A stretch of 64,000 nucleotides of DNA, taken from Patescibacteria group bacterium (lineage in GTDB: Bacteria > Patescibacteriota > Microgenomatia > UBA10105 > UBA927). The translations under genes were made by a program, and so were the position numbers. This document shows positions 1-64,000 of this stretch, one piece after another. The stretch's first letter is position 1; every line of letters begins with the position of its first letter. The stretch covers positions 131,715-195,714 of the forward strand of contig JBBTWJ010000005.1 in assembly GCA_038062895.1 (NCBI GenBank). The letters are read 5' to 3'. The notes under the pieces were generated by a model that worked only from the letters and a program-made list of their open reading frames with translations, did not search any database and was not told the DNA's origin.

Positions 1-1
1 C

Positions 2-1342
2 GGAGGATTTGATGGGAAAAAAACGTACCTCATTCTTCTCCAAAACAGTATGGAACTTCGTCCCACAGGAGGATTTATCGGGAGCATAGCGACAGTAAAC
101 GTAGAGGACGGTATCTCGGAAGTGCCGGCAATCCAGGATGTCTATGCCGTGGACGGACAACTGAAGGGCCACGTGGATCCGCCCAAACCGATAGCGGAAT
201 TACTCGAGCAGGAACACTGGTATTTGCGTGACAGCAATTGGGATCCGGACTTTGCCGTGAGCGGGGAGAAAGCTGCATGGTTTTATGAGAAAGAAACGGG
301 GGTGACGGTCGATGGGGTGATTGCCGTATCCACTCCGGTTTTGACAGACCTTCTCGGGGCGTTGGGTCCTGTAGAGCTTCCTGACTACAATGATCATATA
401 TCCAAAGATAATTTTTTTGGTAAATCGCTTTTTTATACGAAAGCGGACTTTTTTCCCGGATCGACGCAAAAAAAGGATTTTTTGGGAAGCCTGGGAACCG
501 CGCTCCTGGGGCGACTCATTTCGGTCCGTGCCGAAGAGGGACAGGCCGTATTTTTGGCGATGAGCCGTGCGCTTGAAGCCGGAGATGTCCAGTTTTGGTT
601 TCCGGGCAGAAAAACACAAGCCTTAGTAGAGCAAGCGGGTTGGGCTGGGACACTCTCGGACATGGCGGCCTGTGAACAAAACGAAGTCCCCTGTACCGTC
701 AATCGCATCGCACTGGTCGAATCGAATATGGGAGTCAACAAGGTAAACGCGTATATGACGCGAACGATGAAAGCCAGGGTGGATATCGATGAGCAGGGTC
801 TCATTGACGGATCTGTGACGGTGGCATACCAGAATACATCAACGGACGATGCGGCATTATCCGGCGGGGGGATTTATCTTGCCTATCTGCGGGCATTTGT
901 TCCCGCTGAAGTGATCGTCGTTTCTGCTCTCATAGACGGTAAGGAAGTGCCGATCCGCGTCATAAAAGCCAGCAACCGTACGCTTCCATATCGTGATACC
1001 GATGAGACTGGCCGTGGACAAACGGGAGTAGCGTTAGCATTTACCGTGCCACCATTGGCAAGCCGGACCATCACGATCCGGTACCAGATGGAAAGGCCGC
1101 TCACCTTTGTGGGTGAAGAAGGAACATATCTCTCCATTCTGCGCAAGCAGCCGGGCATACCGGACACGGGAGTGGATCTGGCAATCGGATACCCGTCCGG
1201 GTGGAAGGCGGAGACGGATGAGACGGTTGGATTAAGCGCGGACAACGGCTTCCTTGCAAACGCTAAGGAAGTCCGATACAATACAACTCTCGATCAGACA
1301 AAAAAGTTTGTGGTGAAGTTTAGAAAGCAAAAGGACAGATAA
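2..1342 (+). CDS. hypothetical protein, C-terminal part (reading frame open to the window start, so the gene is 5'-truncated by the window)
   Basis: Frame 2 has no stop between base 2 and the ATG at 50. The ORF is longer than 430 codons with protein-like composition and no antisense competitor. No catalytic motif recognised. Confidence 0.45.
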   Translation, partial: GGFDGKKTYLILLQNSMELRPTGGFIGSIATVNVEDGISEVPAIQDVYAVDGQLKGHVDPPKPIAELLEQEHWYLRDSNWDPDFAVSGEKAAWFYEKETGVTVDGVIAVSTPVLTDLLGALGPVELPDYNDHISKDNFFGKSLFYTKADFFPGSTQKKDFLGSLGTALLGRLISVRAEEGQAVFLAMSRALEAGDVQFWFPGRKTQALVEQAGWAGTLSDMAACEQNEVPCTVNRIALVESNMGVNKVNAYMTRTMKARVDIDEQGLIDGSVTVAYQNTSTDDAALSGGGIYLAYLRAFVPAEVIVVSALIDGKEVPIRVIKASNRTLPYRDTDETGRGQTGVALAFTVPPLASRTITIRYQMERPLTFVGEEGTYLSILRKQPGIPDTGVDLAIGYPSGWKAETDETVGLSADNGFLANAKEVRYNTTLDQTKKFVVKFRKQKDR

Positions 1343-1405
1343 CAAATAGCAGAAAACAAAGAACAGAGAGCAGAGAAAAAACAACGGAGAATAAAATTTG
1401 AGAAT

Positions 1406-2122
1406 ATGAAAAAGCATTCATTAGCAGCTATGAAACGTGACTCCCTCGGGCGCAAGGTAAAAAAGCTGCGTGTGGCAGGGCAGCTCCCCGCAACCGTCTA
1501 CGGCAAGAAAGTTGAGAGCGCATCCGTGACCGTCGAAGCTGATGCGTTTGCAAAAACCTACGGTGAAGCGGGGGAGACCGGATTAGTTGAACTTTCCGTG
1601 GGAGGAACGGTCCGACCCGTTCTTATCCATCATGTACAGAAGCACCCCGTGAGCGGAACCATCCTCCACGTAGAATTTCATCAGGTAGATCTCAAAGAAA
1701 AAGTACATGCAAATGTTCCGATCGTGCTGGTAGGGGAGTCGCCGGTTGTGAGTGAGAAGCGCGGCGTCGTGTTGAGCATATTAGACGAGGTGGAAGTGGA
1801 AGCATTGCCAACGGAACTTGTCGAAAACATCGAGGTTGACGTGACGTTATTAAGCGAAGTAGGGCAGGAGGTAAAAGTTAAAGACTTGAACGTCCCCGCT
1901 GGACTTACGGTCTTGTCTGATGCAGAATTGACCATCGTCAAGATCGGATCCCTCATAACAAAGGAAGCAGAAGCGGAAGTCGCGGCGGAAGCTGCAAAAG
2001 CCGCAGAAGCAACTGCGGCAGTTCCGGCGGAAGGTGCCGAGGGCGCAGCAGCAACAGCTCCCGAAGGAGCAGCCCCGGCGGAAAAGCCAAAGGACGAAAA
2101 TAAAGAAGCGAAGAAAGAATAA
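1406..2122 (+). CDS. rplY: 50S ribosomal protein L25 / general stress protein Ctc
   Basis: N-terminal 'RxxxGRKxxKKLRxxGxxPAxxYG' and 'VQxHPV...ILHVEF' L25/Ctc signatures. Ala/Glu/Lys-rich C-terminal tail typical of Ctc-form L25. Confidence 0.85.
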   Translation: MKKHSLAAMKRDSLGRKVKKLRVAGQLPATVYGKKVESASVTVEADAFAKTYGEAGETGLVELSVGGTVRPVLIHHVQKHPVSGTILHVEFHQVDLKEKVHANVPIVLVGESPVVSEKRGVVLSILDEVEVEALPTELVENIEVDVTLLSEVGQEVKVKDLNVPAGLTVLSDAELTIVKIGSLITKEAEAEVAAEAAKAAEATAAVPAEGAEGAAATAPEGAAPAEKPKDENKEAKKE

Positions 2123-2133
2123 CCCCGAAGTCG

Positions 2134-2721
2134 TCAGATTCCCTTCAGAAGATCAGAGAGTTTTTGTGCTGTGGGATGATTGGGATCCAGAGTCCGGGCT
2201 TGTGAGAGCCACCTTTTTGATTCATCCAGCTTCCCCAGTTGGTAGGCAAGTGAGGCAAGCGTTATGTATGCATCACGATAGTCGGGCTTGGTGATGGCAA
2301 CGGATTGCCAAAAGGCGTACTGCTTATCCCATTGGTCTCTCTCATGTTCCCATTGGGCGAGGGTGTCGGCGGGACTCGTGGTGAGACCTAAGACATTGAC
2401 CGTTCCACCTTCTCCTGCAGCGATGCGTCCGGTAGTGGAAAGCAATTGGGCGGCAACCATGAGATTGCGCGCCTGGTCCTTTTGGCCTTGCTGCCAGAGG
2501 AGAGAAGCCAAATCGATATGCCGGGATACTGATGAGGGAGTCTCAAAAAGCTTCACAAGCGGCTTCCAATGGAGCGGTGTGAGAGCTTGTTTGGCGAGCA
2601 GGTTGACGGCAAAAAGGGCAATAAGAGCTATCCATAAGAATGTCATTTCGAGGCCAAAAAAGAGTCGTGCGGGTTTTAATTGGGGAAAGTGCGGGAATAA
2701 TTTCGGTAGTGAGTAGGTCAT
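2134..2721 (-). CDS. membrane-anchored TPR-like repeat protein (hypothetical)
   Basis: N-terminal hydrophobic helix followed by TPR-like helical repeats. The antisense + ORF at 2288..2716 is Cys/Trp-rich junk. Confidence 0.45.
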   Translation of the reverse strand: MTYSLPKLFPHFPQLKPARLFFGLEMTFLWIALIALFAVNLLAKQALTPLHWKPLVKLFETPSSVSRHIDLASLLWQQGQKDQARNLMVAAQLLSTTGRIAAGEGGTVNVLGLTTSPADTLAQWEHERDQWDKQYAFWQSVAITKPDYRDAYITLASLAYQLGKLDESKRWLSQARTLDPNHPTAQKLSDLLKGI

Positions 2722-2772
2722 AGAGTGCGGTGCAGAACTTATAAAATAAGAATGGTATCATTGTAGATATCT

Positions 2773-3519
2773 ATGACCGTTATCACAAGGGGGGAGTCGG
2801 TACAAAAGAGGACAGAACGAGCATCACAAGTGGTTTCACTCCTAAAAATATTCTATCCGAAGGCACAGATCGTTCTTCGATACACAAATTTCTGGGAACT
2901 ATTGGTTTCTGTTATTTTATCCGCTCAATGCACGGATGTGATGGTCAATAAGGTGACAGAAAGACTGTTTAAAAAATATCCAGCCTTTGGGGATTATCTG
3001 AAGGCTGATACTAAGGAGTTTGAACAGGATATTAAATCGACCGGCTTTTATCATAATAAAGCGAAGAATATCTTAGCCGCGGCAAAGCTCATTCAAGAAA
3101 AATTTAAAGGCGAGATACCCAGGACAATGGATGAAATGCTGACGATCCCGGGGGTGGCACGGAAAACTGCCAACGTGGTGTTGGGCAATGCGTATGGAAT
3201 TGTGGAGGGGATAGCGGTCGATACCCACGTCCTTCGTTTGAGCCAACGGTTGCGGTTGGTGGACCTGGAAAAGATTGGTGGAAAAAAGAAATTGCATTTC
3301 ACAAGGCCAGGACTTGCAGACACCAATGAGTTTATTGATTATAAAAAAGACGCCGATCCGGTGAAGATTGAGACGCAACTGATGGAGGTATTGCCAAGAG
3401 AAGATTGGTTCAACACTACCTATCTCCTCATAGATCATGGCCGTGCTGTGTGCAAAGCACAGAGTCCAAACTGCAGCCACTGCGTGCTCCAAAAGTTTTG
3501 CCCCTCCTCGCGGATTTGA
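2773..3519 (+). CDS. nth: endonuclease III (DNA glycosylase/AP lyase), with an internal insertion
   Basis: HhH-GPD core with the catalytic Lys region 'LxxIPGVARKTANVVL'. C-terminal 4Fe-4S ligands 'CKAQSPNCSHCVLQKFC' (C-x6-C-x2-C-x5-C). Confidence 0.85.
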   Translation: MTVITRGESVQKRTERASQVVSLLKIFYPKAQIVLRYTNFWELLVSVILSAQCTDVMVNKVTERLFKKYPAFGDYLKADTKEFEQDIKSTGFYHNKAKNILAAAKLIQEKFKGEIPRTMDEMLTIPGVARKTANVVLGNAYGIVEGIAVDTHVLRLSQRLRLVDLEKIGGKKKLHFTRPGLADTNEFIDYKKDADPVKIETQLMEVLPREDWFNTTYLLIDHGRAVCKAQSPNCSHCVLQKFCPSSRI

Positions 3520-3724
3520 TCATCGGCACAGCGGATTGTGCTTTCCCATTGGGTGTGGTATGCTTTGGCGATTGACGAAAGCCAGGTAGTGAAACTTCGA
3601 TCTTGCTTTGAAAGCAAGGAAAACATACTTGGTAAAAACAGTATTGATTGATTAATAAAGGAGGATTAGGACAAAAGATTTTTTTGGAAGAAACAAAAAA
3701 ATTATCGAAGTTCTACTACCTGGT

Positions 3725-4411
3725 ATGGCTACACGAAAATCTGCACAGAAAAAAACTTCAGTTAAACGAAATGTAAAAAAGAATGCATTGATGGCAGTTC
3801 CCCCCGCAGACGAAGCCCCACTCTCCGTGCCGGTAAAGCAAAAATTTAATACAAAAATCCTTTATCTCATTGTCGGGCTCCTTGCGCTGTCCGCCCTGCT
3901 TCTTGCTAATAAGAGCATGTTGGTAGCAGCGGTTGTGGATGGGCGGCCGGTGTGGAGCTGGGAACTCAACAGTGTGATGGCTGACCGCTACGGGAAACAA
4001 ACACTCGAGGGCATGATCAGCGAAAAGTTGATTGCCAGCGAAGCGAGAAAGCAGGGCGTGGTTATGAACCCCGAAGAAGTAAAGGCGCGGGAAGAAGAGA
4101 TCGTCAAAGGATTAGGGGGAGGCATGAGCCTCGAGGAAATTCTTAAGATCCAGGGACTCACCAAATCTGAATTTGACCGGCAGATTACGCTCCAGCTTAC
4201 GGTGCAAAAATTGCTTGGGAAGGATCTTGCCATCACGGATGCGGATGTGGATAATTTCATCGCGACCAACCGGGCGACGCTGGTGGCTACCGAAGAGGCG
4301 ACTCTTAAAACAGAAGCCAGACAGGCAATTCTGGATGCCTACATCGGAGAAAAGCTCCAGCCGTGGTTTAATGAGCTGAAAGAGAAAGCCAAGATACTTC
4401 GTTTTCTTTAA
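3725..4411 (+). CDS. SurA-N-terminal-domain-like periplasmic chaperone, membrane anchored (no PPIase domain)
   Basis: N-terminal TM helix then a SurA_N-like helical domain. The start codon is embedded in the conserved GAAGTTCTACTACCTGGTATG motif. Confidence 0.5.
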   Translation: MATRKSAQKKTSVKRNVKKNALMAVPPADEAPLSVPVKQKFNTKILYLIVGLLALSALLLANKSMLVAAVVDGRPVWSWELNSVMADRYGKQTLEGMISEKLIASEARKQGVVMNPEEVKAREEEIVKGLGGGMSLEEILKIQGLTKSEFDRQITLQLTVQKLLGKDLAITDADVDNFIATNRATLVATEEATLKTEARQAILDAYIGEKLQPWFNELKEKAKILRFL

Positions 4412-4412
4412 T

Positions 4413-4676
4413 ATGATGCCATGGTTTCTTGGGAATAGTAGTGGGATGAATTGGGACTGGTCATTGGGGTGGCAGATTAGTTTAGTTCCCCTCATGATTT
4501 GGTCTATGGCGTGGTCGGGACTCGCGCTTTGGCATGCGGCAAAGCGAGGCGAGAAATGGTGGTTTGTTCTCTTTCTCCTGGTTCACACCGTTGGAGTTTT
4601 GGAGATCTTTTACTTGGTGTTTGTCGTCAAACTTTTTGCCAACGCAAAACCTCCTCATAAAAAGAAACGGTCATAG
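4413..4676 (+). CDS. small integral membrane protein (2 TM helices), hypothetical
   Basis: Trp-rich hydrophobic ORF abutting the upstream stop. Basic C-terminal tail. Confidence 0.35.
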   Translation: MMPWFLGNSSGMNWDWSLGWQISLVPLMIWSMAWSGLALWHAAKRGEKWWFVLFLLVHTVGVLEIFYLVFVVKLFANAKPPHKKKRS

Positions 4677-4717
4677 ACCTGGCCCTCCGGCTTGCTGGGG
4701 GCAAGCAGAAATTATCC

Positions 4718-5764
4718 ATGAAAACCTGGCAGAAGTTAAAAGCGAACCCGGAACTTTGGGAACGGTACTTCGTCCGCGAAAAGGTCATCAAGGCGATCCG
4801 GCTATTTTTTGAAACGCAGAAGTTTCATGAAGTAGAGACACCGACCCTCATGGCTCACCCGCCTGCGGAATCGTATTTGGACGTTTTCCAAATGACGCTT
4901 CTAGACCGCAATCGAAAGGGGATCTCCGCCTACCTTTCCACGTCTCCGGAAGTAGCATTAAAAAAACTCATGACGGCTGGTTTGGGAAATTGCTACGCGC
5001 TTACCAAAAGTTTCCGCAACATGGAAACACAAGGAAATCTTCATAATCCAGAATTTACTATCCTCGAATTTTACCGTGTGGGAGCCACGTACCTTGACAT
5101 TATGAGGGACATCGAATCGCTGATGGTGTTTATCGCGCAGTCGGTACACAAGGATTCACTGGTCGTCACGTATCAAGGAACATCAATTGATCTCACGCCT
5201 CCATGGGAACGGCTATCGGTCGCCCAGGCATTTGAGAAATACGCTCATGTGGATTTCGAGAAATTTTTGGATGAGAAACAAGCGCGTGAAATTGCTAAAG
5301 AAAAAGGATATGCCGTTGAAGCGAATACAACCTGGGAACAACTCTATAACCAAATTCTTCTTAATGAAATTGAACCTTACCTGGGGCAGGGGAGGCCTAC
5401 GATTCTGTATGACTTCCCGTCTTCCATGGCGGCGTTGTCCAAGAAAAAAACGAGCGATCCGCGGTTTGCCGAGCGGTTTGAATTCTACATCGCAGGGCTC
5501 GAGCTCGGCGACTGCTATAGCGAGCTTACCGATTGGAAAGAGCAAGAAGTGAGGTTTGAGCGAGAGCTTAGCGAGCTGAGACGATTAGGTAAGACAGTTT
5601 ACGACTATGATCACGATTTTATCGAAGCTCTGAAAGTTGGACTACCGGATTGCAGCGGGATCGCCGTCGGCGTTGATCGGCTCATTATGCTCCTTAGTGA
5701 CGTCACCGATATCGCCGATACGCTTTTTTTTCCGGCCGGGGAGATGTTTACGTTTTCAACGTAG
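4718..5764 (+). CDS. epmA: EF-P--(R)-beta-lysine ligase (class II lysyl-tRNA synthetase paralog, GenX/PoxA)
   Basis: Class II aaRS catalytic core without an anticodon-binding domain. Motif 2 'FRNMETQGNLHNPEFTILEFY' and motif 3 'IEALKVGLPDCSGIAVGVDRLIMLL' closely match EpmA. Confidence 0.7.
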   Translation: MKTWQKLKANPELWERYFVREKVIKAIRLFFETQKFHEVETPTLMAHPPAESYLDVFQMTLLDRNRKGISAYLSTSPEVALKKLMTAGLGNCYALTKSFRNMETQGNLHNPEFTILEFYRVGATYLDIMRDIESLMVFIAQSVHKDSLVVTYQGTSIDLTPPWERLSVAQAFEKYAHVDFEKFLDEKQAREIAKEKGYAVEANTTWEQLYNQILLNEIEPYLGQGRPTILYDFPSSMAALSKKKTSDPRFAERFEFYIAGLELGDCYSELTDWKEQEVRFERELSELRRLGKTVYDYDHDFIEALKVGLPDCSGIAVGVDRLIMLLSDVTDIADTLFFPAGEMFTFST

Positions 5765-6947
5765 AGAGAGCGATCGTTTTTCGAAGCAACAATGCGAGGG
5801 CAAGCGGCAGGACGGGGAGGATATACAGCCAGTTTTTTGCCAGTTGAATTTCATTCCCGAACTGCAGAAAGATAAATAGTCCGATGAAACTTACGGTCCG
5901 GAATATTCCCAACACAATATCGCGTTCAAGAAGTAGGTGATATTTTTGCTGCCAACTTCCTTGGGCTTGGTCCAGCACGCCAAAGTAGACGATCGACAGT
6001 TTATTGTTAAATATCGGAACGGTGAGTCCGGAAATAATAATATACGCCCAGATCCCTAGCGGCGATTGATAAAATGCAAACACAATGATCGAGAGGGCAG
6101 ATCCAGCGACACCGATCCAATAAGCAGATGGGAACTTTGTGAGAAGCGGGATAGCATAGAGATTGGACACGATTGCAATCGTCGAAAATATCGTGAGCAC
6201 GAATCCCAGATCCGCTTCATTTTTCACTATGACGAAAAATAACACGCCCGTCACGGTGCCGAGGGCAATATCAAATAAACCCAGTACTGCATTTTGTCCC
6301 AGGATGAGTTTCCAACTGCGTGTCCGTTGATGGTCCAAGATGTGATGGTATGAAAAATCCAGTGATTCATGCGCGGGGAGTTTGCCGATGACAAAGATCG
6401 TGATGATATTGATGATGGCGACCAGAAAAAATAACAGGAGATAGCCGTTTGTAACACCGAGCGATGTTTTACCGACGGTGGTGATAATCAGTCCTCCGAT
6501 TGCCGGACCCATGGCGTTGGCAAGATTAAACACTGCCCCAGCCCACCCAAAATATGAGACCCGTCTTCCGGAATGGGCGAGAATATATTGATTGAGATTA
6601 TACGAAGCCCAAAAAAACCCACCGGAAAAACCGGAGAGAATGCCCAACGGGAAGACAAAGGCGATGCTTTGGTCTTTGAGAAAAAATAAGAGAAGATAAA
6701 ATATTGATCCGGCGACGAGACTCATTTTCATCATGGTACCGGAAGAGATATGCCGGAGTGCCCAACCGGACGCCCCATAGAAAAACGTCATGGAGGCAAA
6801 TGCCGCGATATTATAAAGCGTCGTGACCTTGAGATCTCCATGGGAAAAGAAAAAAACCGTGACGAAAATATTGGCCAGAGATCCGGCCAGGATATCTAAG
6901 CCCTGGATGAGAAGGAGCTTCCGTTCGTCGGGGGATAAATTCTTCAT
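5748..6947 (-). CDS. MFS-type transporter (12 predicted TM helices)
   Basis: Regularly spaced hydrophobic helices with Gly-rich loops typical of the major facilitator superfamily. Overlaps the epmA end by 17 bp in convergent orientation. Confidence 0.6.
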   Translation of the reverse strand: MKNLSPDERKLLLIQGLDILAGSLANIFVTVFFFSHGDLKVTTLYNIAAFASMTFFYGASGWALRHISSGTMMKMSLVAGSIFYLLLFFLKDQSIAFVFPLGILSGFSGGFFWASYNLNQYILAHSGRRVSYFGWAGAVFNLANAMGPAIGGLIITTVGKTSLGVTNGYLLLFFLVAIINIITIFVIGKLPAHESLDFSYHHILDHQRTRSWKLILGQNAVLGLFDIALGTVTGVLFFVIVKNEADLGFVLTIFSTIAIVSNLYAIPLLTKFPSAYWIGVAGSALSIIVFAFYQSPLGIWAYIIISGLTVPIFNNKLSIVYFGVLDQAQGSWQQKYHLLLERDIVLGIFRTVSFIGLFIFLQFGNEIQLAKNWLYILPVLPLALALLLRKTIALSTLKT

Positions 6948-7010
6948 GTTTAGTACTAGTATAGCGTACTGAGGCGCGGATCACGTGGTTCTTGACATAA
7001 ATCATGTCAA

Positions 7011-7295
7011 TTGATAGAATTGATAGATATGAATATAACTGTAAGTGCCATGGATGCACGCAAACGATTTGGAGAAATTTTAAATAGCGCCTTCTATCGG
7101 GGGATATCGACGGTCATTGAGCGCAAAGGTAAGCCTATCGCAAAAATTGTTCCGGTTTTAGATGACCGAGTCACGCCGGGCAAATCATTGTTGGCATACG
7201 CAGGCATGTGGAAGGACGACGGGGATATCCGGGCGATGAAAAAAGCAATTGCTCATATCCGTCGTTCTCCTGCGCGCGTCGTGAAGCCATTATGA
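7011..7295 (+). CDS. type II antitoxin, Phd/YefM family
   Basis: 'TVSAMDARKRFGEIL...ISTVIERKGKPIAKIVPV' Phd/YefM fold signature. Overlaps the downstream PIN gene by 4 bp (ATGA). Confidence 0.6.
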   Translation: MIELIDMNITVSAMDARKRFGEILNSAFYRGISTVIERKGKPIAKIVPVLDDRVTPGKSLLAYAGMWKDDGDIRAMKKAIAHIRRSPARVVKPL

Positions 7296-7690
7296 CGGTG
7301 CTTCTGGACACAAATATCCTTATCGATTTTTTTCATGATAGGCCGCGTTCGGTTGCCCTCCTCAAGTCGCTTGCGGAAAGCCAGTTTCGGATAAGCGTGT
7401 TAACCCTTATGGAGATCATGCATGGGGCATACAAGACGAAGACACCAGATCGCTACATCAGCGAATTTAAGAACTTTCTTACAGATTTTGGGGTGGAAAT
7501 TTGGTTGGTGGATGAAGAGGTTTCTCTGCGTTGCGGCGAGCTGATGGCTGCTCTGGAGAGCCGCGGAATACGATTGGGCGTGGTCGATGCGCTTTTGGCG
7601 GCAACTGCCCTCGTTCATACCTGTCCAATTGCCTCGGGTGACCGGGCGTTTCAAAAAATACCGGGACTTGAGGTATATCCAGCGACATAA
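7292..7690 (+). CDS. vapC: PIN-domain ribonuclease toxin VapC
   Basis: 'LLDTNILIDF' with N-terminal Asp and downstream conserved acidic residues. Classic antitoxin-toxin coupling with the upstream gene. Confidence 0.75.
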   Translation: MTVLLDTNILIDFFHDRPRSVALLKSLAESQFRISVLTLMEIMHGAYKTKTPDRYISEFKNFLTDFGVEIWLVDEEVSLRCGELMAALESRGIRLGVVDALLAATALVHTCPIASGDRAFQKIPGLEVYPAT

Positions 7691-7886
7691 TGAGCCCTCT
7701 GCGTTGCGGTTTGATTGAGTTTTTGGGATAATAGAGGCACTCCCCAGGATCGGGAGTTTTTCATAGGGATCGTCCGTAAACAACTTCCTAGGTGTTTACG
7801 GTTACGGCCCTTTGTGCCGCATCTTCAAAGAAAATAACGATAAAGATATTTTTGGATGCGGCCATTGGAGTACACTTTAGATATAT

Positions 7887-8450
7887 ATGTCAACTATTTC
7901 CACAGCAGAATTTAGAAAAGGCGGGGTTATAGAATTCAAAAGCGAGCCGCACACGATCGTCGAGTTTACCCATGTCAACCCGGGGAAGGGGAGTGCATTT
8001 GTGCGCACGCGCCTCAAATCCCTCAAGACCGGAAAAGTGCAGGACTTCACCTTCAAATCCGGAGAGAACGTCACGGAAATATCCGTTGAAACCCACGAGG
8101 CCCAGTATTTATATAAAGAAGGAGTCAGTTACGTCTTCATGGAGAACTTCACCTATGAGCAGTATCAAGTGAGCGAAAGCGTGTTGTCTGATTACCTTTC
8201 ATATATTAAACCCAACGATACGTATCAACTTTTGGTCCATGAGGAAGAGGTGTTGGGACTCCGGTTTCCCAAAAAAGTCCGGCTTCTCGTGACGCAGGCC
8301 AGCGAAGGCGCGCGCGGGGATACCGTCGCCGGAGCCGGGAAAGTGGTGACCTTGGAGACGGGTGCCACTGTCACGGTGCCACTTTTTATCAAAGAAGGGG
8401 ATACGATTGCCCTCGACACGGAGACCGGACAGTATTTGGAGAGAGCATAG
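7887..8450 (+). CDS. efp: translation elongation factor P
   Basis: Full-length EF-P with the 'NPGKGSAF' loop carrying the conserved modifiable Lys. KOW and OB domains present. Confidence 0.9.
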   Translation: MSTISTAEFRKGGVIEFKSEPHTIVEFTHVNPGKGSAFVRTRLKSLKTGKVQDFTFKSGENVTEISVETHEAQYLYKEGVSYVFMENFTYEQYQVSESVLSDYLSYIKPNDTYQLLVHEEEVLGLRFPKKVRLLVTQASEGARGDTVAGAGKVVTLETGATVTVPLFIKEGDTIALDTETGQYLERA

Positions 8451-8703
8451 ATTGTACGGGTCGCGCCGTTCTTGCTTCAGGAATCAGTTTTTTTGGCCGC
8501 TCGATTGACTTCTCCTATATAATAATTATTCCCCTCTCGCTAAATGAATCCCGCCAATAAAAAGTTGATCCAGATTGTATTAGCTGTACACAGCGGGATT
8601 CAGGTTGCCAAAAAAACTGTTCCTTACGCATTCGCGTTTTTTGTCGTGACGGCACTTCGAAACGACTCGCTGCCCTGCGCGTAAGGGGTGATAGAATGAG
8701 CGT

Positions 8704-9246
8704 ATGAAACGGTGGGTGAAATATGGGGTGATTTTTATTCTCGGCGGGTTGAGTGCATTGGGATACAATTTTTCTTCGGCTCCGATAAAACAAACAGTGA
8801 TTTCAGAGGGAGTGGCGACGCATTCTGCGGTCGTTGTTTCCGGAGGAGAAATAGCGGTCGTGGGTCGGGTGATTGACGGGGATACGATTGAGCTAATCGA
8901 CAAACGGAAAGTCCGGTACATCGGAGTAGATACCCCGGAAAGCGTGGATCCGAGGAGAACCGTGCAATGTTTTGGAAATGAAGCGAAGGAGGAGAACCAA
9001 AGACTCGTAGAAGGGAAGACTGTACGACTTGAGAAAGACATTTCTGACACGGATAAATATGGGAGACTCCTTCGATATGTATATCTTAGTGATGTATTCA
9101 TCAATGACTATTTAGTGCGTCAGGGCTTTGCGCGCATTGACACCGTCCCGCCGGATGTGGCGCACCGTGAACAGTTTTTCGCTTCCCAACAAGAGGCGAG
9201 GAATGAATTGCGTGGATTCTGGCAAAGCTGTGGCGCCCGCGAGTGA
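8704..9246 (+). CDS. thermonuclease (staphylococcal nuclease/SNase-fold), secreted or membrane anchored
   Basis: N-terminal signal/anchor, then the SNase core 'VIDGDTIEL...RYIGVDTPE...RLLRYVY'. Confidence 0.8.
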   Translation: MKRWVKYGVIFILGGLSALGYNFSSAPIKQTVISEGVATHSAVVVSGGEIAVVGRVIDGDTIELIDKRKVRYIGVDTPESVDPRRTVQCFGNEAKEENQRLVEGKTVRLEKDISDTDKYGRLLRYVYLSDVFINDYLVRQGFARIDTVPPDVAHREQFFASQQEARNELRGFWQSCGARE

Positions 9247-9300
9247 ACCACCCTCTCTCTTGTGCTGTCGTCATTTCCTTCGTAGACTGGTGCTATACCC

Positions 9301-10461
9301 ATGAGAAAATTTCTTGCCCGCATTCCTTATTTATCCATACTGGTTATTTTTAGTGTGCTATCGGTCGGGGGATTGGTCTATGCATATCAGATGATAGGGA
9401 GTCTAAACAATAGCATTGCTTCAGAACAAAAACAACTTGATGAGACGAAGCAAACCTTAGTGACAGTCCAAAGCGAAGACCAGTACGTAAAAAATAAAAC
9501 ACTAGAGGCGACCATAAGTGCAATAGAAAAAACATATGGCACGACCGTGAAGATGTATGAGGAAGTCCTTTCGCTCAAAGAGTTTACAAAAGACGGAACG
9601 ATATTTGATGGATCCATTTCCGCGGTGTTGACGTTCCTCTCTAAACGTGAGTATGCGTCTGCCTCCGCGATGCTTGATACTATTGCGCGGGACACCAAAG
9701 CGCTCCGCGCAAAGCTCGCAAGCCAAGCTCAATCAATACCGGCAAATGTCGTAGCGGACAATACGCTTCCGGGGGGAGGATTTCGTAGGCAGTCGGTAAA
9801 AAATGAGTTTGGTACGTATCTCGTCGATGTGATTGCCGCGGACCTTTCTTCAACAAGGGCGATAGTCGATACCGCATCGGATAAGGATTGTGGAAATGAC
9901 TGTCCGACGCTGTCCCTGGGAGAATATGTATCCCGAAACGGAGGATACGCCGGGGTAAACGGCTCATACTTCTGTCCGAAAGAGTACCCGAGCTGCGCCG
10001 GGAAGACGAATACCTTTGATACGCTCCTCATGAATAAAAATAAAACGTACTTTAACTCCGATAATAATGTTTACAGCACCGTGCCGGCAGTGATATTTTT
10101 GGGGGGATCTGCCCGGTTTGTGGGAAAGTCGCTCGAATGGGGGAGAGACACGGGAGCTGATGGAGTGCTGGCCAATCAGCCATTGCTTCTCATGGGTGGT
10201 AACGTCCAGTTCGGCGGCGATGATGATCCGAAGAAAGGCTCGAGGGGGTCACGAAGTTTCGTGGGGAGCCGGGGGAGCACGGTGTATATTGGGGTTGTCC
10301 ATGGCGCGACGGTCGCGGAGGTCGCCCATGTGCTCAAAGCGATGGGAGTGGAAAATGCGATTAATCTGGACAGTGGAGGGTCGGTGGCACTCTGGTACAA
10401 TGGATATAAAGCAGGACCTGGGAGAAATATTCCCAATGCGATAGTACTAGTAAGAAGATAA
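9301..10461 (+). CDS. phosphodiester glycosidase-family protein (NAGPA-like), membrane anchored
   Basis: N-terminal TM helix and coiled-coil region. C-terminal domain ends with the family motif 'AINLDSGGSVALWYNG'. Confidence 0.5.
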   Translation: MRKFLARIPYLSILVIFSVLSVGGLVYAYQMIGSLNNSIASEQKQLDETKQTLVTVQSEDQYVKNKTLEATISAIEKTYGTTVKMYEEVLSLKEFTKDGTIFDGSISAVLTFLSKREYASASAMLDTIARDTKALRAKLASQAQSIPANVVADNTLPGGGFRRQSVKNEFGTYLVDVIAADLSSTRAIVDTASDKDCGNDCPTLSLGEYVSRNGGYAGVNGSYFCPKEYPSCAGKTNTFDTLLMNKNKTYFNSDNNVYSTVPAVIFLGGSARFVGKSLEWGRDTGADGVLANQPLLLMGGNVQFGGDDDPKKGSRGSRSFVGSRGSTVYIGVVHGATVAEVAHVLKAMGVENAINLDSGGSVALWYNGYKAGPGRNIPNAIVLVRR

Positions 10462-10619
10462 CAGGATTTATGCCAGGTAGTAGAAACTCGATACAAAATT
10501 TTATCCGATTTTAAAATCATGATTATAAATACAATGATTGTCGAGTCCAAAATAGTGCTATAAATCTTGAAAATTTTGTTTCCTCGCTAAGGCGAGGGAT
10601 CGAGTTTTCACTACCTGGT

Positions 10620-12104
10620 ATGCCGGAAGAATTTTTTGAAGTCTTAAGCAATCATGCGACGCCGCCGGTCTACCGTCATTTCAATGGAAAAGAATGGGTG
10701 GAGAGTGCGAGTGGAAAGACCGTCGAGGTTCGTTCTCCCATTGATGACAGCGTGGTGGGCGTCCTCCAAGTGGTGACCACGGGGGAAATTGACGCGGTAA
10801 TGATGGCTGCTAAAACAGGACAGGTGAAATGGGAAGCGACTCCCCTCAATCAGCGGGTGAAGATCATGCATCTCTCTGCCGACTGGATCCGGCATTTTGA
10901 AGAATATCTCACGACACTGCTTGCCCGCGAAATTGGCAAGACGACAGGAGAGGCTAAAAGTGAGATTGTCAGAACAGCTGACCTCATCGATTACTACGCC
11001 GATGAGGCTCAATCGATGCGTGGGGAGACTCTGGATAGCGATAATTTCCCGGGATACGACAAAGGACGGATCGGACTCATCGAGCGCGTGGCGTGGGGAA
11101 CGGTTCTGGCGATCGCTCCATTTAACTACCCCGTCAATTTATCGGCAAGCAAAATTGCCCCAGCACTTCTGATGGGAAACAGCGTTGTTTTTAAGCCACC
11201 GACACAAGGTGGCATCAGTGCTCTCCATCTCGTGCAAGCATTTCTCAAAGCCGGTGTCCCGGAAGGAGTGCTCACCTGCGTGACCGGGACGGGCGCGGAT
11301 ATTGGTGATTATCTCGTTTCTCATACGGGCATCGACTGTATTACTTTTACGGGAAGTTCTGATACCGGAGAGGCGATAGCCAAGCATGCCGGTATGAAGC
11401 CGTTAGTGTTTGAGTGCGGCGGCAATAATCCGGCTTTAGTCCTCCCTGACGCGGATATGAATCTCACGGCCCGCGAGATTATCAAAGGCGCATTTTCCTA
11501 TGCCGGGCAGCGGTGTACGGCGATAAAATACATCCTTGCCATGCCCTCGACGATGGAACAATTATTGCCGGTGTTACGCAAAGAGTTTGGGGAATCAGTG
11601 AAGATGGGTGACCCCCGCAGTCCGGAAACGAAAATGGTGGGGCCGGTCATTTCTGTGGGAGCTGCCGAACACATCCAATCGCTTATCGATGAGACGGTGA
11701 AGGCAGGAGCCAAGATTGTGTCCGGAGGGAAAAGAAATAATGCTTACATTGAACCCACGATTCTTTCCGGTGTCCGGCCGGAGATGCCGGCAGTCGCTCA
11801 GGAAGTGTTCGGGCCGGTGGTCTCACTCATTACCGTCAAGGATGTGAGCGAAGCCACGGGGATCATTAACGCGTCGCGATTTGGACTTCAGGCTTCTGTG
11901 TTCACAAAAGATGAGGGAGCGGGGATAGTCGTTGCTAAACAGTTGAGCGTCGGAACCGTGCAAATTAATGGGAGCCCACAACGCGGTCCCGATCACTTCC
12001 CATTCTTGGGCGTCAAACGATCAGGATTAGGCGTGCAAGGGGTACGGTATTCTCTGGAAGAAATGAGCCGCTTGCGGCCCATTGTCATCAATAAGCCGCA
12101 GTAA
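10620..12104 (+). CDS. gapN: NAD(P)+-dependent aldehyde dehydrogenase, non-phosphorylating GAPDH (GapN)-like
   Basis: ALDH superfamily with catalytic Glu in 'VFECGGNNP' and catalytic Cys in 'YAGQRCTAIKY'. Start codon is embedded in the conserved ...CACTACCTGGTATG motif. Confidence 0.75.
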   Translation: MPEEFFEVLSNHATPPVYRHFNGKEWVESASGKTVEVRSPIDDSVVGVLQVVTTGEIDAVMMAAKTGQVKWEATPLNQRVKIMHLSADWIRHFEEYLTTLLAREIGKTTGEAKSEIVRTADLIDYYADEAQSMRGETLDSDNFPGYDKGRIGLIERVAWGTVLAIAPFNYPVNLSASKIAPALLMGNSVVFKPPTQGGISALHLVQAFLKAGVPEGVLTCVTGTGADIGDYLVSHTGIDCITFTGSSDTGEAIAKHAGMKPLVFECGGNNPALVLPDADMNLTAREIIKGAFSYAGQRCTAIKYILAMPSTMEQLLPVLRKEFGESVKMGDPRSPETKMVGPVISVGAAEHIQSLIDETVKAGAKIVSGGKRNNAYIEPTILSGVRPEMPAVAQEVFGPVVSLITVKDVSEATGIINASRFGLQASVFTKDEGAGIVVAKQLSVGTVQINGSPQRGPDHFPFLGVKRSGLGVQGVRYSLEEMSRLRPIVINKPQ

Positions 12105-12162
12105 ATCGAGAAAATGCTTTCTCGGGATCAGCACACTAGCGTTATCGATTACTTTATTTAAT

Positions 12163-12194
12163 AGACAAAATAAACCACGTGGTGTATTTTGTCA
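12163..12194. repeat. 32-bp near-palindromic direct repeat, copy 1 (AGACAAAATAAACCACGTGGTGTATTTTGTCA)
   Basis: Exact 32/32 match to 12966..12997. Core CACGTG palindrome with flanking inverted arms AAAATA/TATTTT. Confidence 0.9.
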
Positions 12195-12262
12195 TCTTTC
12201 CTTGAGAGCTTTTTGATTTTATTCTATCTTTAATGGTAATGAGTGGGAGATTCCAGAAGTAT

Positions 12263-12962
12263 CTAGACATCAAAGAAATCGCGGAAGCTTTGGTCGTTTT
12301 CAATCGCAGCTACGCGGAATATTCGGACGTATTTCCCGATCCCTAGATATTCACGAAGAAATATGAGTTCTTTGACGCATGGATATGCGTGAAGGTACAT
12401 ACTCTCGTGTAGGGGATAGAACCGCCAGACGCGAAGATATTCACGGAAATATGTACGAAGGTGATCCAGGGCGCGTGGTATATCATAGCTGACGAGACAC
12501 CACGTTTCGTCCCAGCGTGCGGGTTTTTCTATAGTGATTTCATCAAGCGCATATTTGAGTACGCGCCGTTTTCCGTTTTGTGTGAGCGTGATAACGTCGG
12601 CGTCACCTTCTTTGGAAATTTGTACAAGCTTTGCTTGCTCAAGGCGCGCGAGGGTGCGTTTGAGGTAGCTTAAGTTAAAGCGCTTCCATGTTGGGTCATC
12701 GTCATTATGATGAGTATTCAGAAATGGCTTGAGGACCATGGGGAGAGTGGGGAAGGCAAGCGAGGCAGCGATGAACGCTCCGGCGCCGACGAGTTTGAGC
12801 ACCAGTGCGACTTTTGCATATTTTTCTGTCCGTTCTTGGCGATCTATCTTATGAAGAAGTGATTGGCAAAGCGTTGCGATTTCTGCTTCCGTTTTTTCGG
12901 TAAGCGGCAGGTTTTCAATTTTTTGTTTAGGCTTTCTTGGACGAACTCGAAGCGAATTCATG
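12263..12962 (-). CDS. membrane-anchored protein with a PaaX-C-terminal-like domain (hypothetical)
   Basis: 'WDETWCLVSYDIP...LRxxLxxxxFYPLHESMYL' resembles the PaaX_C domain. One TM helix. Start taken at the internal Met at 12962 because the upstream part of the long ORF overlaps the repeat and looks non-coding. Confidence 0.45.
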
Positions 12963-12965
12963 GTA

Positions 12966-12997
12966 GAGACAAAATAAACCACGTGGTGTATTTTGTC
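12966..12997. repeat. 32-bp near-palindromic direct repeat, copy 2
   Basis: Identical to 12163..12194. Lies immediately upstream of the PaaX-like gene start. Confidence 0.9.
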
Positions 12998-13092
12998 AAG
13001 ATTACTGAGATTACAGAAATGGGGAGATAAGATCCAGCACATTGGCGCCCGGCCATTGATTTTCAGAGAGAGTGAGAGTACTCTAGGTGTTG

Positions 13093-13755
13093 ATGGTTGG
13101 ACTTGACCAAAAAGCGGAAATTTCTCCAATACTTCCCGAGCCCACGGAATCGGTTCTTGGTGGAGTAGGGGACGGGAGACCTCGCGTGTCTTTCGGAATA
13201 ATATTAGGTCAGAGAGCAGCAGAGGACCCTACGCCCGTACAGCAAAAAATTTTCGATATTTCCCATCCCAAAGTACGCTACCGTTTAGCGCAGAGCGTGC
13301 ACTATTGGGATCATGCAACGGGTGGCCAAAAAGTTGCTCCGGGGTTTGAAACGATTACCTATGCAAATGATAGAGGTGTTATTGTTATAGATCCATTCTC
13401 TGAACGGACAAGCGATATCATGCAGCCCGAAGAGTTTGCGAGACAAACGGCGAACAGCGATGGCGTTTTTTCTTTGGATTTGGCAACCGCGCGGCATACA
13501 TTTAGAGTAAGGAATCCTTCTATTTTTCCTTTCGTTAAGGAGGCATTTAATGCGGTAGAAGAACTTCTTTTTCATGGACAGAGTATAGCAGCGTTGGAAA
13601 CATATGATGGAGATCTAAGCCGATCAGAGTTAGAGACCCTTAAGTCGCGAAGAATGAAGCTTTTATTCAAGAGAGATTGGGATTTTGACCCAAAGAGTAA
13701 GCAGCCAAAGCAAAAATGGGATTGGAAACCTCAATATCCACAGATTAAATTTTAA
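13093..13755 (+). CDS. hypothetical protein
   Basis: Long ORF with no recognised motif. The first ATG is at 13093, and the ORF tool used a GTG at 13087. Confidence 0.3.
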   Translation: MVGLDQKAEISPILPEPTESVLGGVGDGRPRVSFGIILGQRAAEDPTPVQQKIFDISHPKVRYRLAQSVHYWDHATGGQKVAPGFETITYANDRGVIVIDPFSERTSDIMQPEEFARQTANSDGVFSLDLATARHTFRVRNPSIFPFVKEAFNAVEELLFHGQSIAALETYDGDLSRSELETLKSRRMKLLFKRDWDFDPKSKQPKQKWDWKPQYPQIKF

Positions 13756-13774
13756 TTTGTAGTAAATTATCGTT

Positions 13775-13795
13775 TTATTCCCACTCCATAGTCGC
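13775..13795 (-). other. diverged duplicate of the guaA 3' end (encodes ATMEWE-stop)
   Basis: The reverse complement reads gcg act atg gag tgg gaa taa, matching the real guaA terminus gcc acc atg gaa tgg gag tag at 13844..13864. A 47-bp hairpin-containing spacer separates them. Confidence 0.6.
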
Positions 13796-13843
13796 CGGGG
13801 GCTTGCCCCGCACCAGGCGGTGCGGGACTGCGCAGGTTTATCA

Positions 13844-15367
13844 CTACTCCCATTCCATGGTGGCAGGCGGCTTGGTGGTGATGTCGTAGACAACTCTGGA
13901 GACATTGGGGACTTCGTTGACGATGCGGGAAGAAATCTTGGCGAGCACGTCATAGGGGATGCGCGTCCATTGGCTGGTCATAATATCTTTTGACTCGTAT
14001 GCGCGGATAGCGACGACTTCGGCAAAAACTCTTCCATCACCCTTTACGGCTGTAGAATACGCGCCAGTCATGACAGCGAAGCATTGAAAAACCTTGTTGT
14101 AGAGTTTGGCGGTCCTCATTTCTTCGACCACGATACTATCAGCAATCTTGACTTGATCGAGACGAATAGGGCTGACTTCTCCTCGGACGCGTACCGCGTA
14201 ACCGGGGCCGGGGAACGGCTGTTCGCCCACGATATCCTCCGGCAGCCCCGCGAGGCGACCTAACTCGCGCACCTCGTCTTTATAAAAATTCCGTAAAGGC
14301 TCGAGGAGTGTGAGCTTCATGTCTTTAGGCAGGCCACCAACGTTATGGTGGGATTTGATATGGGAGGCGTGGCGGCTTCCTTTACTTTCGATCACGTCGG
14401 AGTAAATCGTTCCCTGGCCCAGAAATTTTGCGTCCTGATGCTTTATTGCCTGTTCCTGAAAAATATCGATATAGAGTTTGCCAATAGTTTTTCTTTTGAT
14501 TTCCGGATCAGTGACTCCCTTGAGTGCATCCATAAATCGTTTTTTAGCGTCGATAATGACTAAATTAGCGTGAATAAGCTTAGTGAAGATGTGACGCACC
14601 CGTTTATCTGTATCAGGCCGCATCAGACCACTCTCAACATAAACGGGAATTAAGTTTTTCCCAATTGCTTTACCGATGAGAAATGCCACGACGGTCGAAT
14701 CCACGCCACCGGAAACTGCGCAGATGACTTTACTATTATCAACAGTTTTTTTAATCGAGCCAATTATGCTTTTGGGATTTAATACAAAAGGAGAGAGAGT
14801 CTCGCCGCAGACGTCGACGGCGAAGTTTTTCAATAGTTCGGCTCCGTGTTCGGTATGATCCGCTTCCGGGTGAAATTGGACCCCAAATAATTTTTCTTTT
14901 TCGTTAATAACTGCGGCATATCGCACTTGCTTGGTCGATCCCATTGCCGTAAATCCCTTTGGCAGCTTTGTGACGGTGTCGCCGTGAGACATGATGACGG
15001 TGCCGGAATGTAATTTCATAAGGTACTTCCTTGCAGGATTGCAAGGAAGTACCTTGAAAAACTCCGGACCGTATTCTTTTTTCGAGTGTTTGACCGCGCC
15101 TCCCAACAGATGCGCCATGAGTTGCCAGCCGTAGCAGATTCCTAACACCGGCAGACCGAGCTTGAATATCTGTCTATCAACGGAAAGAGAGGCGTCGTGG
15201 CTGATATCGTTGGGGCCGCCGGAGAGGATAATTCCTTTTGGATGTTTCGTCTTGACGGTAGCTAGTGCGTCTTCGGGATCGGAATATTCGACGGCGACAC
15301 CGAGAGCGCGGAGACGGCGGCCGATGAGGTGGGCAGTTTGGCTCCCAAAATCGATGATGAGGATCAT
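13844..15367 (-). CDS. guaA: GMP synthase (glutamine-hydrolysing)
   Basis: Class I glutamine amidotransferase with catalytic Cys in 'GICYGWQ', an ATP-PPase 'SGGVDS' P-loop, and a C-terminal dimerisation domain. Start at the internal Met (MILIIDFG). Confidence 0.9.
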   Translation of the reverse strand: MILIIDFGSQTAHLIGRRLRALGVAVEYSDPEDALATVKTKHPKGIILSGGPNDISHDASLSVDRQIFKLGLPVLGICYGWQLMAHLLGGAVKHSKKEYGPEFFKVLPCNPARKYLMKLHSGTVIMSHGDTVTKLPKGFTAMGSTKQVRYAAVINEKEKLFGVQFHPEADHTEHGAELLKNFAVDVCGETLSPFVLNPKSIIGSIKKTVDNSKVICAVSGGVDSTVVAFLIGKAIGKNLIPVYVESGLMRPDTDKRVRHIFTKLIHANLVIIDAKKRFMDALKGVTDPEIKRKTIGKLYIDIFQEQAIKHQDAKFLGQGTIYSDVIESKGSRHASHIKSHHNVGGLPKDMKLTLLEPLRNFYKDEVRELGRLAGLPEDIVGEQPFPGPGYAVRVRGEVSPIRLDQVKIADSIVVEEMRTAKLYNKVFQCFAVMTGAYSTAVKGDGRVFAEVVAIRAYESKDIMTSQWTRIPYDVLAKISSRIVNEVPNVSRVVYDITTKPPATMEWE

Positions 15368-15368
15368 A

Positions 15369-15563
15369 TTAGTTGAGCCTTTCTGGATGTTTGACGTTAT
15401 TATCGCGATCAGCCCGTTGGGCCGGTGAAGGATCCGCATCTCGTTTTAAGTATTCATCCGGGTCACTTTTGCCGACTATTTTGGCACGCTCTTCTTCGAG
15501 CACTTCGTCAAGTGTCGCTTTTCTTGGTGTTGTTTTGTTTACCAGTGGACTTTCGGTGCTCAT
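15369..15563 (-). CDS. small acidic hypothetical protein, stop-start coupled to guaA
   Basis: 64-codon ORF whose stop abuts the guaA ATG and whose start abuts the upstream PRTase stop. Highly charged, with no recognisable motif. Confidence 0.25.
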   Translation of the reverse strand: MSTESPLVNKTTPRKATLDEVLEEERAKIVGKSDPDEYLKRDADPSPAQRADRDNNVKHPERLN

Positions 15564-15565
15564 GG

Positions 15566-16213
15566 TTATGGCTTAATAACGACTGTATCATGTTTGCCGA
15601 TTTCGATAACGTGGATGCAGGAGTAGACCTTGATGCCGAGCTTGGCAACTTCCTCCAGTCCCCCTTGGAATACTTTATCAAACAGTACCGCAAACCCGGC
15701 GACTTTGACCCCGCGCTTGAGGAGTCCTTCGATGATTGAAGAGCCCGTCCCGCCGGTTGCGCAGACGTCGTCAACCAACAGCACGCGGTCATGGGGCAAC
15801 ACAAACGAAAGGTTGATGCCGGAGAACACCGTCATGCCACTATTACTTGTGGTAAATGACCGCGTTTCGGCGCGGAAAATATCTTTCCAGGTGGTTGGGA
15901 CATTTTGATCTTTGCGGGAACTATGGAGCCGGAGCGAGGGATTGTCCAGAGCAAGAGCAACGGCGGTGGCCAAGTAATTGCCGGAGTGGGGGATGCCATG
16001 GACGATATCAATTTTTTCATCTTTAAATTCGTGAGCGATCAGACGCGCAGCAGCAGCCAAAACAGAAGGCTTCATGCGAAGGTTAAAGGATGAGGCGGAA
16101 ACGTATCCACGCTCGAGATCAATGACTTTGGCATCGCGGAGGAATTCCTGGTGGAGAAAGTCGCGATCCTTTTTCAGATCTTCTGGAGCCATGTTACAGT
16201 ATACCACTTTCAC
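15566..16213 (-). CDS. type I phosphoribosyltransferase (orotate/adenine PRTase-like)
   Basis: PRPP-binding motif 'VLLVDDVCATGGT'. About 215 aa, the PyrE/Apt size class. Confidence 0.55.
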   Translation of the reverse strand: MKVVYCNMAPEDLKKDRDFLHQEFLRDAKVIDLERGYVSASSFNLRMKPSVLAAAARLIAHEFKDEKIDIVHGIPHSGNYLATAVALALDNPSLRLHSSRKDQNVPTTWKDIFRAETRSFTTSNSGMTVFSGINLSFVLPHDRVLLVDDVCATGGTGSSIIEGLLKRGVKVAGFAVLFDKVFQGGLEEVAKLGIKVYSCIHVIEIGKHDTVVIKP

Positions 16214-16532
16214 CTTTATTTTCTTGCAGCGCTGCTATGGTTTGTTGAGCTGCTACGATTCTTTCATAAACTGGACCACAAGCACGTGCGGTGTTTATTT
16301 TTCCTGAATTTACTAGCATGGTAAGTTCAGCGGTTGTGAGCGTGCAAGGACCAGGCCATGCACCTGAACAAAAAGGAACACACGAAGGGTCGCCGTTTGG
16401 AACGGGACATCCCTCGACAACGACAACAGGATCTGATGTGACATCGATAGATATCACGCTACCCAAATTATCAGAAAGGAGAATATAAGAGTCTGTTCTT
16501 ACAAGGGCGGGATCTGCATCAAGTTTTTTCAT
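16194..16532 (-). CDS. hypothetical Cys-rich small protein
   Basis: 112-codon ORF overlapping the PRTase start by 20 bp. 'CPVPNGDPSCVPFCSGAWPGPC' Cys cluster. No family recognised. Confidence 0.3.
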   Translation of the reverse strand: MKKLDADPALVRTDSYILLSDNLGSVISIDVTSDPVVVVEGCPVPNGDPSCVPFCSGAWPGPCTLTTAELTMLVNSGKINTARACGPVYERIVAAQQTIAALQENKGESGIL

Positions 16533-16957
16533 GAAATGCTAGTAACGACGTGCTATCGAGGTCCCAAGTTTTTAATATGTTTTATTTTGTTGTCTCTGCG
16601 AGCGTAGCAGCTTCGTCCTCTTGTGAAATTGTTGGTTGCCATAAAATCCTTGGTGGCCAAGTCCATTCAACGAGAACGCCAGCTGCGGGAATGGGGATTA
16701 GCGTTACTTTTTTTGCAGTGGGTAACGGTGTCCTATCGGGGAGACGGAGGTCGCCGGGGTTTTGCATTCCTAGTCGTGTATCTGCAGACATTATATCTCC
16801 TTTTCTGCGCCGGAAATTGTAGTTATATGAATATCACTATCCACCACATCTCGTGCACTCGCCTTACCTACTATTCGTAGCGCGGCTCGTGCTCTCGATT
16901 GTTGGTGGATTGATGGTTACTAAGCTCGTGAATAAGTATTCACTCGCAAAGTAACCA

Positions 16958-16990
16958 ACAAAAAAAGGGCGCGTGTCTAGCCCTATAAGG
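16958..16990 (-). terminator. rho-independent terminator (GGGCTAGACACGCGCCC + T7 on the minus strand)
   Basis: GC-rich hairpin followed by seven T on the minus strand, downstream of the minus-strand PRTase genes. Confidence 0.6.
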
Positions 16991-17034
16991 AGAGAATAGA
17001 GGATAACAAGAGGGAACGTCAAGGGGTTGATTTT

Positions 17035-17070
17035 AAAGCCGAGCTTTCAAATGGCAAAGCTCGGCTTTGG
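17035..17070. terminator. bidirectional terminator hairpin (AAAGCCGAGCTTT-loop-AAAGCTCGGCTTT)
   Basis: Perfect 13-bp inverted repeat with A/T flanks, 5 bp after the stop of the gene at 17075. Confidence 0.65.
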
Positions 17071-17074
17071 GGTT

Positions 17075-17794
17075 CTATTGCCGGACGAGGGAGAACCAGG
17101 CGTCAAAGCCGTTAAGCTTGAGTTTGCCGGGGCGCATAGAGTCGATGGAGAGAAGTGAGATGATTTGAGAATCGGAAAATCCTGCTTCTTTGAGTTTTTC
17201 GCGTCCACCAAACGGCTTTTCGATGACATAGCAAAACCCAACAGGTATAGCTTGGGCTTGCGCGACGATTTGGAGAAGATCAATAGCGGTTTTGCCGGTA
17301 TCCAAAAAGTCGTCGCAGATGAGGACGCGCGCCCCTGCGGGGAGGCAGTCTTTGGCGACGGTGAGATCGACGGACTTGCCGTGGGTGTACGATCGGCTCA
17401 TCGCATGATACGCATTATCGATGGTAATGGGCTGTCCTTTGGGCGCATAGACTACATCAGGAATTGGGGAAAGGTGGATGGCTGTAGCGATCGCGGGGAT
17501 ATTGCCCGATGAAGGGGCGGTAAGAATGATGTCCGGTTGGAGGATAGTTGCCAACGCCGCGAGTTCTTCTCCTATGGCCATAATAAGTTTCGTATTAATG
17601 CGGTGATTGAGGAAATGGGTGACATCTAAAACGAGAAAGCTTTGGTCGCTATCGCTTGGCGAGTAGGTGAACGACCGGGATTGGGCGACGAGCGAGGAGG
17701 CTAAAAGTTTTTGTGCACGGGAGAGAAGAGAAGAGGAGATGGTTTGTAATGCGTCTTTGGGTTCGAGGATGGGTAGGTCCGGGTAGTCATTCAT
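17075..17794 (-). CDS. phosphoribosyltransferase-domain protein with N-terminal extension (xanthine/adenine PRTase- or PurR-like)
   Basis: PRPP loop 'ARVLICDDFLDTGKTA' preceded by an ~80-aa N-terminal region. Confidence 0.5.
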   Translation of the reverse strand: MNDYPDLPILEPKDALQTISSSLLSRAQKLLASSLVAQSRSFTYSPSDSDQSFLVLDVTHFLNHRINTKLIMAIGEELAALATILQPDIILTAPSSGNIPAIATAIHLSPIPDVVYAPKGQPITIDNAYHAMSRSYTHGKSVDLTVAKDCLPAGARVLICDDFLDTGKTAIDLLQIVAQAQAIPVGFCYVIEKPFGGREKLKEAGFSDSQIISLLSIDSMRPGKLKLNGFDAWFSLVRQ

Positions 17795-17797
17795 ATA

Positions 17798-18376
17798 TTA
17801 TTTATGATAATGGTTGTTAACAAATTCGATTTGATTGGTAGTATACCCAAGATGAATAAGAAATGCGCGGATATCCGCTTTTGACTTCCCTTCCTTCATC
17901 ATTGTGGTGGTGAATGTCGTCACCCATTCGGTGACTTCGTGCGGCTGAAGAATCCAGGCGCTGGTTTGTTTGGCATAGAAATCCGGTTTGTATACGGAGT
18001 GGGGTTTGTAAAAAAGCGCGGCGGTGGTGATGGAGGCGGGGTGAAACGTTTTCAGATACCGGATAGCCCGTTTAAACGTCTTGCCGTAGTCGGCGATGTC
18101 ATCGACAAGCAAGATATGTTTGCCCCTGATCTGTTTGCCGAGCTTACTCGTGATCGTGAGCTCTCCTTGTTTTTGGATATCCGTATAGCTTTGGATGGTG
18201 ATGGTGGAGATGGGTTTTTGGAGAAAGTCGGTGAGGATAAGCCCCACGGAGAGCCCGCCGCGAGCGATGGCCACAATTTCATCGATGGGCGTTTTGTGTT
18301 CAAGGATTTGTTCGGCAAGAAGAAGACTCAAGGAGTGAAATTCGTTCCAGGTGACCGGGAGATACTGGCCTGCCAT
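17798..18376 (-). CDS. purine phosphoribosyltransferase (HGPRT/XGPRT-like)
   Basis: 'HILLVDDIADYGKTF' PRPP-binding loop. About 190 aa, the 6-oxopurine PRTase size. Confidence 0.55.
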   Translation of the reverse strand: MAGQYLPVTWNEFHSLSLLLAEQILEHKTPIDEIVAIARGGLSVGLILTDFLQKPISTITIQSYTDIQKQGELTITSKLGKQIRGKHILLVDDIADYGKTFKRAIRYLKTFHPASITTAALFYKPHSVYKPDFYAKQTSAWILQPHEVTEWVTTFTTTMMKEGKSKADIRAFLIHLGYTTNQIEFVNNHYHK

Positions 18377-18458
18377 GCGTTATTATCTCGTGGTCCTTGA
18401 CGGATGTCAATATGACCTTATAATAGGAACATGCCGCGTAGTGAAACTTCAGAAGATT

Positions 18459-18728
18459 ATGTTCTTTTACGTTTATGTATTGAAAAGCGTGGAGAATGAT
18501 CATCTGTATATTGGATCAACAAGTGACCTGGCTCGTCGGGTAAAAGAACATAATCTTGGACTCAGTCCATCAACGAAGCCATATAAACCGTGGAAGCTTA
18601 TATACTATGAAGCATGTCTCAACGAACAAGACGCAAAACGCAGAGAAAAATATATTAAAACCAGTCAAGGAGGGAGACTTCTCAAGCGCAGATTGAAGGA
18701 ATATTTCTTTTCTCTGCGTTTTGCCTGA
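18459..18728 (+). CDS. GIY-YIG nuclease-domain small protein (UPF0213/YhbQ-like), paralog 1
   Basis: 'FYVYVLKS...LYIGSTSDLARRVKEHN' GIY-YIG motif. Start at the internal Met of the ORF-track entry. Confidence 0.7.
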   Translation: MFFYVYVLKSVENDHLYIGSTSDLARRVKEHNLGLSPSTKPYKPWKLIYYEACLNEQDAKRREKYIKTSQGGRLLKRRLKEYFFSLRFA

Positions 18729-18744
18729 AGTTCTACTACCCGGT

Positions 18745-19362
18745 ATGGAGCCAGGGAAGAACGGAAAGAAGCCGCTCAAGTATTCTTCTATCGCCATGTC
18801 CGGGCGTCCCGGGGCAGGAAGATCCACACTTCTGAAAAATCTCCGTCCCTATTTAGAACCCCTCAAATGGGAATTTTTTTCCGGAGGAGACTGGTCACGG
18901 CAGTTTGCCATCAAAGCCGGTACCCATGATGCAGATGATGCAAAACATCATTTGGCAACGGCGTATGGAGATGACGTGGATCTCCAAATAGATGTGGCAA
19001 TGCGGGAGAAAATTGCGAACCCGTCGGTTCACATGGCTATTGAGAGCTGGATCGCCGGGTGGAACGCGCGGGGGATCAAGCACGTGCTGAAGGTGCTGTT
19101 GATGTGTGACAGTTCACTGCGCATTGATCGCATCGTCAACCGCGACAATATCACCGTCCAGGACGCCAAAGCGCATATCCGAATGCGGGAAGACTCCAAT
19201 CTAACTAAATGGAAACGGATGTATAAGACAAAAGATTTCTGGGATCCCAAGCACTATGATCTCATCATCAACACCTACTCCCATGGGCCTCTGGAAACTC
19301 TTGAGCTTGTTCTTCAGGCGTTGGGCTACTTCAGCGCCAACGGCCAAAAGCCAAACGCGTGA
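18745..19362 (+). CDS. P-loop NTPase, cytidylate kinase-like
   Basis: Walker A variant 'GRPGAGRST'. The ATG sits in the conserved GAAGTTCTACTACCCGGTATG motif, and the ORF-track start at 18721 is a TTG. Confidence 0.45.
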   Translation: MEPGKNGKKPLKYSSIAMSGRPGAGRSTLLKNLRPYLEPLKWEFFSGGDWSRQFAIKAGTHDADDAKHHLATAYGDDVDLQIDVAMREKIANPSVHMAIESWIAGWNARGIKHVLKVLLMCDSSLRIDRIVNRDNITVQDAKAHIRMREDSNLTKWKRMYKTKDFWDPKHYDLIINTYSHGPLETLELVLQALGYFSANGQKPNA

Positions 19363-19374
19363 TAAAATATCTTC

Positions 19375-19806
19375 ATGGAACGCTTCAAAATGATCGCCTC
19401 CTCGTATTTGATTCTCGTTGTTGACGGCCAAGTACTTCTCTCGCGGCGGTACCAGACGGGGTATGAGGATGGGAACTATAGTTTGCCGGCCGGACACGTG
19501 GAGGACGGGGAGTCGCTTACGGAATGTATGGCGCGGGAAGCGCGTGAGGAGATTGGCGTAATGGTTCCACCGAAACAATATACTCTCGTTCATGTGATGC
19601 ACAGGAAAAAAGCAGATATCCGGATGGACTTTTTCTTTACGGCTGATATTGGCAATCAGAAGCCTGTCATCCGGGAGCCGGAAAAGTGTGATGACCTGCG
19701 GTGGTTCCCGTTAAAGAAATTGCCGACCAACACCATTCCCTATATCCGCCATGCAATCGAGTGCCATCAGAAAAAGATTTTCTATTCTGAATTTGTGTGG
19801 GAGTAG
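19375..19806 (+). CDS. NUDIX hydrolase
   Basis: Nudix box 'GHVEDGESLTECMAREAREEIGV'. Confidence 0.8.
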   Translation: MERFKMIASSYLILVVDGQVLLSRRYQTGYEDGNYSLPAGHVEDGESLTECMAREAREEIGVMVPPKQYTLVHVMHRKKADIRMDFFFTADIGNQKPVIREPEKCDDLRWFPLKKLPTNTIPYIRHAIECHQKKIFYSEFVWE

Positions 19807-19819
19807 CAAATATGAACTT

Positions 19820-20377
19820 ATGATTCCGACTGAAGAACAGGCGCGGGCGCTCTGGGATAAGTACGAGCTGCCGGAGAAAAAACGTCAGCACGTGATGCTG
19901 GTGGCTCGGGTGGCGGAGTTCCTTGCACGACAAATTGACAAAGCAACAAACCAACAAATTAACCAATCACTTCTTCAAGCAAGCGCGCTGCTGCATGATA
20001 TTGATAAAAATGTGGAAAAGCTTCCCGGGGAACGGCATCCGGATGCGGGAGTGAGGATATTACGGGAAGAGGGGATGGGGGAGGTAGCCGAAATAGTAAA
20101 AACCCATTCGGTGCATGCAATTCTCGATCCCGCCATCATCCCGAAGACGTGGGAGGAGAAACTTCTGTTTCTTGCCGACAAAATGGTCAAGCAGGAGGTG
20201 ATCGGTGTGGATGCGCGGTTTGCCCAGTGGGACGCAGAAGATTTACCAGCATCGGAGATAGCGATGCTTCGTCGTGCATACCCCAACGTAAAGGAATTGG
20301 AGAAAGAAGTATTTGATTTGATCGGAATAGAAGCGGAAACATGTATGCGAATGATAAGAGAGGATAGGAGAGGTTAA
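19820..20377 (+). CDS. HD-domain phosphohydrolase
   Basis: 'LLHDIDK' HD motif with upstream His. Start at the internal Met 'MIPTEEQ'. Confidence 0.65.
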   Translation: MIPTEEQARALWDKYELPEKKRQHVMLVARVAEFLARQIDKATNQQINQSLLQASALLHDIDKNVEKLPGERHPDAGVRILREEGMGEVAEIVKTHSVHAILDPAIIPKTWEEKLLFLADKMVKQEVIGVDARFAQWDAEDLPASEIAMLRRAYPNVKELEKEVFDLIGIEAETCMRMIREDRRG

Positions 20378-20449
20378 GAGATTTTATGAGAAGGATTTGC
20401 AATCGTATTGTTATCGGGCGTATACTGGGGGCTAGTTTAAGGAGGAATC

Positions 20450-21049
20450 ATGAACATATCATTGGTCACCGTATTATTTGCTTTATTTTTTAGTTTTGCT
20501 TCGCTATCACCTTCCTTCGCTATAACGACACCCACAAAAACGACAGTATCAAACCCTGTGGTCGAAGCCATAAAAGTACCTGCGGAAAAAACCGATGGAG
20601 GTATGGAAAAAAAGCAGGAATACCTGCTCCCATTCCCGGGAATTCTTCCGGATCATCCGCTCTATTTCCTCAAACAAGTGCGCGATGGAATCATGGATCG
20701 GCTCATCGTAGACCCTTTGCGTAAGGCAGAGTTTCATGTGCTTCAGGCGGACAAGAGACTCAACATGGGCAAGGTATTGGTAGAGCAGAAAAAAGAGAAG
20801 CTCGCCGAAGAAGTGATCTCTAAAGGGGAAAAATATTTGGAGCGCGCGGTGAGCGGGCTTATGGCTTACAAATCTTTAGGCCGGCCGGTGCCGGCAAGTA
20901 TCATCGATAAACTAACGCGCTCTCTGGAAAAGCACGTGGAGGTGTTGACGGACCTCGTCGCCAAAACTTCCGGTACTGTCCAGTCGGGATTGACCGGGTC
21001 GCTGGACTTCGTCAAGAAATTACAAGGGGAAGTGGAGAAACTGAAATAA
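20450..21049 (+). CDS. secreted hypothetical protein (signal peptide plus helical domain)
   Basis: N-terminal signal peptide 'LVTVLFALFFSFASLSPSFA'. RBS GGAGGA 7 nt upstream. Confidence 0.5.
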   Translation: MNISLVTVLFALFFSFASLSPSFAITTPTKTTVSNPVVEAIKVPAEKTDGGMEKKQEYLLPFPGILPDHPLYFLKQVRDGIMDRLIVDPLRKAEFHVLQADKRLNMGKVLVEQKKEKLAEEVISKGEKYLERAVSGLMAYKSLGRPVPASIIDKLTRSLEKHVEVLTDLVAKTSGTVQSGLTGSLDFVKKLQGEVEKLK

Positions 21050-21286
21050 AAGTACGGGAGGTACGAAAAGTACGAGATGTACGGGAGGAACAGGGAAAGA
21101 GACAAGCGGATTATTATCCACAATATATGAATAGTTCTGAATCATTGAACACAATTAATACATATATCGCTGGTCACTCGTTTTTTGTCTCCTGTCGCTT
21201 GCATTAAACCCCGTACTTTTTCCTCAATTCTTGGCGGCCGAGGCTAGCAAAAATGATTGACTGTATTTGATCTAGAAATGACTAGT

Positions 21287-21315
21287 TGACGGGGCGCGGA
21301 AACCTTCATATAGTG
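21287..21315 (+). promoter_or_regulatory. sigma70-like promoter TTGACG-N17-TATAGT upstream of nrdR
   Basis: Near-consensus -35 and -10 hexamers with 17-bp spacing, about 150 bp upstream of nrdR. Confidence 0.45.
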
Positions 21316-21372
21316 GTCTAACATTGGTGTTCGCTCCACAGGTAGTGTTTTTTGTTTCACGGTGTGGCGCGC

Positions 21373-21449
21373 GATTAGCACTTGATAAAAGATACATGAT
21401 GAGCACATGATCACGAGCTGATCACGTTGGTTTCCATCACGTGCTCATC
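21373..21449. promoter_or_regulatory. array of GATKAGCACWTGAT motifs: two direct copies (21373, 21398) and one inverted copy (21436)
   Basis: GATTAGCACTTGAT, GATGAGCACATGAT and the inverted ATCACGTGCTCATC, lying between the promoter and the nrdR ATG. The same motif recurs at 51608, 51631 and 52044-52520. Confidence 0.6.
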
Positions 21450-21465
21450 GCGCGCTTTCGCGCGC

Positions 21466-21912
21466 ATGAAGTGTCCATACTGCAATCACGAAGAAACAGA
21501 GGTTTTGGAGACGCGCGACAGCGAGGATTTAGCCGTGACACGCCGCCGCCGAACGTGTACCAAGTGCGAGAAACGGTTTACGACGTACGAACGGCTTGAA
21601 TCCGTGCCCATTACGGTCATCAAGAAAGACGAACGGCGAGAAACATTTGACCGGGAGAAGCTCAAGCGCGGGATTGTGCATTCAAGCGGAAAGACAACGG
21701 TAAAAGCTGAAGACATTGATCGAATCGTTGATGAGGTGGAGCGCGAGCTTATCGGCGGGGAAAGCGTGGAGGTCACCAGCAAAAAGATAGGGGAGCTCGT
21801 CGCTAAGAGATTGAAAAAATTAGATAAGGTGGCGTATATACGCTTTGCAAGCGTGTTTCGAAGCTTTGTGGATGTGGAGGATTTTGAGCGGGAAGTGAAA
21901 AAATTGCTCTGA
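21466..21912 (+). CDS. nrdR: transcriptional repressor NrdR
   Basis: N-terminal zinc ribbon 'CPYCNHEETEVLETR...RRRTCTKCEKRF' and an ATP-cone domain. The ORF-track start is a TTG, and the ATG is at 21466. Confidence 0.9.
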   Translation: MKCPYCNHEETEVLETRDSEDLAVTRRRRTCTKCEKRFTTYERLESVPITVIKKDERRETFDREKLKRGIVHSSGKTTVKAEDIDRIVDEVERELIGGESVEVTSKKIGELVAKRLKKLDKVAYIRFASVFRSFVDVEDFEREVKKLL

Positions 21913-21951
21913 GCAATTTTTTCATCCTGAGCGAAGTCGAAGGATCTCATT

Positions 21952-24471
21952 ATGGATCTCACCGGCATCAGACAAAAAGTATTCTTAGACCGTTACGCGC
22001 TCAAGGACGAAGCGGGTAACCCTACCGAAAAAACGCCGGAGGAGATGTGGCGCCGGGTCGCCCATGCCATAGCCCAAGTGGAACCTAAAAAACAGCGTGA
22101 GCAGTGGGAGAACAAATTTTATCAGGCGATGGATAATTTCGTCCTGGTGCCCGGGGGACGGATCCTTTCGGGTGCCGGAACGGGGTATAAAGTCACCTAT
22201 TATAATTGTTTCGTAATCCCGAGCCCCCATGACTCGCGGCAGGGAATCCTCAACACTCTTTCACAAATGGTAGAAATCATGTCCCGCGGCGGCGGGGTTG
22301 GGATCAATCTCTCGAGTTTGCGTCCCAGAGGTGCGCGCGTACAGAAGGTCAACGGATTCTCGTCCGGCCCCTGCAACTGGGCGGAACTTTTCAGTGTCGC
22401 GACCCGCGACATCATTCAACAAGGGGGAAGCCGGAGGGGCGCTCTCATGCTCATGCTCTGGGATTGGCATCCGGATGTCGAGGAGTTTATCACCGTGAAA
22501 CAGGACCTCGCGCGCATTAATGGCGCAAACCTCTCTGTGTGTGTCTCGGACGCGTTCATGGAAGCGGTGAAAAAGGACGCGGATTGGGATCTCGTATTTC
22601 CCGACAAAAGTGATCCCGAGTATGACGAGAAATGGGATGGCTATCTTCCTAACTGGCTAAAGCTTGGCAAGAAAGTCATCGTTCAAAAAACAATAAAAGC
22701 CCGTGCATTATGGGACCTCGTTGCACAAGCCGCATGGAAGTCTGCAGAGCCCGGGGTTGTTTTTATGGAGCGTAATAATAAATGGTTTAATAATTATTAT
22801 TGGGAATATGTCAATTGTGTTAATCCCTGCGGTGAAGAACCGCTGCCGAATTATGGGGTCTGCAATCTCACATCCATTAATTTGTCTGCATTAGTCAATG
22901 AACAAGGCGATATGGATTATATGCGGCTCTCCGAGGTGGCCAAGACAGGCGTACGATTCCAGGATGATGTGATTGATGCTGATGTATACATATTCCCTGA
23001 GATAAAAAAACGACAAGTTGAAGGCGAACGTCGGATTGGCTTGGGGACTATGGGGCTAGGGGACGCGCTCATCAAAATGAAGCTCCGATACGGATCAAAA
23101 GAAAGTCTCGCGGTGATTGATAAGATTTATCAAACCATCCGGGACGCTGCCTACGAATCCTCTGTGGAAGTGGCGGCCGAAAAAGGCGCGTTTCCGGCAA
23201 TCGATATAAAGAAGCATCTGGAGGGATATTTCGTCAAACAACTTCCCGAAGAAATCAAAAAGAAAATAAAAAAGCATGGCGTGCGAAACTCGGTCATCCT
23301 GCAACAGGCGCCGACAGGGAGTACATCCCTCATGGTGGGAGTGAGCTCCGGCATAGAGCCGGTGTATGAGTTTGAGTTTCTGCGCCACGACCGTTTAGGT
23401 GAACACATCATCCGCCACCCATTATATGATGCGTGGGTTTCTCAATTTATCGCAACGAATAGACGAGAACCGAATAAAGCAGACCGGCCGGATTATTTTG
23501 TGTCCGCAAACGACTTGACCCCCGAGGACCACGTCTATGTCCAGGCTGCAATACAGAAACATGTCGACGCTTCGATCAGCAAGACAGTCAACGCCCCGAA
23601 GACCCATACGGTTGAGGACGTGAAGCGGCTGTATACACTCGCTTATGAATTAGGGTGCAAGGGAATCGCGTACATGCGGGAGGGGAGCAGGCAGGGAGTG
23701 CTCGAGCGGATAGAGGAAGCGAAACCCACGGTTGAGGGAAAACCAGATGAGGTGAAAGTAGCCGGTCAGTATGTGCCGGAGGTCAAGCCCCGGCCGATGG
23801 TCGTCCACGGATCGACCTACCAAGTGGAGACGCCGGTCGGACAAGCGTATGTGACCATCAATACCAATGGAGGCCGCCAGCCGCTTGAGCTTTTTATGAA
23901 CATCGGGAAGGCAGGGAGCGATGTCACCGCGATGGCGGAAGCTATGGGTCGGCTGATTTCTCTCATTTTCCGAATTGCCTCACCGGTTTCCCCAATCGAA
24001 CGCGCACACAAAGTAGCGGCAGAGCTTATCGGTATCGGGGGAGCGCGTTCTCTCGGGTTTGGGGAAAACCGGGTGCGGAGTTTGCCGGATGCCGTCGCGA
24101 AAGTCATTGACCGGCATTTTGGATTTTTTACCAAGCATAAGTTGACCGATGTCCCGCAACCTGCAGCAGGAGGCGACGTGATGGCGTCACACGAAACAAA
24201 CGGAAATGGTTCGACTCCGTTCACCACAGGTGGTGCTGCCATGACGACAACTTTAATGAATGGAGCCACCAATGGAAATGGTCATATGACGGAATTAAAA
24301 ACGGACAACAATGATGATAAAGAGCAGACAGTGGACGCGGCATCCTACCAGCGGGCGGTAGCCCAAGAGCGGGTGGTGACGGTCGATCTTTGCCCGAGCT
24401 GTGGCGAGGGGAGTCTGGTATTTGAGGAAAGTTGTAAGAAATGCTACTCGTGCGGATATTCGGAATGCTAA
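21952..24471 (+). CDS. nrdJ: adenosylcobalamin-dependent ribonucleotide reductase (class II, NrdJ)
   Basis: Class II RNR catalytic barrel with Cys-containing 'NPCGEEPL' and a C-terminal zinc-ribbon tail 'CPSCGEGSLVFEESCKKCYSCGYSEC'. Lies 39 bp after nrdR. Confidence 0.9.
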   Translation: MDLTGIRQKVFLDRYALKDEAGNPTEKTPEEMWRRVAHAIAQVEPKKQREQWENKFYQAMDNFVLVPGGRILSGAGTGYKVTYYNCFVIPSPHDSRQGILNTLSQMVEIMSRGGGVGINLSSLRPRGARVQKVNGFSSGPCNWAELFSVATRDIIQQGGSRRGALMLMLWDWHPDVEEFITVKQDLARINGANLSVCVSDAFMEAVKKDADWDLVFPDKSDPEYDEKWDGYLPNWLKLGKKVIVQKTIKARALWDLVAQAAWKSAEPGVVFMERNNKWFNNYYWEYVNCVNPCGEEPLPNYGVCNLTSINLSALVNEQGDMDYMRLSEVAKTGVRFQDDVIDADVYIFPEIKKRQVEGERRIGLGTMGLGDALIKMKLRYGSKESLAVIDKIYQTIRDAAYESSVEVAAEKGAFPAIDIKKHLEGYFVKQLPEEIKKKIKKHGVRNSVILQQAPTGSTSLMVGVSSGIEPVYEFEFLRHDRLGEHIIRHPLYDAWVSQFIATNRREPNKADRPDYFVSANDLTPEDHVYVQAAIQKHVDASISKTVNAPKTHTVEDVKRLYTLAYELGCKGIAYMREGSRQGVLERIEEAKPTVEGKPDEVKVAGQYVPEVKPRPMVVHGSTYQVETPVGQAYVTINTNGGRQPLELFMNIGKAGSDVTAMAEAMGRLISLIFRIASPVSPIERAHKVAAELIGIGGARSLGFGENRVRSLPDAVAKVIDRHFGFFTKHKLTDVPQPAAGGDVMASHETNGNGSTPFTTGGAAMTTTLMNGATNGNGHMTELKTDNNDDKEQTVDAASYQRAVAQERVVTVDLCPSCGEGSLVFEESCKKCYSCGYSEC

Positions 24472-24608
24472 GCCGCAAACTCTAAGCACTAAATCCTAAA
24501 TTCTAAACAAATTCAAATGTTCAAAATTTCAAATTCAAAACGGTTTGAATATTTGGATTTAGGATTTTGATATTGTTTGGGATTTAGAAATTAGGATTTG
24601 GGATTTAT

Positions 24609-25193
24609 ATGGCAATTTATACCCGTACCGGCGATACCGGATCAACGTCCCTCTTTGGCGGTAAGCGCGTCCTCAAGTGCGAGGAGCTTGTGGAGGTCTA
24701 TGGGTCGCTTGATGAGTTAAATTCGTGGATTGGGCATGTCGCATCACTCTTTCCTTCTCCGGATGTCAAACAATTTCTTCAGACCATACAATCCGATGTC
24801 TTTACGATCGGCAGCACGCTTGCAGGGTGGAAGAATGGAGATTTGACTGCACTGGAAAGCCGGGTAAAGGAAATGGAAGCGCGGATCGATGCCATGGAGG
24901 AGAGTTTACCTCCAATCCGGAATTTCATCCTGCCGGGTGGCGCGGAGTTGGCCGCTCACACACATATTACGCGCAGTATTTGCCGGAGAGTGGAGAGGCA
25001 ACTTGTTTCATTGAAGGTACGAGAAGTACAGGAAGTACAGGAAGTACAGGAGGTACGGGAGGGAGATGTTGACGTGATGATTAAGTACCTCAACCGGCTT
25101 TCGGACTTGTTTTTTATGCTCGCGCGGTTTATAAACAAGCAGGAGAATGTGGAAGAAGTGATTTGGAATGGAAACCATTCCAAATCATCCTGA
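24609..25193 (+). CDS. pduO: ATP:cob(I)alamin adenosyltransferase, PduO type
   Basis: 'MAIYTRTGDTGSTSLFGG' N-terminal signature of PduO-type adenosyltransferases. Contains an in-frame 9-bp tandem repeat encoding VREVQEVQEVQEVRE. Confidence 0.8.
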   Translation: MAIYTRTGDTGSTSLFGGKRVLKCEELVEVYGSLDELNSWIGHVASLFPSPDVKQFLQTIQSDVFTIGSTLAGWKNGDLTALESRVKEMEARIDAMEESLPPIRNFILPGGAELAAHTHITRSICRRVERQLVSLKVREVQEVQEVQEVREGDVDVMIKYLNRLSDLFFMLARFINKQENVEEVIWNGNHSKSS

Positions 25194-25227
25194 GCGAGTA
25201 AAGCGAGTCGAAGGATCTTAAAAATAC

Positions 25228-25363
25228 AGATATCAGGGGAATCGTGGTGTGAATCCACGGCTGTGCCGCAACTGTAAAGCCAGAAAACCTGAATCGTAGA
25301 CCGTCTCTCGAGCAAGGGGAATTTTTTTGGTGTAGCCCTCTTGATTATGAGAGGGCTTTTATT
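25228..25363 (+). ncRNA. cobalamin (B12) riboswitch-like leader with an intrinsic terminator expression platform
   Basis: AGGGGAA...GGUGUGAAUCC...GCUG...CCGCAACUGUAA (B12-box variant GCAACUG)...AAGCCAGAAAACCUG matches the cobalamin riboswitch core. Terminator GCCCUCU-loop-AGAGGGC followed by UUUUAUU directly abuts the GNAT ATG. Confidence 0.5.
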
Positions 25364-25837
25364 ATGGAATTTACCATACGACAGGGGACAGAAGAAAAAG
25401 ATTTTTCGCTTATCCAAGCGCTTAACGCCGCTCTTTTTGCGGAAGATCAGAATCATGACGGCGCGCTGGATACCCATTGGCCGGTGAGTGTCGCGGGCGT
25501 GGAGTATTATATGAAATCCCTCATGGACACGCAAAAAATTGTGTTCATTGCCGAGGATGATCAAACCAATCCTGTAGGGTACATCATTGCCTCGATGGTC
25601 AATAAATGGCGGTACCGTATAGTAAAAACCGGAGAACTCGAGAACATGTATGTCACTCCGGCTGCCCGAAAGCAAGGAGTGGGGCGTGCTCTCATCGAAA
25701 AAATAAAAATATGGCTGAAGGCAAAGGGAGTGGAGCGGCTCTATGTTTCCGCGTATACCACTAACACCAACGCGATAGCTTTTTACGAAACAAACGGCTT
25801 TGCGCCATGGGAGACAGGGATGGAGGCAACCCTCTAA
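25364..25837 (+). CDS. GNAT family N-acetyltransferase
   Basis: Motif A 'RKQGVGRALIEK' and the C-terminal 'NAIAFYETNGF'. Confidence 0.75.
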   Translation: MEFTIRQGTEEKDFSLIQALNAALFAEDQNHDGALDTHWPVSVAGVEYYMKSLMDTQKIVFIAEDDQTNPVGYIIASMVNKWRYRIVKTGELENMYVTPAARKQGVGRALIEKIKIWLKAKGVERLYVSAYTTNTNAIAFYETNGFAPWETGMEATL

Positions 25838-25838
25838 T

Positions 25839-27734
25839 ATGGCAGAATTTGCCCTTGGTGGAGACAACGGCGGACACAGTTGGAATAATGCCATCGCCCA
25901 CGCGACGTACGAGGAGAACGTGGAAAAGTTTGGCGCAGATACAGCAAGGAATTATTTACGGAAGGACATCCGTAGCTTCATACAGGAACAAAAAGGACAG
26001 GAAAGCCAATGGTCGCTTACTGTGCAGGGCGGCCGGATGGTAACGGAGACGGGGGTAAGCCTGGACGAAATGACCGCGAATATTACCCAGGGGCGATATA
26101 GCAATCTCGTGCCGGAGAACATAAAAGCTACCGCACCTCTAGAGGCAGCGACACTCCGGGAAGCGACAAGGCTTGCAGTTGATGGTGCGGAAAAAATTAT
26201 TTTGCCGGAACAGCATTTGGACGCGGACGGCAATATCGTTTCCCGCTATCTTTCTGTTTGGACGAAGAATGCTTCTGACTCCACACGGTATGACGGATCA
26301 AGAATTGATTTGGGAAAAAATATACGGATCGAAGACGTGCGAACCGGCACGTCTTTTACTGCATTTGAACAACATGAAAGTATCTCTTTTCATCAACATA
26401 AAGATGAAAAACGAGCGTTCGTACTGGCGATTCATTCCAATTCAGAAGACTCGTTTCGAGTGGTGAAAGATTCCTTAGTGACAAAGGTGCACAGATCTCA
26501 TCAGGAAACCTATTCGATTCCCGTCGTGCGGGAAGGACGACAGAAACAAACAGATATCAAAGAGAACCGTCATGCTGATATGTTGACGGAGGTCCCCCGT
26601 GCTGTTTTTCGTGATGTTCGTGAAACGGCAGGGAGCGTATCGATCTTTTTACGGAATAAAAAGGAACAGATTAACTATGATAACGAGAGAAAGAGCGAAC
26701 GATTAACCCTCAAAAAAATCCGTGAGAAGCCAGTGCGGCTTGGTCACGTTATCGAAAAGCGACACATCGAAATGCGCCGCGCCGTAGTATCAATCGCCGT
26801 GATCGCCGAGACCGGAGTCGCCCTCCACGCGGTGCCGGTGTTGCTTGCGAGACTCTCTGAAACGTCGCCTGCGCCGATCCGGGCGGTCGAGAAGAGTATA
26901 CGAAGACACGAGAAAAAAGTACCCCACTTCGCTAAAGCTTCGCGGGGCAGGCGGGAGGTGCAAAAAACACGAGCGGTAAGAAGGAGTTTTGAAAAGGTTC
27001 AACCCTTGAAACCCTTGATGTCAGAAAGGATTGAACCTTTCAGAAGCGTTAAAGAACGTAGGAAGAGGGTGAAGCGCGGAGGGGAGAAGTGGATCAAAAC
27101 AGTTGCGGCCGCAGAGATATTGGCACCGATCGCCACAGAAAAGCGGGAGAGGCGAGTGTGGAAACGACTGCGACGGATCATGAGGAGAGCGGAGCGAGTT
27201 CTCGAGAGTAAGCGAATGCCAAAACGAGAGAAGAAGCTGTGGCGAGCGTTGGCCGTGACTGCCGCGAAATTAGCTTCGCAAGGCCAGGCCTTGCGAAGCT
27301 GGGAAGTAAAAAAGCGAAACGATATCACCCACAAGAGTCGAGACGTTCTGACATCGAAGCCAGCCCTCGAGGCCGGGAGTTTAGCAGGGCGCAAAGAACA
27401 GGCGGCAATGGCGGGAGTCCGTTTTGCGTTCGTGGTATGGGCGTTGCTGAACCGTGCTAATTTCCCTCCGGTCGAGAGTAAATTAGCAATATTTACTTCA
27501 AAAGAAGGAAGAAGAAGAATACGTGCCAAGCTAGTTCACCCGAAGGGTGAGAAGAAGGGTGAGGAAAAAGAGTTGACGCCGTGGGTATTGCTATCCATCA
27601 TTTGGTATATGACCGCGATACGCGAGCAGGGGAGAGGATCAAATCCGACCAATCCGGCCAATATACCAATCCGACCAATTAAAAAGGTTCTAACATTTCC
27701 GCAATATGCAGTCATTTTTGCGTATGCTTCGTGA
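25839..27734 (+). CDS. large hypothetical protein: acidic N-terminal half, extremely Arg/Lys-rich C-terminal half
   Basis: ATG 1 nt after the GNAT stop. No antisense competitor of note. Contains the 29-bp palindrome in-frame (KLASQGQALRS). Possible nucleic-acid-binding protein. Confidence 0.4.
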   Translation: MAEFALGGDNGGHSWNNAIAHATYEENVEKFGADTARNYLRKDIRSFIQEQKGQESQWSLTVQGGRMVTETGVSLDEMTANITQGRYSNLVPENIKATAPLEAATLREATRLAVDGAEKIILPEQHLDADGNIVSRYLSVWTKNASDSTRYDGSRIDLGKNIRIEDVRTGTSFTAFEQHESISFHQHKDEKRAFVLAIHSNSEDSFRVVKDSLVTKVHRSHQETYSIPVVREGRQKQTDIKENRHADMLTEVPRAVFRDVRETAGSVSIFLRNKKEQINYDNERKSERLTLKKIREKPVRLGHVIEKRHIEMRRAVVSIAVIAETGVALHAVPVLLARLSETSPAPIRAVEKSIRRHEKKVPHFAKASRGRREVQKTRAVRRSFEKVQPLKPLMSERIEPFRSVKERRKRVKRGGEKWIKTVAAAEILAPIATEKRERRVWKRLRRIMRRAERVLESKRMPKREKKLWRALAVTAAKLASQGQALRSWEVKKRNDITHKSRDVLTSKPALEAGSLAGRKEQAAMAGVRFAFVVWALLNRANFPPVESKLAIFTSKEGRRRIRAKLVHPKGEKKGEEKELTPWVLLSIIWYMTAIREQGRGSNPTNPANIPIRPIKKVLTFPQYAVIFAYAS

Positions 27735-27746
27735 TATGATAAATAT

Positions 27747-28172
27747 ATGGATGGCCTACCAACCCCGCCGATGGCGGGGAATAACCCAATAAATACCAAT
27801 AATCCAATAATCCAATCAGGAAATATTTCTGTTGGGAAGGAGTTGGAGTCAGGTGTGGTGGTGAAAGAAGAGCCGGGGCTCAAGGATGTATCGGGACAGG
27901 AAATAGAGCTACCCCGCGAAGTGGCGGCAGCCGGAGTGTCTAACCAACCGACGACGGTGCAACTCCCGCAGCCGGTCTCACAAATGGGGGTAAAAGTAGT
28001 CGGGGATGCAGTGGTGCCGGCAGCGCCGCCGGTGGCGCTTCCTTTGACTGATGATCAGATTGCATTGGGACTCAAACAAAGTGTAACCACCTCTTGGCGG
28101 TGGCTCGCAGAATTCTGCGTACGGAAATTGAAACAACTACACAAAACATTAGTCAAAAGTCCAAAAGTCTAA
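27747..28172 (+). CDS. hypothetical protein (Pro/Val-rich)
   Basis: 141-codon ORF between the basic protein and the ATPase. The N-terminus is encoded by the CCAATAATCCAAT repeat. Confidence 0.3.
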   Translation: MDGLPTPPMAGNNPINTNNPIIQSGNISVGKELESGVVVKEEPGLKDVSGQEIELPREVAAAGVSNQPTTVQLPQPVSQMGVKVVGDAVVPAAPPVALPLTDDQIALGLKQSVTTSWRWLAEFCVRKLKQLHKTLVKSPKV

Positions 28173-28200
28173 AGTCGATAAAGTCTAGAAAGTAAACACT

Positions 28201-30591
28201 TTGAGACTTTCAAACTTTACGGACTTTAAGACTCATTTTATGCCATTACAATTTGCCGATCTTACCTATCAGTTGGAAATATTTGCCGTAAGCCTCTTAT
28301 TATTGGTGGTGTTTTTGACGGGCCTCGTGATCCTGGGCTATATAGCATTTCTTTTTTGGAAGTACCGAAACCGTGAAGAGCGAAGCCTCGAGTATGTGCT
28401 CATGCAGATAGCGGTCCCGAGGGAAAACGAGACGAAGATTGATGCGGCAGAGCAGTTGTTTGCAAGTTTACATTCCATTTCTCATGGTGGATTTTGGTCC
28501 TTCCTCAAGCCCCAGGACCATATTTCTTTTGAAATAGTCGCCAAGCGTGAAGATATCCGATTCTACGTATGTGTGCCCCGGCGGCTCATGGATTATGTGG
28601 AGAAGCAAATACACGGAAGCTATAGCGGGGCAGACATCAAGGAGGTAGACGAATATTCTATATTCTCCCAGACCGGCAAGGTCGCATTTGCAGCGCTCAA
28701 ACTGAAAAGTTCTAACTACTTTCCAATGCGGATATATCGGGATTTGCCGGTGGATCCACTCTCTTCCATCACCTCGGTGTTGGCTAAAATGCAGGAAGGG
28801 GAGGGGGCTGCCGTACAAATCCTCATCCAACCGGCGGACAGTAAGTGGCGAAAACTCGGCCGGGGATACATATCGAAAGTAAAAAAAGATGAGGCCAATC
28901 CCGAAAAAGCGAACTTCAAAGTGGACCCCAAAAGTCTCGAGGCAATTGAAGGCAAAGTGAGTAAACCCGGATTTAACACAGTTGTCCGATTGGTCGTATC
29001 ATCGCCGAGCGAGGAATCGGCAAAACAGCATTTGGAAAATTTGATCGGATCCTTCGAGCAGTTTGCCAGTGATCATAATAATTTTACGAAAGTGAAGCTT
29101 CCCATGAAACAGCTCTTTATGGTGGACTTCATTTACCGGTATTTTCCGGTGATCAACCTGCCACTTCTCCCGCAGCACAGCGTGCTTTCTACAGACGAGC
29201 TGGCGACTATTTTTCATTTACCGAATAAATCTATCGAGACCGCACACATCTTTTGGCTCAACGCCAAGCGCGCACCGGCTCCGTCCCAGATACCATCCTC
29301 GGGATTATTTATGGGCATCTCGCGCTACCGAGGGCAGGACCGAAGAATATATATTGGCGAAGATGACCGAAGACGGCACATGTACATCATCGGCAAAACA
29401 GGAACGGGTAAATCACAACTCCTGGAGGAGATGGTCATGCAGGATATCCATGCCGGTCATGGACTGGCCGTCGTGGATCCCCACGGAGATCTGGTCGAGA
29501 ACATTCTCGCCCGTATGCCCCCCGGTAGGGCGGAGGACGTCATCTACTTTGATCCGGGAGACAGCGAGCGGCCGATTGGCTTGAATCTCTTGGAAGCCAA
29601 GACCGAACTGCAAAAACACTTTGTGGCAACGTCTATCGTCGGGCTCATGTATAAGCTCTTTGACCCTATGAAAACCGGTATCATCGGGCCCCGGTTTGAA
29701 CATGCGATCCGAAACGCCATGCTTACCGTCATGGAAGCCATCCCCAACGGCACCTTCATCGAGGTTGTCCAGACGCTGCAACGCCCGGACTTCGTGCAGT
29801 CACTTCTGCCACTCGTCAAAGATCCGATTGTACGGCGGTATTGGACGGATCAGATTGCCCAAACCGCGGACTTTCATAAATCGGAGGTCCTGGACTACAT
29901 CGTCTCGAAATTCGGGCGGTTCATCACCAACAAGCTCATCCGCAATATCATCGGACAATCCTATTCCAGTTTTGAATTCCGCAAAGTCATGGATGAGGGG
30001 AAGATACTCCTCGTCAATCTCGCAAAGGGGAAGCTGGGGGAGGAGAACAGCAATTTTCTGGGACTCATCCTTGTTCCCCGGATTTTGATTTCTGCTATGA
30101 GTCGGCAGGAAATACCGGAGGAGAAACGGCGGGACTTTTATCTGTACGTGGATGAGTTTCAAAATTTCGCGACCCCCGACTTTGCCCAGATCCTGTCCGA
30201 AGCCCGGAAATACCGTCTCAACCTCATCGTTGCCAACCAGTTCATCGGGCAGATGGAGGAGGAAGTGAAAAATGCGGTATTTGGAAACGTAGGTACCGTG
30301 GCTTCGTTCCGTATCGGTGTCACCGATGCCAACTACCTGCAGCATGAATTTCAGCCGACTTTCAATGAAAGTGATCTCATCAACATTGATCGCTTCAACG
30401 CGTACGTCAAAACGACCGTTCACAACGAGCCGGTCAAGCCGTTTAGCATGGATTTGACCAAAGACATGAGTAAGGTCACGGCGTCCAAAAATCCGGCTGT
30501 GGCCGCGGCCATTGTCCAGCTCTCGCGCCTCAAGTATGGCAGGAGCAAAGAGCTCGTGGAAGCCGAGATAGCCCAGAGAGCAAGACTATAA
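28201..30591 (+). CDS. membrane-anchored coupling-protein-like ATPase (VirD4/TraG/TraD/TrwB family, FtsK-HerA superfamily)
   Basis: N-terminal TM helices. Walker A 'IIGKTGTGKSQ' and Walker B 'FYLYVDEFQNFA'. About 800 aa, as for type IV coupling proteins. Confidence 0.6.
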   Translation: MRLSNFTDFKTHFMPLQFADLTYQLEIFAVSLLLLVVFLTGLVILGYIAFLFWKYRNREERSLEYVLMQIAVPRENETKIDAAEQLFASLHSISHGGFWSFLKPQDHISFEIVAKREDIRFYVCVPRRLMDYVEKQIHGSYSGADIKEVDEYSIFSQTGKVAFAALKLKSSNYFPMRIYRDLPVDPLSSITSVLAKMQEGEGAAVQILIQPADSKWRKLGRGYISKVKKDEANPEKANFKVDPKSLEAIEGKVSKPGFNTVVRLVVSSPSEESAKQHLENLIGSFEQFASDHNNFTKVKLPMKQLFMVDFIYRYFPVINLPLLPQHSVLSTDELATIFHLPNKSIETAHIFWLNAKRAPAPSQIPSSGLFMGISRYRGQDRRIYIGEDDRRRHMYIIGKTGTGKSQLLEEMVMQDIHAGHGLAVVDPHGDLVENILARMPPGRAEDVIYFDPGDSERPIGLNLLEAKTELQKHFVATSIVGLMYKLFDPMKTGIIGPRFEHAIRNAMLTVMEAIPNGTFIEVVQTLQRPDFVQSLLPLVKDPIVRRYWTDQIAQTADFHKSEVLDYIVSKFGRFITNKLIRNIIGQSYSSFEFRKVMDEGKILLVNLAKGKLGEENSNFLGLILVPRILISAMSRQEIPEEKRRDFYLYVDEFQNFATPDFAQILSEARKYRLNLIVANQFIGQMEEEVKNAVFGNVGTVASFRIGVTDANYLQHEFQPTFNESDLINIDRFNAYVKTTVHNEPVKPFSMDLTKDMSKVTASKNPAVAAAIVQLSRLKYGRSKELVEAEIAQRARL

Positions 30592-30889
30592 AAAAGTACG
30601 GGAAGTATGAAAGGTACGGGAAGTACGGGAGGGTAGAGCAGAAAATCCTATAGGCTTGACTTCTTCTTCTTCTTCTTCTTCTAAACTCCATTGATACGTA
30701 GGCCAATAAAGAGCGTCACAAAGCGATGTTTATTTTGTTGGTTTGCTATTTTTGTTGCTCATTGACAGGTTGCGGAAAACATTCAGTTGTCTTCTATTCA
30801 ATACAATGGATAGCATCTTTAGCATGATTATTCGTGCTTGAAATGCTATCCATAGGTATGGATAAATATAAAATAAAAGGAGAAAGAAA

Positions 30890-31396
30890 ATGTTAGAAGA
30901 TACGTGGTACCAATTATATGTAAAGTCTCCATTGGGAAACGGTTATACAACGCCCCAAGCAATGAAACGCATAGATGACTATCTCATCTCAAAAACCCCT
31001 GCGTCATTTGTTGCGCCAACAGGTCTGCCGGAACAAGGTGAGGACGGAACATGGGAAATTCGAGTGCATCAGCAATCAGCCCTTGTACTTGTTAAACGCA
31101 TTCTCACTGAGCATTATGGTTTAGAAATCGTCCGAGAAGTGGAGAATGCACCAAAGGTTGAGGGAGAGGCGCCGATGGACGATGACATTACAAAACGAGC
31201 CCTGACAATCGCCGAAATGGAAGATCACACGATTAACCCAGGTGCGATCAAGGTTCTTGGAAAGCTGTTTGCTAAGTATGGTGTGGGTGACATATCGAAG
31301 ATCGAACAATTGAAACTCACCTATATACAGGTGTGGGCACGTTACAAAACAGCTGGCTATGACATTTCGATTATGCATCAACAGCTATATAGTTGA
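30890..31396 (+). CDS. hypothetical protein
   Basis: ORF in an AT-rich segment with an AGGAGA RBS. No motif recognised. Confidence 0.35.
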   Translation: MLEDTWYQLYVKSPLGNGYTTPQAMKRIDDYLISKTPASFVAPTGLPEQGEDGTWEIRVHQQSALVLVKRILTEHYGLEIVREVENAPKVEGEAPMDDDITKRALTIAEMEDHTINPGAIKVLGKLFAKYGVGDISKIEQLKLTYIQVWARYKTAGYDISIMHQQLYS

Positions 31397-31506
31397 CCGC
31401 AACATTGAGACGCAAGACCCCCTCCGGAGTCAAATTTGTTCTGATGAATATCGGAATGATTTTGATGTTGATGGAGGGGTTTGTTTTGTAAGCACTGGTG
31501 TACGCG

Positions 31507-31629
31507 CTATGATCGTGATGATTTTTTCGAAGACGATTTCCGAAAAAATGCAACGTACATCAAGAGAAAGACGATGAGAAGCAGCGCATACATAACAGAG
31601 ATGTTGTTGGCGATTGTAGTAAAGTTCAT
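31507..31629 (-). CDS. small hydrophobic peptide (40 aa, one TM helix)
   Basis: GGAGGTG RBS upstream on the minus strand. Start overlaps the stop of the preceding small membrane ORF (ATGA). Confidence 0.25.
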   Translation of the reverse strand: MNFTTIANNISVMYALLLIVFLLMYVAFFRKSSSKKSSRS

Positions 31630-31829
31630 GATTGACCTTGCACCTCCTCTCGTAGACTTTTGGCAATAAACAGAGAAATAATGCCAAGAAAAAAACGAAA
31701 AAGCAGTTCCCACGGGGTTTTGAGTGTTCCTAGTTGCGGTTCGATAAATACGACGGCAAACCACCCTGCAGAGAGATTAACAAAAAGTTCTGAAACTATT
31801 TCAAACCATACGGTCGAGATAGTCATCAT
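31626..31829 (-). CDS. small membrane protein (67 aa, two TM helices)
   Basis: Hydrophobic ORF in the AT-rich intergenic segment, coupled to the 40-aa peptide ORF. Confidence 0.25.
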   Translation of the reverse strand: MMTISTVWFEIVSELFVNLSAGWFAVVFIEPQLGTLKTPWELLFRFFLGIISLFIAKSLREEVQGQS

Positions 31830-31915
31830 GATGCTACTGTATCAAGAAATTAGTGGAACTGCAACGTTAAACTGCAACGTAAAAATTATTTCACCCCTTT
31901 ACCCAGCACCACGCG

Positions 31916-33325
31916 ATGGCGCGGGGTTTACTTTTTATTGCAACTGCTATAGTGTTGTTTATCATGGGTGATGAAATTACCGTTTATATCGCCAACATGT
32001 CTGAGGACGTGTGGCCCTTCATATCCAGTATCTCCGACAAGAAGATGTTTGAGTTTGAGATAGAGGATAACGCACACCTGGGAGACCGCGACATATTTGC
32101 CGTCGCCCCCAATGGCGGGATCCTTTGTGTGTTGCCCCGGACAGTGAGCGAGGCGTATCTTGCCTACTACAGTCAGATCATGAATGTGACGAACGCCCGC
32201 GTGGTCGTGCCCCCGAAGCATACGGGGGAAATCTGTGAGGATATATTGCGTAGTGAAAAGACGTTAGACGCGTTGATCGAGGCCTCGGGCGAACATAAAT
32301 CATTGACACTTCTCTCTTACACGACATCCTTGCAGTTTTTGCAGCTGGTAAAAGTTTTGCGGGAGCGGGGAATAAAAGTAAATACTCCGGAAGCCCCGGA
32401 AGAGGAAGATGCATGGATTGTCAATTTTTTTGGCAGCAAATCGGGTATCCGGCAGTTTGTCCAGAAAAGCGGTGCGGTCGAACCGGATCTGCGGATGCCA
32501 GAGGGCCTGTTTTGCGTGGGGATCGATGACGCGGCGCGGATCGCTGCCAATAAATACGTTGCCCGCGATGGGGTCGTCATCAAAACCAATAAGGGACACT
32601 CGGGAAGCGGGGTGCTTATTTTCCGTCCCGGGGAACTGCCCAAGCAGTACAGTGTGTGCCGCGAAAAAATCCGGGAGACGTTATCAAAAGATGTGTATTG
32701 GGACCGGTTTCCGATCGTCATTGAGGACTATATTGCCGCTAACCCTGGTGTCGGGGGCGGGTTCCCCAATGTGGAGTTTAAAGTGCAGAAAAGCGGGAAA
32801 GTGGAATTCTTATACTACTGTGGGATGCGGGTGACCAAAGAAGGGTCATTCCGTGGCGTGGAGATACACCACAGCGTGGTTTCGGACAAGATAGAGGCGC
32901 AGATGGTGGATACGGGATTTTTTGTCGGTGAGCAGTATGCTAAGGCCGGGTACCACGGGTACTATGATGTGGACTTTGTGGCCGGCCGGGGAGGGGAGCT
33001 TTTTGTGACGGAATCCAACGTACGGCGTACGGGCGGGACGCACGTCTACGCTGTAGCCAACCGTCTGTTCGGAAAAGAGTTCATGTACGAGACGTATACG
33101 CTTTCGTGTAATACCTATCCGCTGCCGAAGGGGAAGAAGTTTACGTTTACTTCGTTGCTCGAAATATTGAAACCAGTTCTTTTTGATAAAAAGACGCGCG
33201 AAGGGGTCATATTAGTATCTGAAAATATGTTGGAGATGGGGCAGATGCAGTACATCATCTTCGGGGCTAATAAAAAGAGAGCGCTCGAGATTGAGGCGGA
33301 AATGGAGAGATTGTTAGTTGGTTAG
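31916..33325 (+). CDS. ATP-grasp family ligase with N-terminal extension
   Basis: 'VVIKTNKGHSGSGVLIF' and 'FVTESNVRRTGGTH' ATP-grasp motifs. Confidence 0.55.
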   Translation: MARGLLFIATAIVLFIMGDEITVYIANMSEDVWPFISSISDKKMFEFEIEDNAHLGDRDIFAVAPNGGILCVLPRTVSEAYLAYYSQIMNVTNARVVVPPKHTGEICEDILRSEKTLDALIEASGEHKSLTLLSYTTSLQFLQLVKVLRERGIKVNTPEAPEEEDAWIVNFFGSKSGIRQFVQKSGAVEPDLRMPEGLFCVGIDDAARIAANKYVARDGVVIKTNKGHSGSGVLIFRPGELPKQYSVCREKIRETLSKDVYWDRFPIVIEDYIAANPGVGGGFPNVEFKVQKSGKVEFLYYCGMRVTKEGSFRGVEIHHSVVSDKIEAQMVDTGFFVGEQYAKAGYHGYYDVDFVAGRGGELFVTESNVRRTGGTHVYAVANRLFGKEFMYETYTLSCNTYPLPKGKKFTFTSLLEILKPVLFDKKTREGVILVSENMLEMGQMQYIIFGANKKRALEIEAEMERLLVG

Positions 33326-33399
33326 TTCGTTACTTAGTTACTTCGTAAAAACAGTTTTTTGATATAATGCCTACGTTACGTATAGAAACGCCAAATAAC

Positions 33400-33471
33400 G
33401 GGGCTGTAGCTCAGCGGTAGAGCGCTACTCTTATAAAGTAGATGTCCTTGGTCCGATCCCAAGCAGCCCCA
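33400..33471 (+). tRNA. tRNA-Ile (anticodon UAU)
   Basis: Hand-folded cloverleaf with acceptor GGGGCTG/CAGCCCC, D stem GCTC/GAGC, anticodon stem CTACT/AGTAG, loop CTTATAA, T arm CTTGG-TCCGATC-CCAAG. CCA not encoded. Confidence 0.75.
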
Positions 33472-33480
33472 CCTGTTGGC

Positions 33481-33523
33481 AATTATCCAATTATCCAATT
33501 TCAAATAATCCAATAATCCAATG
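33481..33523. repeat. (TTATCCAA)n / (TAATCCAA)n 8-bp tandem repeat
   Basis: aattatccaattatccaatttcaaataatccaataatccaat. Same family as 27781, 54487, 63915 and the related 63283. Confidence 0.8.
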
Positions 33524-34078
33524 GGAGAAGAGGTCGTAGTATTAGTTGACGATGATGATCGTGAGATCGGATTAGCGCCGAAAGAAAGCGTTCATACCAC
33601 CAACACGCCGCTCCACCGTGGGTTCTCCTGCTTCCTGTTTAATTCCAAAAAAGAGCTGCTTCTGACAAAACGTGCCTCAACGAAAAAAACATTTCCGGGC
33701 GTGTGGACAAACACCGTCTGCGGGCACCCTGCACCGGGGGAGAGCGTGGAGGAGGCGGCCTTGAGGAGGCTCAATGATGAGTTGGGACTGACAAGGTTGA
33801 ACCTTGTCAAGAAACAAGGTTCAACCTTTTTACGAGAGATTACCCCCTATCGATATAGATTCACCGATGCTAATGGCATTGTCGAAAACGAGATTTGTCC
33901 GGTGCTCGTTGGGTACTGCGATACGGACCCTAAGCCGGATAAGACGGAAATAGAAGATTGGAGATGGGTACGATGGGAGGAGTTTTTGGAAGATATTAAG
34001 AAAAATCCAGAAATTTATTCCCCATGGAGTAGGGAAGAAAGTTACATTCTGGCCCATTCTTCAAGTATGTTTCTGTGA
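33521..34078 (+). CDS. idi: isopentenyl-diphosphate delta-isomerase, type 1
   Basis: 'HRGFSCFLFN...LLLTKRASTKKTFPGVWTNTVCGHP' matches the IDI-1 (Nudix-fold) signature with catalytic Cys and Glu. Confidence 0.85.
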   Translation: MGEEVVVLVDDDDREIGLAPKESVHTTNTPLHRGFSCFLFNSKKELLLTKRASTKKTFPGVWTNTVCGHPAPGESVEEAALRRLNDELGLTRLNLVKKQGSTFLREITPYRYRFTDANGIVENEICPVLVGYCDTDPKPDKTEIEDWRWVRWEEFLEDIKKNPEIYSPWSREESYILAHSSSMFL

Positions 34079-34353
34079 TTGCGAATAGTCTGTAGGGTAG
34101 AATTAAAAACTTCTACCATTTTTCCACTTGGTATTCCGAGAGCGAACTCCGAGAGCTCCAATCTATTTAGGACTTGAGTTCGGTCCCCAGCCGGAGTTGA
34201 GTTTAGAGTTTCATCGAGCAAGGTGATTAAATCATATTCACATCGGGGGAGGGTGGTTACTTCCGGTTTTCCTGGTTGTTTACCTGGGCGACAATCTTCA
34301 TTTGTACAGGGTTTGCCTGTAAATCGACAAAAAATCGGAGCATCTGGTGGCAT
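34042..34353 (-). CDS. hypothetical small protein
   Basis: 103-codon ORF between idi and the recombinase. Overlaps the idi end. Weak. Confidence 0.2.
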   Translation of the reverse strand: MPPDAPIFCRFTGKPCTNEDCRPGKQPGKPEVTTLPRCEYDLITLLDETLNSTPAGDRTQVLNRLELSEFALGIPSGKMVEVFNSTLQTIRNHRNILEEWARM

Positions 34354-34363
34354 ATAATGATTT

Positions 34364-35245
34364 TTATAACTCCTCTAGTTTGACGTTCTCTGTTTGTTTG
34401 TCTTTGACCAGTTCGAGGTACTTTTCGGTCGTGGAGAGGCGTTTGTGGCCGACGAGTTTGGAAAGTGTCGTGATGGATGTTCCCGCCATGAGATGGTGGG
34501 CGATGAAGGTGTGACGCAAGTCGTTCACTTTTGCTCCATCAATGCCAGCGATGCGGAAATAGCGGTCGATGGATGTCCGGATATTGCGGATAAGGAGCGC
34601 TTTGCCGGTCTTGGTGATAAAGAGGGCGGTATTGGTAGCTCCACCCGCCGGAGGAGAACCGCGCTGTGTCAAGTAACTGGTGAGGGCTTCTTTGGCTGCT
34701 TTGTTTAGGGGCACGTTGCGGGCTGCATGGCCTTCTTGGGCTGCAACATGGAGTTCATTTTCTTTGACATCTTCAAGCGTGAGCGCGGCGAGTTCTCCGA
34801 TCCGTACGCCCGTTTGAAGGAAAAGTTCGACAATGGCGTAGGTGCGTGCATCGCCACGGCATGCATCCCGAAGCGCCCGATATTCGAGTTTAGTGAGGAT
34901 CCGGGGTGGCTTGACGTCATACTTGGGGTGCTCGATCTCGACGGCTGGATCCGCAAGAATTAAGGCGGTAGCCTTTAGAAACCGGAAAAAGGTCTTAATA
35001 GAGTTAATTTTTCTTGAGATGGATTTAGGGGTGTAGTTGTCCGACCCCAACTTTTTTAAGTATGCATCGAGTTCGTCACGGGAAACCTCTGCGATGGTTT
35101 TTTTGCCCATATTGAGCAAAAACCCAGTGAGTTGTTCTATGTCTTTGCCGTATGCTACGATGGTGGCGCGGGCGCGTCGGCGGGAGCCCAAGTACTCTAT
35201 AAATTGTTCCCGGGCGGCTTTAAGATCAGTTGGTGTAGGAGCCAT
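34364..35245 (-). CDS. tyrosine site-specific recombinase (XerC/XerD/integrase family)
   Basis: N-terminal SAM-like core-binding domain. Catalytic domain has R in 'ELFLQTGVRIGEL', the 'HTFIAHHL' HxxR region and C-terminal 'TTEKYLEL' with the catalytic Tyr. Confidence 0.85.
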   Translation of the reverse strand: MAPTPTDLKAAREQFIEYLGSRRRARATIVAYGKDIEQLTGFLLNMGKKTIAEVSRDELDAYLKKLGSDNYTPKSISRKINSIKTFFRFLKATALILADPAVEIEHPKYDVKPPRILTKLEYRALRDACRGDARTYAIVELFLQTGVRIGELAALTLEDVKENELHVAAQEGHAARNVPLNKAAKEALTSYLTQRGSPPAGGATNTALFITKTGKALLIRNIRTSIDRYFRIAGIDGAKVNDLRHTFIAHHLMAGTSITTLSKLVGHKRLSTTEKYLELVKDKQTENVKLEEL

Positions 35246-35418
35246 GTATATGTTTTTGGCAGATGGTGGCAGGAAGCCTATTTGGAGCGTATCGACGCTG
35301 TGAGGCTCAATCTAATGACCTATAATATCATAGAAGAAGTTACTTTACAAGCAACAAATTGACGATTGCAACAAAATGACAAAGGAACTAGGGAACTAGG
35401 GAACATAAGGAGACTAAA

Positions 35419-35775
35419 ATGGGGAAATGGAGAATTATTCGGTTGATCATTATCGCGGTGAGTGCCGTGCTCATCGTGAACCTGTCGCGGTCGATTTGGG
35501 ATCTGTGGTGGAGGCGGGATATCCTGGGGGAGCGTCAGGCGGTTTTACAGCGGCTAGAGGCACAAAACAGAAGTCTCCAACGTGAACTTGAATACGCGCA
35601 AAGTCCGGAGTTTATCGAACAGGAAGCGAGAAACCGGTTAGGACTCGGGAAGGAAGGGGAGGCGATAGTACTTATGCCCAATGGGCAACAAGAGGGAAGA
35701 GACAATAAACAAGAAACAGAAAACATAAAAGAGAACGTGCCAAATTGGAAGCGGTGGTGGAGGCTGTTCTTTTGA
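35419..35775 (+). CDS. septum-formation initiator family protein (FtsB/DivIC-like)
   Basis: Single N-terminal TM helix followed by a coiled coil 'LQRLEAQNRSLQRELEYAQSPEFIEQEAR'. Confidence 0.5.
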   Translation: MGKWRIIRLIIIAVSAVLIVNLSRSIWDLWWRRDILGERQAVLQRLEAQNRSLQRELEYAQSPEFIEQEARNRLGLGKEGEAIVLMPNGQQEGRDNKQETENIKENVPNWKRWWRLFF

Positions 35776-35820
35776 GGCTATTATCCCGCTTGGCGGGACC
35801 AGCCTCATCGGGTTGGAAGA

Positions 35821-35850
35821 AAAAAGCTCCGTTAGTGAGGAGCTTTTTTC
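35821..35850. terminator. bidirectional intrinsic terminator (AAAAAGCTCC-loop-GGAGCTTTTTT)
   Basis: Perfect 9-bp stem with A-run and T-run flanks, between the FtsB-like gene and the tRNA-Met 3' end. Confidence 0.7.
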
Positions 35851-35864
35851 TTTGATAACCCGAG

Positions 35865-35936
35865 TGCCAGCGGCAGGGATCGGACCTGCTACCAATGCCT
35901 TATGAAGGCACTGCTCTACCATTGAGCTACGCTGGC
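35865..35936 (-). tRNA. tRNA-Met (anticodon CAU, elongator type; tRNA-Ile2 not excluded)
   Basis: Cloverleaf on the minus strand with acceptor GCCAGCG/CGCTGGC, anticodon loop TTCATAA, T arm GCAGG-TCCGATC-CCTGC. G1-C72 pair, so not an initiator. Confidence 0.75.
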
Positions 35937-36019
35937 TTCCGTGACGGTCTTTATTGTACGAAAAGAAGCGCGGGAAGGCAACTTGACAGTTGTGCGGGGA
36001 TAGTATAAACTATCACGTG

Positions 36020-37057
36020 ATGGTTGATATATTTGACCGGCTGATCATAAAGAAAAAAAAACTTGATGCACTCAAGCCCCGCCCGGACAGGGAGCGAGAG
36101 AGCCTGCAGGAGTGGTTGGACGTGGAGTATACCTACACCTCCAACTGGATTGAGGGCAATACCCTCACGCGTCAACAAACGGCACTCGTCCTCGAAAAGG
36201 GGATAACGATCGAAGGAAAAACGATCCGCGAACATCTGGAGGCGACCAATCATCGGAGAGCCATTGATTTTATCCGTTCGATGACCCAAAAAGGCCACCA
36301 ATATATCACGGAAAACGATATTAAAAGCATCCACAAGATCATTTTGACGGGTATTGAGGACCGGTGGGCGGGAATTTACCGACAATCACAAGTTTTTATC
36401 CGCGGCGCGGCCACCGAGCCGCCACCCCCGCAAGAAGTGCCGTGGCGCATGAGGAAACTCGTTGAATGGTTGGGGAGTATACAGGGAGAACACCCGGCAA
36501 AAGTCGCTGCGGATTTTCATCTCCGGTTTGTCGATATTCACCCATTCATTGATGGCAACGGGAGGACGGCGAGATTACTCATGAATCTTGTCCTTTTGGG
36601 GCACGGGTATCCGATGGCCATCATCAAAACAGAAGAACGGCAGGTGTATATGAAAGCGATAGAAGAGGGAATACTGACTGGATCGCTTGATTATTTTTAT
36701 CGTGTCATCGCCGGAGCGGCAGAACGTTCATTAGATGCATGGACTGCCGCGGCCAGAGGAAAATCCGTGACCCCGTATTTCGTTGACCAGGATAGCGCAA
36801 AGCAGCCATTTATTTTTATCGGCACAGTGGCCAAGGAGGCGATGGTCTCTATTCCCACAGTACGCTACTATGTGTCCCAAGGGCTCATCCGGCCGGTGCA
36901 GAAGAGCAAAGGGGGATTTATGGAGTTTGATCCGTCGGTTGTGAAACAGATAAAAGACATTAAAAAATGGCAGCGTGAAGAGCGGCTCACCATCGAAGAA
37001 ATTAAAAAATGCTTAGTCCAAGATTTTTCATCTTCATTCGACGGCTCCAGCGTTTGA
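36020..37057 (+). CDS. Fic-family protein (AMPylase-type) with C-terminal HTH
   Basis: Fic motif 'HPFIDGNGRTARL'. TTGACA / TATAAA promoter-like hexamers 35983-36009. Start at the ATG at 36020, and the ORF-track start is a TTG. Confidence 0.7.
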   Translation: MVDIFDRLIIKKKKLDALKPRPDRERESLQEWLDVEYTYTSNWIEGNTLTRQQTALVLEKGITIEGKTIREHLEATNHRRAIDFIRSMTQKGHQYITENDIKSIHKIILTGIEDRWAGIYRQSQVFIRGAATEPPPPQEVPWRMRKLVEWLGSIQGEHPAKVAADFHLRFVDIHPFIDGNGRTARLLMNLVLLGHGYPMAIIKTEERQVYMKAIEEGILTGSLDYFYRVIAGAAERSLDAWTAAARGKSVTPYFVDQDSAKQPFIFIGTVAKEAMVSIPTVRYYVSQGLIRPVQKSKGGFMEFDPSVVKQIKDIKKWQREERLTIEEIKKCLVQDFSSSFDGSSV

Positions 37058-37271
37058 TCTGGGCTTCGCGTTTGAGCGCGACGGATCTGTTTGGTTGTGT
37101 TTCTTGATATATGATGCGTACCGGAGGGTGGCTCCTCGTGTACGCGCCGCCTTTCCCGCTTATATGCTCAAGAAGCCGTTTGTGGGGGTCTATGGCGATG
37201 CCGGTATAGAGGCTGCCGTTTCGGCACAAGAGAATATAGACAAACCAGGGTGTCGCGGGATTAGTGTTCAT
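37002..37271 (-). CDS. GIY-YIG nuclease-domain small protein, paralog 3
   Basis: 'WFVYILLCRNGSLYTGIAIDPHKRLLEH' GIY-YIG motif. Convergent 56-bp overlap with the fic end. Confidence 0.6.
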   Translation of the reverse strand: MNTNPATPWFVYILLCRNGSLYTGIAIDPHKRLLEHISGKGGAYTRSHPPVRIIYQETQPNRSVALKREAQIKRWSRRMKMKNLGLSIF

Positions 37272-37418
37272 TGTCTTGAAGTATACCTAATTAAAAAGAG
37301 GATATCTTGGTTTACTTCAAGCTAAAAAAATCCCCCTCCTTGTTATCAACGCTATCGCCAATATTTGGCAAATAACTCCGACTCGGAGGGGGTCTTGCTT
37401 ATGGATCTGCGGGGTGGG

Positions 37419-37763
37419 TCATCGAAGGAATGCTGCCAGGAGCATAGCCATTGGGTCAACTTCACGTGCTGGCGTTCTAACAACGATTCCAGTTGCAATA
37501 TCGTCGCCAACACGTTCGCCATCTGTTTGACCGTAGTCCCGTTTCGTTTCTTGCGTGACGACGCCATATAAGGCGGTCAATACATCTTGACTTTGGTCAT
37601 ACAAGGCGTTGCAATAGGCTTCGTGTGCTTCGATTGGGAAACCCATGTCGCGCAGAGCAGATGAGATTCGGAAGCGAAACGCTTTATCGCTTTCATCTTT
37701 ACCCTGTGGTGGCAAATTATGTTCTTTTGCCCTTTCTGCAGTCCAATTCACTTGATCGGCCAT
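37419..37763 (-). CDS. hypothetical protein
   Basis: Start at the internal Met 'MADQVNW'. No motif recognised. Confidence 0.3.
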   Translation of the reverse strand: MADQVNWTAERAKEHNLPPQGKDESDKAFRFRISSALRDMGFPIEAHEAYCNALYDQSQDVLTALYGVVTQETKRDYGQTDGERVGDDIATGIVVRTPAREVDPMAMLLAAFLR

Positions 37764-37795
37764 TTTAAATACCTCCTTTCTTTTTTTGATTCGGG

Positions 37796-37847
37796 TAACC
37801 ACGAGATTAGCCTCAATATATATTGAAACCTATCTCGTGGTTACCAT
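37796..37847. promoter_or_regulatory. 14-bp perfect inverted repeat GGTAACCACGAGAT-N24-ATCTCGTGGTTACC in a divergent promoter region
   Basis: Seen directly. Lies between the divergent starts at 37763 (-) and 38066 (+). AT-rich loop TATATATT. Confidence 0.5.
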
Positions 37848-38065
37848 GATAAGAAAGGATTTTCCGCAGATTGTAAATGTGCAAGATGATCAAAATGTAA
37901 ACCACCAAAAAAGCGCTAGCTACCAAGCGCTTGTTGATGCGTTTACCTAACGAGGGATTTTACAGAGAGAGAGAGTTAAAGTCAAGCCTATAGTGGGTAA
38001 AGTGTTTATTTAAGGCCTATTTATGGTATTGACAGGGTCTATAAATATGCTAGTATGGTACCTAT

Positions 38066-38335
38066 ATGCAATCAACATCGTCCACCATCAAGCTCAACGT
38101 GTCATCTGGGATACTGGCTAACGCTGATGCAGAGGCACGCCGGATTGGTATATCCCTTCAGGATTTTATCCGCATGCTCATGGCTACCTACTTTGCCAAC
38201 ACTCAATCTGTCCGGGCAGTTTCTCGGGATCAGTCCTTGTACGAGCAGGCACGCAATGAAATACAAAGCGGATCATTTGTCCGTGTAAAGAATAAAAGGG
38301 AACTCAACGAATATTTAAACAAACTCAACTCCTAA
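38066..38335 (+). CDS. type II antitoxin, DinJ/RelB-like (ribbon-helix-helix)
   Basis: Small protein immediately upstream of a RelE/ParE toxin. N-terminal 'TIKLNVSSGILANADAEARRIGIS' RHH-like. Confidence 0.5.
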   Translation: MQSTSSTIKLNVSSGILANADAEARRIGISLQDFIRMLMATYFANTQSVRAVSRDQSLYEQARNEIQSGSFVRVKNKRELNEYLNKLNS

Positions 38336-38339
38336 CGGC

Positions 38340-38597
38340 ATGGAACTGCGATTCACTCCGTCATTTGAACGGGAATACAAAAAAATTGTCAGGGGAAATG
38401 AGACGCTTCAGAAGAAGGTCAGAAAGCAGCTTACCATTCTTGAGAAAAATGCAAATTATCCGTCACTTCGTCTGCATAAGCTTGGTTCGAGTAAGTACTG
38501 GTCAATTTCTATAGACACAAGTATCCGGGTACTTATCATTCTTGAAAAACAGTGGATTTACGTCTACCACATTGGGAAACATGAGGATGTGTATTAG
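38340..38597 (+). CDS. RelE/ParE-family toxin
   Basis: 'FEREYKKI...KLGSSKYWSISIDTSIRVLIIL...IYVYHIGKHEDVY' matches the RelE/ParE fold pattern. 4 nt after the antitoxin. Confidence 0.65.
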   Translation: MELRFTPSFEREYKKIVRGNETLQKKVRKQLTILEKNANYPSLRLHKLGSSKYWSISIDTSIRVLIILEKQWIYVYHIGKHEDVY

Positions 38598-39139
38598 AGT
38601 TGATTTGAGAACTTCATATAGAAAAAACAATCTATGGTTTCCGTTGGACTGGCAATCCATTTAATAGTTCCTGCATTACGGTACCCGTTTTTCTCCCAGA
38701 ATCCGAAGACGCCGTTTTTAGCGTAGGGGTGGTCAATGCTTAACGGGACGCAAAATTGGGTGCATCCCAATCGTTTGGCTTGGTCTTCCGCAGCGAGTAA
38801 AAGTTTTGAATCTGCTTGAATGTCTTTGAAATTAGAGACGGTCGTAAACGCGATAATGTGCATCCATTTCCCAGTCATTGGCTCGGAAATTTTTAGATCC
38901 GAGAAGTCTTTAAGCTCTTGATCCTGCTCCATCACCTCAAAGACGACAAAGCCAGATATTCGTCTATTTGTTTCCGCAACGAGCACTTTTGCGTTGGGGG
39001 AAGAAATTTTTTGTTGAAAGTATTGTTCATTAGCGCCGTAGTCTCCATACGATGTCCGGTCTAGGGCGACGAGGTGGGGGATATCCTGGGACAAAGCTTC
39101 ATGAATCATGTAAATCGAAGTATAGCAAAAGCAAGTCAT
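38594..39139 (-). CDS. GNAT-like acetyltransferase (weak)
   Basis: C-terminal 'HPYAKNGVFGFWEKNGY' and a central acetyl-CoA-binding-like segment. Confidence 0.4.
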   Translation of the reverse strand: MTCFCYTSIYMIHEALSQDIPHLVALDRTSYGDYGANEQYFQQKISSPNAKVLVAETNRRISGFVVFEVMEQDQELKDFSDLKISEPMTGKWMHIIAFTTVSNFKDIQADSKLLLAAEDQAKRLGCTQFCVPLSIDHPYAKNGVFGFWEKNGYRNAGTIKWIASPTETIDCFFYMKFSNQL

Positions 39140-39521
39140 TCTGTTCTTCGGGAGTAATATCTAATTGGTCGATAGTATGTTGATTTGGATCAGCTGACTG
39201 GAGATTGCTGAGAAGTGCAATCATTTCGGTTCGGCGAGATAAATCTGCCTTGAGTGGGACGGGCGTGTTCGATGGCATATCAATGTATCGGATTTTTAGA
39301 TTTTCTTTTCCTGTATCAGCTTGAAATATTAGTCCTTGTTGAGGCTGATCAGGAAAAGCATCGTGAGCAGCAAATATCACAGCTCTTGTGCCATCTGCTT
39401 CTACAAAAACAAAGCCACCATCTGGAACTAATGGTGCGTCGCAAAATTTATCCTGGCGAACGGCAGCAAAAAAAGCAAGCGAAGATTCTCTTGTAGGGAT
39501 AAATACGTCTGGATTAGCCAT
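39099..39521 (-). CDS. hypothetical protein
   Basis: 140-codon ORF overlapping the downstream gene by 41 bp. No motif. Confidence 0.3.
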   Translation of the reverse strand: MANPDVFIPTRESSLAFFAAVRQDKFCDAPLVPDGGFVFVEADGTRAVIFAAHDAFPDQPQQGLIFQADTGKENLKIRYIDMPSNTPVPLKADLSRRTEMIALLSNLQSADPNQHTIDQLDITPEEQNDLLLLYFDLHDS

Positions 39522-39739
39522 AGATTTATTAACCAGCGCTGTGCAGAATAAATGGAATTATACGGTTTACGGTGCAAGATGTCTACTATAGGACTATTTG
39601 AGGGTAGGATAGCAAGAATTTATTTTTTTGCACAGGTAAAAATAGATCGACCAAACAATGGTAATTTGAGATCGCGACCCGCGATTCTTCTGAAGGTAGT
39701 TGATCCGGGAAAGCCTTAGTGAATGAGCCTGTTTTTAGC

Positions 39740-40987
39740 TTATCGCACTGAATGTGTATCAAGCTCGATAGGAACCTGCTCACTACCGTTCAACGTTTCT
39801 TCTGTAATACGCGAAAACATAAAGATGAATAATGGCAGTAAACCGACCAGTATCAAGGCGGTGGGTAATGATACACTAGCCACAAAACCAACGACTGGAT
39901 TGAGAAGCATAAGTGTAAACCGTCGCAACATGGATATTGACGAGAGCACCGTTGCACGCTGCTCTGACGGTATGTGTTTATTCATATATGCAGACATGAG
40001 TTCAATTCTCGTCATTCCAAACCCACCACTTAGTGCAATAAATAACCCGATTGTGGCTAAATTTGGAAAGAGCGCTACGAAGAAAAATGGCAACGCAGTA
40101 AGGAGCGCTGTGTAGCGAAAATACGCTCTGCCTGATTTCAGAAATTTTTCTATTCTTATAAAATTGCTGGCAATCAATATCTCTGTGCCTGTCAGGAGAA
40201 CATGACCAAAACCAAAATAGAATAGCGGTATATTCATGCTCTGCAACAATGGTTGATATAGCCAAATGACGAAATATCCCCCTGCCGCTACTATGACGGC
40301 GTCCAAAGCCATTATTCGTAGGGGTTTATGGTGATAGAAGAACGAAAAACCTTTTTTGAGAATCTCAATATACCTCTTGCTTTCTGATACGTTCTGATGA
40401 ACTTTAGGCTCTTGGAAGGTCAATGCAATAAGAGACGCAAGAAAAAAAGGAATAGCAGAGAATAGCATGGGCGCGTTGAGTCCGAACTTCATGGCTATAA
40501 AGCTACCGATCACTGCAGAAAACATCACCCCTAATAATGTAAACGTATGAGCCTTTGCAAATACAGACTTACTTTCTCCTTCCTTATTTGCTTCGACCAG
40601 AGAATCGTAGAGTAATGCTTGATCTGCGCCAGAGGTAAGTGCCATGCCTGCCGCAAAAAGAAATTCACCAAGCAGAAAAAATTCAAATCTTGGTACGCTG
40701 CCGTAAACAAGCGCTCCTACAACGGTAATAAGTGCCCCCAGGGCCAATGAATACTTTCGTCCAACAAAGTCCGCAACGGCACCTGTTGGAACTTCTAATA
40801 GGAAAAGCCATAAAGTGAACCAAGATTGCAATAACTGAACTTGAAATAACGTTATTCCACCCCATTCAGTGAAGAAGGGGACAAGAACAGCAGAAAAGAA
40901 CGCTAATTGACGCAAAAAATTATGGGCATAGTAGCGCCATATAGTGCTTCGTATATTGATCGCAATGGTATTCATCAATTCCTTCAT
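39740..40987 (-). CDS. MFS-type transporter
   Basis: 12 hydrophobic helices with an MFS-like 'GRKYS' loop after TM2. Confidence 0.6.
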   Translation of the reverse strand: MKELMNTIAINIRSTIWRYYAHNFLRQLAFFSAVLVPFFTEWGGITLFQVQLLQSWFTLWLFLLEVPTGAVADFVGRKYSLALGALITVVGALVYGSVPRFEFFLLGEFLFAAGMALTSGADQALLYDSLVEANKEGESKSVFAKAHTFTLLGVMFSAVIGSFIAMKFGLNAPMLFSAIPFFLASLIALTFQEPKVHQNVSESKRYIEILKKGFSFFYHHKPLRIMALDAVIVAAGGYFVIWLYQPLLQSMNIPLFYFGFGHVLLTGTEILIASNFIRIEKFLKSGRAYFRYTALLTALPFFFVALFPNLATIGLFIALSGGFGMTRIELMSAYMNKHIPSEQRATVLSSISMLRRFTLMLLNPVVGFVASVSLPTALILVGLLPLFIFMFSRITEETLNGSEQVPIELDTHSVR

Positions 40988-41159
40988 ACAGTATGAACTC
41001 TTGTATCGTTTTGACCTGTTTATAGAGGATGGTCATGGAATGATTTTAACATAAAAAAATGGAGCGTATAAACGCTCCATTTAGAATTTGTGGGAGAGGG
41101 GTAAAAAATATTACCTCCATTTTTTGGTATGCCAAAAGATAGCTACTAAATAATTTTTT

Positions 41160-41561
41160 TTATCGACATTCTGGTCTTGGAGTCGCTTGTATTTCTTCAA
41201 GAATAGCCTGTGTTTCCCTAAGTCTGTCAATGTCTGGCACGATGAGGTCGCCTTGGTACAGTTCTAAAATAAAACCCAATGCTTGTAATTTATTTAACGC
41301 TTCTTTGCCCATTCCTCGAGATTGGTGGCCTTCATTTCGAAAAAAATTTAGATGTCTCTTTGCCTCAGTAATATCGTCATCTTGCAACGCATGAACAACT
41401 CGATTGGCGTATTCAACCGATGCTGTCGTGTGTAGCCATGCGGCATCTTCAGCCGAAACAGGAAGAGCGCAAGTGAATCCAAGCTCGATTTCAGTGTTGG
41501 GGGAATACCCCATAGTAGCAAGGAAGCAATTAGACTGATAAGCAGTTGGGATTTTTGACAT
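41160..41561 (-). CDS. hypothetical protein
   Basis: 133-codon ORF with no motif. Confidence 0.3.
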   Translation of the reverse strand: MSKIPTAYQSNCFLATMGYSPNTEIELGFTCALPVSAEDAAWLHTTASVEYANRVVHALQDDDITEAKRHLNFFRNEGHQSRGMGKEALNKLQALGFILELYQGDLIVPDIDRLRETQAILEEIQATPRPECR

Positions 41562-41711
41562 AGTTATATTATAGGTTTTGGTTAGCCATCTGTCAAAATA
41601 GCCCGTTGATACGAGTTACATTTGATTTGGTAGACAGTCGAATAACCAATGTGTACTTATTTTAACCTCAGGATTGCCGATGGATGGAAAAAGCGGTATA
41701 CTAGGCATGTT

Positions 41712-42127
41712 CAGTCATGAACCGCGGGGTAGTGTCACGTAATACTCTATGAAGAGTAAACGTGACTATTATTACCCCAGACGTGTCAGTTAGCCGTAGC
41801 TGGCACGTTATTTCGAAGAAATTTACGTGCCGCGGGGTAGTGTACAGTTGCACAGAAGGCTCGATTATGGGCTGCCATGCACTTAGGTACGTGGTAGAAT
41901 TTGGCTATATCGGTGAAACCCATTCGACAAGCTCAGGGTAATACCGAGGAAAGATCCCGATGTTACGTCGGGAAATCCGTAGAGACTATACGCCGAACCC
42001 GGATGGTCCCGCTTAGCGGGATGATATCCGGGAAGATATAGTCCGACACTCTCAGTAATGGGAGACAACAGGTGCATAATCTTCTAGGCTGGGTGCGACT
42101 CCCAGCCCCGCAACTGAGGGCATTAAG
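41712..42127 (+). ncRNA. candidate structured non-coding RNA (unclassified; RNase P RNA or tmRNA not excluded)
   Basis: No ORF over about 560 bp, with a TTGCCG-N17-TATACT promoter at 41676-41704. Dense nested hairpins with a duplicated CCGCGGGGUAGUGU segment. A tRNA-like T-arm CUGGG-UGCGACU-CCCAG-CCCCGCA is near the 3' end. GAUGGUCCCGCUUAGCGGGAUGA resembles an RNase P helix. Ends at a perfect terminator. Confidence 0.4.
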
Positions 42128-42168
42128 TACAAAAAAAGATCCTAAATTAGGATCTTTTTTTGTACTCC
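42128..42168. terminator. perfect bidirectional intrinsic terminator GTACAAAAAAAGATCCTAA-ATT-TTAGGATCTTTTTTTGTAC
   Basis: 19-bp perfect inverted repeat with A7 and T7 tracts. Confidence 0.8.
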
Positions 42169-42249
42169 GCCCTCATGAGGCTGGTGGACAGCACGAAGTG
42201 CTGGACATGATAGCCTCAACATAATGACCCGAACGTATACAATGAAAAT

Positions 42250-42528
42250 ATGCACTACGTCTATATTCTCCAATCGTTAATAAAATCCAATTGGCTTTAT
42301 AAAGGGTCTACTTCTGATCTCAAGCGCAGGGTGGCAGAGCACAATGCAGGTAAAAACTTCTCTACCGCTCCATACACTCCATTGAAACTAATTTATTACG
42401 AAGCCTATCTTCTTAAAGAAGATGCCGAAGCGAGAGAAAAATATCTCAAAACCAGCATGGGAATGAGAGTGATTAAAAAACAACTTAGTAACTATCTTAA
42501 ATCTTACGCCATTAGTAGTAGGGGATGA
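42250..42528 (+). CDS. GIY-YIG nuclease-domain small protein, paralog 2
   Basis: 'HYVYILQS...LYKGSTSDLKRRVAEHN' motif. About 60% identical to paralog 1 (18459). Confidence 0.65.
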   Translation: MHYVYILQSLIKSNWLYKGSTSDLKRRVAEHNAGKNFSTAPYTPLKLIYYEAYLLKEDAEAREKYLKTSMGMRVIKKQLSNYLKSYAISSRG

Positions 42529-42904
42529 TGGGAGCGTGAGTTATACTGGTGGTATGGCAAGAAAGAATCCCTCGACTATGCTCGGGACTAAAGAGAAGCG
42601 GTGGACGAGGAGAAGGCTTATCGCGCTTGGGATTCCGGCGGTCTTGATCCCGGGACTCCTGATTGCCATGGCGCTCGGCTGGAATCCGGTGAAACTGGAA
42701 AACGTGAAGGGCTCAAGGAAAATCCCGAAGGATGTAAAAAAGGGAAGCTCATCAATGAGGAAATGGTGCGAAAGCGGCTGGCTTCCGCCGAAACGTATAA
42801 AGAGCGTGGGGAGCTCAAGTATGAAGGGAGAATAGGAAGATAGGGAGATGGGAAGAGAGGGAGATGGGGGTAATTGGAGAATGCAAGAAAAGAAGAAGGA
42901 AAGA

Positions 42905-43291
42905 CTACCGCCTCGTGCAGTGGGAGCGTAGCCAGGAGGCGATTTCCGGCAGGTCCGGTTTTTTGTTGTCTACGTGGATCATAAAGTCCGCTCCATCGCG
43001 CGGTGTCGCCTTGAGGCGATACCCATTTAACCAGAGAAATCGTTTGGTTGCGGCCCATGCCGTTCTTTTATTTCCATCAGTGAACGGGTGATTCATGCAA
43101 AGTGATTGTAAAAGAGCCGCAGCCATGGAAAAAAGCGTGGGGTAGAGAGATTGTCCGTTAAATGTCGCTTTACATCGCTCCACTGCGGAATGAAGGAGTG
43201 AGAAATCGCGGACACCAGCCTTGGTGCCTGCACGATGGATGATCGCTTCGTGGATCGCATACGCCTCTTCAATATCGAGAAACTGTGTCAT
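42905..43291 (-). CDS. doc: Doc (death-on-curing) Fic-fold toxin
   Basis: Doc motif 'HPFTDGNKRTA'. Confidence 0.75.
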   Translation of the reverse strand: MTQFLDIEEAYAIHEAIIHRAGTKAGVRDFSLLHSAVERCKATFNGQSLYPTLFSMAAALLQSLCMNHPFTDGNKRTAWAATKRFLWLNGYRLKATPRDGADFMIHVDNKKPDLPEIASWLRSHCTRR

Positions 43292-43300
43292 GGGTATGGA

Positions 43301-43549
43301 TTAAGCGAGTTGGTCCAGGAGCGCACCGTCTTCCTTGAGAAACCCGTCAAGCCACGCTTGAAATTCTTTCTGGGAGCGGGTGGATGAGGTAGATGATTTG
43401 GCAATCGGACGAACAAAAACACCCTCTGCCTGAGGCACATAATCGATTGTCATTTTTTGTCCGCGGCGCCACCGGGCCTCCTGCATGATGGGAGCGGGGA
43501 GAATGACCGCATTGCTGTTGCCGAGCTGGGAAATGGTTGTTGTCTGCAT
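43301..43549 (-). CDS. AbrB/MazE (SpoVT-AbrB) type antitoxin
   Basis: 'ISQLGNSNAVILPAPIMQEA' swapped-hairpin motif. 9 bp upstream of doc on the same strand. Confidence 0.6.
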   Translation of the reverse strand: MQTTTISQLGNSNAVILPAPIMQEARWRRGQKMTIDYVPQAEGVFVRPIAKSSTSSTRSQKEFQAWLDGFLKEDGALLDQLA

Positions 43550-43821
43550 GTGTACGAACTATGTTAGTACATGACGCTTGACATGTCAAGAGCACATGTG
43601 ATAGTCTTTATTTTCAGTTGAATAAAAGCATTGACTAGGTTGATTGGGACCTGGTTACCCCGAAAGGGATGCTGATGAGGCTATCTGTAAGGAATGTCTC
43701 ATCCGGAGCCGAAACCGTAACCCCACTTCGCATAAAGCTACGCGGGGTAAAAAAGATAGGAACGAGTGTCGTAGAAACGGAGCTCGTCATGAATGAGGTT
43801 TCCTCATTGGTCTGACGAATT

Positions 43822-43846
43822 CCCTAGCATACGCTAGGGTTTTTTG
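43822..43846 (+). terminator. intrinsic terminator CCCTAGC-ATAC-GCTAGGG + T6
   Basis: Seen directly. Ends a roughly 230-nt structured untranslated segment. Confidence 0.6.
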
Positions 43847-43951
43847 ATGGTCAATAAGGCGACAGCACAAGGTGGTACCACGAGATAAAAACTCGTCCTT
43901 GTTCATCACGTTTTTGTGGTGGATTAGGGCGAGTTTTTTTGTGGAAAGGAG

Positions 43952-44152
43952 GTGAACCATATGAGTGGAATGTCATGTCCTGAGTGCAGCCAGTATTTTG
44001 ATGATTATGATGACCATACTCAGTTTCATATTCAGCTGGAGGCGGAAGCAAAAGAGAACTACGAATCTGCGGTAGCTGAAAAACAGCGACATCTTTCCGA
44101 GACTCGTGAAAAACTTCTTAAAGAAGACGTTTTTTGTTCGGATTCAGAATAG
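43952..44152 (+). CDS. small acidic hypothetical protein with CxxC pair
   Basis: Strong RBS AAGGAGGTG 6 nt upstream. 'CPECSQYFDDYDDH'. Confidence 0.4.
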   Translation: MNHMSGMSCPECSQYFDDYDDHTQFHIQLEAEAKENYESAVAEKQRHLSETREKLLKEDVFCSDSE

Positions 44153-44227
44153 TCTGAACAGTAGGCTGGTGCGTTCCAGGTAATTTTTGGGGCGGCTTAA
44201 GACGCCCCAAGGTTGCCTAAAGATGAT

Positions 44228-44299
44228 GGGTGAGTAGTTTAGTTGGAAAAATTCCGATCTCCAAAATCGGAGTCGTAGGTTCGATGCCTACCTCGCCCG
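44228..44299 (+). tRNA. tRNA-Trp (anticodon CCA)
   Basis: Cloverleaf with acceptor GGGTGAG/CTCGCCC, D stem GTTT/AAAT, anticodon stem CCGAT/ATCGG with loop CTCCAAA, T arm GTAGG-TTCGATG-CCTAC. 52 bp upstream of trpS. Confidence 0.8.
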
Positions 44300-44351
44300 C
44301 CGCGTCATACGCGGCTGACACGTTTGACGTGTCGCCTTTGAAAGTAATTAT

Positions 44352-45155
44352 ATGAACAACAACATGATCGGCATTATCGGAGGCATGGGGCCGCAGGCAT
44401 CGAGTGAATTGTATCGTCTCATCGTTCACGAGGCGCGGCATCGCTATGGCGCGCGAGAAAATAATGAGTATCCGGAGGTGCTTATCGACTCAGTACCCGT
44501 GCCGGATTTTTTGGCCGATACGGCAAAGATGGAAGAGGCGGCGACGATTCTGGAGGACCGTGTTCGACGGCTGACGGCATTCGGCGCAACAATGATAACG
44601 ATGGCGTGCAATACCGCGTGCATCTTGGCTGACCGACTGCAACGGCAGACGGATGTTCCGTTTGTTTCTGTCGTGGAAGAGGTAGTGAAAGAAGTTTCTC
44701 GTGGCGCCCAACGGGTACTGCTTCTTGCCTCACCGACATCACTCCGGTTAGGACTCTACCAGATGGCGTTGGCGCGTCATAACTTTCCGTATATAGTACC
44801 AAAGAGTCGGGATTACCAGGAACTTGAATTTATTATTCGAGGGGTTTTGTCAGGGGAAGATCGCGGGCTGCTCATGAGAAAAATTACAAAGTTGGTAGCC
44901 GGGTACCGGGAGATAGAGAAGATAGATGGTGTCGTGTTGGGTTGTACGGAGCTTCCGTTGGTTTTTCCGGTGAATTATGATCTGCCGGTTTATAATTCAC
45001 TTTCCATTCTCGCAAACACTATATTAAAACAGTATTATACAAAGCCCTCCGGAGCTTACCGTTCGCCTTCACGTACTATTCGTACACGGCTCACGGAGCG
45101 CTCTCTGGAGGATTTAAGAAACACTAATCTGATACAATCAGAAAAGTGTTTCTAA
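44352..45155 (+). CDS. aspartate/glutamate/hydantoin racemase family protein
   Basis: 'IGIIGGMGPQAS', 'MACNTA' and 'LGCTELP' motifs carrying the two catalytic Cys. Confidence 0.75.
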   Translation: MNNNMIGIIGGMGPQASSELYRLIVHEARHRYGARENNEYPEVLIDSVPVPDFLADTAKMEEAATILEDRVRRLTAFGATMITMACNTACILADRLQRQTDVPFVSVVEEVVKEVSRGAQRVLLLASPTSLRLGLYQMALARHNFPYIVPKSRDYQELEFIIRGVLSGEDRGLLMRKITKLVAGYREIEKIDGVVLGCTELPLVFPVNYDLPVYNSLSILANTILKQYYTKPSGAYRSPSRTIRTRLTERSLEDLRNTNLIQSEKCF

Positions 45156-45165
45156 AAGAGGCCCT

Positions 45166-47160
45166 ATGAATCTGAAAGATACTATCGAAAAAATACTGAA
45201 AGAGAAAAAGGTTGACTATAAATTTATCCCATTGCCGGAGGATTTACCGTTTGATGTGCCATCACATGCAAAGTTTCACAACATTTCCCTTGCGCAGGCG
45301 ATGGTAACGATACTCTACAGAACGGAGAAGGGGATAGTCGCGGCGGTCAGGTGCGCGGATACACAAATTGATCAGGAGAAACTAAAAAAACTTGCAGGGG
45401 TCAAGACGCTTGCGTTTGCTTCAAAAGAAGAGTTGAAAACTCTCGGTACAGAAGCTGGACTTGTGCCATACTTGGGGCTCACTATTCCGTATTTTATCGA
45501 TGCAAAAGTTTTGACGATAGGAAAAGCCTATGGGATCGGAGGCGCACGAACACTTGGCATGGTGATGAATGCAGCTGATATGCCAAAGGTGAACGGAGGA
45601 GTGGTGGGCGAGTTTGCATACCACGAGACAAAACGAGATATAAAAGGGAAACGATTATTGTCCGGTATCACGCCCAGCGGTGATGGGAGTCTGCATATCG
45701 GCAATTATCTGGGGGCCGTGCGGCAATTTATCGAGCTTGCGCGGACCAATGAAACGTTTCTTATGGTTGCCGACCTCCATGCGCTCACGACGGTGCAGGA
45801 TAAGGCGCGGCTATCAGGAAATATCGAGGCGTTGGTCCTCAACGAGCTTGCACTCTTGCGCGGGTTCATGACGGTGCAAGAGTTTGCAAAGATTATCTTT
45901 TTCCGTCAGTCGGATGTTGCCTGCCACACCGAGCTTCAGTCAATTCTCAATAACGTGACTCCCTTGGGCCTCATCAAGCGCGCGCACGCATACAAAGATA
46001 AATTGCAAAAAGACGTGATGGAGGATGATATCAACATGGGGCTTTTTTCCTATCCGATGCTCATGGCGGCGGACATTCTTCTCTATAAACCAGACCTTGT
46101 GCCGGTAGGGAAAGACCAGAAGCAGCATGTGGAGATTACGAGAGATATTGCGGGCAGGTTTAACAAGACGTTTAAGACAGTAAGACAGAAAGACGGTAAG
46201 ACAGGAGTATTCAAACTTCCAGAACCATACATACCAGAGGAGGTGGCGGTGGTACTGGGGACTGACGGAAAACGGAAGATGAGTAAGAGCTTGGGAAACA
46301 TAATCAGCATCTTTGATGATGAGGAAAATATAAGGAAACAAGTGATGAGTACGTACACCGACCCGACCAGAATTCACGCCAATGACCCCGGACACACCGA
46401 GGGGAACATGGTCTTCACGTACCTCGACTTTTTTGGTGAATTGGAAAAAAACAACGAGTTGAAGGAAGCCTATAAGAAAGGTCAAGTGGCTGATATTGAG
46501 GTAAAAAATTATTTATACGAATCGCTGCTCAAATACTTTGCAAATGCGCGCCAAACGTATAAAGAATTGGCCGCACATCCCGAGACTGTCAAAAAAATAC
46601 TAGAGGATGGGGCAGAAAAAGCCAGGAGTGTTGCCAGGGATACGATGGGTGAGGTAAGGGAGGCGGTGGGACTTATAAATAAATACAGCATACAGATAGC
46701 AGATAACAGAAAACAGATAGCAGACAACAGAGAACAGAAAACAGAGAATAGAGATCAGATAAAACAAAATACAACTGGGGTGATTACCATAGAGGAATTT
46801 GGGAGGGTGGAGCTGCGGGTGGGGAAAGTGGTCGAGGCGACGAACAAAGAGGGGAGCGAGAAGTTGATACGGTTGGTGGTGGAATTCGGACCCTCCTTCG
46901 CCAAGGCTACGGCGGGCAAGCAAGCGGAAACACGTGTAATTTTTACTGGCGTGCGGGGGTATGGGTATTCACCTGCAGATTTTCTCAATAAACAATTTTT
47001 CTTTATCACCAATCTCGCGCCACGCAAAATGATGGATGAAGAATCTCAAGGAATGATTTTAGCGGTAGATGGAGACGAGTTACCGTTTGGTGAACATGGC
47101 CCCAAAAAGCCTGTATTTGTTTCCGCTGAAGGATTGCCCGTGGGGGCGAAGATACGGTGA
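45166..47160 (+). CDS. trpS: tryptophanyl-tRNA synthetase with an N-terminal YbaK/ProX-like editing-type domain and a C-terminal Trbp111/EMAP-like tRNA-binding domain
   Basis: HIGH region 'SGITPSGDGSLHIGNYLGA' and 'KMSKS'. N-terminal about 150 aa with YbaK-like 'KTLAF...GLVPYLGLTIP...GIGGART'. C-terminal OB fold 'VELRVGKVVEATNKEGSEKLIRLVVEFGP'. Low-complexity linker encoded by an (ACAGARAA)n repeat. Confidence 0.8.
   Translation: MNLKDTIEKILKEKKVDYKFIPLPEDLPFDVPSHAKFHNISLAQAMVTILYRTEKGIVAAVRCADTQIDQEKLKKLAGVKTLAFASKEELKTLGTEAGLVPYLGLTIPYFIDAKVLTIGKAYGIGGARTLGMVMNAADMPKVNGGVVGEFAYHETKRDIKGKRLLSGITPSGDGSLHIGNYLGAVRQFIELARTNETFLMVADLHALTTVQDKARLSGNIEALVLNELALLRGFMTVQEFAKIIFFRQSDVACHTELQSILNNVTPLGLIKRAHAYKDKLQKDVMEDDINMGLFSYPMLMAADILLYKPDLVPVGKDQKQHVEITRDIAGRFNKTFKTVRQKDGKTGVFKLPEPYIPEEVAVVLGTDGKRKMSKSLGNIISIFDDEENIRKQVMSTYTDPTRIHANDPGHTEGNMVFTYLDFFGELEKNNELKEAYKKGQVADIEVKNYLYESLLKYFANARQTYKELAAHPETVKKILEDGAEKARSVARDTMGEVREAVGLINKYSIQIADNRKQIADNREQKTENRDQIKQNTTGVITIEEFGRVELRVGKVVEATNKEGSEKLIRLVVEFGPSFAKATAGKQAETRVIFTGVRGYGYSPADFLNKQFFFITNLAPRKMMDEESQGMILAVDGDELPFGEHGPKKPVFVSAEGLPVGAKIR
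47125..47160. repeat. 36-bp direct repeat, copy 1 (the trpS 3' terminus itself)
   Basis: gctgaaggattgcccgtgggggcgaagatacggtga. A diverged copy at 47905..47940 also reads xEGxPVGAKIR-stop. Confidence 0.8.
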
Positions 47161-47198
47161 ATCTTGACATTTTTAAATACATCTAGTACTATATAGTC

Positions 47199-47450
47199 AT
47201 GTTTAGTACCAAAGTATATACCCCAGAACAAGTAGCCGAAATGCTGCAGCTTTCCAAAAATACCGTGTACGGGCTCATCAACCGCGGCGAGATCATTGCA
47301 AAGAAGATCGGCAATGTGTACCGGATCCCGGCACGCTCCATCGCGTTTGTGTTTAACGGTTTGGATGCGGATTTATCCGATGCGCAGGCAGCCGATGAAC
47401 AAAATTTTTCCCGTGTGCAACAAGCTATCAATGCGGTCCGCGCTCCCTAA
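47199..47450 (+). CDS. excisionase-family HTH DNA-binding protein (probable antitoxin of the downstream PIN toxin)
   Basis: 'TPEQVAEMLQLSKNTVYGLINRGEIIAKKIGNVYRI' excisionase/MerR-like HTH. Stop directly abuts the PIN ATG. Confidence 0.55.
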   Translation: MFSTKVYTPEQVAEMLQLSKNTVYGLINRGEIIAKKIGNVYRIPARSIAFVFNGLDADLSDAQAADEQNFSRVQQAINAVRAP

Positions 47451-47882
47451 ATGTATATCATGCCGATCCGTGTATTTGTTGATTCCGACGTCATTATTTC
47501 TTCCCTCATATCCAAAACAGGAGCTGCCTATCTGCTGATGCAGGACACACGTATCAATCGGTTCATCTCCGATGTGTCTCATGTCGAACTCAAGAGGGTG
47601 GCAGATGTATTACATCTCTCACAGAAAGATTTGCAGAAGCTTGTAGATGCTCAGTGTCGCGTTGTGAAGATCGGGGAGTACCCGGGTGAACGCAAACGTA
47701 TGGCGGAATATACACGCGACTTGCATGACACACATATCGTATTGGGAGCGAAACTCGCAAAAGCAAAATTTCTGGTTACGTATAATCTGAAGCATTATCT
47801 GGTTGAAAAAATACGGGAGGATTTGGGAATCATCGTCCTGACCCCGGCATTCCTTTTGCAATATTTAAGGAGTTTGAATTAA
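47451..47882 (+). CDS. PIN-domain protein (VapC-like toxin)
   Basis: 'VFVDSDVIISSL' PIN N-terminal Asp motif and later conserved acidic residues. Confidence 0.6.
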   Translation: MYIMPIRVFVDSDVIISSLISKTGAAYLLMQDTRINRFISDVSHVELKRVADVLHLSQKDLQKLVDAQCRVVKIGEYPGERKRMAEYTRDLHDTHIVLGAKLAKAKFLVTYNLKHYLVEKIREDLGIIVLTPAFLLQYLRSLN

Positions 47883-47904
47883 ATTAGACTGCTTTTTTGT
47901 TTTC

Positions 47905-47940
47905 ACTGAAGGGATGCCTGTTGGGGCGAAGATACGGTGA
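47905..47940. repeat. 36-bp direct repeat, copy 2 (diverged trpS 3'-end duplicate)
   Basis: cactgaagggatgcctgttggggcgaagatacggtga. About 30/36 identical to copy 1, with differences at codon third positions or conservative. Confidence 0.8.
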
Positions 47941-48037
47941 AGAAGAGGTTTAAAGCTAATCCACCCGTCGGGTTGACGCTGATCTACCACCGAAGGGATG
48001 TGTATCGACTCCTGAGGAGTTGTTGGGGTAAAGGGCC

Positions 48038-49462
48038 CTATTGATGAAAAAACTCGAGTTCTTCGCGTGTTGGCAACGCCTCAAAAGAACCAAGACGGGT
48101 CACCGCAAATGCGCCTGCGCGATTGCCAAGCTGCACGGCACGTTTGAGATCGTTCGTTGCGAGATATTCTGCGACGAATGCAGCACGATAGGCATCTCCC
48201 GCCGCCGTTTCGTCAATCGCAGGGACTTTCATCCCGGGGAAATAGACCGGATCAGTATCTCCCTTTTCAAGTAGTACAGAGCCAAGATGCCCCAGCGTGA
48301 CGATGACGGTATTTGCGCCTTTTGATTGAAGTTTTTTTGCCGCTTCACCCGCGCTTTTTTCATCTGTAACGGTAATTCCAGTCATGCCAGTCGCTTCGAA
48401 TTCGTTAGCCGAGAGTATGTCGATCATGGGAAACAGATGTTCGGATAATGGCCGAACCTGCGGAGCCGCGTCACAAAAAATTGGAATATTGCGCGTATGG
48501 ATTTCTTCAATGGCATAGGAAACAATGTCCGGCAGTGTTTCGAGGGTCGTGTAGAAGCAATCGATATGTATGCTTTTATTGTCAATAGCAGAGAGGAGGT
48601 CCGAGATTGTTTTTTTATTGATACGGATGTTGGCATCTTCATTGACGATAATCGTGTTTTTCCCTTGTGCATCGACATTGACCATGACGGTGCCGGTGGG
48701 GATAAAGCTATCTGTATCAACGTATTGTGTTTGAATTCCTTCATTTTTAAATAATGCGATAACCGATTCGCCGAACGTGTCATTGCCAGTTTTCCCCAGC
48801 ATGTAGACTTGTTGCCCGAGACGCGCCAGTCCGACCGCTGCGTTGGTCGCTTTGCCACCGGGGGCGAGTTTGAGTCCTGAACTGATGACGACGTCATCCT
48901 GTTTGGGTATGAAGGGGACCTTTGTGACAAGATCGATGTTGATAGAACCTAAGACGGCAATATTTTTTGAAGCAGTCGTCTGTCTGGAAGAAGTTTTTTT
49001 CTGCGTGGTGAGCGCACTATTTCGTTTTGAGCGGATAGTGTCGCTTACCCCTTTGAGAAATTTAAGAACCAAGGGTTCGAGATTTTTTTCCGTATACAAT
49101 TCCCCCTGGAATGCTTCATGACGGATGAGATCGCCATAATCTTTTTTCTGCGACAGGCAAAGAACAGGCTTTTTATAGATAATAGCAAGGGTGGCTTCGT
49201 GCCCGACCCGGAAATCCTCGAAAGACGCTTCGATGATCACGGCGTCTGCGTTGGCTATCCCTTGGCGGACAAATTCATAATGGACGCGGTGCGCATCGCC
49301 GAGCTTTTTGACGTTTTCATCACGAAACGTATCAAAATAGTCGCGGGATTTTTCGGGACTGACGACGGTCGCGCCGGTAGACTCGATGGTTTTGACGATG
49401 CGGTCGATATAGGGTTGATATATCTTTTTTCCGTCGTAGGGAGATGTGAAGAAGATTTTCAT
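48038..49462 (-). CDS. fusion protein: N-terminal nucleoside 2-deoxyribosyltransferase-like domain plus C-terminal ribokinase/PfkB-family sugar kinase
   Basis: C-terminal PfkB motifs 'GGKATNAA' and 'DETAAGDAY'. N-terminal about 150 aa Rossmann-like domain resembling NDT/YtoQ. Confidence 0.65.
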   Translation of the reverse strand: MKIFFTSPYDGKKIYQPYIDRIVKTIESTGATVVSPEKSRDYFDTFRDENVKKLGDAHRVHYEFVRQGIANADAVIIEASFEDFRVGHEATLAIIYKKPVLCLSQKKDYGDLIRHEAFQGELYTEKNLEPLVLKFLKGVSDTIRSKRNSALTTQKKTSSRQTTASKNIAVLGSINIDLVTKVPFIPKQDDVVISSGLKLAPGGKATNAAVGLARLGQQVYMLGKTGNDTFGESVIALFKNEGIQTQYVDTDSFIPTGTVMVNVDAQGKNTIIVNEDANIRINKKTISDLLSAIDNKSIHIDCFYTTLETLPDIVSYAIEEIHTRNIPIFCDAAPQVRPLSEHLFPMIDILSANEFEATGMTGITVTDEKSAGEAAKKLQSKGANTVIVTLGHLGSVLLEKGDTDPVYFPGMKVPAIDETAAGDAYRAAFVAEYLATNDLKRAVQLGNRAGAFAVTRLGSFEALPTREELEFFHQ

Positions 49463-49684
49463 AGCTTTATAGTGATGATTATAGCATTCGCGCGTGTTAC
49501 GGGAAATTACGGGAACATTACGGGAGATCAGGGGAAGATAGGAGCGATTAAGAGGAATTAGGAGGAAGTAGGAGAGGGGAGGAGAGGCCGAGAGCGATCA
49601 TGCAATCGATTTAGCTTCGTGGTATACTTTACCATCACAACGATACGACAACGTGACAAATTGACAAAGTGACTTCAAAACCTT

Positions 49685-51619
49685 ATGGCGGAGAAACATC
49701 CAATTGTCAAAAAAAACGGCTCGCCTCAATTCGGCGGAGCGAGGAAAAATGGGAATGGGAACGGCAAGCACGGGAAAAAGGTGTGGGAGTTTGGATTTCA
49801 GTTTAACGTCAAAAATATTTTCATTGGGCTTTTCATTGCCTTCATCGTATTTAGCCTCTTGGGAAGCCTCGGGGATAAAGTGAGCACCCTTGTCGAAAAG
49901 CCGCTCTCAACGGTCATCACCGACGTGAAAGAAGGGAAAATAGACAAGATTGAGATAGAAGAAAGCCGGCTCACCGTGAGCTATAAAGACGGTACAAAAT
50001 TTATCTCCCATAAAGAACCGCAAGAATCACTCCTAAAAGTCTTTGAAGGCGCCGGGGTTGACCCCAAAGCCGTCGAGATAAAAGTAAAAGACTTGTCTCC
50101 GGGCCAACTATGGATGGGGATTATCTCCAACGTGTTGCCACTCGTCCTCACCGTCGTATTTTTTCTTTTCCTTTTCCGTCAGGCACGGGGAGCGCAGGAC
50201 AATATTTTTTCCTTCGGACAAAGTAAGTCGCGGATATTCGCCAAAGATTTACCCAAAGTAACGTTTGCCGATGTGGCAGGGGTGGATGAAGCCAAGAAGG
50301 AACTCGAAGAGGTCGTCGACTTTCTCAAAAACCCCGCCAAATACAAAGCGTTGGGGGCGCGGACTCCCAAGGGGGTTATATTAGTTGGTCCATCCGGAAC
50401 GGGAAAGACGCTTCTTGCCAAAGCCATGGCTGGCGAGGCACATACCGCGTTTTACAGTGTGGCCGGAAGCGAGTTTATGGAAATGCTTGTGGGGATTGGA
50501 GCCGCGCGCGTCCGTGACCTTTTTGCCCAGGCCAAGAAAAATGCGCCGTCGATCATCTTCATCGATGAGATCGACGCAATCGGCAGGATGCGATCGGTCG
50601 GGCTTATGGGCGGGCATGATGAACGCGAGCAGACCCTCAACCAAATCCTGGTGGAAATGGATGGATTTGAGCCCAATACCGCGGTGCTCATTGTGGCGGC
50701 CACCAACCGCGGGGATTTACTCGACCCGGCACTTCTTCGGCCCGGACGGTTTGACCGGCGGGTGGTCCTGGATCTTCCGGACATGGCGGGACGCAAAGAC
50801 ATCCTCGCCATCCACGCCAAGGGCAAACCCTTCGCGGTAACGGTGGAGTGGGACAAAGTATCCAAGCGTACGGTAGGCTTCTCGGGCGCAGATATGGAGA
50901 ACATGCTCAATGAAGCGGCGATCCTGGCCGCCCGCGAGGATAAAAAAGAGATCGACATGAAAGACATCGAGGAGGCGGCAACAAAAGTAAAATTGGGGCC
51001 GGAGAAGAAACGGCTGCAGTCAGACTTGGATCGCAAAATGACGGCGTACCACGAGGCTGGTCACGCGGTCGTCAATTATTACTCTCCCAATCTCGATCCC
51101 GTGCACCGCGTGTCCATCGTCTCGCGTGGGATGGCTTTGGGATACACCATGGCGCCTCCGGAGAAGGACCGGCTGCATGAGACCAAGTCCCGGCTTATCG
51201 ACGAAATCGCCATGACGATGGGGGGACGGGCTGCCGAAAAGTTAATATTTAATGAAATGACCAGTGGGGCAGCCAACGACATCGACCAAGCGACCAGAAT
51301 CGCCCGGTACATGGTGATGGAGTTTGGGATGAGCGACCTGGGGCCTATCAATTTCGGCCCGCAGATGGACATAACCGAGTGGGGCAAGCAGTACATGGAG
51401 CAAAATACCGTGTCCCAGGACATGCAGGGCAAGATCGACGTGGAAGTGAAGAAGCTCCTGGATGAAGGGTATAGGAAAGCCGCCGAGCTTCTGAAAAAGT
51501 ATAAAAAGAAGCTTGATCTCGTTGCCGAAGAGTTAATCAAAAAAGAGACGCTGGAAGGAGAAGAATTCCAAGTAGTCATGGGTGGGCTTAAGCACCGAAG
51601 TAGCACGATGAGCACTTGA
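49685..51619 (+). CDS. ftsH: ATP-dependent zinc metalloprotease FtsH
   Basis: Two N-terminal TM helices. AAA+ Walker A 'GPSGTGKT', Walker B 'IIFIDEID', SRH. Zinc-binding 'HEAGHA'. Confidence 0.9.
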
Positions 51620-51644
51620 TGGATGAACTTGATTAGCACATGAT
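51608..51644. promoter_or_regulatory. pair of GATKAGCACWTGAT motifs (GATGAGCACTTGAT, GATTAGCACATGAT) overlapping the ftsH stop
   Basis: Same motif family as 21373-21449. The first copy encodes the last ftsH codons and contains its TGA. TAGAAT -10-like hexamer downstream. Confidence 0.55.
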
Positions 51645-51650
51645 AGAATT

Positions 51651-52040
51651 ATGCCTCGGCCGATAAAGAGCCCAACTGTTTATGAAGAGCTAACATATAA
51701 GATAATAGGTTTGGGGTTTGATGTTCAAAAAGAACTCGGGAATATTCATAAAGAGGTTGTATATCAAAAAGCTCTTGAAATAGCGTTAAAAAACAACCAG
51801 ATTCCGTACGAACGAGAGAAAAGATTGACGGTCGAGTTTCAAGAAAAAAATGTTGGGGTATATATACCTGACTTCGTCATTGACAATAAAGTCATTGTTG
51901 AAATAAAAGCAATGGAAATGCTTCCTTATAAAGCCTCTGTTCAGTTAAGTTATTATCTAAAAACAACCGGATACCGCGTGGGGATATTATTAAATTTCGG
52001 CTCTCGTAGACTTCAGGTGAGGAGACGGATTTATGGATAA
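51651..52040 (+). CDS. GxxExxY-family protein (PD-(D/E)xK nuclease-like)
   Basis: About 125 aa with 'GYRVGILLNFG' and the 'PDFVIDNKVIVEIKA' PD-ExK core. Confidence 0.5.
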   Translation: MPRPIKSPTVYEELTYKIIGLGFDVQKELGNIHKEVVYQKALEIALKNNQIPYEREKRLTVEFQEKNVGVYIPDFVIDNKVIVEIKAMEMLPYKASVQLSYYLKTTGYRVGILLNFGSRRLQVRRRIYG

Positions 52041-53166
52041 TTCAAGTGCTCATCATGTTTCTCCATCATGTGCCAATCGTTTGGTTTTAATCGACGGCAA
52101 TGCAATACTGCACCGCGCGTATCATGCGCTGCCACCCTTAACGACTCCAGATGGAACCGTCGTTAACGCGGTCTACGGATTTGTCTCCATCCTCATCAAA
52201 ATCTTCAATGATTTGAAACCCACCCATATGGCGGTTGCCTTTGACCGCGCAGCGCCGACGTTTCGCAAAAAACTTTATAAAGAATATCAGGCGAGTCGGC
52301 CGAAGATGGAGGATGCGCTTGTGGGGCAAATAAGCATTGTCCATGATGTGGTGGCGGCATTCGGGATACCTAATTTTGAGTTAGACGGGTATGAAGCGGA
52401 TGACGTGATCGGGACACTCGTCAAACGAGTGTATGATGAGCGCGTGATGCAGAAACCACATGATGAGCACATGATGGAGAAATCACGTGCCGATCATGTA
52501 TCCCGATCAAGTGCTCATCAATCACCGGAGGTGATCATCGTGACGGGGGATAAGGATATATTGCAGCTCGTGGATGACAAAAGGGGCGTGAAAGTGTTCA
52601 TGCCGACGAAGGGATTGTCTGAGGGGAAGCTCTATGGGGAGGCGGAAGTGGTTGAGCGGCTGGGGGTGACCCCTAGCCAGATACCGGAGCTCAAAGCGCT
52701 CATGGGAGACAGCTCCGACAATTACCCGGGAGTGGCGGGGATCGGGCCGAAGACGGCGGTTGATTTGATTACGAGATATGAAAATATTGACACTATATAT
52801 AGGACAATAAACAGTAAACAAAAAGCAGGAAAAGGGGGGAAAGGGGAGAGGGGGAGCGGGAGAGTGGGAGATGGGGAGAAAATATCCCTTGGGGTGAGAG
52901 AAAAATTGGTTAAGGGGGAGGAGATGGCGAGGATGTCTAAAGATTTGGCGACGATACGCGTAGATGTGCCGGTAGTGATGGAACCGCTTGAGCCGATTGA
53001 AACACTGGATACGGAAGAAGCTCGAAAAATACTGCAAGCACTTCATTTTCCGTCGCTCCTCAAGAGACTGACCGGGATTGATGATGGGAAGAGGGGGAGA
53101 CCCTCCTTCGTCCCGCCCGGCGGGACTACGGCGGGCGAGGCGGGGGAGCAGCAGGAGTTGTTTTGA
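52033..53166 (+). CDS. 5'-3' exonuclease (Pol I N-terminal/FEN-like domain only) with in-frame low-complexity insertions
   Basis: 'LVLIDGNAILHRAYHALP', 'GYEADDVIGTL', 'VTGDKDILQLV' and an HhH2 region. Insertions are encoded by the GATGAGCAC motif array (52432-52545) and a GGGGA-rich repeat (52820-52900). Confidence 0.75.
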   Translation: MDNSSAHHVSPSCANRLVLIDGNAILHRAYHALPPLTTPDGTVVNAVYGFVSILIKIFNDLKPTHMAVAFDRAAPTFRKKLYKEYQASRPKMEDALVGQISIVHDVVAAFGIPNFELDGYEADDVIGTLVKRVYDERVMQKPHDEHMMEKSRADHVSRSSAHQSPEVIIVTGDKDILQLVDDKRGVKVFMPTKGLSEGKLYGEAEVVERLGVTPSQIPELKALMGDSSDNYPGVAGIGPKTAVDLITRYENIDTIYRTINSKQKAGKGGKGERGSGRVGDGEKISLGVREKLVKGEEMARMSKDLATIRVDVPVVMEPLEPIETLDTEEARKILQALHFPSLLKRLTGIDDGKRGRPSFVPPGGTTAGEAGEQQELF

Positions 53167-53170
53167 ACCT

Positions 53171-53620
53171 ATGACAGTAGAGGTTGATCAGAGCGGTAGG
53201 ATAGAGGATTTATCTACCGGAACAGCGATAGCAATTGCCAATGGAAAAAGTAGCGCGGTGTTTGTGAGTGCCGGAACAAAAAGGAAGATTATCGTCCGTC
53301 TTCGCCGTAATAGTTTCATCCCCGCGAAGGATTTACCGGCAATTATTTTTAGTGTCGTATTGTTCATGTTGATTGAAGAACACAAGATTGACGTATTGAA
53401 GATTGATGAGGAATACACAGGAAAGAATGAAATAATAGAAGAGACACTTAAAAAGTTATATCTGAGAAGTCGAAAAAAAAGAATTCCAGATGTTCGGTTT
53501 GTGAGAATTGGAAAACAATCACCAGCTCATAAGGTAGCGTGGGAAGTCCATAGGTCTAAAGGGCGATCGCCTGATACAAAAAAGGTTTCGGAAAAAAATA
53601 TATTACAGTACGTACTGTAG
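53171..53620 (+). CDS. hypothetical protein
   Basis: Start at the internal Met 'MTVEVDQ', 5 nt after the exonuclease stop. No motif. Confidence 0.3.
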   Translation: MTVEVDQSGRIEDLSTGTAIAIANGKSSAVFVSAGTKRKIIVRLRRNSFIPAKDLPAIIFSVVLFMLIEEHKIDVLKIDEEYTGKNEIIEETLKKLYLRSRKKRIPDVRFVRIGKQSPAHKVAWEVHRSKGRSPDTKKVSEKNILQYVL

Positions 53621-53739
53621 CAAGCGAGCGGGCAATAAAAAAGCCGGTCTTATCGACATCACTCTCCGCTTTTACGGCGAGGGGTCGCTTCGAATCCGAC
53701 TATGAAAATAGTATACCATGATAGTAGTAATAGTCAATT

Positions 53740-53898
53740 ATGAAAATCGCATTGGTACATGATTTTTTACGGGAGTACGGGGGAGCGGAAAGGGTTGTGG
53801 AAACCTTGCCTCGACACAACGCTTACTTACTCGCAAGGGCTACGTCCTTGCCTCGCAAGAGCGCGTGTACGGGGCTGCGGTTTCATAACGTTATATGA
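53740..53898 (+). pseudogene. upstream ORF that duplicates the first 23 codons of the downstream glycosyltransferase, then diverges; its stop overlaps the GT start (ATGA)
   Basis: MKIALVHDFLREYGGAERVVETL is identical in both copies, but 13/23 codons differ synonymously. Lies 86 bp upstream of the GT gene. Confidence 0.45.
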
Positions 53899-55076
53899 AG
53901 ATAGCTTTAGTTCATGACTTTCTTAGAGAATACGGTGGTGCTGAAAGGGTTGTCGAAACCTTGCATGAAATGTGGCCGGAGGCGCCGCTTTATACGTCGT
54001 TTGTGGATTGGGGAAATTTGGGGGATCAGGGGTATAGGTTCAAAAATTGGGATATACGGACGAGCTGGGTGCAGCAGTTTTGGTTCATCAAAAAATTTAT
54101 TTCGCCCCTCCGGTTTCTCGCTCCTTGGATCTGGGGGAGCTTTGATCTCTCCGGGTATGACGTGGTCATTTCAAGTTCGGGTTGGTTTATTTGTCGTGGC
54201 GTTCGAATGGGAGATCCTTCGACTCGCTCCGCTCGCTCAGGACGTGCTCTGCACGTTTGCTACATCCATCATCCTCCGAGGAATCTGTATGGGTATGCGA
54301 CGGGCAGTGATCTGCAGAAGTACTGGATCGTGCGCGTGTATGCGGCAATCGTGAACTTCTTTCTCCGGCACTACGACTATGAAACGGCGCAGAAGGTGGA
54401 CTACTTCATTGCTAATTCTCAGGAGACGAAACGGAGGGTGTTGAAATTCTATAGACGTGATGCTGCCGTTATCTATCCTCCAATTGAATTATCCAATTAT
54501 CCAATTATCCAATTATCCAATAATCCAATAAAAATTCATAAGAAATACTATTTATCTGTTGGGCGGCTCACGTACAGTAAGCGGGTGGATATCGCAATTG
54601 CGGCGTGCAAAAAACTTGGATTGCCGCTCATGATCGTCGGAACGGGCAAAGAAGAGGAATCGTTGAAAAAACTAGCTTCGCAAGGCCTGGCCTTGCGAAG
54701 CTGTGGTATTGAGTTTTTGGGGAGTGTAAACGACGAGGAACTGTCTCGGCTCTACGCGGGGGCCAAGGCGCTTATCTTTTGTGCGCTGGATGAGGACTTC
54801 GGGATGGTACCGGTAGAGGCCATGGCCCATGGGACGCCCGTCATCGCTCTGGCTCAAGGTGGAGTGGTGGAGACGGTGGTGGACGGGAAAACTGGCATTC
54901 TTTTTCACGAGGTGACAGTGGAGAGCTTGATAAAAGCGTTGGGGAGATTTAGGGGATTAGGGGGATTTGGGGAAATGGGGGAAAATTGTATAAAACAAGC
55001 CGAGAAGTTTGGCAAAGAGCGGTTTAAGAAGGAATTGTTGGCGTTTATAAATACCCAGAGGTTTAAAGCTAATTAA
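53895..55076 (+). CDS. glycosyltransferase family 4 (GT-B fold)
   Basis: C-terminal 'EDFGMVPVEAMAHGTPVIA' EX7E-type motif. N-terminal GT4 domain. In-frame insertions encoded by the 8-bp repeat and by the 29-bp palindrome. Confidence 0.8.
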   Translation: MKIALVHDFLREYGGAERVVETLHEMWPEAPLYTSFVDWGNLGDQGYRFKNWDIRTSWVQQFWFIKKFISPLRFLAPWIWGSFDLSGYDVVISSSGWFICRGVRMGDPSTRSARSGRALHVCYIHHPPRNLYGYATGSDLQKYWIVRVYAAIVNFFLRHYDYETAQKVDYFIANSQETKRRVLKFYRRDAAVIYPPIELSNYPIIQLSNNPIKIHKKYYLSVGRLTYSKRVDIAIAACKKLGLPLMIVGTGKEEESLKKLASQGLALRSCGIEFLGSVNDEELSRLYAGAKALIFCALDEDFGMVPVEAMAHGTPVIALAQGGVVETVVDGKTGILFHEVTVESLIKALGRFRGLGGFGEMGENCIKQAEKFGKERFKKELLAFINTQRFKAN

Positions 55077-55179
55077 CCCGTCGGGTTGATTTGCTCCCGC
55101 TAGATTTGCATTTTTCCCCAGATAGGTGTAAAAAACGTTTCCAGGCCATTTTTTGTCAGATTGACCTGCGTAGCAGCAG

Positions 55180-55551
55180 ATGAGTCATCGTATAGATAGA
55201 GAACCAGCCAGTGATCAAGAGCTTGCTCGTCGAAAAGAAGCGATGCAATCTGCCGGGCAAAAATTTCTCAAGGAGCACCCCGAGGTAATTGTCTGTGTGT
55301 ATGTAGGATCAGCATTGAAGGTTGTTGATCCGGGTGATACGGATATTGTGATTATTGCGGAACCCAACTTTATAAAAACACGAGAAGAAGTCGATAGTGA
55401 TCTTTGGTTTGGATTTAGTGCTGTTGGATTGCCTCATCCTGATACGTTCGAGGTGGTTAAAGTTCGTCCGGAAAGTATGGTTACGATCGATAATTTAGAA
55501 CGTTTATTACCGGAAAATTGTCCGTATGGTCTGTTTCCGGTGGTTCGCTAA
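55180..55551 (+). CDS. minimal nucleotidyltransferase-like protein (weak)
   Basis: 'VYVGSALKVVDPGDTDIVI' resembles the GS...DxD nucleotidyltransferase motif. Confidence 0.35.
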   Translation: MSHRIDREPASDQELARRKEAMQSAGQKFLKEHPEVIVCVYVGSALKVVDPGDTDIVIIAEPNFIKTREEVDSDLWFGFSAVGLPHPDTFEVVKVRPESMVTIDNLERLLPENCPYGLFPVVR

Positions 55552-55561
55552 CGACAATTAT

Positions 55562-58087
55562 TTACACCTCCACATTATCGCTTTTGATTCCATAGATAGC
55601 GCACCAATCCTGGCTGCCGACGCGGGATTGTCCTTCTAGGACCGGGATGGCAAAGTGGGGAGGCTGGTAGAGGTGGCCGGCGGCTGCAAGCCGTTTGGGA
55701 AGTGCGAAACGAATCCACCAATCCATGAGCCGGGTGACGGAAAGGTTGGCGAGATTGTGCCCCACTTCGTCGTTGGTGAGATTGGCCCCAACCGTTTGAT
55801 TGGCAATACGTATTCCTTCAGGATCTGAAGGGTTTTTGACCAGCCGATAGGTAATAAGATCATCGGGGCTGGCTTCCTCGTGTCCGCGTAGATGCGGGGT
55901 ATGTGGACGGATTTGTAGAATAATTTCTCCAAGCTCTGTCGAGGTGACGGTCCAGCTGGCAAATTGATCACGGATTGCCGGGTCTTCACTCATTTTATTT
56001 TCCGGAACTTCGCACAGAAGGACTTCCGTGAGTGAGGGGTCGGTTTGCCATGCCGAATAGCCGCCGTATTTCCAGGGAAAATCCGGATTGGTAAAAAAAT
56101 CTTTCACCTGTGCTTCGGATGTGAGCATCACCCAAGGGGCTTTACCTCGCTGGTCCGGCGAGAAGCAGGAGCGGATCGTAACATGATTGCCGCGTGAGAA
56201 TATGTCTTTGGAAAGCCGGAGCATCCGATCAGTATCAGAAGAAAGAACGACGGTGTATGGGGAACGGATTTCATCAGGTATGAGGGTGTTGATCATGTGT
56301 TGGGCGCGGGCTTTGGTTGATTCATACAGGCTATTGCTTTGATGAATCGCTTCACGGGTTTGATCGACAAGGTGATTGATGCCCAGTTCGGACGTAACAT
56401 ATCGCCAGGGATTGCGGAGTTTGGCTTTAAACCATTCCAGTGCTCTATCGTATTCAGAACCGGTCAGGAGCTTATTTCTCCCATTTTGAAGACGGGGAAT
56501 AAGCCCTTTGAATATTTCCGCTGTACCTCCATCGATCGTGATTTCCTGCGCGCTCGATAACATTTTTGTATAGGCTCCGAAGATAATGGGTATATGTTCG
56601 CCCACTCTCGTCCCGACACGGGCGATATGAGAGCCGATGCCGCCGTTTCCTGCTACAAGCCCCACGATGTTGCTATGAGTTTTGTGATCCATGAGTTTCG
56701 TCATGATAGCCAAGGAAACGGACGGAATGACCAGGACGCAGGGTTCATCCATATATTGTTGGGATTGTTCAATAGATGTCACGATCCTGCCTCCTGCGTT
56801 GCCGATCGAAATCGAGATGCCTGACCCAAGCATTTCTCCCTCGTCGCGTTTGCGCTTGACGATATCCGGATCAAGGGGAGCAGCAAGAAGCGAACGAAGC
56901 TCAAGGGTGGTCATTTTGCGTATCGCCTCATGTTCGGAGAGTTTGTCTTTGGCGATGAGTTCCTGCAATACCCGGAAATGCGCCATTGGTTGGAGCGGTA
57001 CGTCGCGGGTTTGGAGAAGCCACACCGTTTTGCCGTCAAAGGTAAACTCTACATCCTGGGGATAGAGATAGTGCTCTTCGAGTAGATTGATAATGGTCGA
57101 AAGTTGGGCTTTGGCAATATCAGGAAGAGGAAGGTCGTCCACGGTGTATTGGCCATGGGTACCGCGTTCGCCGACCACTGCTGTGCCTTGTTTGCCGGAT
57201 ACAAAAGCCACGGAGGGAATCTTTTTTCCGGTTTGAATGTTGCGCGTGAGGAGTACCCCTGCTCCGGCGCGCGTGTCCTGACCGAGTCCCCACACGATTT
57301 GCTGGATGATTGCTGCTGTGCCGATCGTATCGGGAATGCCATTTTGCCGGCGGTAGCCTGCGGCCTCCTGTTTGTTCCAAGAATCAAAGACTCCGTGGAC
57401 CGCGGCATAGATCTGGTCCTGGGGATCCTGGGGGAATTGGAATCCATGATCCAAATAGATGGATTTCGTGCGATCGACCATGCTCTTGAGTTCCATGACA
57501 GGAAGATCAGAGACACGATTGGCCTCAAATCGAGCGAGACTCTCTGTCCTCACCCTATGAAGCTCGTCGCGGGGAATCCCATACGCCTCTTGACCGAGAT
57601 GGATCATCATCTCGAGATATGCTTTCCACGCATTTTGTTGTCCGATTTCGTTTCCGAGACCCCGGACCGTCTGGTCATTGAGTCCGACGTTTAAAAGGGT
57701 GATCATCGCACCAGGCATAGAAACGGGAGCTCCGGAACGGACCGAGACGATGAGTGGGTTATCCGGATTTCCTAGACGCTTGCCTGAAGATGCTTCAAGA
57801 CGGGTGATTTGTGCAGATATTTCATGACTGAGCTGGTCGGTTATTTGGTGCTCGGAGGCTTCCCACTCACACCACGCGCCGGTTGAGAGAATAAATCCGG
57901 AGGGGACGGGGAGACCGAGTCGGGCAAGCTCGACGAGTCCCAGACCCTTGCCGCCGAGCGCGTCTTTTGTCGCGGGTATGGTCGACCGATCATCATCTAT
58001 TGCCCGGGAAAATACGAATGGTCCTGTGGGGGATTCGGGATGGGCGACATTGTCAGAATCCTGCAAAGTTTCTTGAGTTAAGGCCAT
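55562..58087 (-). CDS. ppdK: pyruvate phosphate dikinase-like PEP-utilising enzyme
   Basis: N-terminal ATP-grasp 'LGGKGLGLVELARLGLPVPSGF' and 'LIVSVRSGAPVSMPGAMITLLNVGLND'. Central phospho-His region 'GNGGIGSHIA'. C-terminal PEP-binding barrel. Confidence 0.65.
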   Translation of the reverse strand: MALTQETLQDSDNVAHPESPTGPFVFSRAIDDDRSTIPATKDALGGKGLGLVELARLGLPVPSGFILSTGAWCEWEASEHQITDQLSHEISAQITRLEASSGKRLGNPDNPLIVSVRSGAPVSMPGAMITLLNVGLNDQTVRGLGNEIGQQNAWKAYLEMMIHLGQEAYGIPRDELHRVRTESLARFEANRVSDLPVMELKSMVDRTKSIYLDHGFQFPQDPQDQIYAAVHGVFDSWNKQEAAGYRRQNGIPDTIGTAAIIQQIVWGLGQDTRAGAGVLLTRNIQTGKKIPSVAFVSGKQGTAVVGERGTHGQYTVDDLPLPDIAKAQLSTIINLLEEHYLYPQDVEFTFDGKTVWLLQTRDVPLQPMAHFRVLQELIAKDKLSEHEAIRKMTTLELRSLLAAPLDPDIVKRKRDEGEMLGSGISISIGNAGGRIVTSIEQSQQYMDEPCVLVIPSVSLAIMTKLMDHKTHSNIVGLVAGNGGIGSHIARVGTRVGEHIPIIFGAYTKMLSSAQEITIDGGTAEIFKGLIPRLQNGRNKLLTGSEYDRALEWFKAKLRNPWRYVTSELGINHLVDQTREAIHQSNSLYESTKARAQHMINTLIPDEIRSPYTVVLSSDTDRMLRLSKDIFSRGNHVTIRSCFSPDQRGKAPWVMLTSEAQVKDFFTNPDFPWKYGGYSAWQTDPSLTEVLLCEVPENKMSEDPAIRDQFASWTVTSTELGEIILQIRPHTPHLRGHEEASPDDLITYRLVKNPSDPEGIRIANQTVGANLTNDEVGHNLANLSVTRLMDWWIRFALPKRLAAAGHLYQPPHFAIPVLEGQSRVGSQDWCAIYGIKSDNVEV

Positions 58088-58189
58088 AATACACGCACAT
58101 CGGCAGGAAACAACAGCGTGGGGCGCAGTATAGCAAAGGAAGGGGAGGAAGTAAAACTATAAGATAGGTAGAAAAAACTTGACTAGTTT

Positions 58190-59311
58190 TTGTACGGTGT
58201 TACCATCATCATGTTTTATTTCCACATTTGTTTTATGGGATTAACAACTGAGACACAGGCAATGCATCTGCGTATAACCGCGGAAGAAATTCTCAATAGC
58301 GATCAGGTATTATCACGTGATATAGACCCGTGGTCGCGGCCCATCGCTGGACTCAAATTGATTACCCCTGAAGGGAATCATACAAAGAGCTTTACTCCGA
58401 TGGAAATCCTTCCTGACGCTGTCCGCCCGATCATAATTTTTGATCTCGATGATACCGTGTGGGAGCACATCCGGCACGTCGTGAGCGCGGTTTCAGATGC
58501 AACAAATATCCCTATAACCTGGGAAGAATTTAAACAATTTGGGCACACACGAAAGATTCCCGTCTGGAATGACAGTCCGGGCGCCATGGCGATCCATGAT
58601 CAGATTCAGCGGGGGGAACACCCGGATTTCTTCCCATTTGTTAACCGAGCATGGCCCAAGGCTGTAGAGACCCTCGAAGCGGTACGTTTGATGGGGCATG
58701 ATTTTAGTTTTTTGACTGCGCGAAGTCCCAAATTATTTGATGCGACACTACGCGTCATGAAATGGAATGCGATTGTACATGATCATGAGCAGGATCCGGT
58801 CGACGCACGGTCTGACGAAATACCCCGAAAGGGGATACTGTATTGTGCATATTCGGAATTATCCGATGTGCACCGGTATAAATTTGACGTTGTCAAACAA
58901 TGGGTGAGCAACGTACAAGGCGCAGGAAGAAATGGACCGATTGTCATCATCGATGATTTGTTAAGACCATTTCAGACGCTTGTGGAATCCGGAGAGGTGG
59001 TGGGCATATCGCTTGCTGGCCCATTAAATCAGCACATGCCGCCGTACCCCAATGAGCGTCGCGTTGCTTCATGGCAGGAAATAGGCGAGATACTTATGGA
59101 CATCCATCGTAAGGCCCTTGCAGCAGACCCATCACCATTCCGTTTATTTGATTGCCGTCCGATGATGGAGGATACTGTGTTGGTCGTTTCTAAGGCCGAA
59201 GCCGGCAACGGAGAATTTACACTGGAGAACATACGTCATGGGGGATTTGTATCAGCAAAACGGTGGCACAACGAACAGTCTGTGGTATTGCGGGAGCTGG
59301 GTATTACGTAA
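58190..59311 (+). CDS. HAD-superfamily hydrolase-like protein (hypothetical)
   Basis: 'IIIFDLDDTVWEH' HAD motif I. The true start is probably an internal Met. Confidence 0.4.
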   Translation: MYGVTIIMFYFHICFMGLTTETQAMHLRITAEEILNSDQVLSRDIDPWSRPIAGLKLITPEGNHTKSFTPMEILPDAVRPIIIFDLDDTVWEHIRHVVSAVSDATNIPITWEEFKQFGHTRKIPVWNDSPGAMAIHDQIQRGEHPDFFPFVNRAWPKAVETLEAVRLMGHDFSFLTARSPKLFDATLRVMKWNAIVHDHEQDPVDARSDEIPRKGILYCAYSELSDVHRYKFDVVKQWVSNVQGAGRNGPIVIIDDLLRPFQTLVESGEVVGISLAGPLNQHMPPYPNERRVASWQEIGEILMDIHRKALAADPSPFRLFDCRPMMEDTVLVVSKAEAGNGEFTLENIRHGGFVSAKRWHNEQSVVLRELGIT

Positions 59312-59870
59312 GGAATTGAACAGGATTATAGCTAAAGGGGATAACGAGGTCTGCAAAACGTTTCAAGGGATCGATGTAGAGACGGTGATTTTTTTCGACG
59401 GTAATTGACCATGCCAGGGTGTCAATATCTGACCGTCCTTTTCGGACGTCCCGGATCATGCGGCGGGCGACACGCACCTCTGTGGGAATATCCAGAAAAA
59501 TCTTCATAGCAGCCATCTCCCGAAGCGGTGAACATAACGAAAAGATTCCCTCAACGACAAGAAATTTTTTGTCGTTTGGCACCTGGATGGTCTGTGTTCC
59601 GGTGCGTTCGCTTCGTTTCATGTCATACCGGGGGATGACCGCGGGTTTGCCTTGGGCGAGTAATTGTGCAGCCTGGGCGCAGGCGGCAATATCTATAGCA
59701 GGAGGAGCGTCAAAGTTGTATGTGCCATCCTTTTCGGGCTTAAGGTGAGACTTGCCAAAATAGAAGTGATCCATTTCTAAGACGAAAGCGGTCGTAAACA
59801 ACCGGGCAAAAATGGATTTTCCTGAACAGGACCCGCCGCAGATGAGGATGATAGGGATGTTTTTTTTCAT
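59304..59870 (-). CDS. udk: uridine kinase
   Basis: P-loop 'ICGGSCSGKS', 'FDAPPAIDIA' and 'VVEGIF' uridine/cytidine kinase motifs. Confidence 0.8.
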   Translation of the reverse strand: MKKNIPIILICGGSCSGKSIFARLFTTAFVLEMDHFYFGKSHLKPEKDGTYNFDAPPAIDIAACAQAAQLLAQGKPAVIPRYDMKRSERTGTQTIQVPNDKKFLVVEGIFSLCSPLREMAAMKIFLDIPTEVRVARRMIRDVRKGRSDIDTLAWSITVEKNHRLYIDPLKRFADLVIPFSYNPVQFLT

Positions 59871-60373
59871 TTAGTGGTGAGTATTGATTGGGCTATCGCA
59901 CTAATATTCAGTGTACCGAAATTATTTTTTACATCAAGCACCAGTTTTTTGGTATAGGCAGTGTAGATTTTTCGAAGTTTTGATGGCATCCATGAAGCGT
60001 CCAGAAGATTGGATACTTTATCATACAGTTTGAATAAGCGGATCTGTGGCGCTTTATTCCAAATCATTTGTATTTCCTCGTCGATGCCCCCGTAGAAGGT
60101 CATATCGTTGATGTATGCGCGGATGGTTTGAGGAATGCCGGGAGGCAACTTCATCGTCGTATCTTCCAGAACATCGTGATACAGAAGCGTGATTGCCCCG
60201 GCTCGACGGATATTTGGCGGAAGCGTCGTTTCTGTAAGGATGGTCATCGCGCACCACAGAGGATGGATGAAGTAGGGTGTTTTTTTATCCCAAAGGCGAT
60301 AGGAGTTTTGAATTGTTTTTGAATGAAATTTATGTGCCCGAATGCTATAGCGGATATGGTCGTCGAGATTCAT
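59867..60373 (-). CDS. HD-domain phosphohydrolase
   Basis: 'HPLWCAMTIL...LLYHDVLEDT' HD motif. Confidence 0.55.
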   Translation of the reverse strand: MNLDDHIRYSIRAHKFHSKTIQNSYRLWDKKTPYFIHPLWCAMTILTETTLPPNIRRAGAITLLYHDVLEDTTMKLPPGIPQTIRAYINDMTFYGGIDEEIQMIWNKAPQIRLFKLYDKVSNLLDASWMPSKLRKIYTAYTKKLVLDVKNNFGTLNISAIAQSILTTK

Positions 60374-61515
60374 GAGTGTGGCGCAAGTTTGGTAAGCCCA
60401 GCTTCAGTATATGCATTTAATGCAGCTAAATCAAACGGTTCTCCGTTCAGTCGGCTTTTGAGTGCGCCCCAGGCTGTCGCAAAAAGTTTGCGGCGCGCTT
60501 CGTCGGTCAAGTCTGGGGTAAAGAACGCTTCGGCAAACGCCTGAAAGCTGTAGGGGAGCGCCATGGAGTTGAATAGATCCGTGTCTCCAGTTTTTTCTAC
60601 ATAATGGAGAAGGGCATTGGCTGCGACGCCGGTAAATCCTAGACCAAACCGTCCAAAACGGACCAAGTCCTGCATGGCAAACTCTCCGACCATCCATCCG
60701 GCGTCTATCGCCGGTTCGCCCCATACGAGCCTGCCGTCGGTGACGATCGGGACCGCTCGTCCATGGGAGTCGGTATGGAAATAGATGTTGTTGGCCCAGA
60801 AGTCTCCGTGAATTCTCCGGAGTCGCTCGGGATGGACGCCCATTTCATAGCGAACCCGTTCCATGTCCGCAAGAAGCCCGACGACGTCTTCATGGGAAAC
60901 CCAGGTAGCTGAGTCGAAATCAATAAGATCAGCAACGCCCGCGGCAAGCTCATCATTGTGAACAACCGCCCGGAGCGAGCGTTTATAGAGGGATTGGGCT
61001 TCTTGCGTGGTGCCGGTAAATGGTTGGGAGGCATGGATGTCAACCATCGCCTGGGCCATAAGGAGTGCGCTTTCCTGTGTGGTTTGAGCGAGATGGTGCG
61101 CATCCTCGTCAGAATCAGTATGCGTTCTGAGGACCTCGCAGAAATTGATGGCACCAGGGGGCAGAAATTGTGCAATGGCAACGACTTCGTGGATATGGGT
61201 GAGATCAATAAGCGATCCGTCCTGCGCGATGCCCACGACTGCATGGGTGGGAAGAGCGTGCGGCATGGAGTGGGAAGCTTCCAGCATAGCCTCAATGCGT
61301 GCGGATGGGAGATCGTGACCAAATTCGAGCGGACTGATGAGACGGGCAAAGACACGATCGCTCCGCGTCGTCCCCTCCACCCGAACTTCAAATCCAGTGG
61401 CGTGGAATCCCTGACCGACGGATTCAATAGAGGAAACGGAAGCGTCCTGCCCAAGCAAGCTTTGAATCAACGGATTGAGTTGGTCCCTTTGTAAAAGCTC
61501 CGGAGTAAATCCCAT
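60370..61515 (-). CDS. phosphotransferase-family kinase (APH/choline-kinase fold)
   Basis: Catalytic 'HGDFWANN' and a downstream 'TDGRLVWGEPAIDAG' Brenner/DFG-like region. Confidence 0.5.
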   Translation of the reverse strand: MGFTPELLQRDQLNPLIQSLLGQDASVSSIESVGQGFHATGFEVRVEGTTRSDRVFARLISPLEFGHDLPSARIEAMLEASHSMPHALPTHAVVGIAQDGSLIDLTHIHEVVAIAQFLPPGAINFCEVLRTHTDSDEDAHHLAQTTQESALLMAQAMVDIHASQPFTGTTQEAQSLYKRSLRAVVHNDELAAGVADLIDFDSATWVSHEDVVGLLADMERVRYEMGVHPERLRRIHGDFWANNIYFHTDSHGRAVPIVTDGRLVWGEPAIDAGWMVGEFAMQDLVRFGRFGLGFTGVAANALLHYVEKTGDTDLFNSMALPYSFQAFAEAFFTPDLTDEARRKLFATAWGALKSRLNGEPFDLAALNAYTEAGLTKLAPHS

Positions 61516-61566
61516 TCGTCGTTACAATTGCGGCAGGGATTAATCGAATATATAGGTCAGTCGTAT

Positions 61567-61782
61567 TTAATCTCGACCTGATACATAAATATTTACATCG
61601 GAAAGTTTTGTTATCGACGAAGCGACAGTGTCAGGATCAATACCAAGATTAATTAGCATATCTCTTTCTTTTGGTGTCATAATAACTGGATCATACGGTT
61701 TTGCGCGGAGAGCGCGAACAAGAAGATTGCCAATAATAGGATTCGTTTCACCATCCTCTATGGAATCTGGTAGTAGCGGCAT
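61567..61782 (-). CDS. hypothetical small protein (weak)
   Basis: The C-terminal part of a longer ORF looks protein-like. Start set at the internal Met. Confidence 0.2.
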   Translation of the reverse strand: MPLLPDSIEDGETNPIIGNLLVRALRAKPYDPVIMTPKERDMLINLGIDPDTVASSITKLSDVNIYVSGRD

Positions 61783-61889
61783 ATTTTTATGATTGTCGCG
61801 TACTATAGCACGAATAACAGCGTTTGACAATTTGTCAACATCTGTTACTATACATGAGCACGCATGATTGGCGTGTTTTATAACGCAAA

Positions 61890-62594
61890 ATGAGTACTGA
61901 TAATCATACGTTCGTCTTATCCCTCGGAGGATCGCTCGTTGTTCCCAACGGCGGCATTGATACCCAATTTCTTTCCGCATTTAATACGTTCATCCGTAAC
62001 CAGATCTCCTCCAAAAAGAGGAGATTTTTTGTGGTGGTTGGGGGCGGGGCTACCATGCGGCAATACCGCGATGCGGCAAAGGTGGTTTTGGACGGAAAAA
62101 TAGCCAATGATGATCTGGATTGGCTGGGTATCCATACGACACGATTAAACGCGCATCTGATCCGTACGATTTTTATCGATATAGCCAACGCACACATCAT
62201 TGAACACTATGATCAGCCGTTTGAAGCAACGGAAACTGTAGTGGTTGCTTCCGGCTGGAAACCCGGATGGAGTACGGATTATTGCGCGGTGACGCTTTGC
62301 AAAAACTATGGAATAAAAGCGATGGTGAATATGACCAACGTCGACCAGGTCTATGACAAAGACCCGAAGAAATTTCCTGATGCCAAACCGCTCGTTGCAA
62401 CAACATGGAAATCCTACCGGGTTCTGGCTGGGGACAAATGGACACCGGGACTCAATTTGCCGTTTGACCCGATTGCAAGCAAACTCGCCGATGAACTCGG
62501 CGTGACCGTTAAGATCCTCAATGGGAATAACCTCGATAACCTTGCAAAAGCGCTGGATGGGAAAGAGTTTAAAGGGACGACGATTGCGAGTTGA
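61890..62594 (+). CDS. pyrH: UMP kinase (amino-acid-kinase fold, archaeal/short type)
   Basis: 'FVLSLGGSLV', 'VVGGG' and 'ASGWKPGWSTDYCA...TNVDQVYDKDP' motifs. Confidence 0.75.
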   Translation: MSTDNHTFVLSLGGSLVVPNGGIDTQFLSAFNTFIRNQISSKKRRFFVVVGGGATMRQYRDAAKVVLDGKIANDDLDWLGIHTTRLNAHLIRTIFIDIANAHIIEHYDQPFEATETVVVASGWKPGWSTDYCAVTLCKNYGIKAMVNMTNVDQVYDKDPKKFPDAKPLVATTWKSYRVLAGDKWTPGLNLPFDPIASKLADELGVTVKILNGNNLDNLAKALDGKEFKGTTIAS

Positions 62595-63067
62595 GTATGT
62601 CTGGTGTCTTTATAATTTTTCTTGTTCCCCTGATTTCTGTCGTATTAATCTTCCTCGCCAAACGCGTGACAACGGTAACTGTACTACTGATCGTTCTATT
62701 GTGTTTTACAGCCGCTTCAGTTGTTGGACCAACGCTCGTTTGTCAAACAAAAGAACTTATTCAACCCTCTCTCACACCAAGAGATTTCTGTGATATGGGC
62801 TTAGGAGCCTTGGTGTTTATTCCCTCAATTTTATTTGGGTGTATTGTGACGCTTTTATTATTTTTTCATGTACTTTTCTTAGTCTGGATATCATATAAGG
62901 ATGGAAATAATCACTGGGTAGCTGATGTACAGTGGAGACTGGTGGGGATGATGGGTATAATCGGAACGATCGTAATTATTTTTCTTAACCCATTATATCG
63001 AGAACTATCGATGATTTTATTTGCGGTACCATTGCAGCTTATTGGGAATGATACAATAGTCCGATGA
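62591..63067 (+). CDS. integral membrane protein (4-5 TM helices), hypothetical
   Basis: Hydrophobic ORF overlapping the pyrH stop and abutting the recF start. Confidence 0.4.
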   Translation: MSMSGVFIIFLVPLISVVLIFLAKRVTTVTVLLIVLLCFTAASVVGPTLVCQTKELIQPSLTPRDFCDMGLGALVFIPSILFGCIVTLLLFFHVLFLVWISYKDGNNHWVADVQWRLVGMMGIIGTIVIIFLNPLYRELSMILFAVPLQLIGNDTIVR

Positions 63068-64000
63068 TGCTTCAGAGTATCGTACTCCAAAACTTCCGAA
63101 GTTATAGTAAAAAAACGTTTGCGTTTTCTCCTACAACGACCGTCATTGTGGGTCCCAATACGGCCGGAAAAACAAATATTCTCGAGGCGATTGCGTTTCT
63201 TGCGACAGGGAAAAGTTTTCGGGCAGACCAGGATAGAGAGGCGATTAGGTGGGGGGAAGAGCTTGCGCGAGTACGCGCAAGAATTTCCAATTTCCAATTT
63301 CCAATTTCCAATGAAGAAAAAGATAAAGAAGAGCTAGAGATAGTTATTACGCAGGGGGAGGTGCAGGGGGCGAGGGCATCAGCCTTGACCGCCGTCAGGC
63401 GAGGCTGGCCGATGAAGAAATATCTGGTCAATGGAGTGGCGCGGCGGATGGTCGATTTTGTGGGAAATCTGCGGGCCGTTCTTTTTTGGCCGGAACATCT
63501 GGAGCTCGTCACCGATAGTCCGTCCATCCGACGGAAGTACCTCGACAGCGTCCTCGTCCAAGTAGACCGCGAATACCGGAGAAACCTCTCTTCCTACGAG
63601 CGGGGCCTGCGGCAGAGGAATCGGCTCCTTGACCTCATCAATGAAGGGAAGGCAGGGCGGGGGCAGCTTTTGTTTTGGAATCAGCTCCTGATTAAAGCAG
63701 GAGGGTATATCACCCAGAAGAGGGAAGAGTACATTCACTTCGTGAATCAATATCCAATGACCCTGCCTCGCCGGCAGGCAGGTAATGCCCAATATCAAAT
63801 TGAATATGATAAGAGTGTGATATCGGAGAGCCGGCTGGAGCAGTATAAGGATGAGGAGGTGGGGGCCAAAGCGACACTCGTTGGGCCGCACCGCGATGAT
63901 TTCATCATCGCGAAATATCCAATTATCCAATTATCTCCCGCGAAGCGGGATCTCGCTCCGCGAGACAATAATCCAAACGAAGCCAATAGGTCACGCGAGT
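63064..64000 (+). CDS. recF: DNA replication and repair protein RecF (3'-truncated by the window end), with in-frame repeat insertions
   Basis: Not in the ORF track because it has no stop in the window. Reads 'MMLQSIVLQNFRSYS...VIVGPNTAGKTNILEAIAFLATGKSFR' (Walker A) and 'GPHRDD'. Contains the TTTCCAAT and TTATCCAA repeats in-frame. Confidence 0.8.
   Translation, partial: MMLQSIVLQNFRSYSKKTFAFSPTTTVIVGPNTAGKTNILEAIAFLATGKSFRADQDREAIRWGEELARVRARISNFQFPISNEEKDKEELEIVITQGEVQGARASALTAVRRGWPMKKYLVNGVARRMVDFVGNLRAVLFWPEHLELVTDSPSIRRKYLDSVLVQVDREYRRNLSSYERGLRQRNRLLDLINEGKAGRGQLLFWNQLLIKAGGYITQKREEYIHFVNQYPMTLPRRQAGNAQYQIEYDKSVISESRLEQYKDEEVGAKATLVGPHRDDFIIAKYPIIQLSPAKRDLAPRDNNPNEANRSRE

Follow-up and report, generated by a model that had tools for sequence, protein, structure and literature searches.

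The closest described counterparts of the elements analysed here are the Ssn systems, in which a site-specific single-stranded DNA (ssDNA) nuclease is associated with NTS/SRM repeats; their authors noted an IS-like 'repeat-gene-repeat' layout, also raised the likeness to REP/RAYT systems, and cleavage by those Ssn enzymes that have been characterised is confined to ssDNA (Chenal et al. 2025, Nat Commun, PMC11893778). The elements that we describe from CPR/Patescibacteria have in common with Ssn a single-domain GIY-YIG protein of ~90 aa, a gene with its cognate repeat at either end and dispersed ORF-less repeat copies that are almost never found inside genes. The SRM, however, is a local hairpin of 20–50 nt, often arranged in doublets, whereas the CPR elements carry one half-site per side, with pairing across 20–270 nt in the manner of terminal inverted repeats, and a search for the SRM consensus HGTCWY..RNCYNB (as a regular expression) gave no matches in the window, i.e. 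the whole stretch of 64,000 nt that was analysed, six in 1.18 Mb of CPR loci and four per 1.4 kb in two proteobacterial controls. Overall, this is an Ssn/repeat kind of system, transposon-like, with a CPR repeat that is distinct from the SRM. A term search of PMC11893778 found no mention of 4-bp target-site duplications (TSDs), of placement at start codons, Shine-Dalgarno (SD) sequences or -35 boxes, of co-orientation or of a start-codon-sequestering stem, and in the openly accessible literature on GIY-YIG proteins with inverted repeats, MITEs, TSDs, leaderless genes and Patescibacteria, the Ssn paper was the only relevant one found.

With REP/REPIN-RAYT systems the CPR elements share one small nuclease-type gene lying between its own short repeats, non-autonomous inverted doublets spread across intergenic DNA and a suspected recognition of the folded single strand. 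RAYTs are HUH tyrosine enzymes (IS200/IS605-like TnpA); a fixed tetra- or pentanucleotide marks the insertion point of both REPINs and IS200/IS605, and neither produces a TSD, whereas the CPR protein is of the GIY-YIG type and its units are flanked by variable duplications of 3–4 bp. Transposition of the IS200/IS605 type through ssDNA leaves no TSD, whereas the CPR units have TSDs, and these, together with their variability and the GIY-YIG protein, set the units apart from IS200/IS605, which has an HUH/Y1 transposase and inserts 3' of a short fixed target. Correia (nemis) elements are units of 60–150 bp with terminal inverted repeats (TIRs) of 20–26 bp, short TSDs (TA duplicated) and homologous interiors, which lie just upstream of genes, are co-transcribed as processable hairpins and can alter expression; we know of no cognate gene of their own. 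The CPR units are likewise short TIR units with short TSDs just upstream of genes, but they include an autonomous-looking nuclease form, their interiors are mostly unrelated and their sizes fall into discrete classes. Free-standing GIY-YIG homing endonucleases of phages (Seg, I-TevI type) are proteins of 200–250 aa with a DNA-binding domain that home to an allelic site; the likeness lies in a selfish gene placed between host signals and in an mRNA hairpin over the start codon that limits (in CPR, would limit) translation, but inverted-repeat ends, TSDs and ORF-less derivatives are absent from the phage genes.

The sequence-only reading of the window had drawn attention to three near-identical copies of a 22-nt motif, each ending in the ATG of an otherwise unrelated gene, and these were indeed found (3707–3728, 10602–10624 and 18727–18748). 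The sequence CTACCYGGTATG with at most one mismatch is matched three times in the window, compared with 0.15 matches expected, and this number was reached by none of 100 dinucleotide shuffles, which bears out the view of a shared cis element rather than chance. Every motif ATG is the first possible start codon of its long ORF (SurA_N_3, 3725–4411; Aldedh, 10620–12104; cytidylate-kinase-like, 18745–19362), the SurA-like start being the least certain of the three, with another in-frame ATG at 3791; the exact product of this ORF is absent from database gene calls, and three loci considered as orthologs of its gene (L130, L181 and L100, 228-aa ORF after a mini unit) proved not to be orthologs. The reported lack of an SD sequence was confirmed by reading the three copies, none of which has one within 15 nt upstream of the ATG, and the link to start codons is a general one: of 68 elements from other genomes, ~52 have an ATG at their end, which mostly opens an ORF of more than 60 codons. 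This first observation nevertheless left out half of the picture, for every copy is matched by an inverted one on the other strand, 100–270 nt upstream (3582–3601, 10470–10492 and 18430–18452), that had been overlooked; in the 64 kb a profile of the arms (nhmmer) finds exactly six of them, forming three pairs.

We consider it probable, at roughly three chances in four, that the motif represents the right-hand end, i.e. a terminal inverted repeat (~19–20 bp) plus a 4-bp TSD, (T)ATG, of miniature mobile elements of CPR/Patescibacteria. The window contains three units bounded by inverted repeats (3582–3723, 10473–10618 and 18434–18743; Table 1), of which unit 3 is a full copy, whereas units 1 and 2, of a MITE/REPIN-like kind, have no ORF in their interiors of ~100 nt. 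In its full form of ~310 bp the element would consist of a TSD, an arm, the gene for an 89-aa Ssn-like GIY-YIG nuclease, a second arm and the second TSD. One of the conditions that the sequence-only reading had named as refuting it, that the motif copies belong to larger duplicated segments, thus holds in part, each copy being one arm of an inverted-repeat unit of 142–310 bp and the ATG a duplicated target site.

Table 1. Features of the three inverted-repeat units in the window (TSD, putative target-site duplication)
Feature	Position	Strand	Basis or remark
Unit 1 left arm, CCAGGTAGTGAAACTTCGAT	3582..3601	+	inverted repeat 20 nt, 90% complementary; nhmmer E=0.0024
Unit 1 interior, 102 nt, no ORF	3602..3703	+	
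Unit 1 right arm, ATCGAAGTTCTACTACCTGG, most of the 22-nt motif	3704..3723	+	inverted repeat, nhmmer
Unit 1 right flank TATG (putative target-site copy)	3724..3727	+	SurA_N_3 ORF has its first start at ATG 3725-3727
Unit 2 left TSD TATG	10469..10472	+	
Unit 2 left arm, CCAGGTAGTAGAAACTCGAT	10473..10492	+	inverted repeat 23 nt, 87%; nhmmer
Unit 2 interior, 106 nt, no ORF	10493..10598	+	
Unit 2 right arm, ATCGAGTTTTCACTACCTGG	10599..10618	+	inverted repeat, nhmmer
Unit 2 right TSD TATG	10619..10622	+	aldehyde dehydrogenase ORF can start only at ATG 10620-10622
Host promoter TTGACG-16-TATAAT	18397..18424	+	promoter scan, 11/12 matches
Unit 3 left putative target-site copy CATG	18430..18433	+	3/4 identical to right TATG
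Unit 3 left arm, CCGCGTAGTGAAACTTCAG	18434..18452	+	inverted repeat 23 nt, 83%; nhmmer E=7.5e-4
Unit 3 inner stem, 5' half, AAGATTATGTTCTTTTAC	18453..18470	+	18/18 complementary to 18540-18557
GIY-YIG nuclease gene, 89 aa, Ssn-like	18459..18728	+	PF01541 E=2.2e-18
Unit 3 inner stem, 3' half, GTAAAAGAACATAATCTT, codes VKEHNL	18540..18557	+	complementary to 5' half
Unit 3 right arm, CTGAAGTTCTACTACCCGG	18725..18743	+	overlaps nuclease stop TGA 18726-18728; inverted repeat, nhmmer
Unit 3 right TSD TATG	18744..18747	+	ATG 18745-18747 starts the cytidylate-kinase-like ORF (to 19362)

The left ATG/TSD of unit 1 is not preserved (the left flank reads AAAG), and its interior, which is homologous neither to unit 2 nor to the GIY-YIG gene, has a stable hairpin, CTTGC-TTTGAAA-GCAAG, adjoining the left arm, with A/T-rich sequence after it. 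Unit 2, whose left TSD lies 7 nt past the stop codon of a NAGPA-domain gene (9301–10461) and whose left arm CCAGGTAGTAGAAACTCGAT is the 'AG' variant of the central mismatch, contains an extended -10-like sequence, TGCTATAAAT, and a hairpin, CCTCGC-TAAG-GCGAGG, adjoining the right arm; in locus L012 the corresponding junction of an ortholog of its aldehyde dehydrogenase gene (62% identity) is occupied by a full GIY-YIG element. At unit 3 the host sequence reads TTGACG-16-TATAAT-6 nt-ATG (18397–18433), with a predicted +1 at the A of the left ATG (18431), i.e. a leaderless-type start, and the same spacing is present in five other assemblies of the window's population. In the ORF-less units, the GA and AG variants of the arms might in principle have arisen as inversion isomers; an inverton was rejected, as every full element runs in the direction of its host gene and there is no invertase.

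Evidence for insertion was obtained from the flanks of the units, which carry direct repeats mostly of 4 bp, chiefly TATG or ATGA and less often GAGG, TTGA or T-runs. Within the genome set the flanks are identical over 4 bp in 38 of 62 units (mean of 14 and maximum of 22 after shuffling), TATG being the commonest repeat (21) and ATGA accounting for 10. An unbiased scan of metagenomes with the arm alone yielded 39 distinct paired units, with exact repeats of 4 bp in 22, 3 bp in eight, 5 bp in three and none in six, and with at least ten different repeat sequences: TATG, ATGA, TTGA, CTTG, GAGG, CCTC, CATA, TCAA, TTTT and AAAA. Empty sites were also found: locus L017 is occupied (TATAATctgatcATGA, element, ATGAGCGCT) and its 69%-identical ortholog L011 is empty (TATAATctaactcATGCAATCG), while L028 and L040 show reciprocal occupied and empty sites for two adjacent genes. 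The elements of L014 and L017, finally, are 94.7% identical in DNA and lie at different genes with different TSDs. These direct repeats, empty sites and near-identical elements at different genes lead us to regard the motif ATG as a target site, coinciding with the start codon of the host gene, that was duplicated. Against the mobile-element reading, similarity between copies from the same genome is limited (80% for the two of locus L007), and no presence/absence polymorphism was seen in the window's own population, where all contigs with the aldehyde dehydrogenase or kinase-like gene have the same spacing, so that mobile activity is probably old or rare.

The position of host promoters bears on the earlier proposal that the 22-mer is itself a leaderless promoter and translation-initiation module, a regulator or a restriction-modification site common to unrelated genes. 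All three copies do adjoin a start codon, none has an SD sequence, and leaderless-type promoters are common at these genes; the leaderless part of the proposal therefore survives to the extent that a host -10 box often lies 6–7 nt before an ATG, but that ATG is the left copy, outside the motif, and the -10 box is 145–320 nt away from the motif. The right arm has neither a usable -10 hexamer nor an SD sequence, which means that the motif itself is not a promoter or initiation module: no -10 hexamer is present 6–8 nt upstream of its ATG, the sequences found 7–13 nt upstream (TCTACT, TTCACT) do not have the A that is essential at position 2, and an outward promoter in the right arm was rejected for want of an acceptable -10 hexamer. 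Moreover, the same arm also occurs away from start codons, next to TSDs such as GAGG, TTGA and TTTT, with some units sitting at -35 boxes or terminator ends. The palindromic core TACCYGGTA, which had been reported as a property of the motif, is not enriched on its own (18 matches compared with 13.2 expected); its letters vary, and what is kept is the complementarity with the distant partner arm. Variants such as CCAGG/CCTGG, CCGGG/CCCGG, CCCCG/CGGGG and CCTAG/CTAGG covary between the arms, which excludes CCWGG in particular and, since the 'palindrome' varies freely while the arms stay complementary, argues against a restriction-modification target in general. Taken as a whole, this proposal is highly improbable.

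How the arms evolve was followed in 80 loci fetched from GTDB genomes with the unit 3 GIY-YIG protein as a query. In ~65–67 of these 80 loci, from many and very different CPR classes, arms bracket the homologous nuclease gene on both sides within 0–25 nt. The arms, of 19–28 bp across units, pair with each other and not internally: in 62 units the 20-bp arm stem is 92.1% paired, as against 77.8% in shuffles (0 of 500 reaching the observed value), with double-sided changes at 16 of the 20 pairs. At the centre lies a G.T + A.C tandem, each of whose two pairs is Watson-Crick in a single unit; they are G.U or A.C in all but ~3 of 61 distinct units. Arm subtypes (GTAGTGAAAC, GTAGTAGAAT, GTAGAGAAAT and CAACTTCC types) track nuclease lineages. 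Arm-to-arm distances fall into only three classes (10–60, 85–125 and 245–320 nt, with one outlier of 341 nt).

These data also have to be weighed against the possibility that the arms terminate MITEs which depend for their movement on a conventional transposase encoded elsewhere, the GIY-YIG gene being a passenger, e.g. a selfish homing-type nuclease that settled inside a MITE. TSDs of 4 bp together with TIRs of 20 bp, as present here, are classical in MITEs of DDE transposons; in the unbiased scan, ORF-less units equal or exceed full ones in frequency (raw matches: 19 mini and 19 short vs eight full-size); and GIY-YIG enzymes are hydrolases and, to our knowledge, not known transposases. However, no arm pairs spaced 400–100,000 nt apart occur in 1.85 Mb of genome fragments, so that this sequence revealed no larger IS with such ends, the sole ORF associated with the units is the GIY-YIG nuclease, and both the tight bracketing of its homologs and the agreement of arm subtypes with nuclease lineages speak against a passenger, as does the same association of gene and cognate repeat in the related Ssn family. 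We therefore regard a separate transposase as unlikely. Most ORF-less interiors resemble neither one another nor the nuclease gene, unlike those of classical deletion-derived MITEs, and an origin as deletion remnants of that gene was rejected after neither alignment nor short-word BLAST revealed similarity.

Another reading takes the unit to be mainly an RNA cassette, in which the arms would pair in the mRNA and the 20-bp stem would control stability, RNase III processing or translation downstream, mobility being incidental or ancient. In all three units the stability of the predicted RNA fold greatly exceeds that of shuffled sequences (-46.9 kcal/mol, z=-6.7, for unit 1 at 3580–3725; -51.4 kcal/mol, z=-7.8, for unit 2; z=-7.1 for unit 3), the stem adjoins a start codon, and the interiors contain hairpins with GNRA/UUCG-like caps. 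The inner stem, conserved and covarying in 46 elements, encloses the nuclease start codon and clearly acts on a single strand, hiding the AUG; its covariation changes amino acids (AAG/CTT, CG/CG, TTG/CAA, CTG/CAG). The Correia MITE hairpins of Neisseria, which are cut by RNase III, provide a precedent. On the other hand, both strands fold equally well, the arm stem being strand-symmetric, and its rare C.A mismatches become T.G wobbles on the antisense strand and not in the mRNA. TSDs, empty sites and different host genes show arrival by insertion, units at -35 boxes or terminator ends would be outside the mRNA of the gene, and Rfam 15 gave no match at E<=1 in 3000–19500, just as a scan of the window at gathering score found nothing near the units. 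An RNA cassette is thus a quite improbable account of the units as a whole.

The protein itself provides the link to Ssn. The unit 3 nuclease is a single domain of 89 aa, with PF01541 spanning residues 3–68, and has more than 1,100 homologs with up to 92% identity, the named ones among the best 120 being from CPR. It is 41–43% identical (49–52 bits) to proteins of Rhizobium (WP_020920629) and Azospirillum (WP_014249537), with pairwise E-values of 2e-14 and 3e-15, and the genes of both have exact SRM/NTS hairpins on both sides; the UPF0213 structure 1zg2 scores only 24 bits against it. Alignments with SRM-flanked proteins show conservation of the GIY/YIG tyrosines, the RR..EH motif and the REK glutamate. 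Judged by sequence, the CPR protein is homologous to Ssn-type ssDNA nucleases.

Returning to the reading of the motif as the end of a mobile element, we infer as follows how the units are mobilised and why they favour start codons. The GIY-YIG protein would be the mobilising enzyme and, by analogy with SsnA, may recognise the arms as folded single-stranded DNA, the invariant G.T/A.C tandem perhaps marking the strand or the end. Since a hydrolytic GIY-YIG domain of 89 aa cannot perform strand transfer alone, host repair or ligation or an unseen partner would be needed. The presence of TSDs also counts against this mechanism, given that characterised Ssn enzymes act on ssDNA and that IS200/IS605-type transposition through ssDNA produces none. 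Integration would duplicate 3–4 bp. By far the most retained copies sit precisely on the start codon of a host gene and run in its direction; with the element co-oriented and the ATG duplicated, the host ORF stays intact, and it is because elements sit on start codons that unrelated genes seem to have a common 22-nt leader ending in ATG. The host promoter, often of the leaderless type with its +1 at the left ATG, would transcribe the element, while the start-codon-sequestering hairpin would keep nuclease levels low, and translation of the host ORF would start at the right ATG, either because ribosomes that have read the nuclease ORF reinitiate or are coupled there, or once the arm stem has been processed. 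A bypass or shunt of ribosomes from one arm to matching codons in the other was discarded, the left and right NGG codons being complementary and not identical.

More tentatively, the 89-residue nuclease might be the sole protein of an unrecognised class of minimal transposons, characterised by recognition of hairpin ends with an obligatory G.T/A.C tandem and by integration, with a 4-bp duplication, that prefers the 5' edge of gene-expression signals. These target signals would comprise SD and -35 boxes, the T-tracts of terminators and start codons, the latter often in leaderless genes, and integration might happen where DNA is transiently single-stranded; because the duplication regenerates the signal, such an element would be nearly harmless in gene-dense CPR genomes.

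If the mobile-element reading is true, the units provide direct genomic evidence, in the form of TSDs and empty sites, of mobility for the Ssn family, and at ~310 bp the full form would be one of the smallest autonomous-looking mobile elements known. Many natural pairs of nuclease and target, with an arm sequence that co-varies with the protein, would become available for the ssDNA tools proposed for Ssn enzymes. In practice, the units should be masked in gene calling and motif scans. For CPR genomes, the element would explain a recurrent 'conserved leader', many leaderless-type promoters would now be split from their ORFs by a structured insert, and how translation starts at such split genes would become a testable question.

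The three near-identical 22-nt sequences, each ending in a gene's ATG, that a sequence-only reading had picked out were all found in the window, where CTACCYGGTATG occurs three times against 0.15 expected and none of 100 shuffles reached three. Each copy closes on an ATG that is the earliest possible start of a long ORF, and the absence of a Shine-Dalgarno motif before the ATGs was confirmed at all three; the start of the SurA_N_3 ORF is the least secure of these calls, because another in-frame ATG lies 22 codons further downstream and no match to the exact product was found among public gene calls. A looser motif search placed inverted, other-strand copies beside two of the three sites, a repeat search gave an inverted partner for all three, and a profile search of the 64-kb window for the arms (inverted-repeat ends of about 20 bp) returned six, exactly the three pairs and none beyond them. 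This makes the motif a single end of some larger unit bounded by inverted repeats. The ATG that closes it is a target-site duplication (TSD). We hold with high confidence that, structurally, it represents the inverted-repeat end and TSD of a GIY-YIG-associated mobile unit, and this largely replaces the earlier functional interpretation as a shared promoter and initiation module, regulator target or restriction-modification target.

Features of the window with their positions
Feature	Position	Strand	Remarks
Unit 1	left arm 3582-3601, right arm 3704-3723	+	102 nt between arms
Host ORF of unit 1	3725-4411	+	SurA_N_3 domain
Unit 2	left arm 10470-10492, right arm 10599-10621	+	106 nt between arms
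Host ORF of unit 2	10620-12104	+	aldehyde dehydrogenase
hpt-like gene	17798-18376	-	divergent
Promoter of hpt-like gene	18376-18410	-	TTGACA-17-GATAAT, ending 5 nt before ATG
Unit 3	left arm 18430-18452, right arm 18725-18747	+	272 nt between arms
GIY-YIG nuclease ORF	18459-18728	+	89 codons; PF01541, E=2e-18; inside unit 3
Inner stem of nuclease gene	18453-18470 with 18540-18557		18/18 bp
Third long-range stem, Gottesmanbacteria-type element	18624-18649 with 18708-18733	+	DAKRREK codons vs ORF 3' end (FSLRFA)
Host ORF of unit 3	18745-19362	+	cytidylate-kinase-like
AdoCbl-II (cobalamin) riboswitch aptamer, RF01689 (Rfam)	25220-25298	+	44.2 bits, gathering score 36.5; upstream of + strand ORFs
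tRNA-Ile, anticodon UAU	33400-33473	+	ARAGORN

GC skew is positive in all 4-kb bins of the window (1-64000) and cumulative skew climbs monotonically; this places the entire window within a single replichore and makes + the leading strand, the one that carries all three units and their host genes. The UAU-anticodon tRNA-Ile is an uncommon bacterial means of reading AUA.

Directly outside the arms, identical 4-mers were found in 38 of 62 units of the genome set (14 expected from shuffling, maximum 22), TATG accounting for 21 and ATGA for 10. Scanning metagenome contigs for arms only, with GAAGTTCTACTACCYGG, removes the bias that comes with using the nuclease gene or an ATG as the starting point; among the 119 matches listed, 73 lacked a partner arm, probably because they are chance hits within coding sequence or sit at the edge of a contig, and the rest were paired. 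The 39 distinct paired units among these matches carried exact flanking repeats of 4 bp (22 units), or repeats of 3 bp (8) or 5 bp (3), or none (6), and the repeats were varied: TATG (11), ATGA (3), TTGA (3) plus TCAA, CTTG (2), GAGG/CCTC/CTC/GAG (5), TTTT/AAAA (5) and CATA. Duplications that hardly vary in length but do vary in sequence are the hallmark of an insertion into a staggered cut. In the window, unit 2 is perfectly flanked (TATG...TATG), unit 3 has CATG...TATG, and unit 1 has lost its left copy.

The family extends well beyond the window. The window itself belongs to a groundwater CPR/Patescibacteria genome, most likely of Gottesmanbacteria, and an identical gene is present both in assemblies of the Hainich aquifer and in NCBI assembly GCA_964357735.1. 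More than 1,100 homologs of the nuclease were found (identity up to 92%), the named entries among the best 120 being CPR. Eighty homolog-encoding loci were taken from GTDB contigs, one genome per species (Gottesman-, Pacei-, Doudna-, Wolfe-, Buchanan-, Moran-, Zambryski-, Kaiser-, Yanofskybacteria and others), and about 65-67 of them have same-family arms on both sides of the nuclease ORF, giving full units of 305-330 bp with 0-9 nt from left arm to ATG and 0-25 nt from stop to right arm. Many binned MAG records of CPR-type loci (L010, L012, L014, L015, L017 and others) bear the title 'uncultured Gammaproteobacteria' or 'Candidatus Saccharibacteria', which is probably a placeholder or a mistaken taxonomic label. 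In the 1.85 Mb of sequence fetched, paired arms are spaced 10-60 nt (30 pairs), 85-125 nt (34) or 245-320 nt (63) apart, with one outlier at 341 nt; no pair was found at 400-100,000 nt, no IS-sized element bearing these ends was seen, and the nuclease is the sole protein associated with the arms. Interiors of ORF-less units mostly share no sequence relation, apart from a few families (L019/L016/L015; both L063 copies; L130/L181), and in each of them a stable, GC-rich hairpin adjoins one arm, its loop being of the GAAA/AAAG/TTCG type.

Empty sites give evidence of mobility. Locus L017 reads catggTATAATctgatcATGA, element, ATGAGCGCTGATGAG, and its ortholog in L011 (69% identical) reads catgcTATAATctaactcATGCAATCGGCAGAT with the element absent; in L028 a 576-aa gene has an element on its start codon, at a position element-free in L040, and in L040 it is the 90-aa gene preceding it that has one there, where L028 is empty. 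The elements of L014 and L017 share 94.7% DNA identity and occupy different genes, the TSD being TATG in one case and ATGA in the other, so the flank derives from the target and not from the element. In the L012 ortholog of the window's aldehyde dehydrogenase, a full nuclease-bearing element occupies the junction that holds ORF-less unit 2 in the window. Copies within a genome are only about 80% identical and a search for insertion polymorphism in the window's own population found none, and movement there is therefore not recent. Tandem or abutting units, ORF-less then full, with an arm shared or nearly so, were seen at L063:3037-3488, L070:9820-10240 and in L142, the last with a cluster of variant arms (CTACCTGCC).

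The arms form a conserved stem: over 20 positions in 62 units complementarity is 92.1%, against 77.8% with shuffled partners (0/500), falling below 50% when the partner arm is shifted one column. Double-sided changes occur at 16 of the 20 pairs (e.g., CCAGG/CCTGG, CCGGG/CCCGG, CCCCG/CGGGG, CCTAG/CTAGG). The central two pairs are almost never Watson-Crick. They consist of a G.T and an A.C whose purines both lie on the left arm, ordered GA (43 units; units 1 and 3 of the window) or AG (17; unit 2), a tandem which makes the two ends, and also the hairpins of the two strands, distinguishable from one another. All three window units have predicted folds far more stable than those of shuffles (z -6.6 to -8.0). 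Both strands are predicted to fold equally well, and the few C.A mismatches become T.G wobbles when read on the antisense strand, so the arm stem is not assignable to mRNA over single-stranded DNA.

About 52 of 68 nuclease-bearing or window units end in an ATG, mostly the start of an ORF of more than 60 codons and always oriented as the nuclease. In the unbiased metagenome set, among the matches listed, TATG/ATGA duplications lie nearly always at ORF starts, and non-ATG duplications likewise fall on expression signals: GAGG is a Shine-Dalgarno box 8 nt ahead of the start (L106, L172 and, on the opposite strand, L092 and L121), TTGA opens a TTGACx -35 hexamer that is followed some 17 nt later by a -10 box (L166, L176, L129, L203), and T-runs are intrinsic-terminator tails (L111, L132, L188). 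These last three are short units at the T-tract end of terminator-like hairpins, with flanks TTTT, TTTG/TTT and AAA. In every case the duplication restores the signal beside the gene. Such a bias may reflect targeting, for example of transiently single-stranded DNA, or survivorship in genomes whose short spacers hold little besides signals; that ATG sites are so strongly over-represented suggests that (T)ATG(A) is preferred at least to some degree, and our confidence in the proposed cause is moderate to low.

The sequence ahead of the left ATG resembles the gene's original start. A TATAAT match of at least 5/6 lies 4-9 nt upstream of 30% of left ATGs; the corresponding share is 14.5% for first-ATG ORF starts of these loci and 4.4% for random ATGs. 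Shine-Dalgarno-like motifs are rare (about 10%) at left ATGs and first-ATG ORF starts alike, and across the CPR loci sampled leaderless-type starts appear common and Shine-Dalgarno motifs rare (about 11%). At unit 3 the promoter scan found TTGACG-16-TATAAT ending at 18424, with its predicted +1 at the A of the left ATG (18431). The divergent hpt-like gene also looks leaderless-type. The earlier suggestion of leaderless expression thus has some real basis, but the promoter of unit 3 lies outside the motif, 320 nt upstream of the ATG first remarked on.

Within the nuclease gene, the start region (AAGATTATGTTCTTTTAC) pairs with the VKEHNL codons. This inner stem was found in 46 aligned elements and its outer pairs covary through amino-acid-changing substitutions (AAG/CTT, CG/CG, TTG/CAA, CTG/CAG), pair 30/135 being UA in 15, AU in 13 and CG in 6. 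It buries the nuclease AUG, an arrangement common among selfish nuclease genes, which points to low, controlled expression. The DAKRREK/FSLRFA stem (26 nt, 85% complementary) was also seen in L013 and L017 but not in Paceibacterota-type elements.

Transcription of the element would be driven by the host promoter, and translation of the host ORF might start by reinitiation once ribosomes have finished the nuclease ORF (in unit 3 its stop lies 17 nt before the right ATG) or after stem processing; neither route is evident for ORF-less units. The nuclease may mobilise the units, presumably recognising the folded arm hairpin with its G.T/A.C tandem, a role we assign with moderate to low confidence: as a hydrolase it would need host ligation or repair, and cutting of single-stranded DNA only would not obviously yield a 4-bp duplication.

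The closest described system is the Ssn family, single-domain GIY-YIG proteins of about 94 aa that cut single-stranded DNA only, beside a cognate hairpin repeat (NTS/SRM) found on both sides of the ssn gene and dispersed genome-wide, and whose IS-like layout and REP/RAYT analogy were remarked on by its authors (Chenal et al. 2025, PMC11893778). Two proteins, from Rhizobium and Azospirillum, share 41-43% identity with the window protein (pairwise E 2e-14 and 3e-15), and we checked that exact SRM hairpins (CGTCATCCCCGCGAAGGCGGGGATCCAG) flank both of their genes. Against a UPF0213 structure the window protein scores only 24 bits; judged from sequence, it likely belongs to the Ssn clade proper. 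The SRM consensus has no match in the window and six in 1.18 Mb of CPR loci. Whereas Ssn repeats are self-contained hairpins, the CPR elements split the repeat into two half-sites, one to either side in the manner of terminal inverted repeats, and differ further in having TSDs and in sitting on start codons; the Ssn paper (PMC11893778) describes none of these features and nowhere mentions Patescibacteria, start codon or target site. In the way it works the CPR system resembles an Ssn/repeat system, and in its appearance a minimal transposon.

Follow-up and report, generated by a model that had tools for sequence, protein, structure and literature searches.

Introduction

The described systems that come closest to the repeat family considered here are REPs and the REPIN/RAYT systems, MITEs, the Rickettsia palindromic elements (RPEs), and the homing endonucleases and inteins. 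REPs are short imperfect palindromes with a GTAG or CGTC head (PMC3733652). The features of the REPIN/RAYT system that are used here for comparison are those given by Bertels & Rainey (PMC3337134). RPEs are palindromic repeats that lie in frame in housekeeping genes, where they are translated as a tolerated extra peptide (PMC10969869). With respect to the enzyme that is central to this work, a census of PD-(D/E)XK proteins lists its family, PF13366, as 'unknown' and records multiple transfers between divisions (PMC3424549).

What, then, is the 14-nucleotide motif that recurs in the 64-kb stretch of DNA analysed here (the window), and how is it related to the small nuclease gene that it brackets? 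Small palindromic elements of a lineage-specific family are built from repeats of this 14-mer; their host is a Gottesmanbacteria-like Patescibacterium, its position close to Gottesmanbacteria being that suggested by its sequence. The window contains one element with gene cargo and two that are cargo-less, and the best reading, one that we consider probable, is that of a REPIN/RAYT-like or MITE-like system that has a PD-(D/E)XK nuclease, GxxExxY, as its partner.

The 14-mer motif

Within the 64-kb window there are six exact matches to GATKAGCACWTGAT where 0.01 are expected from dinucleotide-preserving shuffles, and ten matches where 1.4 are expected when up to two mismatches are allowed. Every one of the latter falls in one of three places, namely the nrdR leader, the ftsH/exonuclease junction and the exonuclease interior:

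21373(+), 21398(+), 21436(-): 14-mers of the nrdR leader
51607(+), 51631(+): 14-mers at the ftsH end
52041(-), 52065(-): 14-mers at the exonuclease start
52435(+), 52462(+), 52506(-): 14-mers of the exonuclease interior

Two further, degenerate 14-mers with three mismatches each are located at 21410-21423(-) and 52482-52495(-). A profile HMM of the half-element, consisting of two 14-mers and their spacer, detects six half-elements and no more within the 64 kb (E <= 3e-9), the next match being at E = 0.6. Same-strand 14-mers are spaced 23-27 nt apart from start to start, with a mode of 24, and 100 distinct instances from the window and related genomes give the unit consensus G-A-T-d-A-G-C-A-C-n-T-G-A-T between uninformative flanks. 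The unit GATGAGCACATGAT is without self-complementarity and has neither a GTAG nor a CGTC head. In the forward direction the motif holds TGA in two frames as well as ATG, leaving one frame open, which reads as a His/Asp/Ser-rich peptide of the DEHM.../...SSAHQ type.

The motif family had been proposed in the initial annotation of this DNA, the coordinates of which prove right to within 1-3 nt. All of the sites that it named carry copies; the two 3-mismatch copies had been overlooked, and with their addition the nrdR and exonuclease sites each become symmetric, with two direct and two inverted copies. Its gene identities (NrdR, NrdJ, FtsH, GxxExxY/PDDEXK_3 and the 5'-3' exonuclease) are confirmed by profile matches. 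That chance, low-complexity similarity or an assembly artefact lies behind the family has a practically negligible probability; all that can be said in its favour is that the motif is short. It is refuted by the enrichment and by the recurrence of the elements in independent NCBI, JGI, ENA and Logan assemblies, and the exact exonuclease and NrdR proteins are also present on several contigs.

A scan of genome contigs additionally returned matches that were discarded as distinct from the present family, being either isolated motifs within conserved genes or tandem repeats of 11 nt. These are from Prevotella/Prevotellaceae (L005, L008, L009, L011, L014, L016, L024, L029, L031, L033, L035 and L041), Bacteroidales (L036), Leadbetterella (L043, L044), Planotetraspora (L015), Moraxella (L030) and Chloroflexi (L034).

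Anatomy and folding of the elements

A complete element opens with a direct pair of 14-mers spaced by about 24 nt, after which comes an inverted pair; it is 76-87 bp long and has sharply defined ends (GAT.AGCAC ... GTGCT.ATC). Conservation and complementarity are both confined to the 14-mers, the spacers showing neither. As single strands the cargo-less elements form hairpins in which the 14-mers pair and the spacers become internal loops, with z-scores from -2.6 to -6.5. At gathering thresholds Rfam gives no match on the elements, the only matches being to three tRNAs and an AdoCbl riboswitch, and a known RNA family is thereby discarded as their identity. A search for target-site duplications across 11 element flanks revealed no consistent duplication, and the flanks of the nrdR insert offer only a doubtful TTTC or a degenerate 9-mer.

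Several Patescibacteria MAGs contain dispersed cargo-less elements of 76-87 bp, and four of these MAGs also have a motif-flanked GxxExxY gene between ftsH and the exonuclease. In these other genomes the elements adjoin unrelated genes, mostly as fillers of short gene-boundary spacers. They often provide the stop codon of the upstream gene, as with ftsH in the window and in L012, L021 and L038 elsewhere, and they end 5-16 nt upstream of the next start codon. Owing to the TGA in two frames and the ATG of the forward motif, an element can end one gene and directly precede the next.

The insertion in the nrdR leader

The first of the two cargo-less elements of the window lies between the promoter and the coding sequence of nrdR:

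21286..21314, + strand: nrdR promoter TTGACG-17-TATAGT, a host part upstream of the insert, with columns invariant in five relatives
21359..21465, no strand: lineage-only segment of ~107 nt between TTTC and the nrdR ATG, from the empty-site alignment with L085-L089
21373..21449, no strand: cargo-less element A, 77 bp, two direct and two inverted 14-mers
21373-21386(+) and 21398-21411(+): direct copies (M) of element A
21410-21423(-, 3 mismatches) and 21436-21449(-): inverted copies (M') of element A
21466..21912, + strand: nrdR, a host gene whose leader holds element A (TIGR00244 at 1.8e-52)

The segment of ~107 nt is composed of ACGGTGTGGCGCGC, the 77-nt element and GCGCGCTTTCGCGCGC. Element A folds as DNA at -22.1 kcal/mol (z = -4.1), and GCGCGC on either side lengthens the hairpin to 21367-21455. 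The exact NrdR protein of the window is also known as P0241.

The empty site is seen in five contigs (L085-L089) that share the gene order DUF5667-nrdR-nrdJ and encode an NrdR with 90-99% identity to that of the window. In all five the promoter TTGACG-17-TATAGT and conserved upstream blocks are retained and the motif-bearing segment is absent. The clearest cases are L087, L088 and L089, where ...GTGTTT.A..TTTC runs straight into the nrdR ATG; in L085 and L086 there is only a short duplication ahead of it. The insert is thus polymorphic among near relatives, from which it follows that the motif here represents a recent insertion and not an operator for NrdR or LexA.

An operator had been the proposal of the initial annotation, and in its general form it would have the 14-mers bound by NrdR, a LexA-like repressor or another factor that governs replication and repair genes as one regulon. 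Such a role fits the copies that separate nrdR from its promoter and those that adjoin the exonuclease and nuclease genes, and the pairing of sites at a constant 24-27 nt has the look of an operator. The operator is nevertheless very improbable: the five relatives that keep the promoter and upstream blocks have no such site ahead of nrdR, four copies lie within coding sequence for which orthologues are polymorphic, and copies in other genomes sit at boundaries of unrelated genes. The NrdR box is reportedly a 16-bp palindrome of the acaCwAtATaTwGtgt type, as Rodionov and Gelfand are said to have described in 2005. The 14-mer is no palindrome of this type and does not fit this consensus, a scan with which, at up to three mismatches, gave no site near nrdR; together with the empty nrdR site this leads to rejection of the operator. 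The suggested link to DNA-metabolism genes likewise falls away, as it stems from three insertion sites, two of them adjacent, and the neighbours elsewhere are unrelated. What survives is the fallback offered alongside the operator, a small mobile repeat, for which the polymorphic nrdR insert and the presence or absence of the exonuclease insert at a single loop both speak.

The ftsH-exonuclease cassette and the insert within the exonuclease

The second and third elements lie close together, one of them split by a gene:

49685..51619, + strand: ftsH, a host gene, whose last four codons and TGA stop (51617-51619) are within the first 14-mer of the cassette
51607-52078: cassette, the third element copy, split by the GxxExxY gene
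51607..51644, + strand: left arm of the cassette, direct 14-mer pair 51607-51620 and 51631-51644
51651..52040, + strand: GxxExxY / PDDEXK_3 gene, 129 aa, cargo of the cassette and proposed cognate nuclease
52041..52078, - strand: right arm of the cassette, inverted 14-mer pair 52041-52054 and 52065-52078
52033..53166, + strand: stand-alone 5'-3' exonuclease, a host gene whose start codon overlaps the GxxExxY stop (ATGGATAA)
52435..52519, no strand: cargo-less element D, 85 bp, in frame in the exonuclease, adding ~30 aa at one loop
52435(+) and 52462(+): direct copies (M) of element D
52482-52495(-, 3 mismatches) and 52506-52519(-): inverted copies (M') of element D

The copies at the ftsH end and at the exonuclease start are present as first noted, but they are not separate sites: together they form a 39-nt inverted repeat, 79% complementary, whose arms bracket the 390-bp GxxExxY gene. 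The cassette and the cargo-less elements have termini of an identical type. The nuclease gene, listed at first as a neighbour of a motif pair, does adjoin that pair and is more than a neighbour, being the cargo of one element. The cassette provides both the stop codon of ftsH and the start codon of the exonuclease, the right arm being read as an N-terminal extension of the latter, SSAHHVSPSCAN, with the first 15 residues largely translated arm. In L093, L094 and L098, the nearest relatives, which lack the cassette at this junction, the ftsH stop is followed by a spacer of 7-42 nt and then by ATGAATAGG (MNRLVLIDGN), and FtsH of cassette-less relatives ends ...KHRSSANTL*. In the window, therefore, the cassette takes the place of the spacer between the two genes and of the native exonuclease ATG.

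Within the exonuclease, element D (DNA fold z = -3.6) divides the Pfam N-terminal domain into two stretches. The in-frame translation originally given for its copies, DERVMQKPHDEHMMEKSRADHVSRSSAHQSPE, is correct, and the alignment of orthologues that had been suggested as a check confirms a 30-aa insertion at one loop. Of 24 aligned orthologues about nine have the insert and eight lack it, precisely at this loop; others have unrelated inserts in its place, and in sister lineages an unrelated repeat occupies the loop. L098 retains the exonuclease-internal element intact, though its ftsH-exonuclease junction is without a GxxExxY gene. Either the gene lies elsewhere in that genome, or the elements outlive it.

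The GxxExxY nuclease

The cargo protein matches PF13366 at 2.9e-32 (111.9 bits for a curated cut-off of 22) and TIGR04256 at 1.4e-31 (109.3 bits for a curated cut-off of 35), which are its sole Pfam and NCBIfam matches. The residues E35, D74, E84 and K86, corresponding to the helix-1 Glu, PD and ExK, are invariant in 35 homologue sequences and intact in the window protein. An AF2 model (pLDDT 92) has the PD-(D/E)XK fold, the nearest solved folds being Cas4 SSO0001 in first place and lambda exonuclease, MGME1 and restriction-endonuclease-like structures, all of them distant; the catalytic domain of I-Bth0305I is among the weak matches. A search by sequence found no solved structure. The PADLOC search for defence systems returned only a marginal Cas4b match (E = 0.004), and no homologue was found in a phage collection. 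In a plasmid collection the cassette was without a DNA-level match and the protein had six distant matches, of which three were inspected.

The dN/dS of GxxExxY is 0.08-0.21 where computable, and the protein is under purifying selection. For the pair of window and L001 dN is 0.10, and synonymous changes have reached saturation, so that no NG86 dS can be computed. Some GxxExxY forms are longer, at ~155 aa. Translated-repeat N-terminal tails were considered for these and rejected, as what makes them longer is a NRQWLFVPDWLK tail conserved at the C-terminus. A scan of reading frames of at least 50 aa identifies a single GxxExxY gene in the 64-kb window.

Pairing of nuclease and motif across relatives

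The order ftsH-GxxExxY-exonuclease recurs in species whose GxxExxY proteins are 57-84% identical, and at nearly all of these loci the gene is preceded by a direct motif pair and followed by an inverted one; the exception is L059/L060, where the motif is upstream only. Between the window and L001 the flanking 14-mers differ by 0-1 nt despite the saturation of synonymous sites, which indicates that the motif is maintained. When GxxExxY identity falls to 41-64% the layout of forward array, gene and reverse array persists with other motifs:

GATCAACAC.TGAT: L046, L051, L052
GATTAGCGC.AGAT: L063, L064
GGATGTACACGGAT: L065
TTACGCAGACT: L074-L081
ACGGATT arrays: Chloroflexota L090; L091, L092; Treponema and Fusobacteria plasmid records
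CACAGAGGA: Bacteroides finegoldii

Qualitatively, many of these motifs have a loose shared core of C(A/G)C, 1-2 nt and GA(T/C/G).

Cargo-less copies use the motif variant of the nuclease lineage on their own contig. For instance, the exonuclease-internal element of L052 (6800-6884) is built of GATCAACAC units, and L074 has a separate cargo-less ACGCAGACT element at 5610-5730. The cassette itself is found in several contexts, namely between ftsH and the exonuclease gene, between ligA and rodA, beside a giant cell-surface protein, and in frame inside rtcB. The last of these is L075, where the Pfam RtcB domain is in two stretches with PDDEXK_3 between them.

The association was measured as the best inverted-repeat score between 110-nt flanks, for 27 GxxExxY genes and 206 control genes from the same loci. 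Of the GxxExxY genes, 21 lie above the 99th percentile of the controls (Mann-Whitney p = 9e-12) and six at or below it. Repeats are visible in L090 and L091, and more weakly in L046, L069 and L082, further out or at lower scores; L059 has arrays on its upstream side, and around the GxxExxY gene of L070 no arrays were found. From the sequences GxxExxY seems to be the element's own enzyme. In the lineage of the window it is single-copy with a position between ftsH and the exonuclease that is conserved across species, and the gene of that lineage may have ceased moving.

Could the nuclease be a mere passenger? An ordinary MITE- or REP-like family might be moved by an unrelated transposase, with GxxExxY either carried along or a selfish gene in its own right, prone to landing in palindromic repeats or to being captured by them. 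Strand transfer is not known for PD-(D/E)XK hydrolases, GxxExxY is single-copy and syntenic across species, and in L098 an element is present without the gene at the ftsH-exonuclease junction; moreover, the view of the genome is one of 64 kb, and a transposase could lie elsewhere. This explanation must contend with the scan of the window, which finds one GxxExxY gene, with flanking inverted repeats at 21 of 27 such genes compared with ~1% of controls, and with a motif variant that follows the nuclease lineage. It would need different repeat families, in numerous lineages and phyla, to have captured the passenger independently and in one and the same polarity, and we regard it as unlikely.

Proposed mechanism and significance

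In the reading that we prefer, a repeat system partnered by its PD-(D/E)XK nuclease, GxxExxY would recognise arrays of the 14-mer, and we infer that it binds or cuts them. The cargo-less copies would be non-autonomous derivatives, maintained or mobilised in trans by GxxExxY, which would stand to them as a transposon stands to its MITEs or a single-copy RAYT to REPINs. Insertions would survive where they are harmless, and in the sole open frame an element would be translated as a tolerated His/Asp/Ser-rich loop. To our knowledge no strand-transfer or joining activity has been described for 129-aa PD-(D/E)XK hydrolases, and GxxExxY alone therefore cannot explain transposition to non-homologous sites. 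Candidate routes by which copies may move are break-repair copying, hairpin or cruciform processing, and the help of host enzymes.

The pairing would also be compatible with a benefit to the host. The hairpin might act at the level of RNA or DNA, as an mRNA stabiliser, in processing or translational coupling, or as a nucleoid or topology site, with GxxExxY a domesticated partner in binding or processing and with selection, in place of continuing transposition, keeping the copies. Consistent with this, the 14-mers are conserved far past neutral expectation, between species and even within the exonuclease, the stability of the hairpins is significant, and the elements lie precisely in short spacers, 5-16 nt ahead of starts, or provide stops. 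RAYT/REPIN systems have been discussed in like terms (PMC3337134). The nrdR copy, however, is new in the window lineage and close relatives do without it, the unrelated repeat at the same exonuclease loop in sister lineages looks like turnover, and no Rfam family matches. A host-beneficial role is judged to be decidedly unlikely; it differs from the preferred reading only in who benefits.

A broader proposal, advanced tentatively and with rather less than even confidence, is that GxxExxY/PF13366 proteins act in trans as the partners of repeat elements that occur across bacterial phyla and form a class not recognised before, each lineage having its own motif of 7-14 nt, as a PD-(D/E)XK counterpart of RAYT/REPIN. 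The phyla behind this proposal are represented by Patescibacteria and Chloroflexota MAGs and by Bacteroides, Treponema and Fusobacteria plasmid records. The gene would have forward arrays ahead of it and reverse arrays behind it, with a motif specific to the nuclease lineage, and cargo-less palindromic copies, maintained or mobilised by the nuclease, would settle at gene boundaries and also, in frame, within essential genes (exonuclease, RtcB).

The searchable literature yielded no description of a GxxExxY nuclease paired with cognate repeat arrays and cargo-less derivatives. Searches for GxxExxY, PDDEXK_3, PF13366 and TIGR04256 gave incidental mentions, none of them on repeats, and those for PDDEXK with terminal inverted repeats or mobile DNA gave no description of an association. 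If the pairing is true, the large family PF13366/TIGR04256, 'unknown' in the PD-(D/E)XK census (PMC3424549), would acquire a testable function, and a second, mechanistically different long-term partnership of repeat and enzyme would stand beside REPINs and RAYTs. The covariation of nuclease lineage and motif offers natural specificity-swap pairs for biochemistry. The genomes of Patescibacteria are tiny and streamlined. In them repeats, whether selfish or co-opted, alter the ends, the 5' leaders and the encoded protein loops of the essential genes ftsH, nrdR, the 5'-3' exonuclease and rtcB. For annotation, His/Asp/Ser-rich 'extensions' and loops in such proteins are to be read as translated repeats and not as lineage-specific domains.

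Comparison with known systems

The system belongs neither with REP/RAYT nor with classical MITEs or IS elements, because features that define each of them were looked for and are absent from it. With free-standing or nested PD-(D/E)XK homing endonuclease genes, such as those of I-Ssp6803I and I-Bth0305I, and with inteins it shares a small PD-(D/E)XK ORF between or inside housekeeping genes, and the whole L075 cassette is in frame in rtcB. It differs in that there is no intron or intein splicing module, in that repeat arrays of its own lie on both sides of the nuclease, and in that the cargo-less copies occupy non-homologous sites, a distribution that homing by itself does not generate.

RPEs resemble the family in being translated in frame, as are the 30-aa loop of the exonuclease, the N-terminal extension of that protein, the C-terminal extension of FtsH and the rtcB insert of L075. 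Compared by their description, RPEs are ~150 bp long, are elements of Rickettsia, to which the phylum of the present host is unrelated, and have no associated enzyme gene, whereas the present family is built of defined 14-mer sub-units and comes with a candidate partner gene.

As in MITEs (reviewed in PMC10969869), cargo-less copies of 76-87 bp have the termini of a longer, gene-bearing copy, there is presence/absence polymorphism among close relatives, and the sites are at gene boundaries and sometimes within genes. Unlike in MITEs, no consistent target-site duplication was detected (11 flanks and the nrdR site), the terminus is an array of two 14-mers and not one continuous inverted repeat, and the gene-bearing 'parent' has a PD-(D/E)XK hydrolase as cargo in place of a known transposase family.

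With REPIN/RAYT systems the differences are that the partner is a PD-(D/E)XK protein (PF13366) and not an HUH/Y1 transposase of the IS200/IS605-like type, that the unit is a non-palindromic 14-mer in direct pairs where REPs are GTAG- or CGTC-headed palindromes, and that copies also occur in frame within coding sequences. The likeness lies in short repeats that are dispersed as inverted, hairpin-capable doublets, here as units of 76-87 bp; in a small cognate gene that is itself repeat-flanked; in that gene being single-copy (here in the 64-kb window) and vertically inherited at a fixed locus; and in each gene lineage having its own repeat type, with the gene under purifying selection.

Repeats in the exonuclease loop of relatives and in the window

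In L093 and L094, relatives in which the junction between ftsH and the 5'-3' exonuclease gene is without the GxxExxY nuclease cassette, the exonuclease loop that carries a 14-mer element in the window is occupied by another direct pair, AAATCCCAAGCAC, with a spacing of 25 nt, and in L094 this pair is found again 2.2 kb downstream of the loop copy. The pair looks like a further repeat family, with a spacing like that of the 14-mer family. Within the nearest relatives the spacer between ftsH and the exonuclease gene is rich in AATCAAC/CCAATCAAC in place of the cassette, and the exonuclease of one of these, L098, retains an intact 14-mer element, the copies of which have 0, 1, 2 and 2 mismatches.

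Repeats in cassette-less relatives
L093 5363-5400: AAATCCCAAGCAC direct pair
L094 10363-10400 and 12582-12619: AAATCCCAAGCAC direct pairs
L098 1120-1165 and 1529-1613, L093 4955-4990: AATCAAC/CCAATCAAC-rich spacer at the ftsH–exonuclease junction and L098 exonuclease element

The window itself contains a second repeat family, which is composed of 8-nt ATCCAAT(T/A) units in tandem arrays. A pattern scan of the window with CCAATWATCCAAT returned 11 matches against 0.38 expected, and one array lies in frame within the glycosyltransferase gene at 53895-55076, where it is translated as SNYPIIQLSNNPI.

ATCCAAT(T/A) arrays in the window
27796-27816
33479-33522
54485-54529
63919-63931

The nrdR–nrdJ region

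Alignment A4, which covers the region upstream of nrdR in five relatives without the leader insert (L085-L089), reveals that in L085 and L086 the start region is duplicated over a short length at about 2990-3015 (ATGAAATGTT TACACTGAACGAAT GTGAAGTGTCC), exactly where the window has the insert; this duplication could be a footprint or could have arisen independently. Immediately 3' of the DUF5667 gene, at 21049-21090 of the window, GTACG recurs every ~10-11 nt (AAGTACGGGAGGTACGAAAAGTACGAGATGTACGGGAGG), a stretch that is missing in the aligned relatives.

The nrdJ gene of L085 and L086 (from 3462) contains an intein, represented by Intein_splicing and LAGLIDADG_3, and has a length of 1154 aa with the gene cut by the locus end. 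That of L087 is similar in length (1157 aa) and has no Pfam hits on record. The window nrdJ (21952-24471) measures 839 aa and is free of an intein. An AdoCbl-II riboswitch (25220-25298, 44.2 bits) lies ~750 nt downstream of this B12-dependent gene.

Cassette and element in other genomes

The rtcB gene of L075 (contig 28% GC; 4876-6804) is interrupted in frame by a GxxExxY cassette that has ACGCAGACT arrays, and rtcB contains a second array, cargo-less and also in frame, ~150 aa upstream of the cassette. A subfamily of GxxExxY, the ~155-aa forms (proteins P0148-P0240), has a C-terminal tail that is conserved (...RRVFPP...NRQWLFVPDWLK); the 129-aa window protein is without this tail.

The 14-mer elements are also present in MAGs that bear the title 'uncultured Gammaproteobacteria', among them CAYIWI01 and CAZLDC01 (loci L006, L010, L012, L013, L023, L026, L027 and L039), and CAYIWI01 (L039) has in addition the ftsH–GxxExxY–exonuclease synteny. 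The taxonomic label of these element-bearing MAGs is probably wrong.

Follow-up and report, generated by a model that had tools for sequence, protein, structure and literature searches.

A predicted class-II cobalamin riboswitch that follows pduO and precedes orphan genes in Patescibacteria

Patescibacteria (CPR) form a large, mostly uncultured group of bacteria with minimal metabolism and many conserved genes to which no function has been assigned. In the 64-kb stretch of DNA analysed here (the window), a segment resembling a cobalamin riboswitch lies between pduO and a run of orphan genes, in the operon order nrdR-nrdJ-pduO-riboswitch-GNAT-large protein-small protein-ATPase. This locus raises the question of whether the segment is a functional riboswitch and which genes it governs. 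The host is a Candidatus Gottesmanbacteria-like, ultra-small bacterium from groundwater, and nucleotide-salvage genes surround nrdR-nrdJ-pduO. An earlier, sequence-only reading of the DNA had correctly called the genes for a class II ribonucleotide reductase (RNR), PduO, a GNAT, a large protein, a 141-aa protein and a coupling-protein-like ATPase. The features are listed in Table 1.

Table 1. Features of the riboswitch locus (window positions)
Feature	Position	Strand	Evidence or remark
Class II RNR (nrdJ)	21952-24471		Gene call
pduO, ATP:cob(I)alamin adenosyltransferase	24609..25193	+	Pfam PF01923, E 6e-53
Class II cobalamin riboswitch aptamer (predicted)	25220..25298	+	RF01689 AdoCbl-II; 44.2 bits vs GA 36.5, E 2.3e-7
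P1/P3 5' strand, UAC a GAU a UCAGG	25225..25237	+	Pairs with 25288-25298 (CCUGA AUC GUA), MFE fold
P4 hairpin CGUGG/CCACG, L4 T-loop UGUGAAU	25243..25259	+	Compensatory changes
P5 (UG/CA), L5 UGCCG at 25264-25268	25262..25270	+	Aptamer half of kissing loop
P6 (CUG/CAG), 6-nt loop, no peripheral extension	25272..25283	+	Class-II feature
P13 hairpin UCUCU/AGGGG, L13 CGAGCA at 25309-25314	25304..25319	+	Expression-platform half of kissing loop
Antiterminator helix, CAAGGGG (25313-25319) with CCUCUUG (25337-25343)	25313..25343	+	MFE
Intrinsic terminator, 10-bp stem, -13.9 kcal/mol, and U-tract	25334..25363	+	Terminator scan, energies
GNAT acetyltransferase	25364..25837	+	Pfam PF00583, 68.5 bits vs 20.7 cut-off, E 8e-19
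Large protein, 631 aa, fast-evolving orphan	25839..27734	+	Starts with ATG at 25839
Small protein, 141 aa	27747..28172	+	No Pfam/NCBIfam match
Membrane-anchored DUF8128 + TrwB/VirD4-like ATPase	28240..30591	+	PF10412 36 bits vs 20.5; PF26449

Class and helices of the aptamer

An Rfam scan of the whole window revealed RF01689 (clan CL00101) as the sole riboswitch match, above its gathering score and spanning the full model (1-81, cmscan). The sequence-only reading had proposed a cobalamin riboswitch from a quoted sequence, which was located as written at 25234-25295, and this identity is borne out by the Rfam match, the covariation, the kissing loop and the terminator platform. RF00174, the other model it had named, is the best one for relatives with an extended P6 but not for the window; since relatives with a P6 hairpin insert score as RF00174, the clade straddles both families. 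In the window L6 has 6 nt (25275-25280), and the large P6 extension is absent, as class II requires. All conserved core positions are intact. The segment described earlier as a variant B12 box is present but corresponds to the region from P5/L5 to P6.

Env8-type members have a J1/3 T-loop that docks on J6/3. No evident counterpart of this class-II consensus feature was seen in the window. The Rfam alignment sets ACAGAUA as J1/3, with poor P1 pairs, and the same bases can form an alternative continuous P1 (25225-25231 with 25293-25298). Class-II members without J1/3 exist, and the ligand selectivity of the class is set by J1/3, with wide variation (PMC6158498).

Covariation with homologous leaders, which the sequence-only reading had put forward as a check, was strong in the helices. 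In a core alignment of 16 species, curated by eye and with insertions removed, which favours pairing, 99.7% of cells were paired and 12 of the 21 pairs had changes on both sides; the covariation score was 0.581, whereas shuffles scored 0.215 and slid controls 0.06-0.17. Both-side changes were found in all three counted pairs of P3, and P13 covaried in 3/3; P6 had double changes in one of three pairs, the middle one being UA, GC or CG. P5 is invariant, and the box CUGU(G/A)CCGCAAC is unchanged across the clade. P4 showed compensatory changes in 4 of its 5 pairs both in this alignment and in an uncurated MAFFT/RNAalifold analysis. The latter also recovered P6 with compensatory changes; RNAalifold on the raw leader sequences did not recover P1/P3 or P13, because variable insertions misalign P13 and the outer helices, and the hand-curated core alignment was used for this reason. 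Taken as a whole, the 181-nt region folds no more stably than shuffles (z = -0.99). Compensatory changes are kept across species with PduO identity as low as 53-83%. The comparative evidence thus indicates that the RNA at 25220-25298 is a genuine cobalamin riboswitch; it belongs to a known class, of which it is a new member.

Kissing loop and terminator platform

The regulatory principle of class II is pairing between L5 and L13 (PMC5028336). In the window, L5 UGCCG is complementary to L13 CG(A)GCA with one bulged purine, and a kissing loop on the covarying P13 is predicted that has the unpaired nucleotide required of class II. In the L009-L011 group an L5 G-to-A change is paired with an L13 C-to-U change, turning a G-C pair of the kissing loop into A-U; the same change is found in L027 and, independently, in L066. 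This covariation concerns a single pair, changed two or three times in evolution. Among 78 metagenome riboswitches with this L5, CG(A/G)GCA occurs downstream in 51, against a chance expectation of about 13%. An alternative kissing loop between L4 (UGUGAAU) and the terminator loop was rejected: it has only 3-4 pairs and does not covary, and published work assigns the interaction to L5 and L13 (PMC5028336).

The strong terminator noted after the aptamer was recovered by a terminator scan as a hairpin, AGCCCUCUUG/UGAGAGGGCU, at 25334-25357, followed by UUUUAUUAUG. Scanning the + strand from 20300 to 33600 found no other strong terminator, and none lies between pduO and the aptamer; the pduO transcript would run on into the riboswitch. 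The GNAT Shine-Dalgarno sequence (SD), GAGG at 25351-25354, is inside the terminator 3' arm, 9 nt before the AUG at 25364. In a transcript ending at 25343, the antiterminator helix is the MFE structure (-7.7 versus -2.3 kcal/mol for P13 alone). In L004 a G-to-A change strengthens both P13 and the antiterminator helix, and complementarity between the P13/L13 strand and the terminator 5' arm recurs with other sequences in L005, L008, L009, L027, L040 and L051. Since the terminator exceeds the antiterminator in stability by about 6 kcal/mol, read-through would need kinetic trapping. In L006, L007, L013, L015, L029 and L096, P13 itself holds a GGAG SD 5-9 nt before the AUG; an SD within P13 is the classic translational mode of class II (PMC5028336).

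The sequence-only reading had described the element as a leader. It does precede the GNAT gene, but it lies inside an operon at the 3' end of pduO, in relatives often overlapping the pduO stop codon: in the window the aptamer starts 27 nt past that stop, which makes it an intra-operon element and not a classical 5' leader, and in L002, L003, L005, L006 and L010 P1 touches or overlaps the stop. This leaves no space for a promoter of its own in several species, so that the riboswitch is best described as a conditional terminator between nrdR-nrdJ-pduO and GNAT-large-small-ATPase. A promoter search gave sigma-70-like matches at chance level only. A TTGTTT-17-TATAAA sequence seen by eye in the 3' end of pduO overlaps conserved codons and was set aside as uninformative.

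We consider it quite probable, judging from sequence, that 25220-25363 is a functional class-II riboswitch with B12-OFF logic, separating nrdR-nrdJ-pduO from GNAT, the large protein, the small protein and the T4CP-like ATPase. The OFF reading, at both transcription and translation, follows from the alternative pairing of the P13 3' strand and the terminator 5' arm, and from the GNAT ribosome-binding site in the 3' arm. With cobalamin bound, the L5-L13 kissing loop would lock P13 and the terminator would form; pduO-derived transcripts would end at about 25363, and the SD would be sequestered in any read-through message. Without cobalamin, CAAGGGG would pair with CCUCUUG and block the terminator, and the GNAT, the 631-aa protein, the 141-aa protein and the ATPase would be expressed as one tightly packed unit. 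By this mechanism the downstream module would be produced under B12 shortage, a state in which the B12-dependent RNR cannot work.

Downstream genes and their conservation in relatives

The genes behind the riboswitch are, as had been stated, not known B12-regulated functions. All NCBIfam equivalogs scored below cut-off for the GNAT. The 631-aa protein, whose gene starts 1 nt past the GNAT stop, has no Pfam or NCBIfam match, and a fold search gave none; its AF2 model shows an alpha/beta domain at the N-terminus, predicted with confidence (about residues 25-225), long helices of basic character and hydrophobic helices at the C-terminus. A word index yielded only 25 homologues, and residues 1-230 searched alone gave only 27 representatives among 1.84 billion. 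The 141-aa protein is disordered (AF2 pLDDT 57) save for a C-terminal helix (102-137), conserved in the alignment as LPLTDDQIA..GL....SWRWLAEWC.R.LKQLH; none of its 157 homologues has a Pfam domain, and those with a named source are all from Gottesmanbacteria or Patescibacteria.

The ATPase has a TrwB-type nucleotide-binding domain, matched by PF12696 (24.4 vs 22) besides PF10412. Its match to TrwB in the PDB (E 2e-7) is confined to the Walker A region, and all NCBIfam TraD/VirD4 models scored far below their cut-offs. It has more than 7,900 homologues, of which the best 120 are all at least 76% identical, and is a near-universal, highly conserved gene of Patescibacteria. No relaxase, VirB4 or other T4SS gene was found within the 64-kb window; most T4CP homologues of Patescibacteria are likewise encoded without virB4 nearby (PMC12102498). 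For the large protein, the small protein and the ATPase, neither homology nor fold searches pointed to a function.

The riboswitch is found directly 3' of pduO in 17 of 18 Candidatus Gottesmanbacteria-like loci with readable sequence there. Among 16 PduO loci from other species, 15 have sequence past pduO and all 15 carry it. L027 and L029 also carry the riboswitch after pduO, and more distant Patescibacteria that have it include L040, L091, L038, L046, L051, L097 and L066; L051 has one riboswitch ahead of pduO and a second ahead of the downstream gene.

Linkage of the riboswitch to a gene set is conserved in many species, the recurrent members being a fast-evolving orphan protein, the small disordered protein and the conserved orphan VirD4-like ATPase. 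The linkage to GNAT that the sequence-only reading had suggested does occur in five species, but GNAT is lineage-specific cargo: the slot behind the riboswitch holds GNAT, DUF4430+DUF6580 or nothing, depending on the species. DUF4430 forms the C-terminal part of B12-binding proteins in eukaryotes, and the DUF4430+DUF6580 pair of the sister species looks like a B12-binder-like protein with a membrane transporter-like one. The clade would thus have a conventional "B12 uptake" target that is absent from the window. A literature search on DUF6580, DUF4430 and B12 regulation in Patescibacteria found nothing relevant beyond DUF4430 as a B12-binder domain.

In distant lineages the first-gene slot is taken by a Zn-ribbon family, for which Pfam gives only weak Zn-ribbon matches and the PDB only ribosomal Zn-ribbons. 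Homology of this family to the Gottesmanbacteria large protein found no support in hhalign (probability 0.1-0.3%, not significant). The hhalign alignment fell in the register seen by eye.

Control of the distal genes, of the ATPase above all, is suggested by spacing, and promoters inside the GNAT or large gene are possible. In at least nine species (L003, L005, L009-L012, L015, L027 and L096) the riboswitch stands immediately before the large gene, often with a terminator, and the order riboswitch-first gene-small-ATPase is retained where ATPase identity is 66-67%. These data, the chance level of promoter-like matches and the 1- and 12-nt gaps, which leave no space for an intergenic promoter in the window, argue against the riboswitch governing the variable first gene alone (GNAT; elsewhere DUF4430/DUF6580) with large-small-ATPase as a housekeeping unit under its own promoter. 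We regard that arrangement as unlikely, even though nearly all Patescibacteria carry the ATPase in extremely conserved form (PMC12102498) and a 67-nt gap precedes it; L028, where the aptamer has been lost but the hairpin and U-run kept, retains the order DUF4430-DUF6580-small-ATPase without a large protein, and in L038 no ATPase follows the riboswitch-controlled gene.

Slightly less probable still is a main role upstream, in which a B12-dependent 3' end with a stable hairpin would give more nrdJ-pduO products and the downstream effect would be secondary. Although pduO runs straight into the aptamer, P1 overlapping the stop codon in several species, the hairpin is the sole terminator of the nrdR-nrdJ-pduO unit, and the post-pduO position is steadier than the identity of the next gene, the platforms of L006, L007, L013, L015 and L029 are purely translational: P13 holds the SD, a terminator is absent, and only the downstream gene can be affected; the second riboswitch of L051 also speaks for a downstream target. 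Finally, the aptamer is very improbably a decaying relic, its Rfam match reflecting ancestry only and the hairpin and U-run serving as a constitutive pduO-operon terminator like the one left in L028, since, although no J1/3 is evident and the Rfam P1 pairs are poor, no conserved core position has been lost, substitutions in P3, P4, P6, P13 and the kissing loop are compensated, a continuous P1 is available and class-II members without J1/3 are known (PMC6158498).

Possible roles and comparison with known systems

As the sequence-only reading had noted, no B12 synthesis genes occur in the 64-kb window; btu, ECF-CbrT and DUF4430/DUF6580 genes are also absent from it. With a B12-dependent RNR and an adenosyltransferase, and neither synthesis nor recognised uptake genes in 64 kb, the host likely depends on scavenged B12 for DNA synthesis. 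No recognisable B12 transporter or binding domain (BtuB/BtuFCD, ECF-CbrT, BtuM) was found in the regulated genes. The lineage-variable first protein is either basic and membrane-anchored or Zn-ribbon-bearing. A more speculative reading, which we hold less likely than not, is that the B12-repressed set of variable first protein, small protein and T4CP-like ATPase serves the B12 economy of these host-dependent bacteria. It might be a machine capturing corrinoid from the environment or host, in line with the earlier proposal, kept here as a hypothesis, of a cobalamin acquisition system built from the large protein, the small protein and the ATPase. The other possibility is a T4CP-derived translocase that would import DNA or deoxynucleotides when the only RNR (NrdJ) is without cofactor.

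If the B12-economy reading is true, it would be the first functional assignment for the widespread orphan T4CP homologue of Patescibacteria. The riboswitch provides a rare regulatory handle on such genes, links them to B12 status for the first time, and predicts that the orphan genes, including the VirD4-like ATPase, are needed specifically at B12 scarcity. A full-text literature search for Patescibacteria, cobalamin and riboswitch together found no paper, and the regulon is not described in the searchable literature. The locus also offers a compact natural case in which P13 and the kissing loop of a class-II aptamer would drive a terminator, and the clade is useful for comparing expression platforms on one aptamer: a terminator here, SD sequestration in sister species.

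The element resembles the class-II riboswitch env8HyCbl (AdoCbl-variant, RF01689; Johnson et al. 2012; Polaski et al. 2016) in its four-way junction P3-P6 without a large P6 extension, its L4 T-loop, an L5-L13 kissing loop with unpaired purine(s), a P13 that carries or touches the ribosome-binding site, and predicted OFF logic (PMC5028336). Unlike env8, which is described as translational, it has a P13 3' strand that would also serve as the antiterminator strand before an intrinsic terminator, shows no evident J1/3 T-loop in the window, and is placed at a gene's 3' end, not in a free 5' leader. The kissing loop also differs, being UGCCG:CG(A)GCA here and reportedly UACUUG:CAAGG(AG)A in env8. 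The latter sequence agrees with the residue numbering in PMC5028336.

Kissing-loop sensing that drives an intrinsic terminator, as predicted here, is shared with the terminator-coupled cobalamin riboswitches of Firmicutes such as B. subtilis btuF, where terminators were present in 37 of 38 functional reporters (Kennedy et al. 2022, PMC9600662). Class I, with its P6 accessory region, predominates among them, and their targets are corrinoid transport, biosynthesis or B12-independent isozymes; the present aptamer is of class II, and the genes it would control are uncharacterised ones of Patescibacteria. The Enterococcus faecalis eut riboswitch sets the length of the EutX sRNA, which sequesters a response regulator. 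It is a class-II riboswitch with no identifiable J1/3 (PMC6158498), an element that is not evident in the window either. It regulates through ligand-dependent termination, as predicted here, and like the present element it is more than an ordinary mRNA leader, but termination here would part upstream from downstream cistrons of one operon.

The ATPase is like VirD4/TrwB in having a Walker-type nucleotide-binding domain matching TrwB_AAD_bind, TraG-D_C and DUF87 and an N-terminal membrane anchor, and like most Patescibacteria T4CP homologues in being encoded away from virB4 (PMC12102498). It differs from VirD4/TrwB in the lack of T4SS genes in 64 kb, its 300-aa DUF8128 domain and its apparent B12 control.

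B12 riboswitches repress B12-independent isozymes, namely metE and, where NrdJ is also present, class Ia/III RNR genes. As in those regulons, B12 would switch genes off here, and the genes adjoin a B12-dependent enzyme that they possibly back up; unlike in those regulons, the repressed genes include neither an RNR nor a recognisable enzyme. By analogy, we hypothesise that they may serve as a back-up of another kind, for example by importing DNA or deoxynucleotides.

Riboswitch identity and covariation

Rfam scanning of the whole 64-kb window at gathering threshold found three tRNAs and one riboswitch, a match to RF01689 (AdoCbl-II, the class-II cobalamin aptamer) which spans the full model and scores 44.2 bits against the curated 36.5 (E 2.3e-7). 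This bears out the sequence-only reading, which had proposed a cobalamin riboswitch and a terminator ahead of a GNAT gene: the sequence it quoted was found exactly as given, its terminator was picked up by the terminator scan as the sole strong + strand terminator within 20300-33600, and the flanking genes it named (class II RNR, PduO, GNAT and a coupling-protein-like ATPase) were supported by Pfam. The RNA clearly adds a member to the class-II cobalamin riboswitch family, and its expression platform is complete and conserved. Full-text searching turned up no literature on Patescibacteria B12 riboswitches.

Features of the riboswitch operon and its surroundings, in window coordinates
Feature	Position (strand)	Basis or computed energy
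Promoter-like site, best of the region	21286-21314	consensus match only
NrdR	21427-21912	Pfam
Class II RNR (nrdJ)	21952-24471	Pfam
nrdJ-pduO spacer, 137 nt	24472-24608	
PduO-type adenosyltransferase	24609-25193	Pfam
Antisense ORF, 312 aa	24956-25894 (-)	
Tandem repeat within pduO	25023-25060	
RF01689 aptamer	25220-25298 (+)	Rfam
L5, UGCCG	25264-25268	
P13 hairpin, UCUCU-CGAGCA-AGGGG	25304-25319	-2.3 kcal/mol (P13 alone)
Antiterminator, CAAGGGG with CCUCUUG	25313-25319 with 25337-25343	-7.7 kcal/mol
Terminator, hairpin and U-run	25334-25357	-13.9 kcal/mol; terminator scan
GNAT Shine-Dalgarno, GAGG	25351-25354	
GNAT	25364-25837	Pfam
Membrane ATPase, DUF8128 and TrwB/TraG-like domains	28240-30591 (+)	Pfam
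tRNA-Ile, anticodon TAT	33400-33473	

Covariation with related leaders, a check that the same reading had put forward, also favours the structure. The core alignment was built by hand from 16 species and has 59 columns, insertions having been removed (one extra L13 base dropped in three sequences, two junction bases in five); the pairs of P3, P4, P5, P6, P13 and the L5-L13 pseudoknot were counted. In this alignment, which is biased towards pairing by the visual choice of strands, pairing holds in 99.7% of cells, both sides change in 12 of the 21 pairs, and the covariation score is 0.581 versus 0.215 +/- 0.021 for shuffled controls, with none of 500 shuffles reaching it. The score falls to 0.06-0.17 when partners are slid by 1-3 columns. 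In an uncurated check, MAFFT and RNAalifold applied to ten raw leaders recovered P4, with four of five pairs compensatory, and P6, with one of three; the outer helices were not recovered from these leaders.

The regulatory contact of cobalamin riboswitches is made by L5 with the P13 hairpin loop, and unpaired purines there are essential for switching (PMC5028336). The P13 loop of the window presents CG(A)GCA, and the predicted contact with L5 consists of five Watson-Crick pairs round one bulged A. The P13 stem covaries among loci (UCUCU/AGGGG, UCUCU/AGAGG, UCC/GGA, ACC/GGU, UCCUU/AAGGA and CUUC/GAAG). An L5 of UACCG is accompanied by CGAGU(N)A or CGGGUGA in L13 in four relatives (L009-L011 and L027), and is matched exactly by CGAGUA in L066, an unrelated low-GC locus. 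Among phylogenetically mixed metagenome matches, CG(A/G)GCA was found at most 260 nt downstream in 51 of the 78 riboswitches with L5 UGCCG, where about 13% is expected by chance.

Expression platform and position behind pduO

The antiterminator is the computed minimum-free-energy fold when the polymerase has reached 25343, and the GNAT Shine-Dalgarno lies within the terminator 3' arm, 9 nt ahead of the AUG. The simplest reading is a predicted B12 OFF switch. With ligand bound, the kissing loop and P13 would be stabilised and AGGGG withheld from the antiterminator, so that the terminator would form and bury the Shine-Dalgarno; with no ligand, the antiterminator would form, transcription would continue and the Shine-Dalgarno would be free. 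Since the terminator greatly exceeds the antiterminator in stability, read-through would have to be under kinetic control.

A P13/L13 strand complementary to the terminator 5' arm recurs in relatives with differing sequences: GAG(C)AAGG versus CCUUCUC in L005, CUUCGAG versus CUCGAAG in L009, and CUUCCGAG versus CUCGGAAG in L040 and L051; a G-to-A change in L004 improves P13 and antiterminator alike. The terminator is absent in L006, L007, L013, L015, L029 and L096, in which a GGAG Shine-Dalgarno lies within P13 itself, just ahead of the AUG, an env8-like translational mode.

The aptamer begins 27 nt past the pduO stop in the window and within a few nt of it in three relatives (L002, L005 and L010), and P1 encloses the pduO stop codon in L003 and L006. 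The terminator scan detected none from pduO to the aptamer, and the best promoter-like site is ahead of nrdR. Regardless of any further promoters, transcripts of nrdJ-pduO must enter the riboswitch, which would thus determine if they end behind pduO or extend into the next genes; the downstream gaps are 1 nt (GNAT-large gene), 12 nt (large-small) and 67 nt (small-ATPase). The system is unusual in that the riboswitch is fused to the pduO 3' end, transcriptional and translational platforms are both used within one clade, and the regulon is uncharacterised and Patescibacteria-specific.

The same region contains an in-frame 9-nt tandem repeat within pduO (GAAGTACAG x 4.2), which encodes repeated E-V-Q triplets near the enzyme's C-terminal part. 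The nrdJ-pduO spacer is AT-rich, with degenerate tandem repeats of ATTTAGG and of an 18-21 nt unit, TTGGATTTGGGATTTAGAAA. The antisense ORF across the pduO 3' end, riboswitch and GNAT is absent from public gene calls and probably spurious.

Conservation and the genes behind the riboswitch

PduO-anchored loci of 16 other species were compared, and the riboswitch core was found immediately 3' of pduO in all 15 with sequence there. Only four pass Rfam gathering scores (L005 and L009 for RF01689, L006 and L016 for RF00174); in the rest, inserted hairpins break up the core at L4, J4/5 or L6, because of which Rfam misses L001, L004, L010 and L011. The inserts inside the L4 T-loop of L001 (about 9985-10020), L004 (about 10640-10680) and L010 (about 10580-10615) are hairpins of 31-35 nt, UG[ACCCACUUCGCG UAAAGCUA CGCGGGUCGAG]GAAUU, and the insertion of L011, in J4/5 (about 5065-5110), consists of two hairpins over 45 nt; the motif CGCGUAAAGCU(A/U)CG recurs in L029, within its P6 extension. 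Such inserts may be a small recurrent structured element, possibly mobile or else a tertiary-contact module. A glmS ribozyme match was also seen in L016 (1868-2119; 39.4 bits versus 37).

Of three further complete-genome loci fetched through the ATPase, L027 and L029 have the element and L028 has lost the aptamer. In L028 (about 7575-7620) the large protein is absent as well, and a hairpin with U-run, AACUUCUCGCGGUGAGGAGUUUUUUU, overlaps the pduO stop codon just ahead of the DUF4430 start. A degenerate core pattern gave at least 120 metagenome matches from many phyla; distant Patescibacteria among them keep the order NrdJ-PduO-riboswitch, with PduO 41-47% and ATPase 66-67% identical, and several of their riboswitches were confirmed by Rfam. 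The tRNA-Ile of the window lies just past a PreATP-grasp gene, and L013, L015, L027 and L029 have a tRNA in the corresponding place, which indicates that synteny reaches well beyond the ATPase; L008 and L009 also have a tRNA match in the region downstream.

The slot right after the riboswitch varies in content among loci. The riboswitch-GNAT linkage, which the earlier reading had singled out for checking, holds in the window, L001, L002, L004 and L008; elsewhere the slot holds DUF4430 and DUF6580 (L007, L013 and L029) or is empty, with the large gene directly next (L003, L005, L009-L012, L015, L027 and L096). Eukaryotic B12 carriers have DUF4430 as their C-terminal domain (PMC4350170), and DUF6580 is a membrane family of 170 aa. 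The 631-aa large and 141-aa small proteins of the window are without any family match in Pfam or NCBIfam. In relatives the large protein (560-760 aa) is very fast-evolving, 24-60% identical to that of the window, and in divergent species recognisably conserved only in its C-terminal hydrophobic part; it is followed by the small protein (124-170 aa), with a conserved C-terminal helix, and lastly by the ATPase, 77-96% identical over the same species. The ATPase is exceptionally conserved; the fastest-evolving genes here include its operon partners, and only 25 homologues of the large protein were found.

In distant lineages the first gene belongs to a different, mutually related family of cytoplasmic proteins (330-470 aa) in which a GCG cysteine is conserved and a CPxCG...CPxCG Zn ribbon lies at the C-terminal end, without any Pfam domain. 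It is the first ORF past the riboswitch in L040, L091, L038, L046, L097 and L066, followed in L091 by a small protein and then the ATPase, and with the ATPase downstream in L040. L051 contains two riboswitches in the order NrdJ-RS1-PduO-DUF4430-DUF6580-RS2-Zn-ribbon protein, RS1 (3121-3202) being above the Rfam threshold (44.3 bits) and RS2 (4700-4734) found by pattern only, and in L038 the uptake-like genes precede pduO and the Zn-ribbon gene alone follows the riboswitch. Together with the variable slot, the gene orders of L051 and L038 make the variable first protein the most consistent candidate for the direct riboswitch target.

Possible roles of the module

The large, small and Zn-ribbon proteins received no functional assignment from searches by sequence, profile or fold. 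Contigs from Hainich groundwater, belonging to a Candidatus Gottesmanbacteria-type Patescibacteria genome, match the window identically. The remainder of the window has the gene content usual for CPR bacteria and includes many genes for nucleotide salvage; btu, ECF-CbrT, DUF4430/DUF6580 and cobalamin-synthesis genes were all missing from the 64 kb. The ATPase has a TrwB-type NBD and matches more than 7,900 database proteins, the best 120 of which are all at least 76% identical. It has no T4SS neighbours, and so fits the thousands of VirD4-like T4CP homologues encoded by Patescibacteria, almost none of them near virB4; the homologue is dispensable in one cultivated strain and possibly exapted (PMC12102498).

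A putative role of the module in corrinoid acquisition fits the OFF-switch logic, as DUF4430 and DUF6580 are co-operonic in sister species. A putative B12-independent deoxynucleotide supply while NrdJ is idle fits that logic too, and is suggested by the nrdR-nrdJ and nucleotide-salvage neighbourhood, the T4CP DNA-translocase ancestry, the separate riboswitch of L051 and a first protein that is basic or has a Zn ribbon. As a third option, the distal genes may be no more than neighbours. The riboswitch would gain further significance if the module proves tied to B12 or deoxynucleotide economy. B12 riboswitches repress B12-independent isozymes, and a deoxynucleotide supply held off by B12 would parallel that repression.
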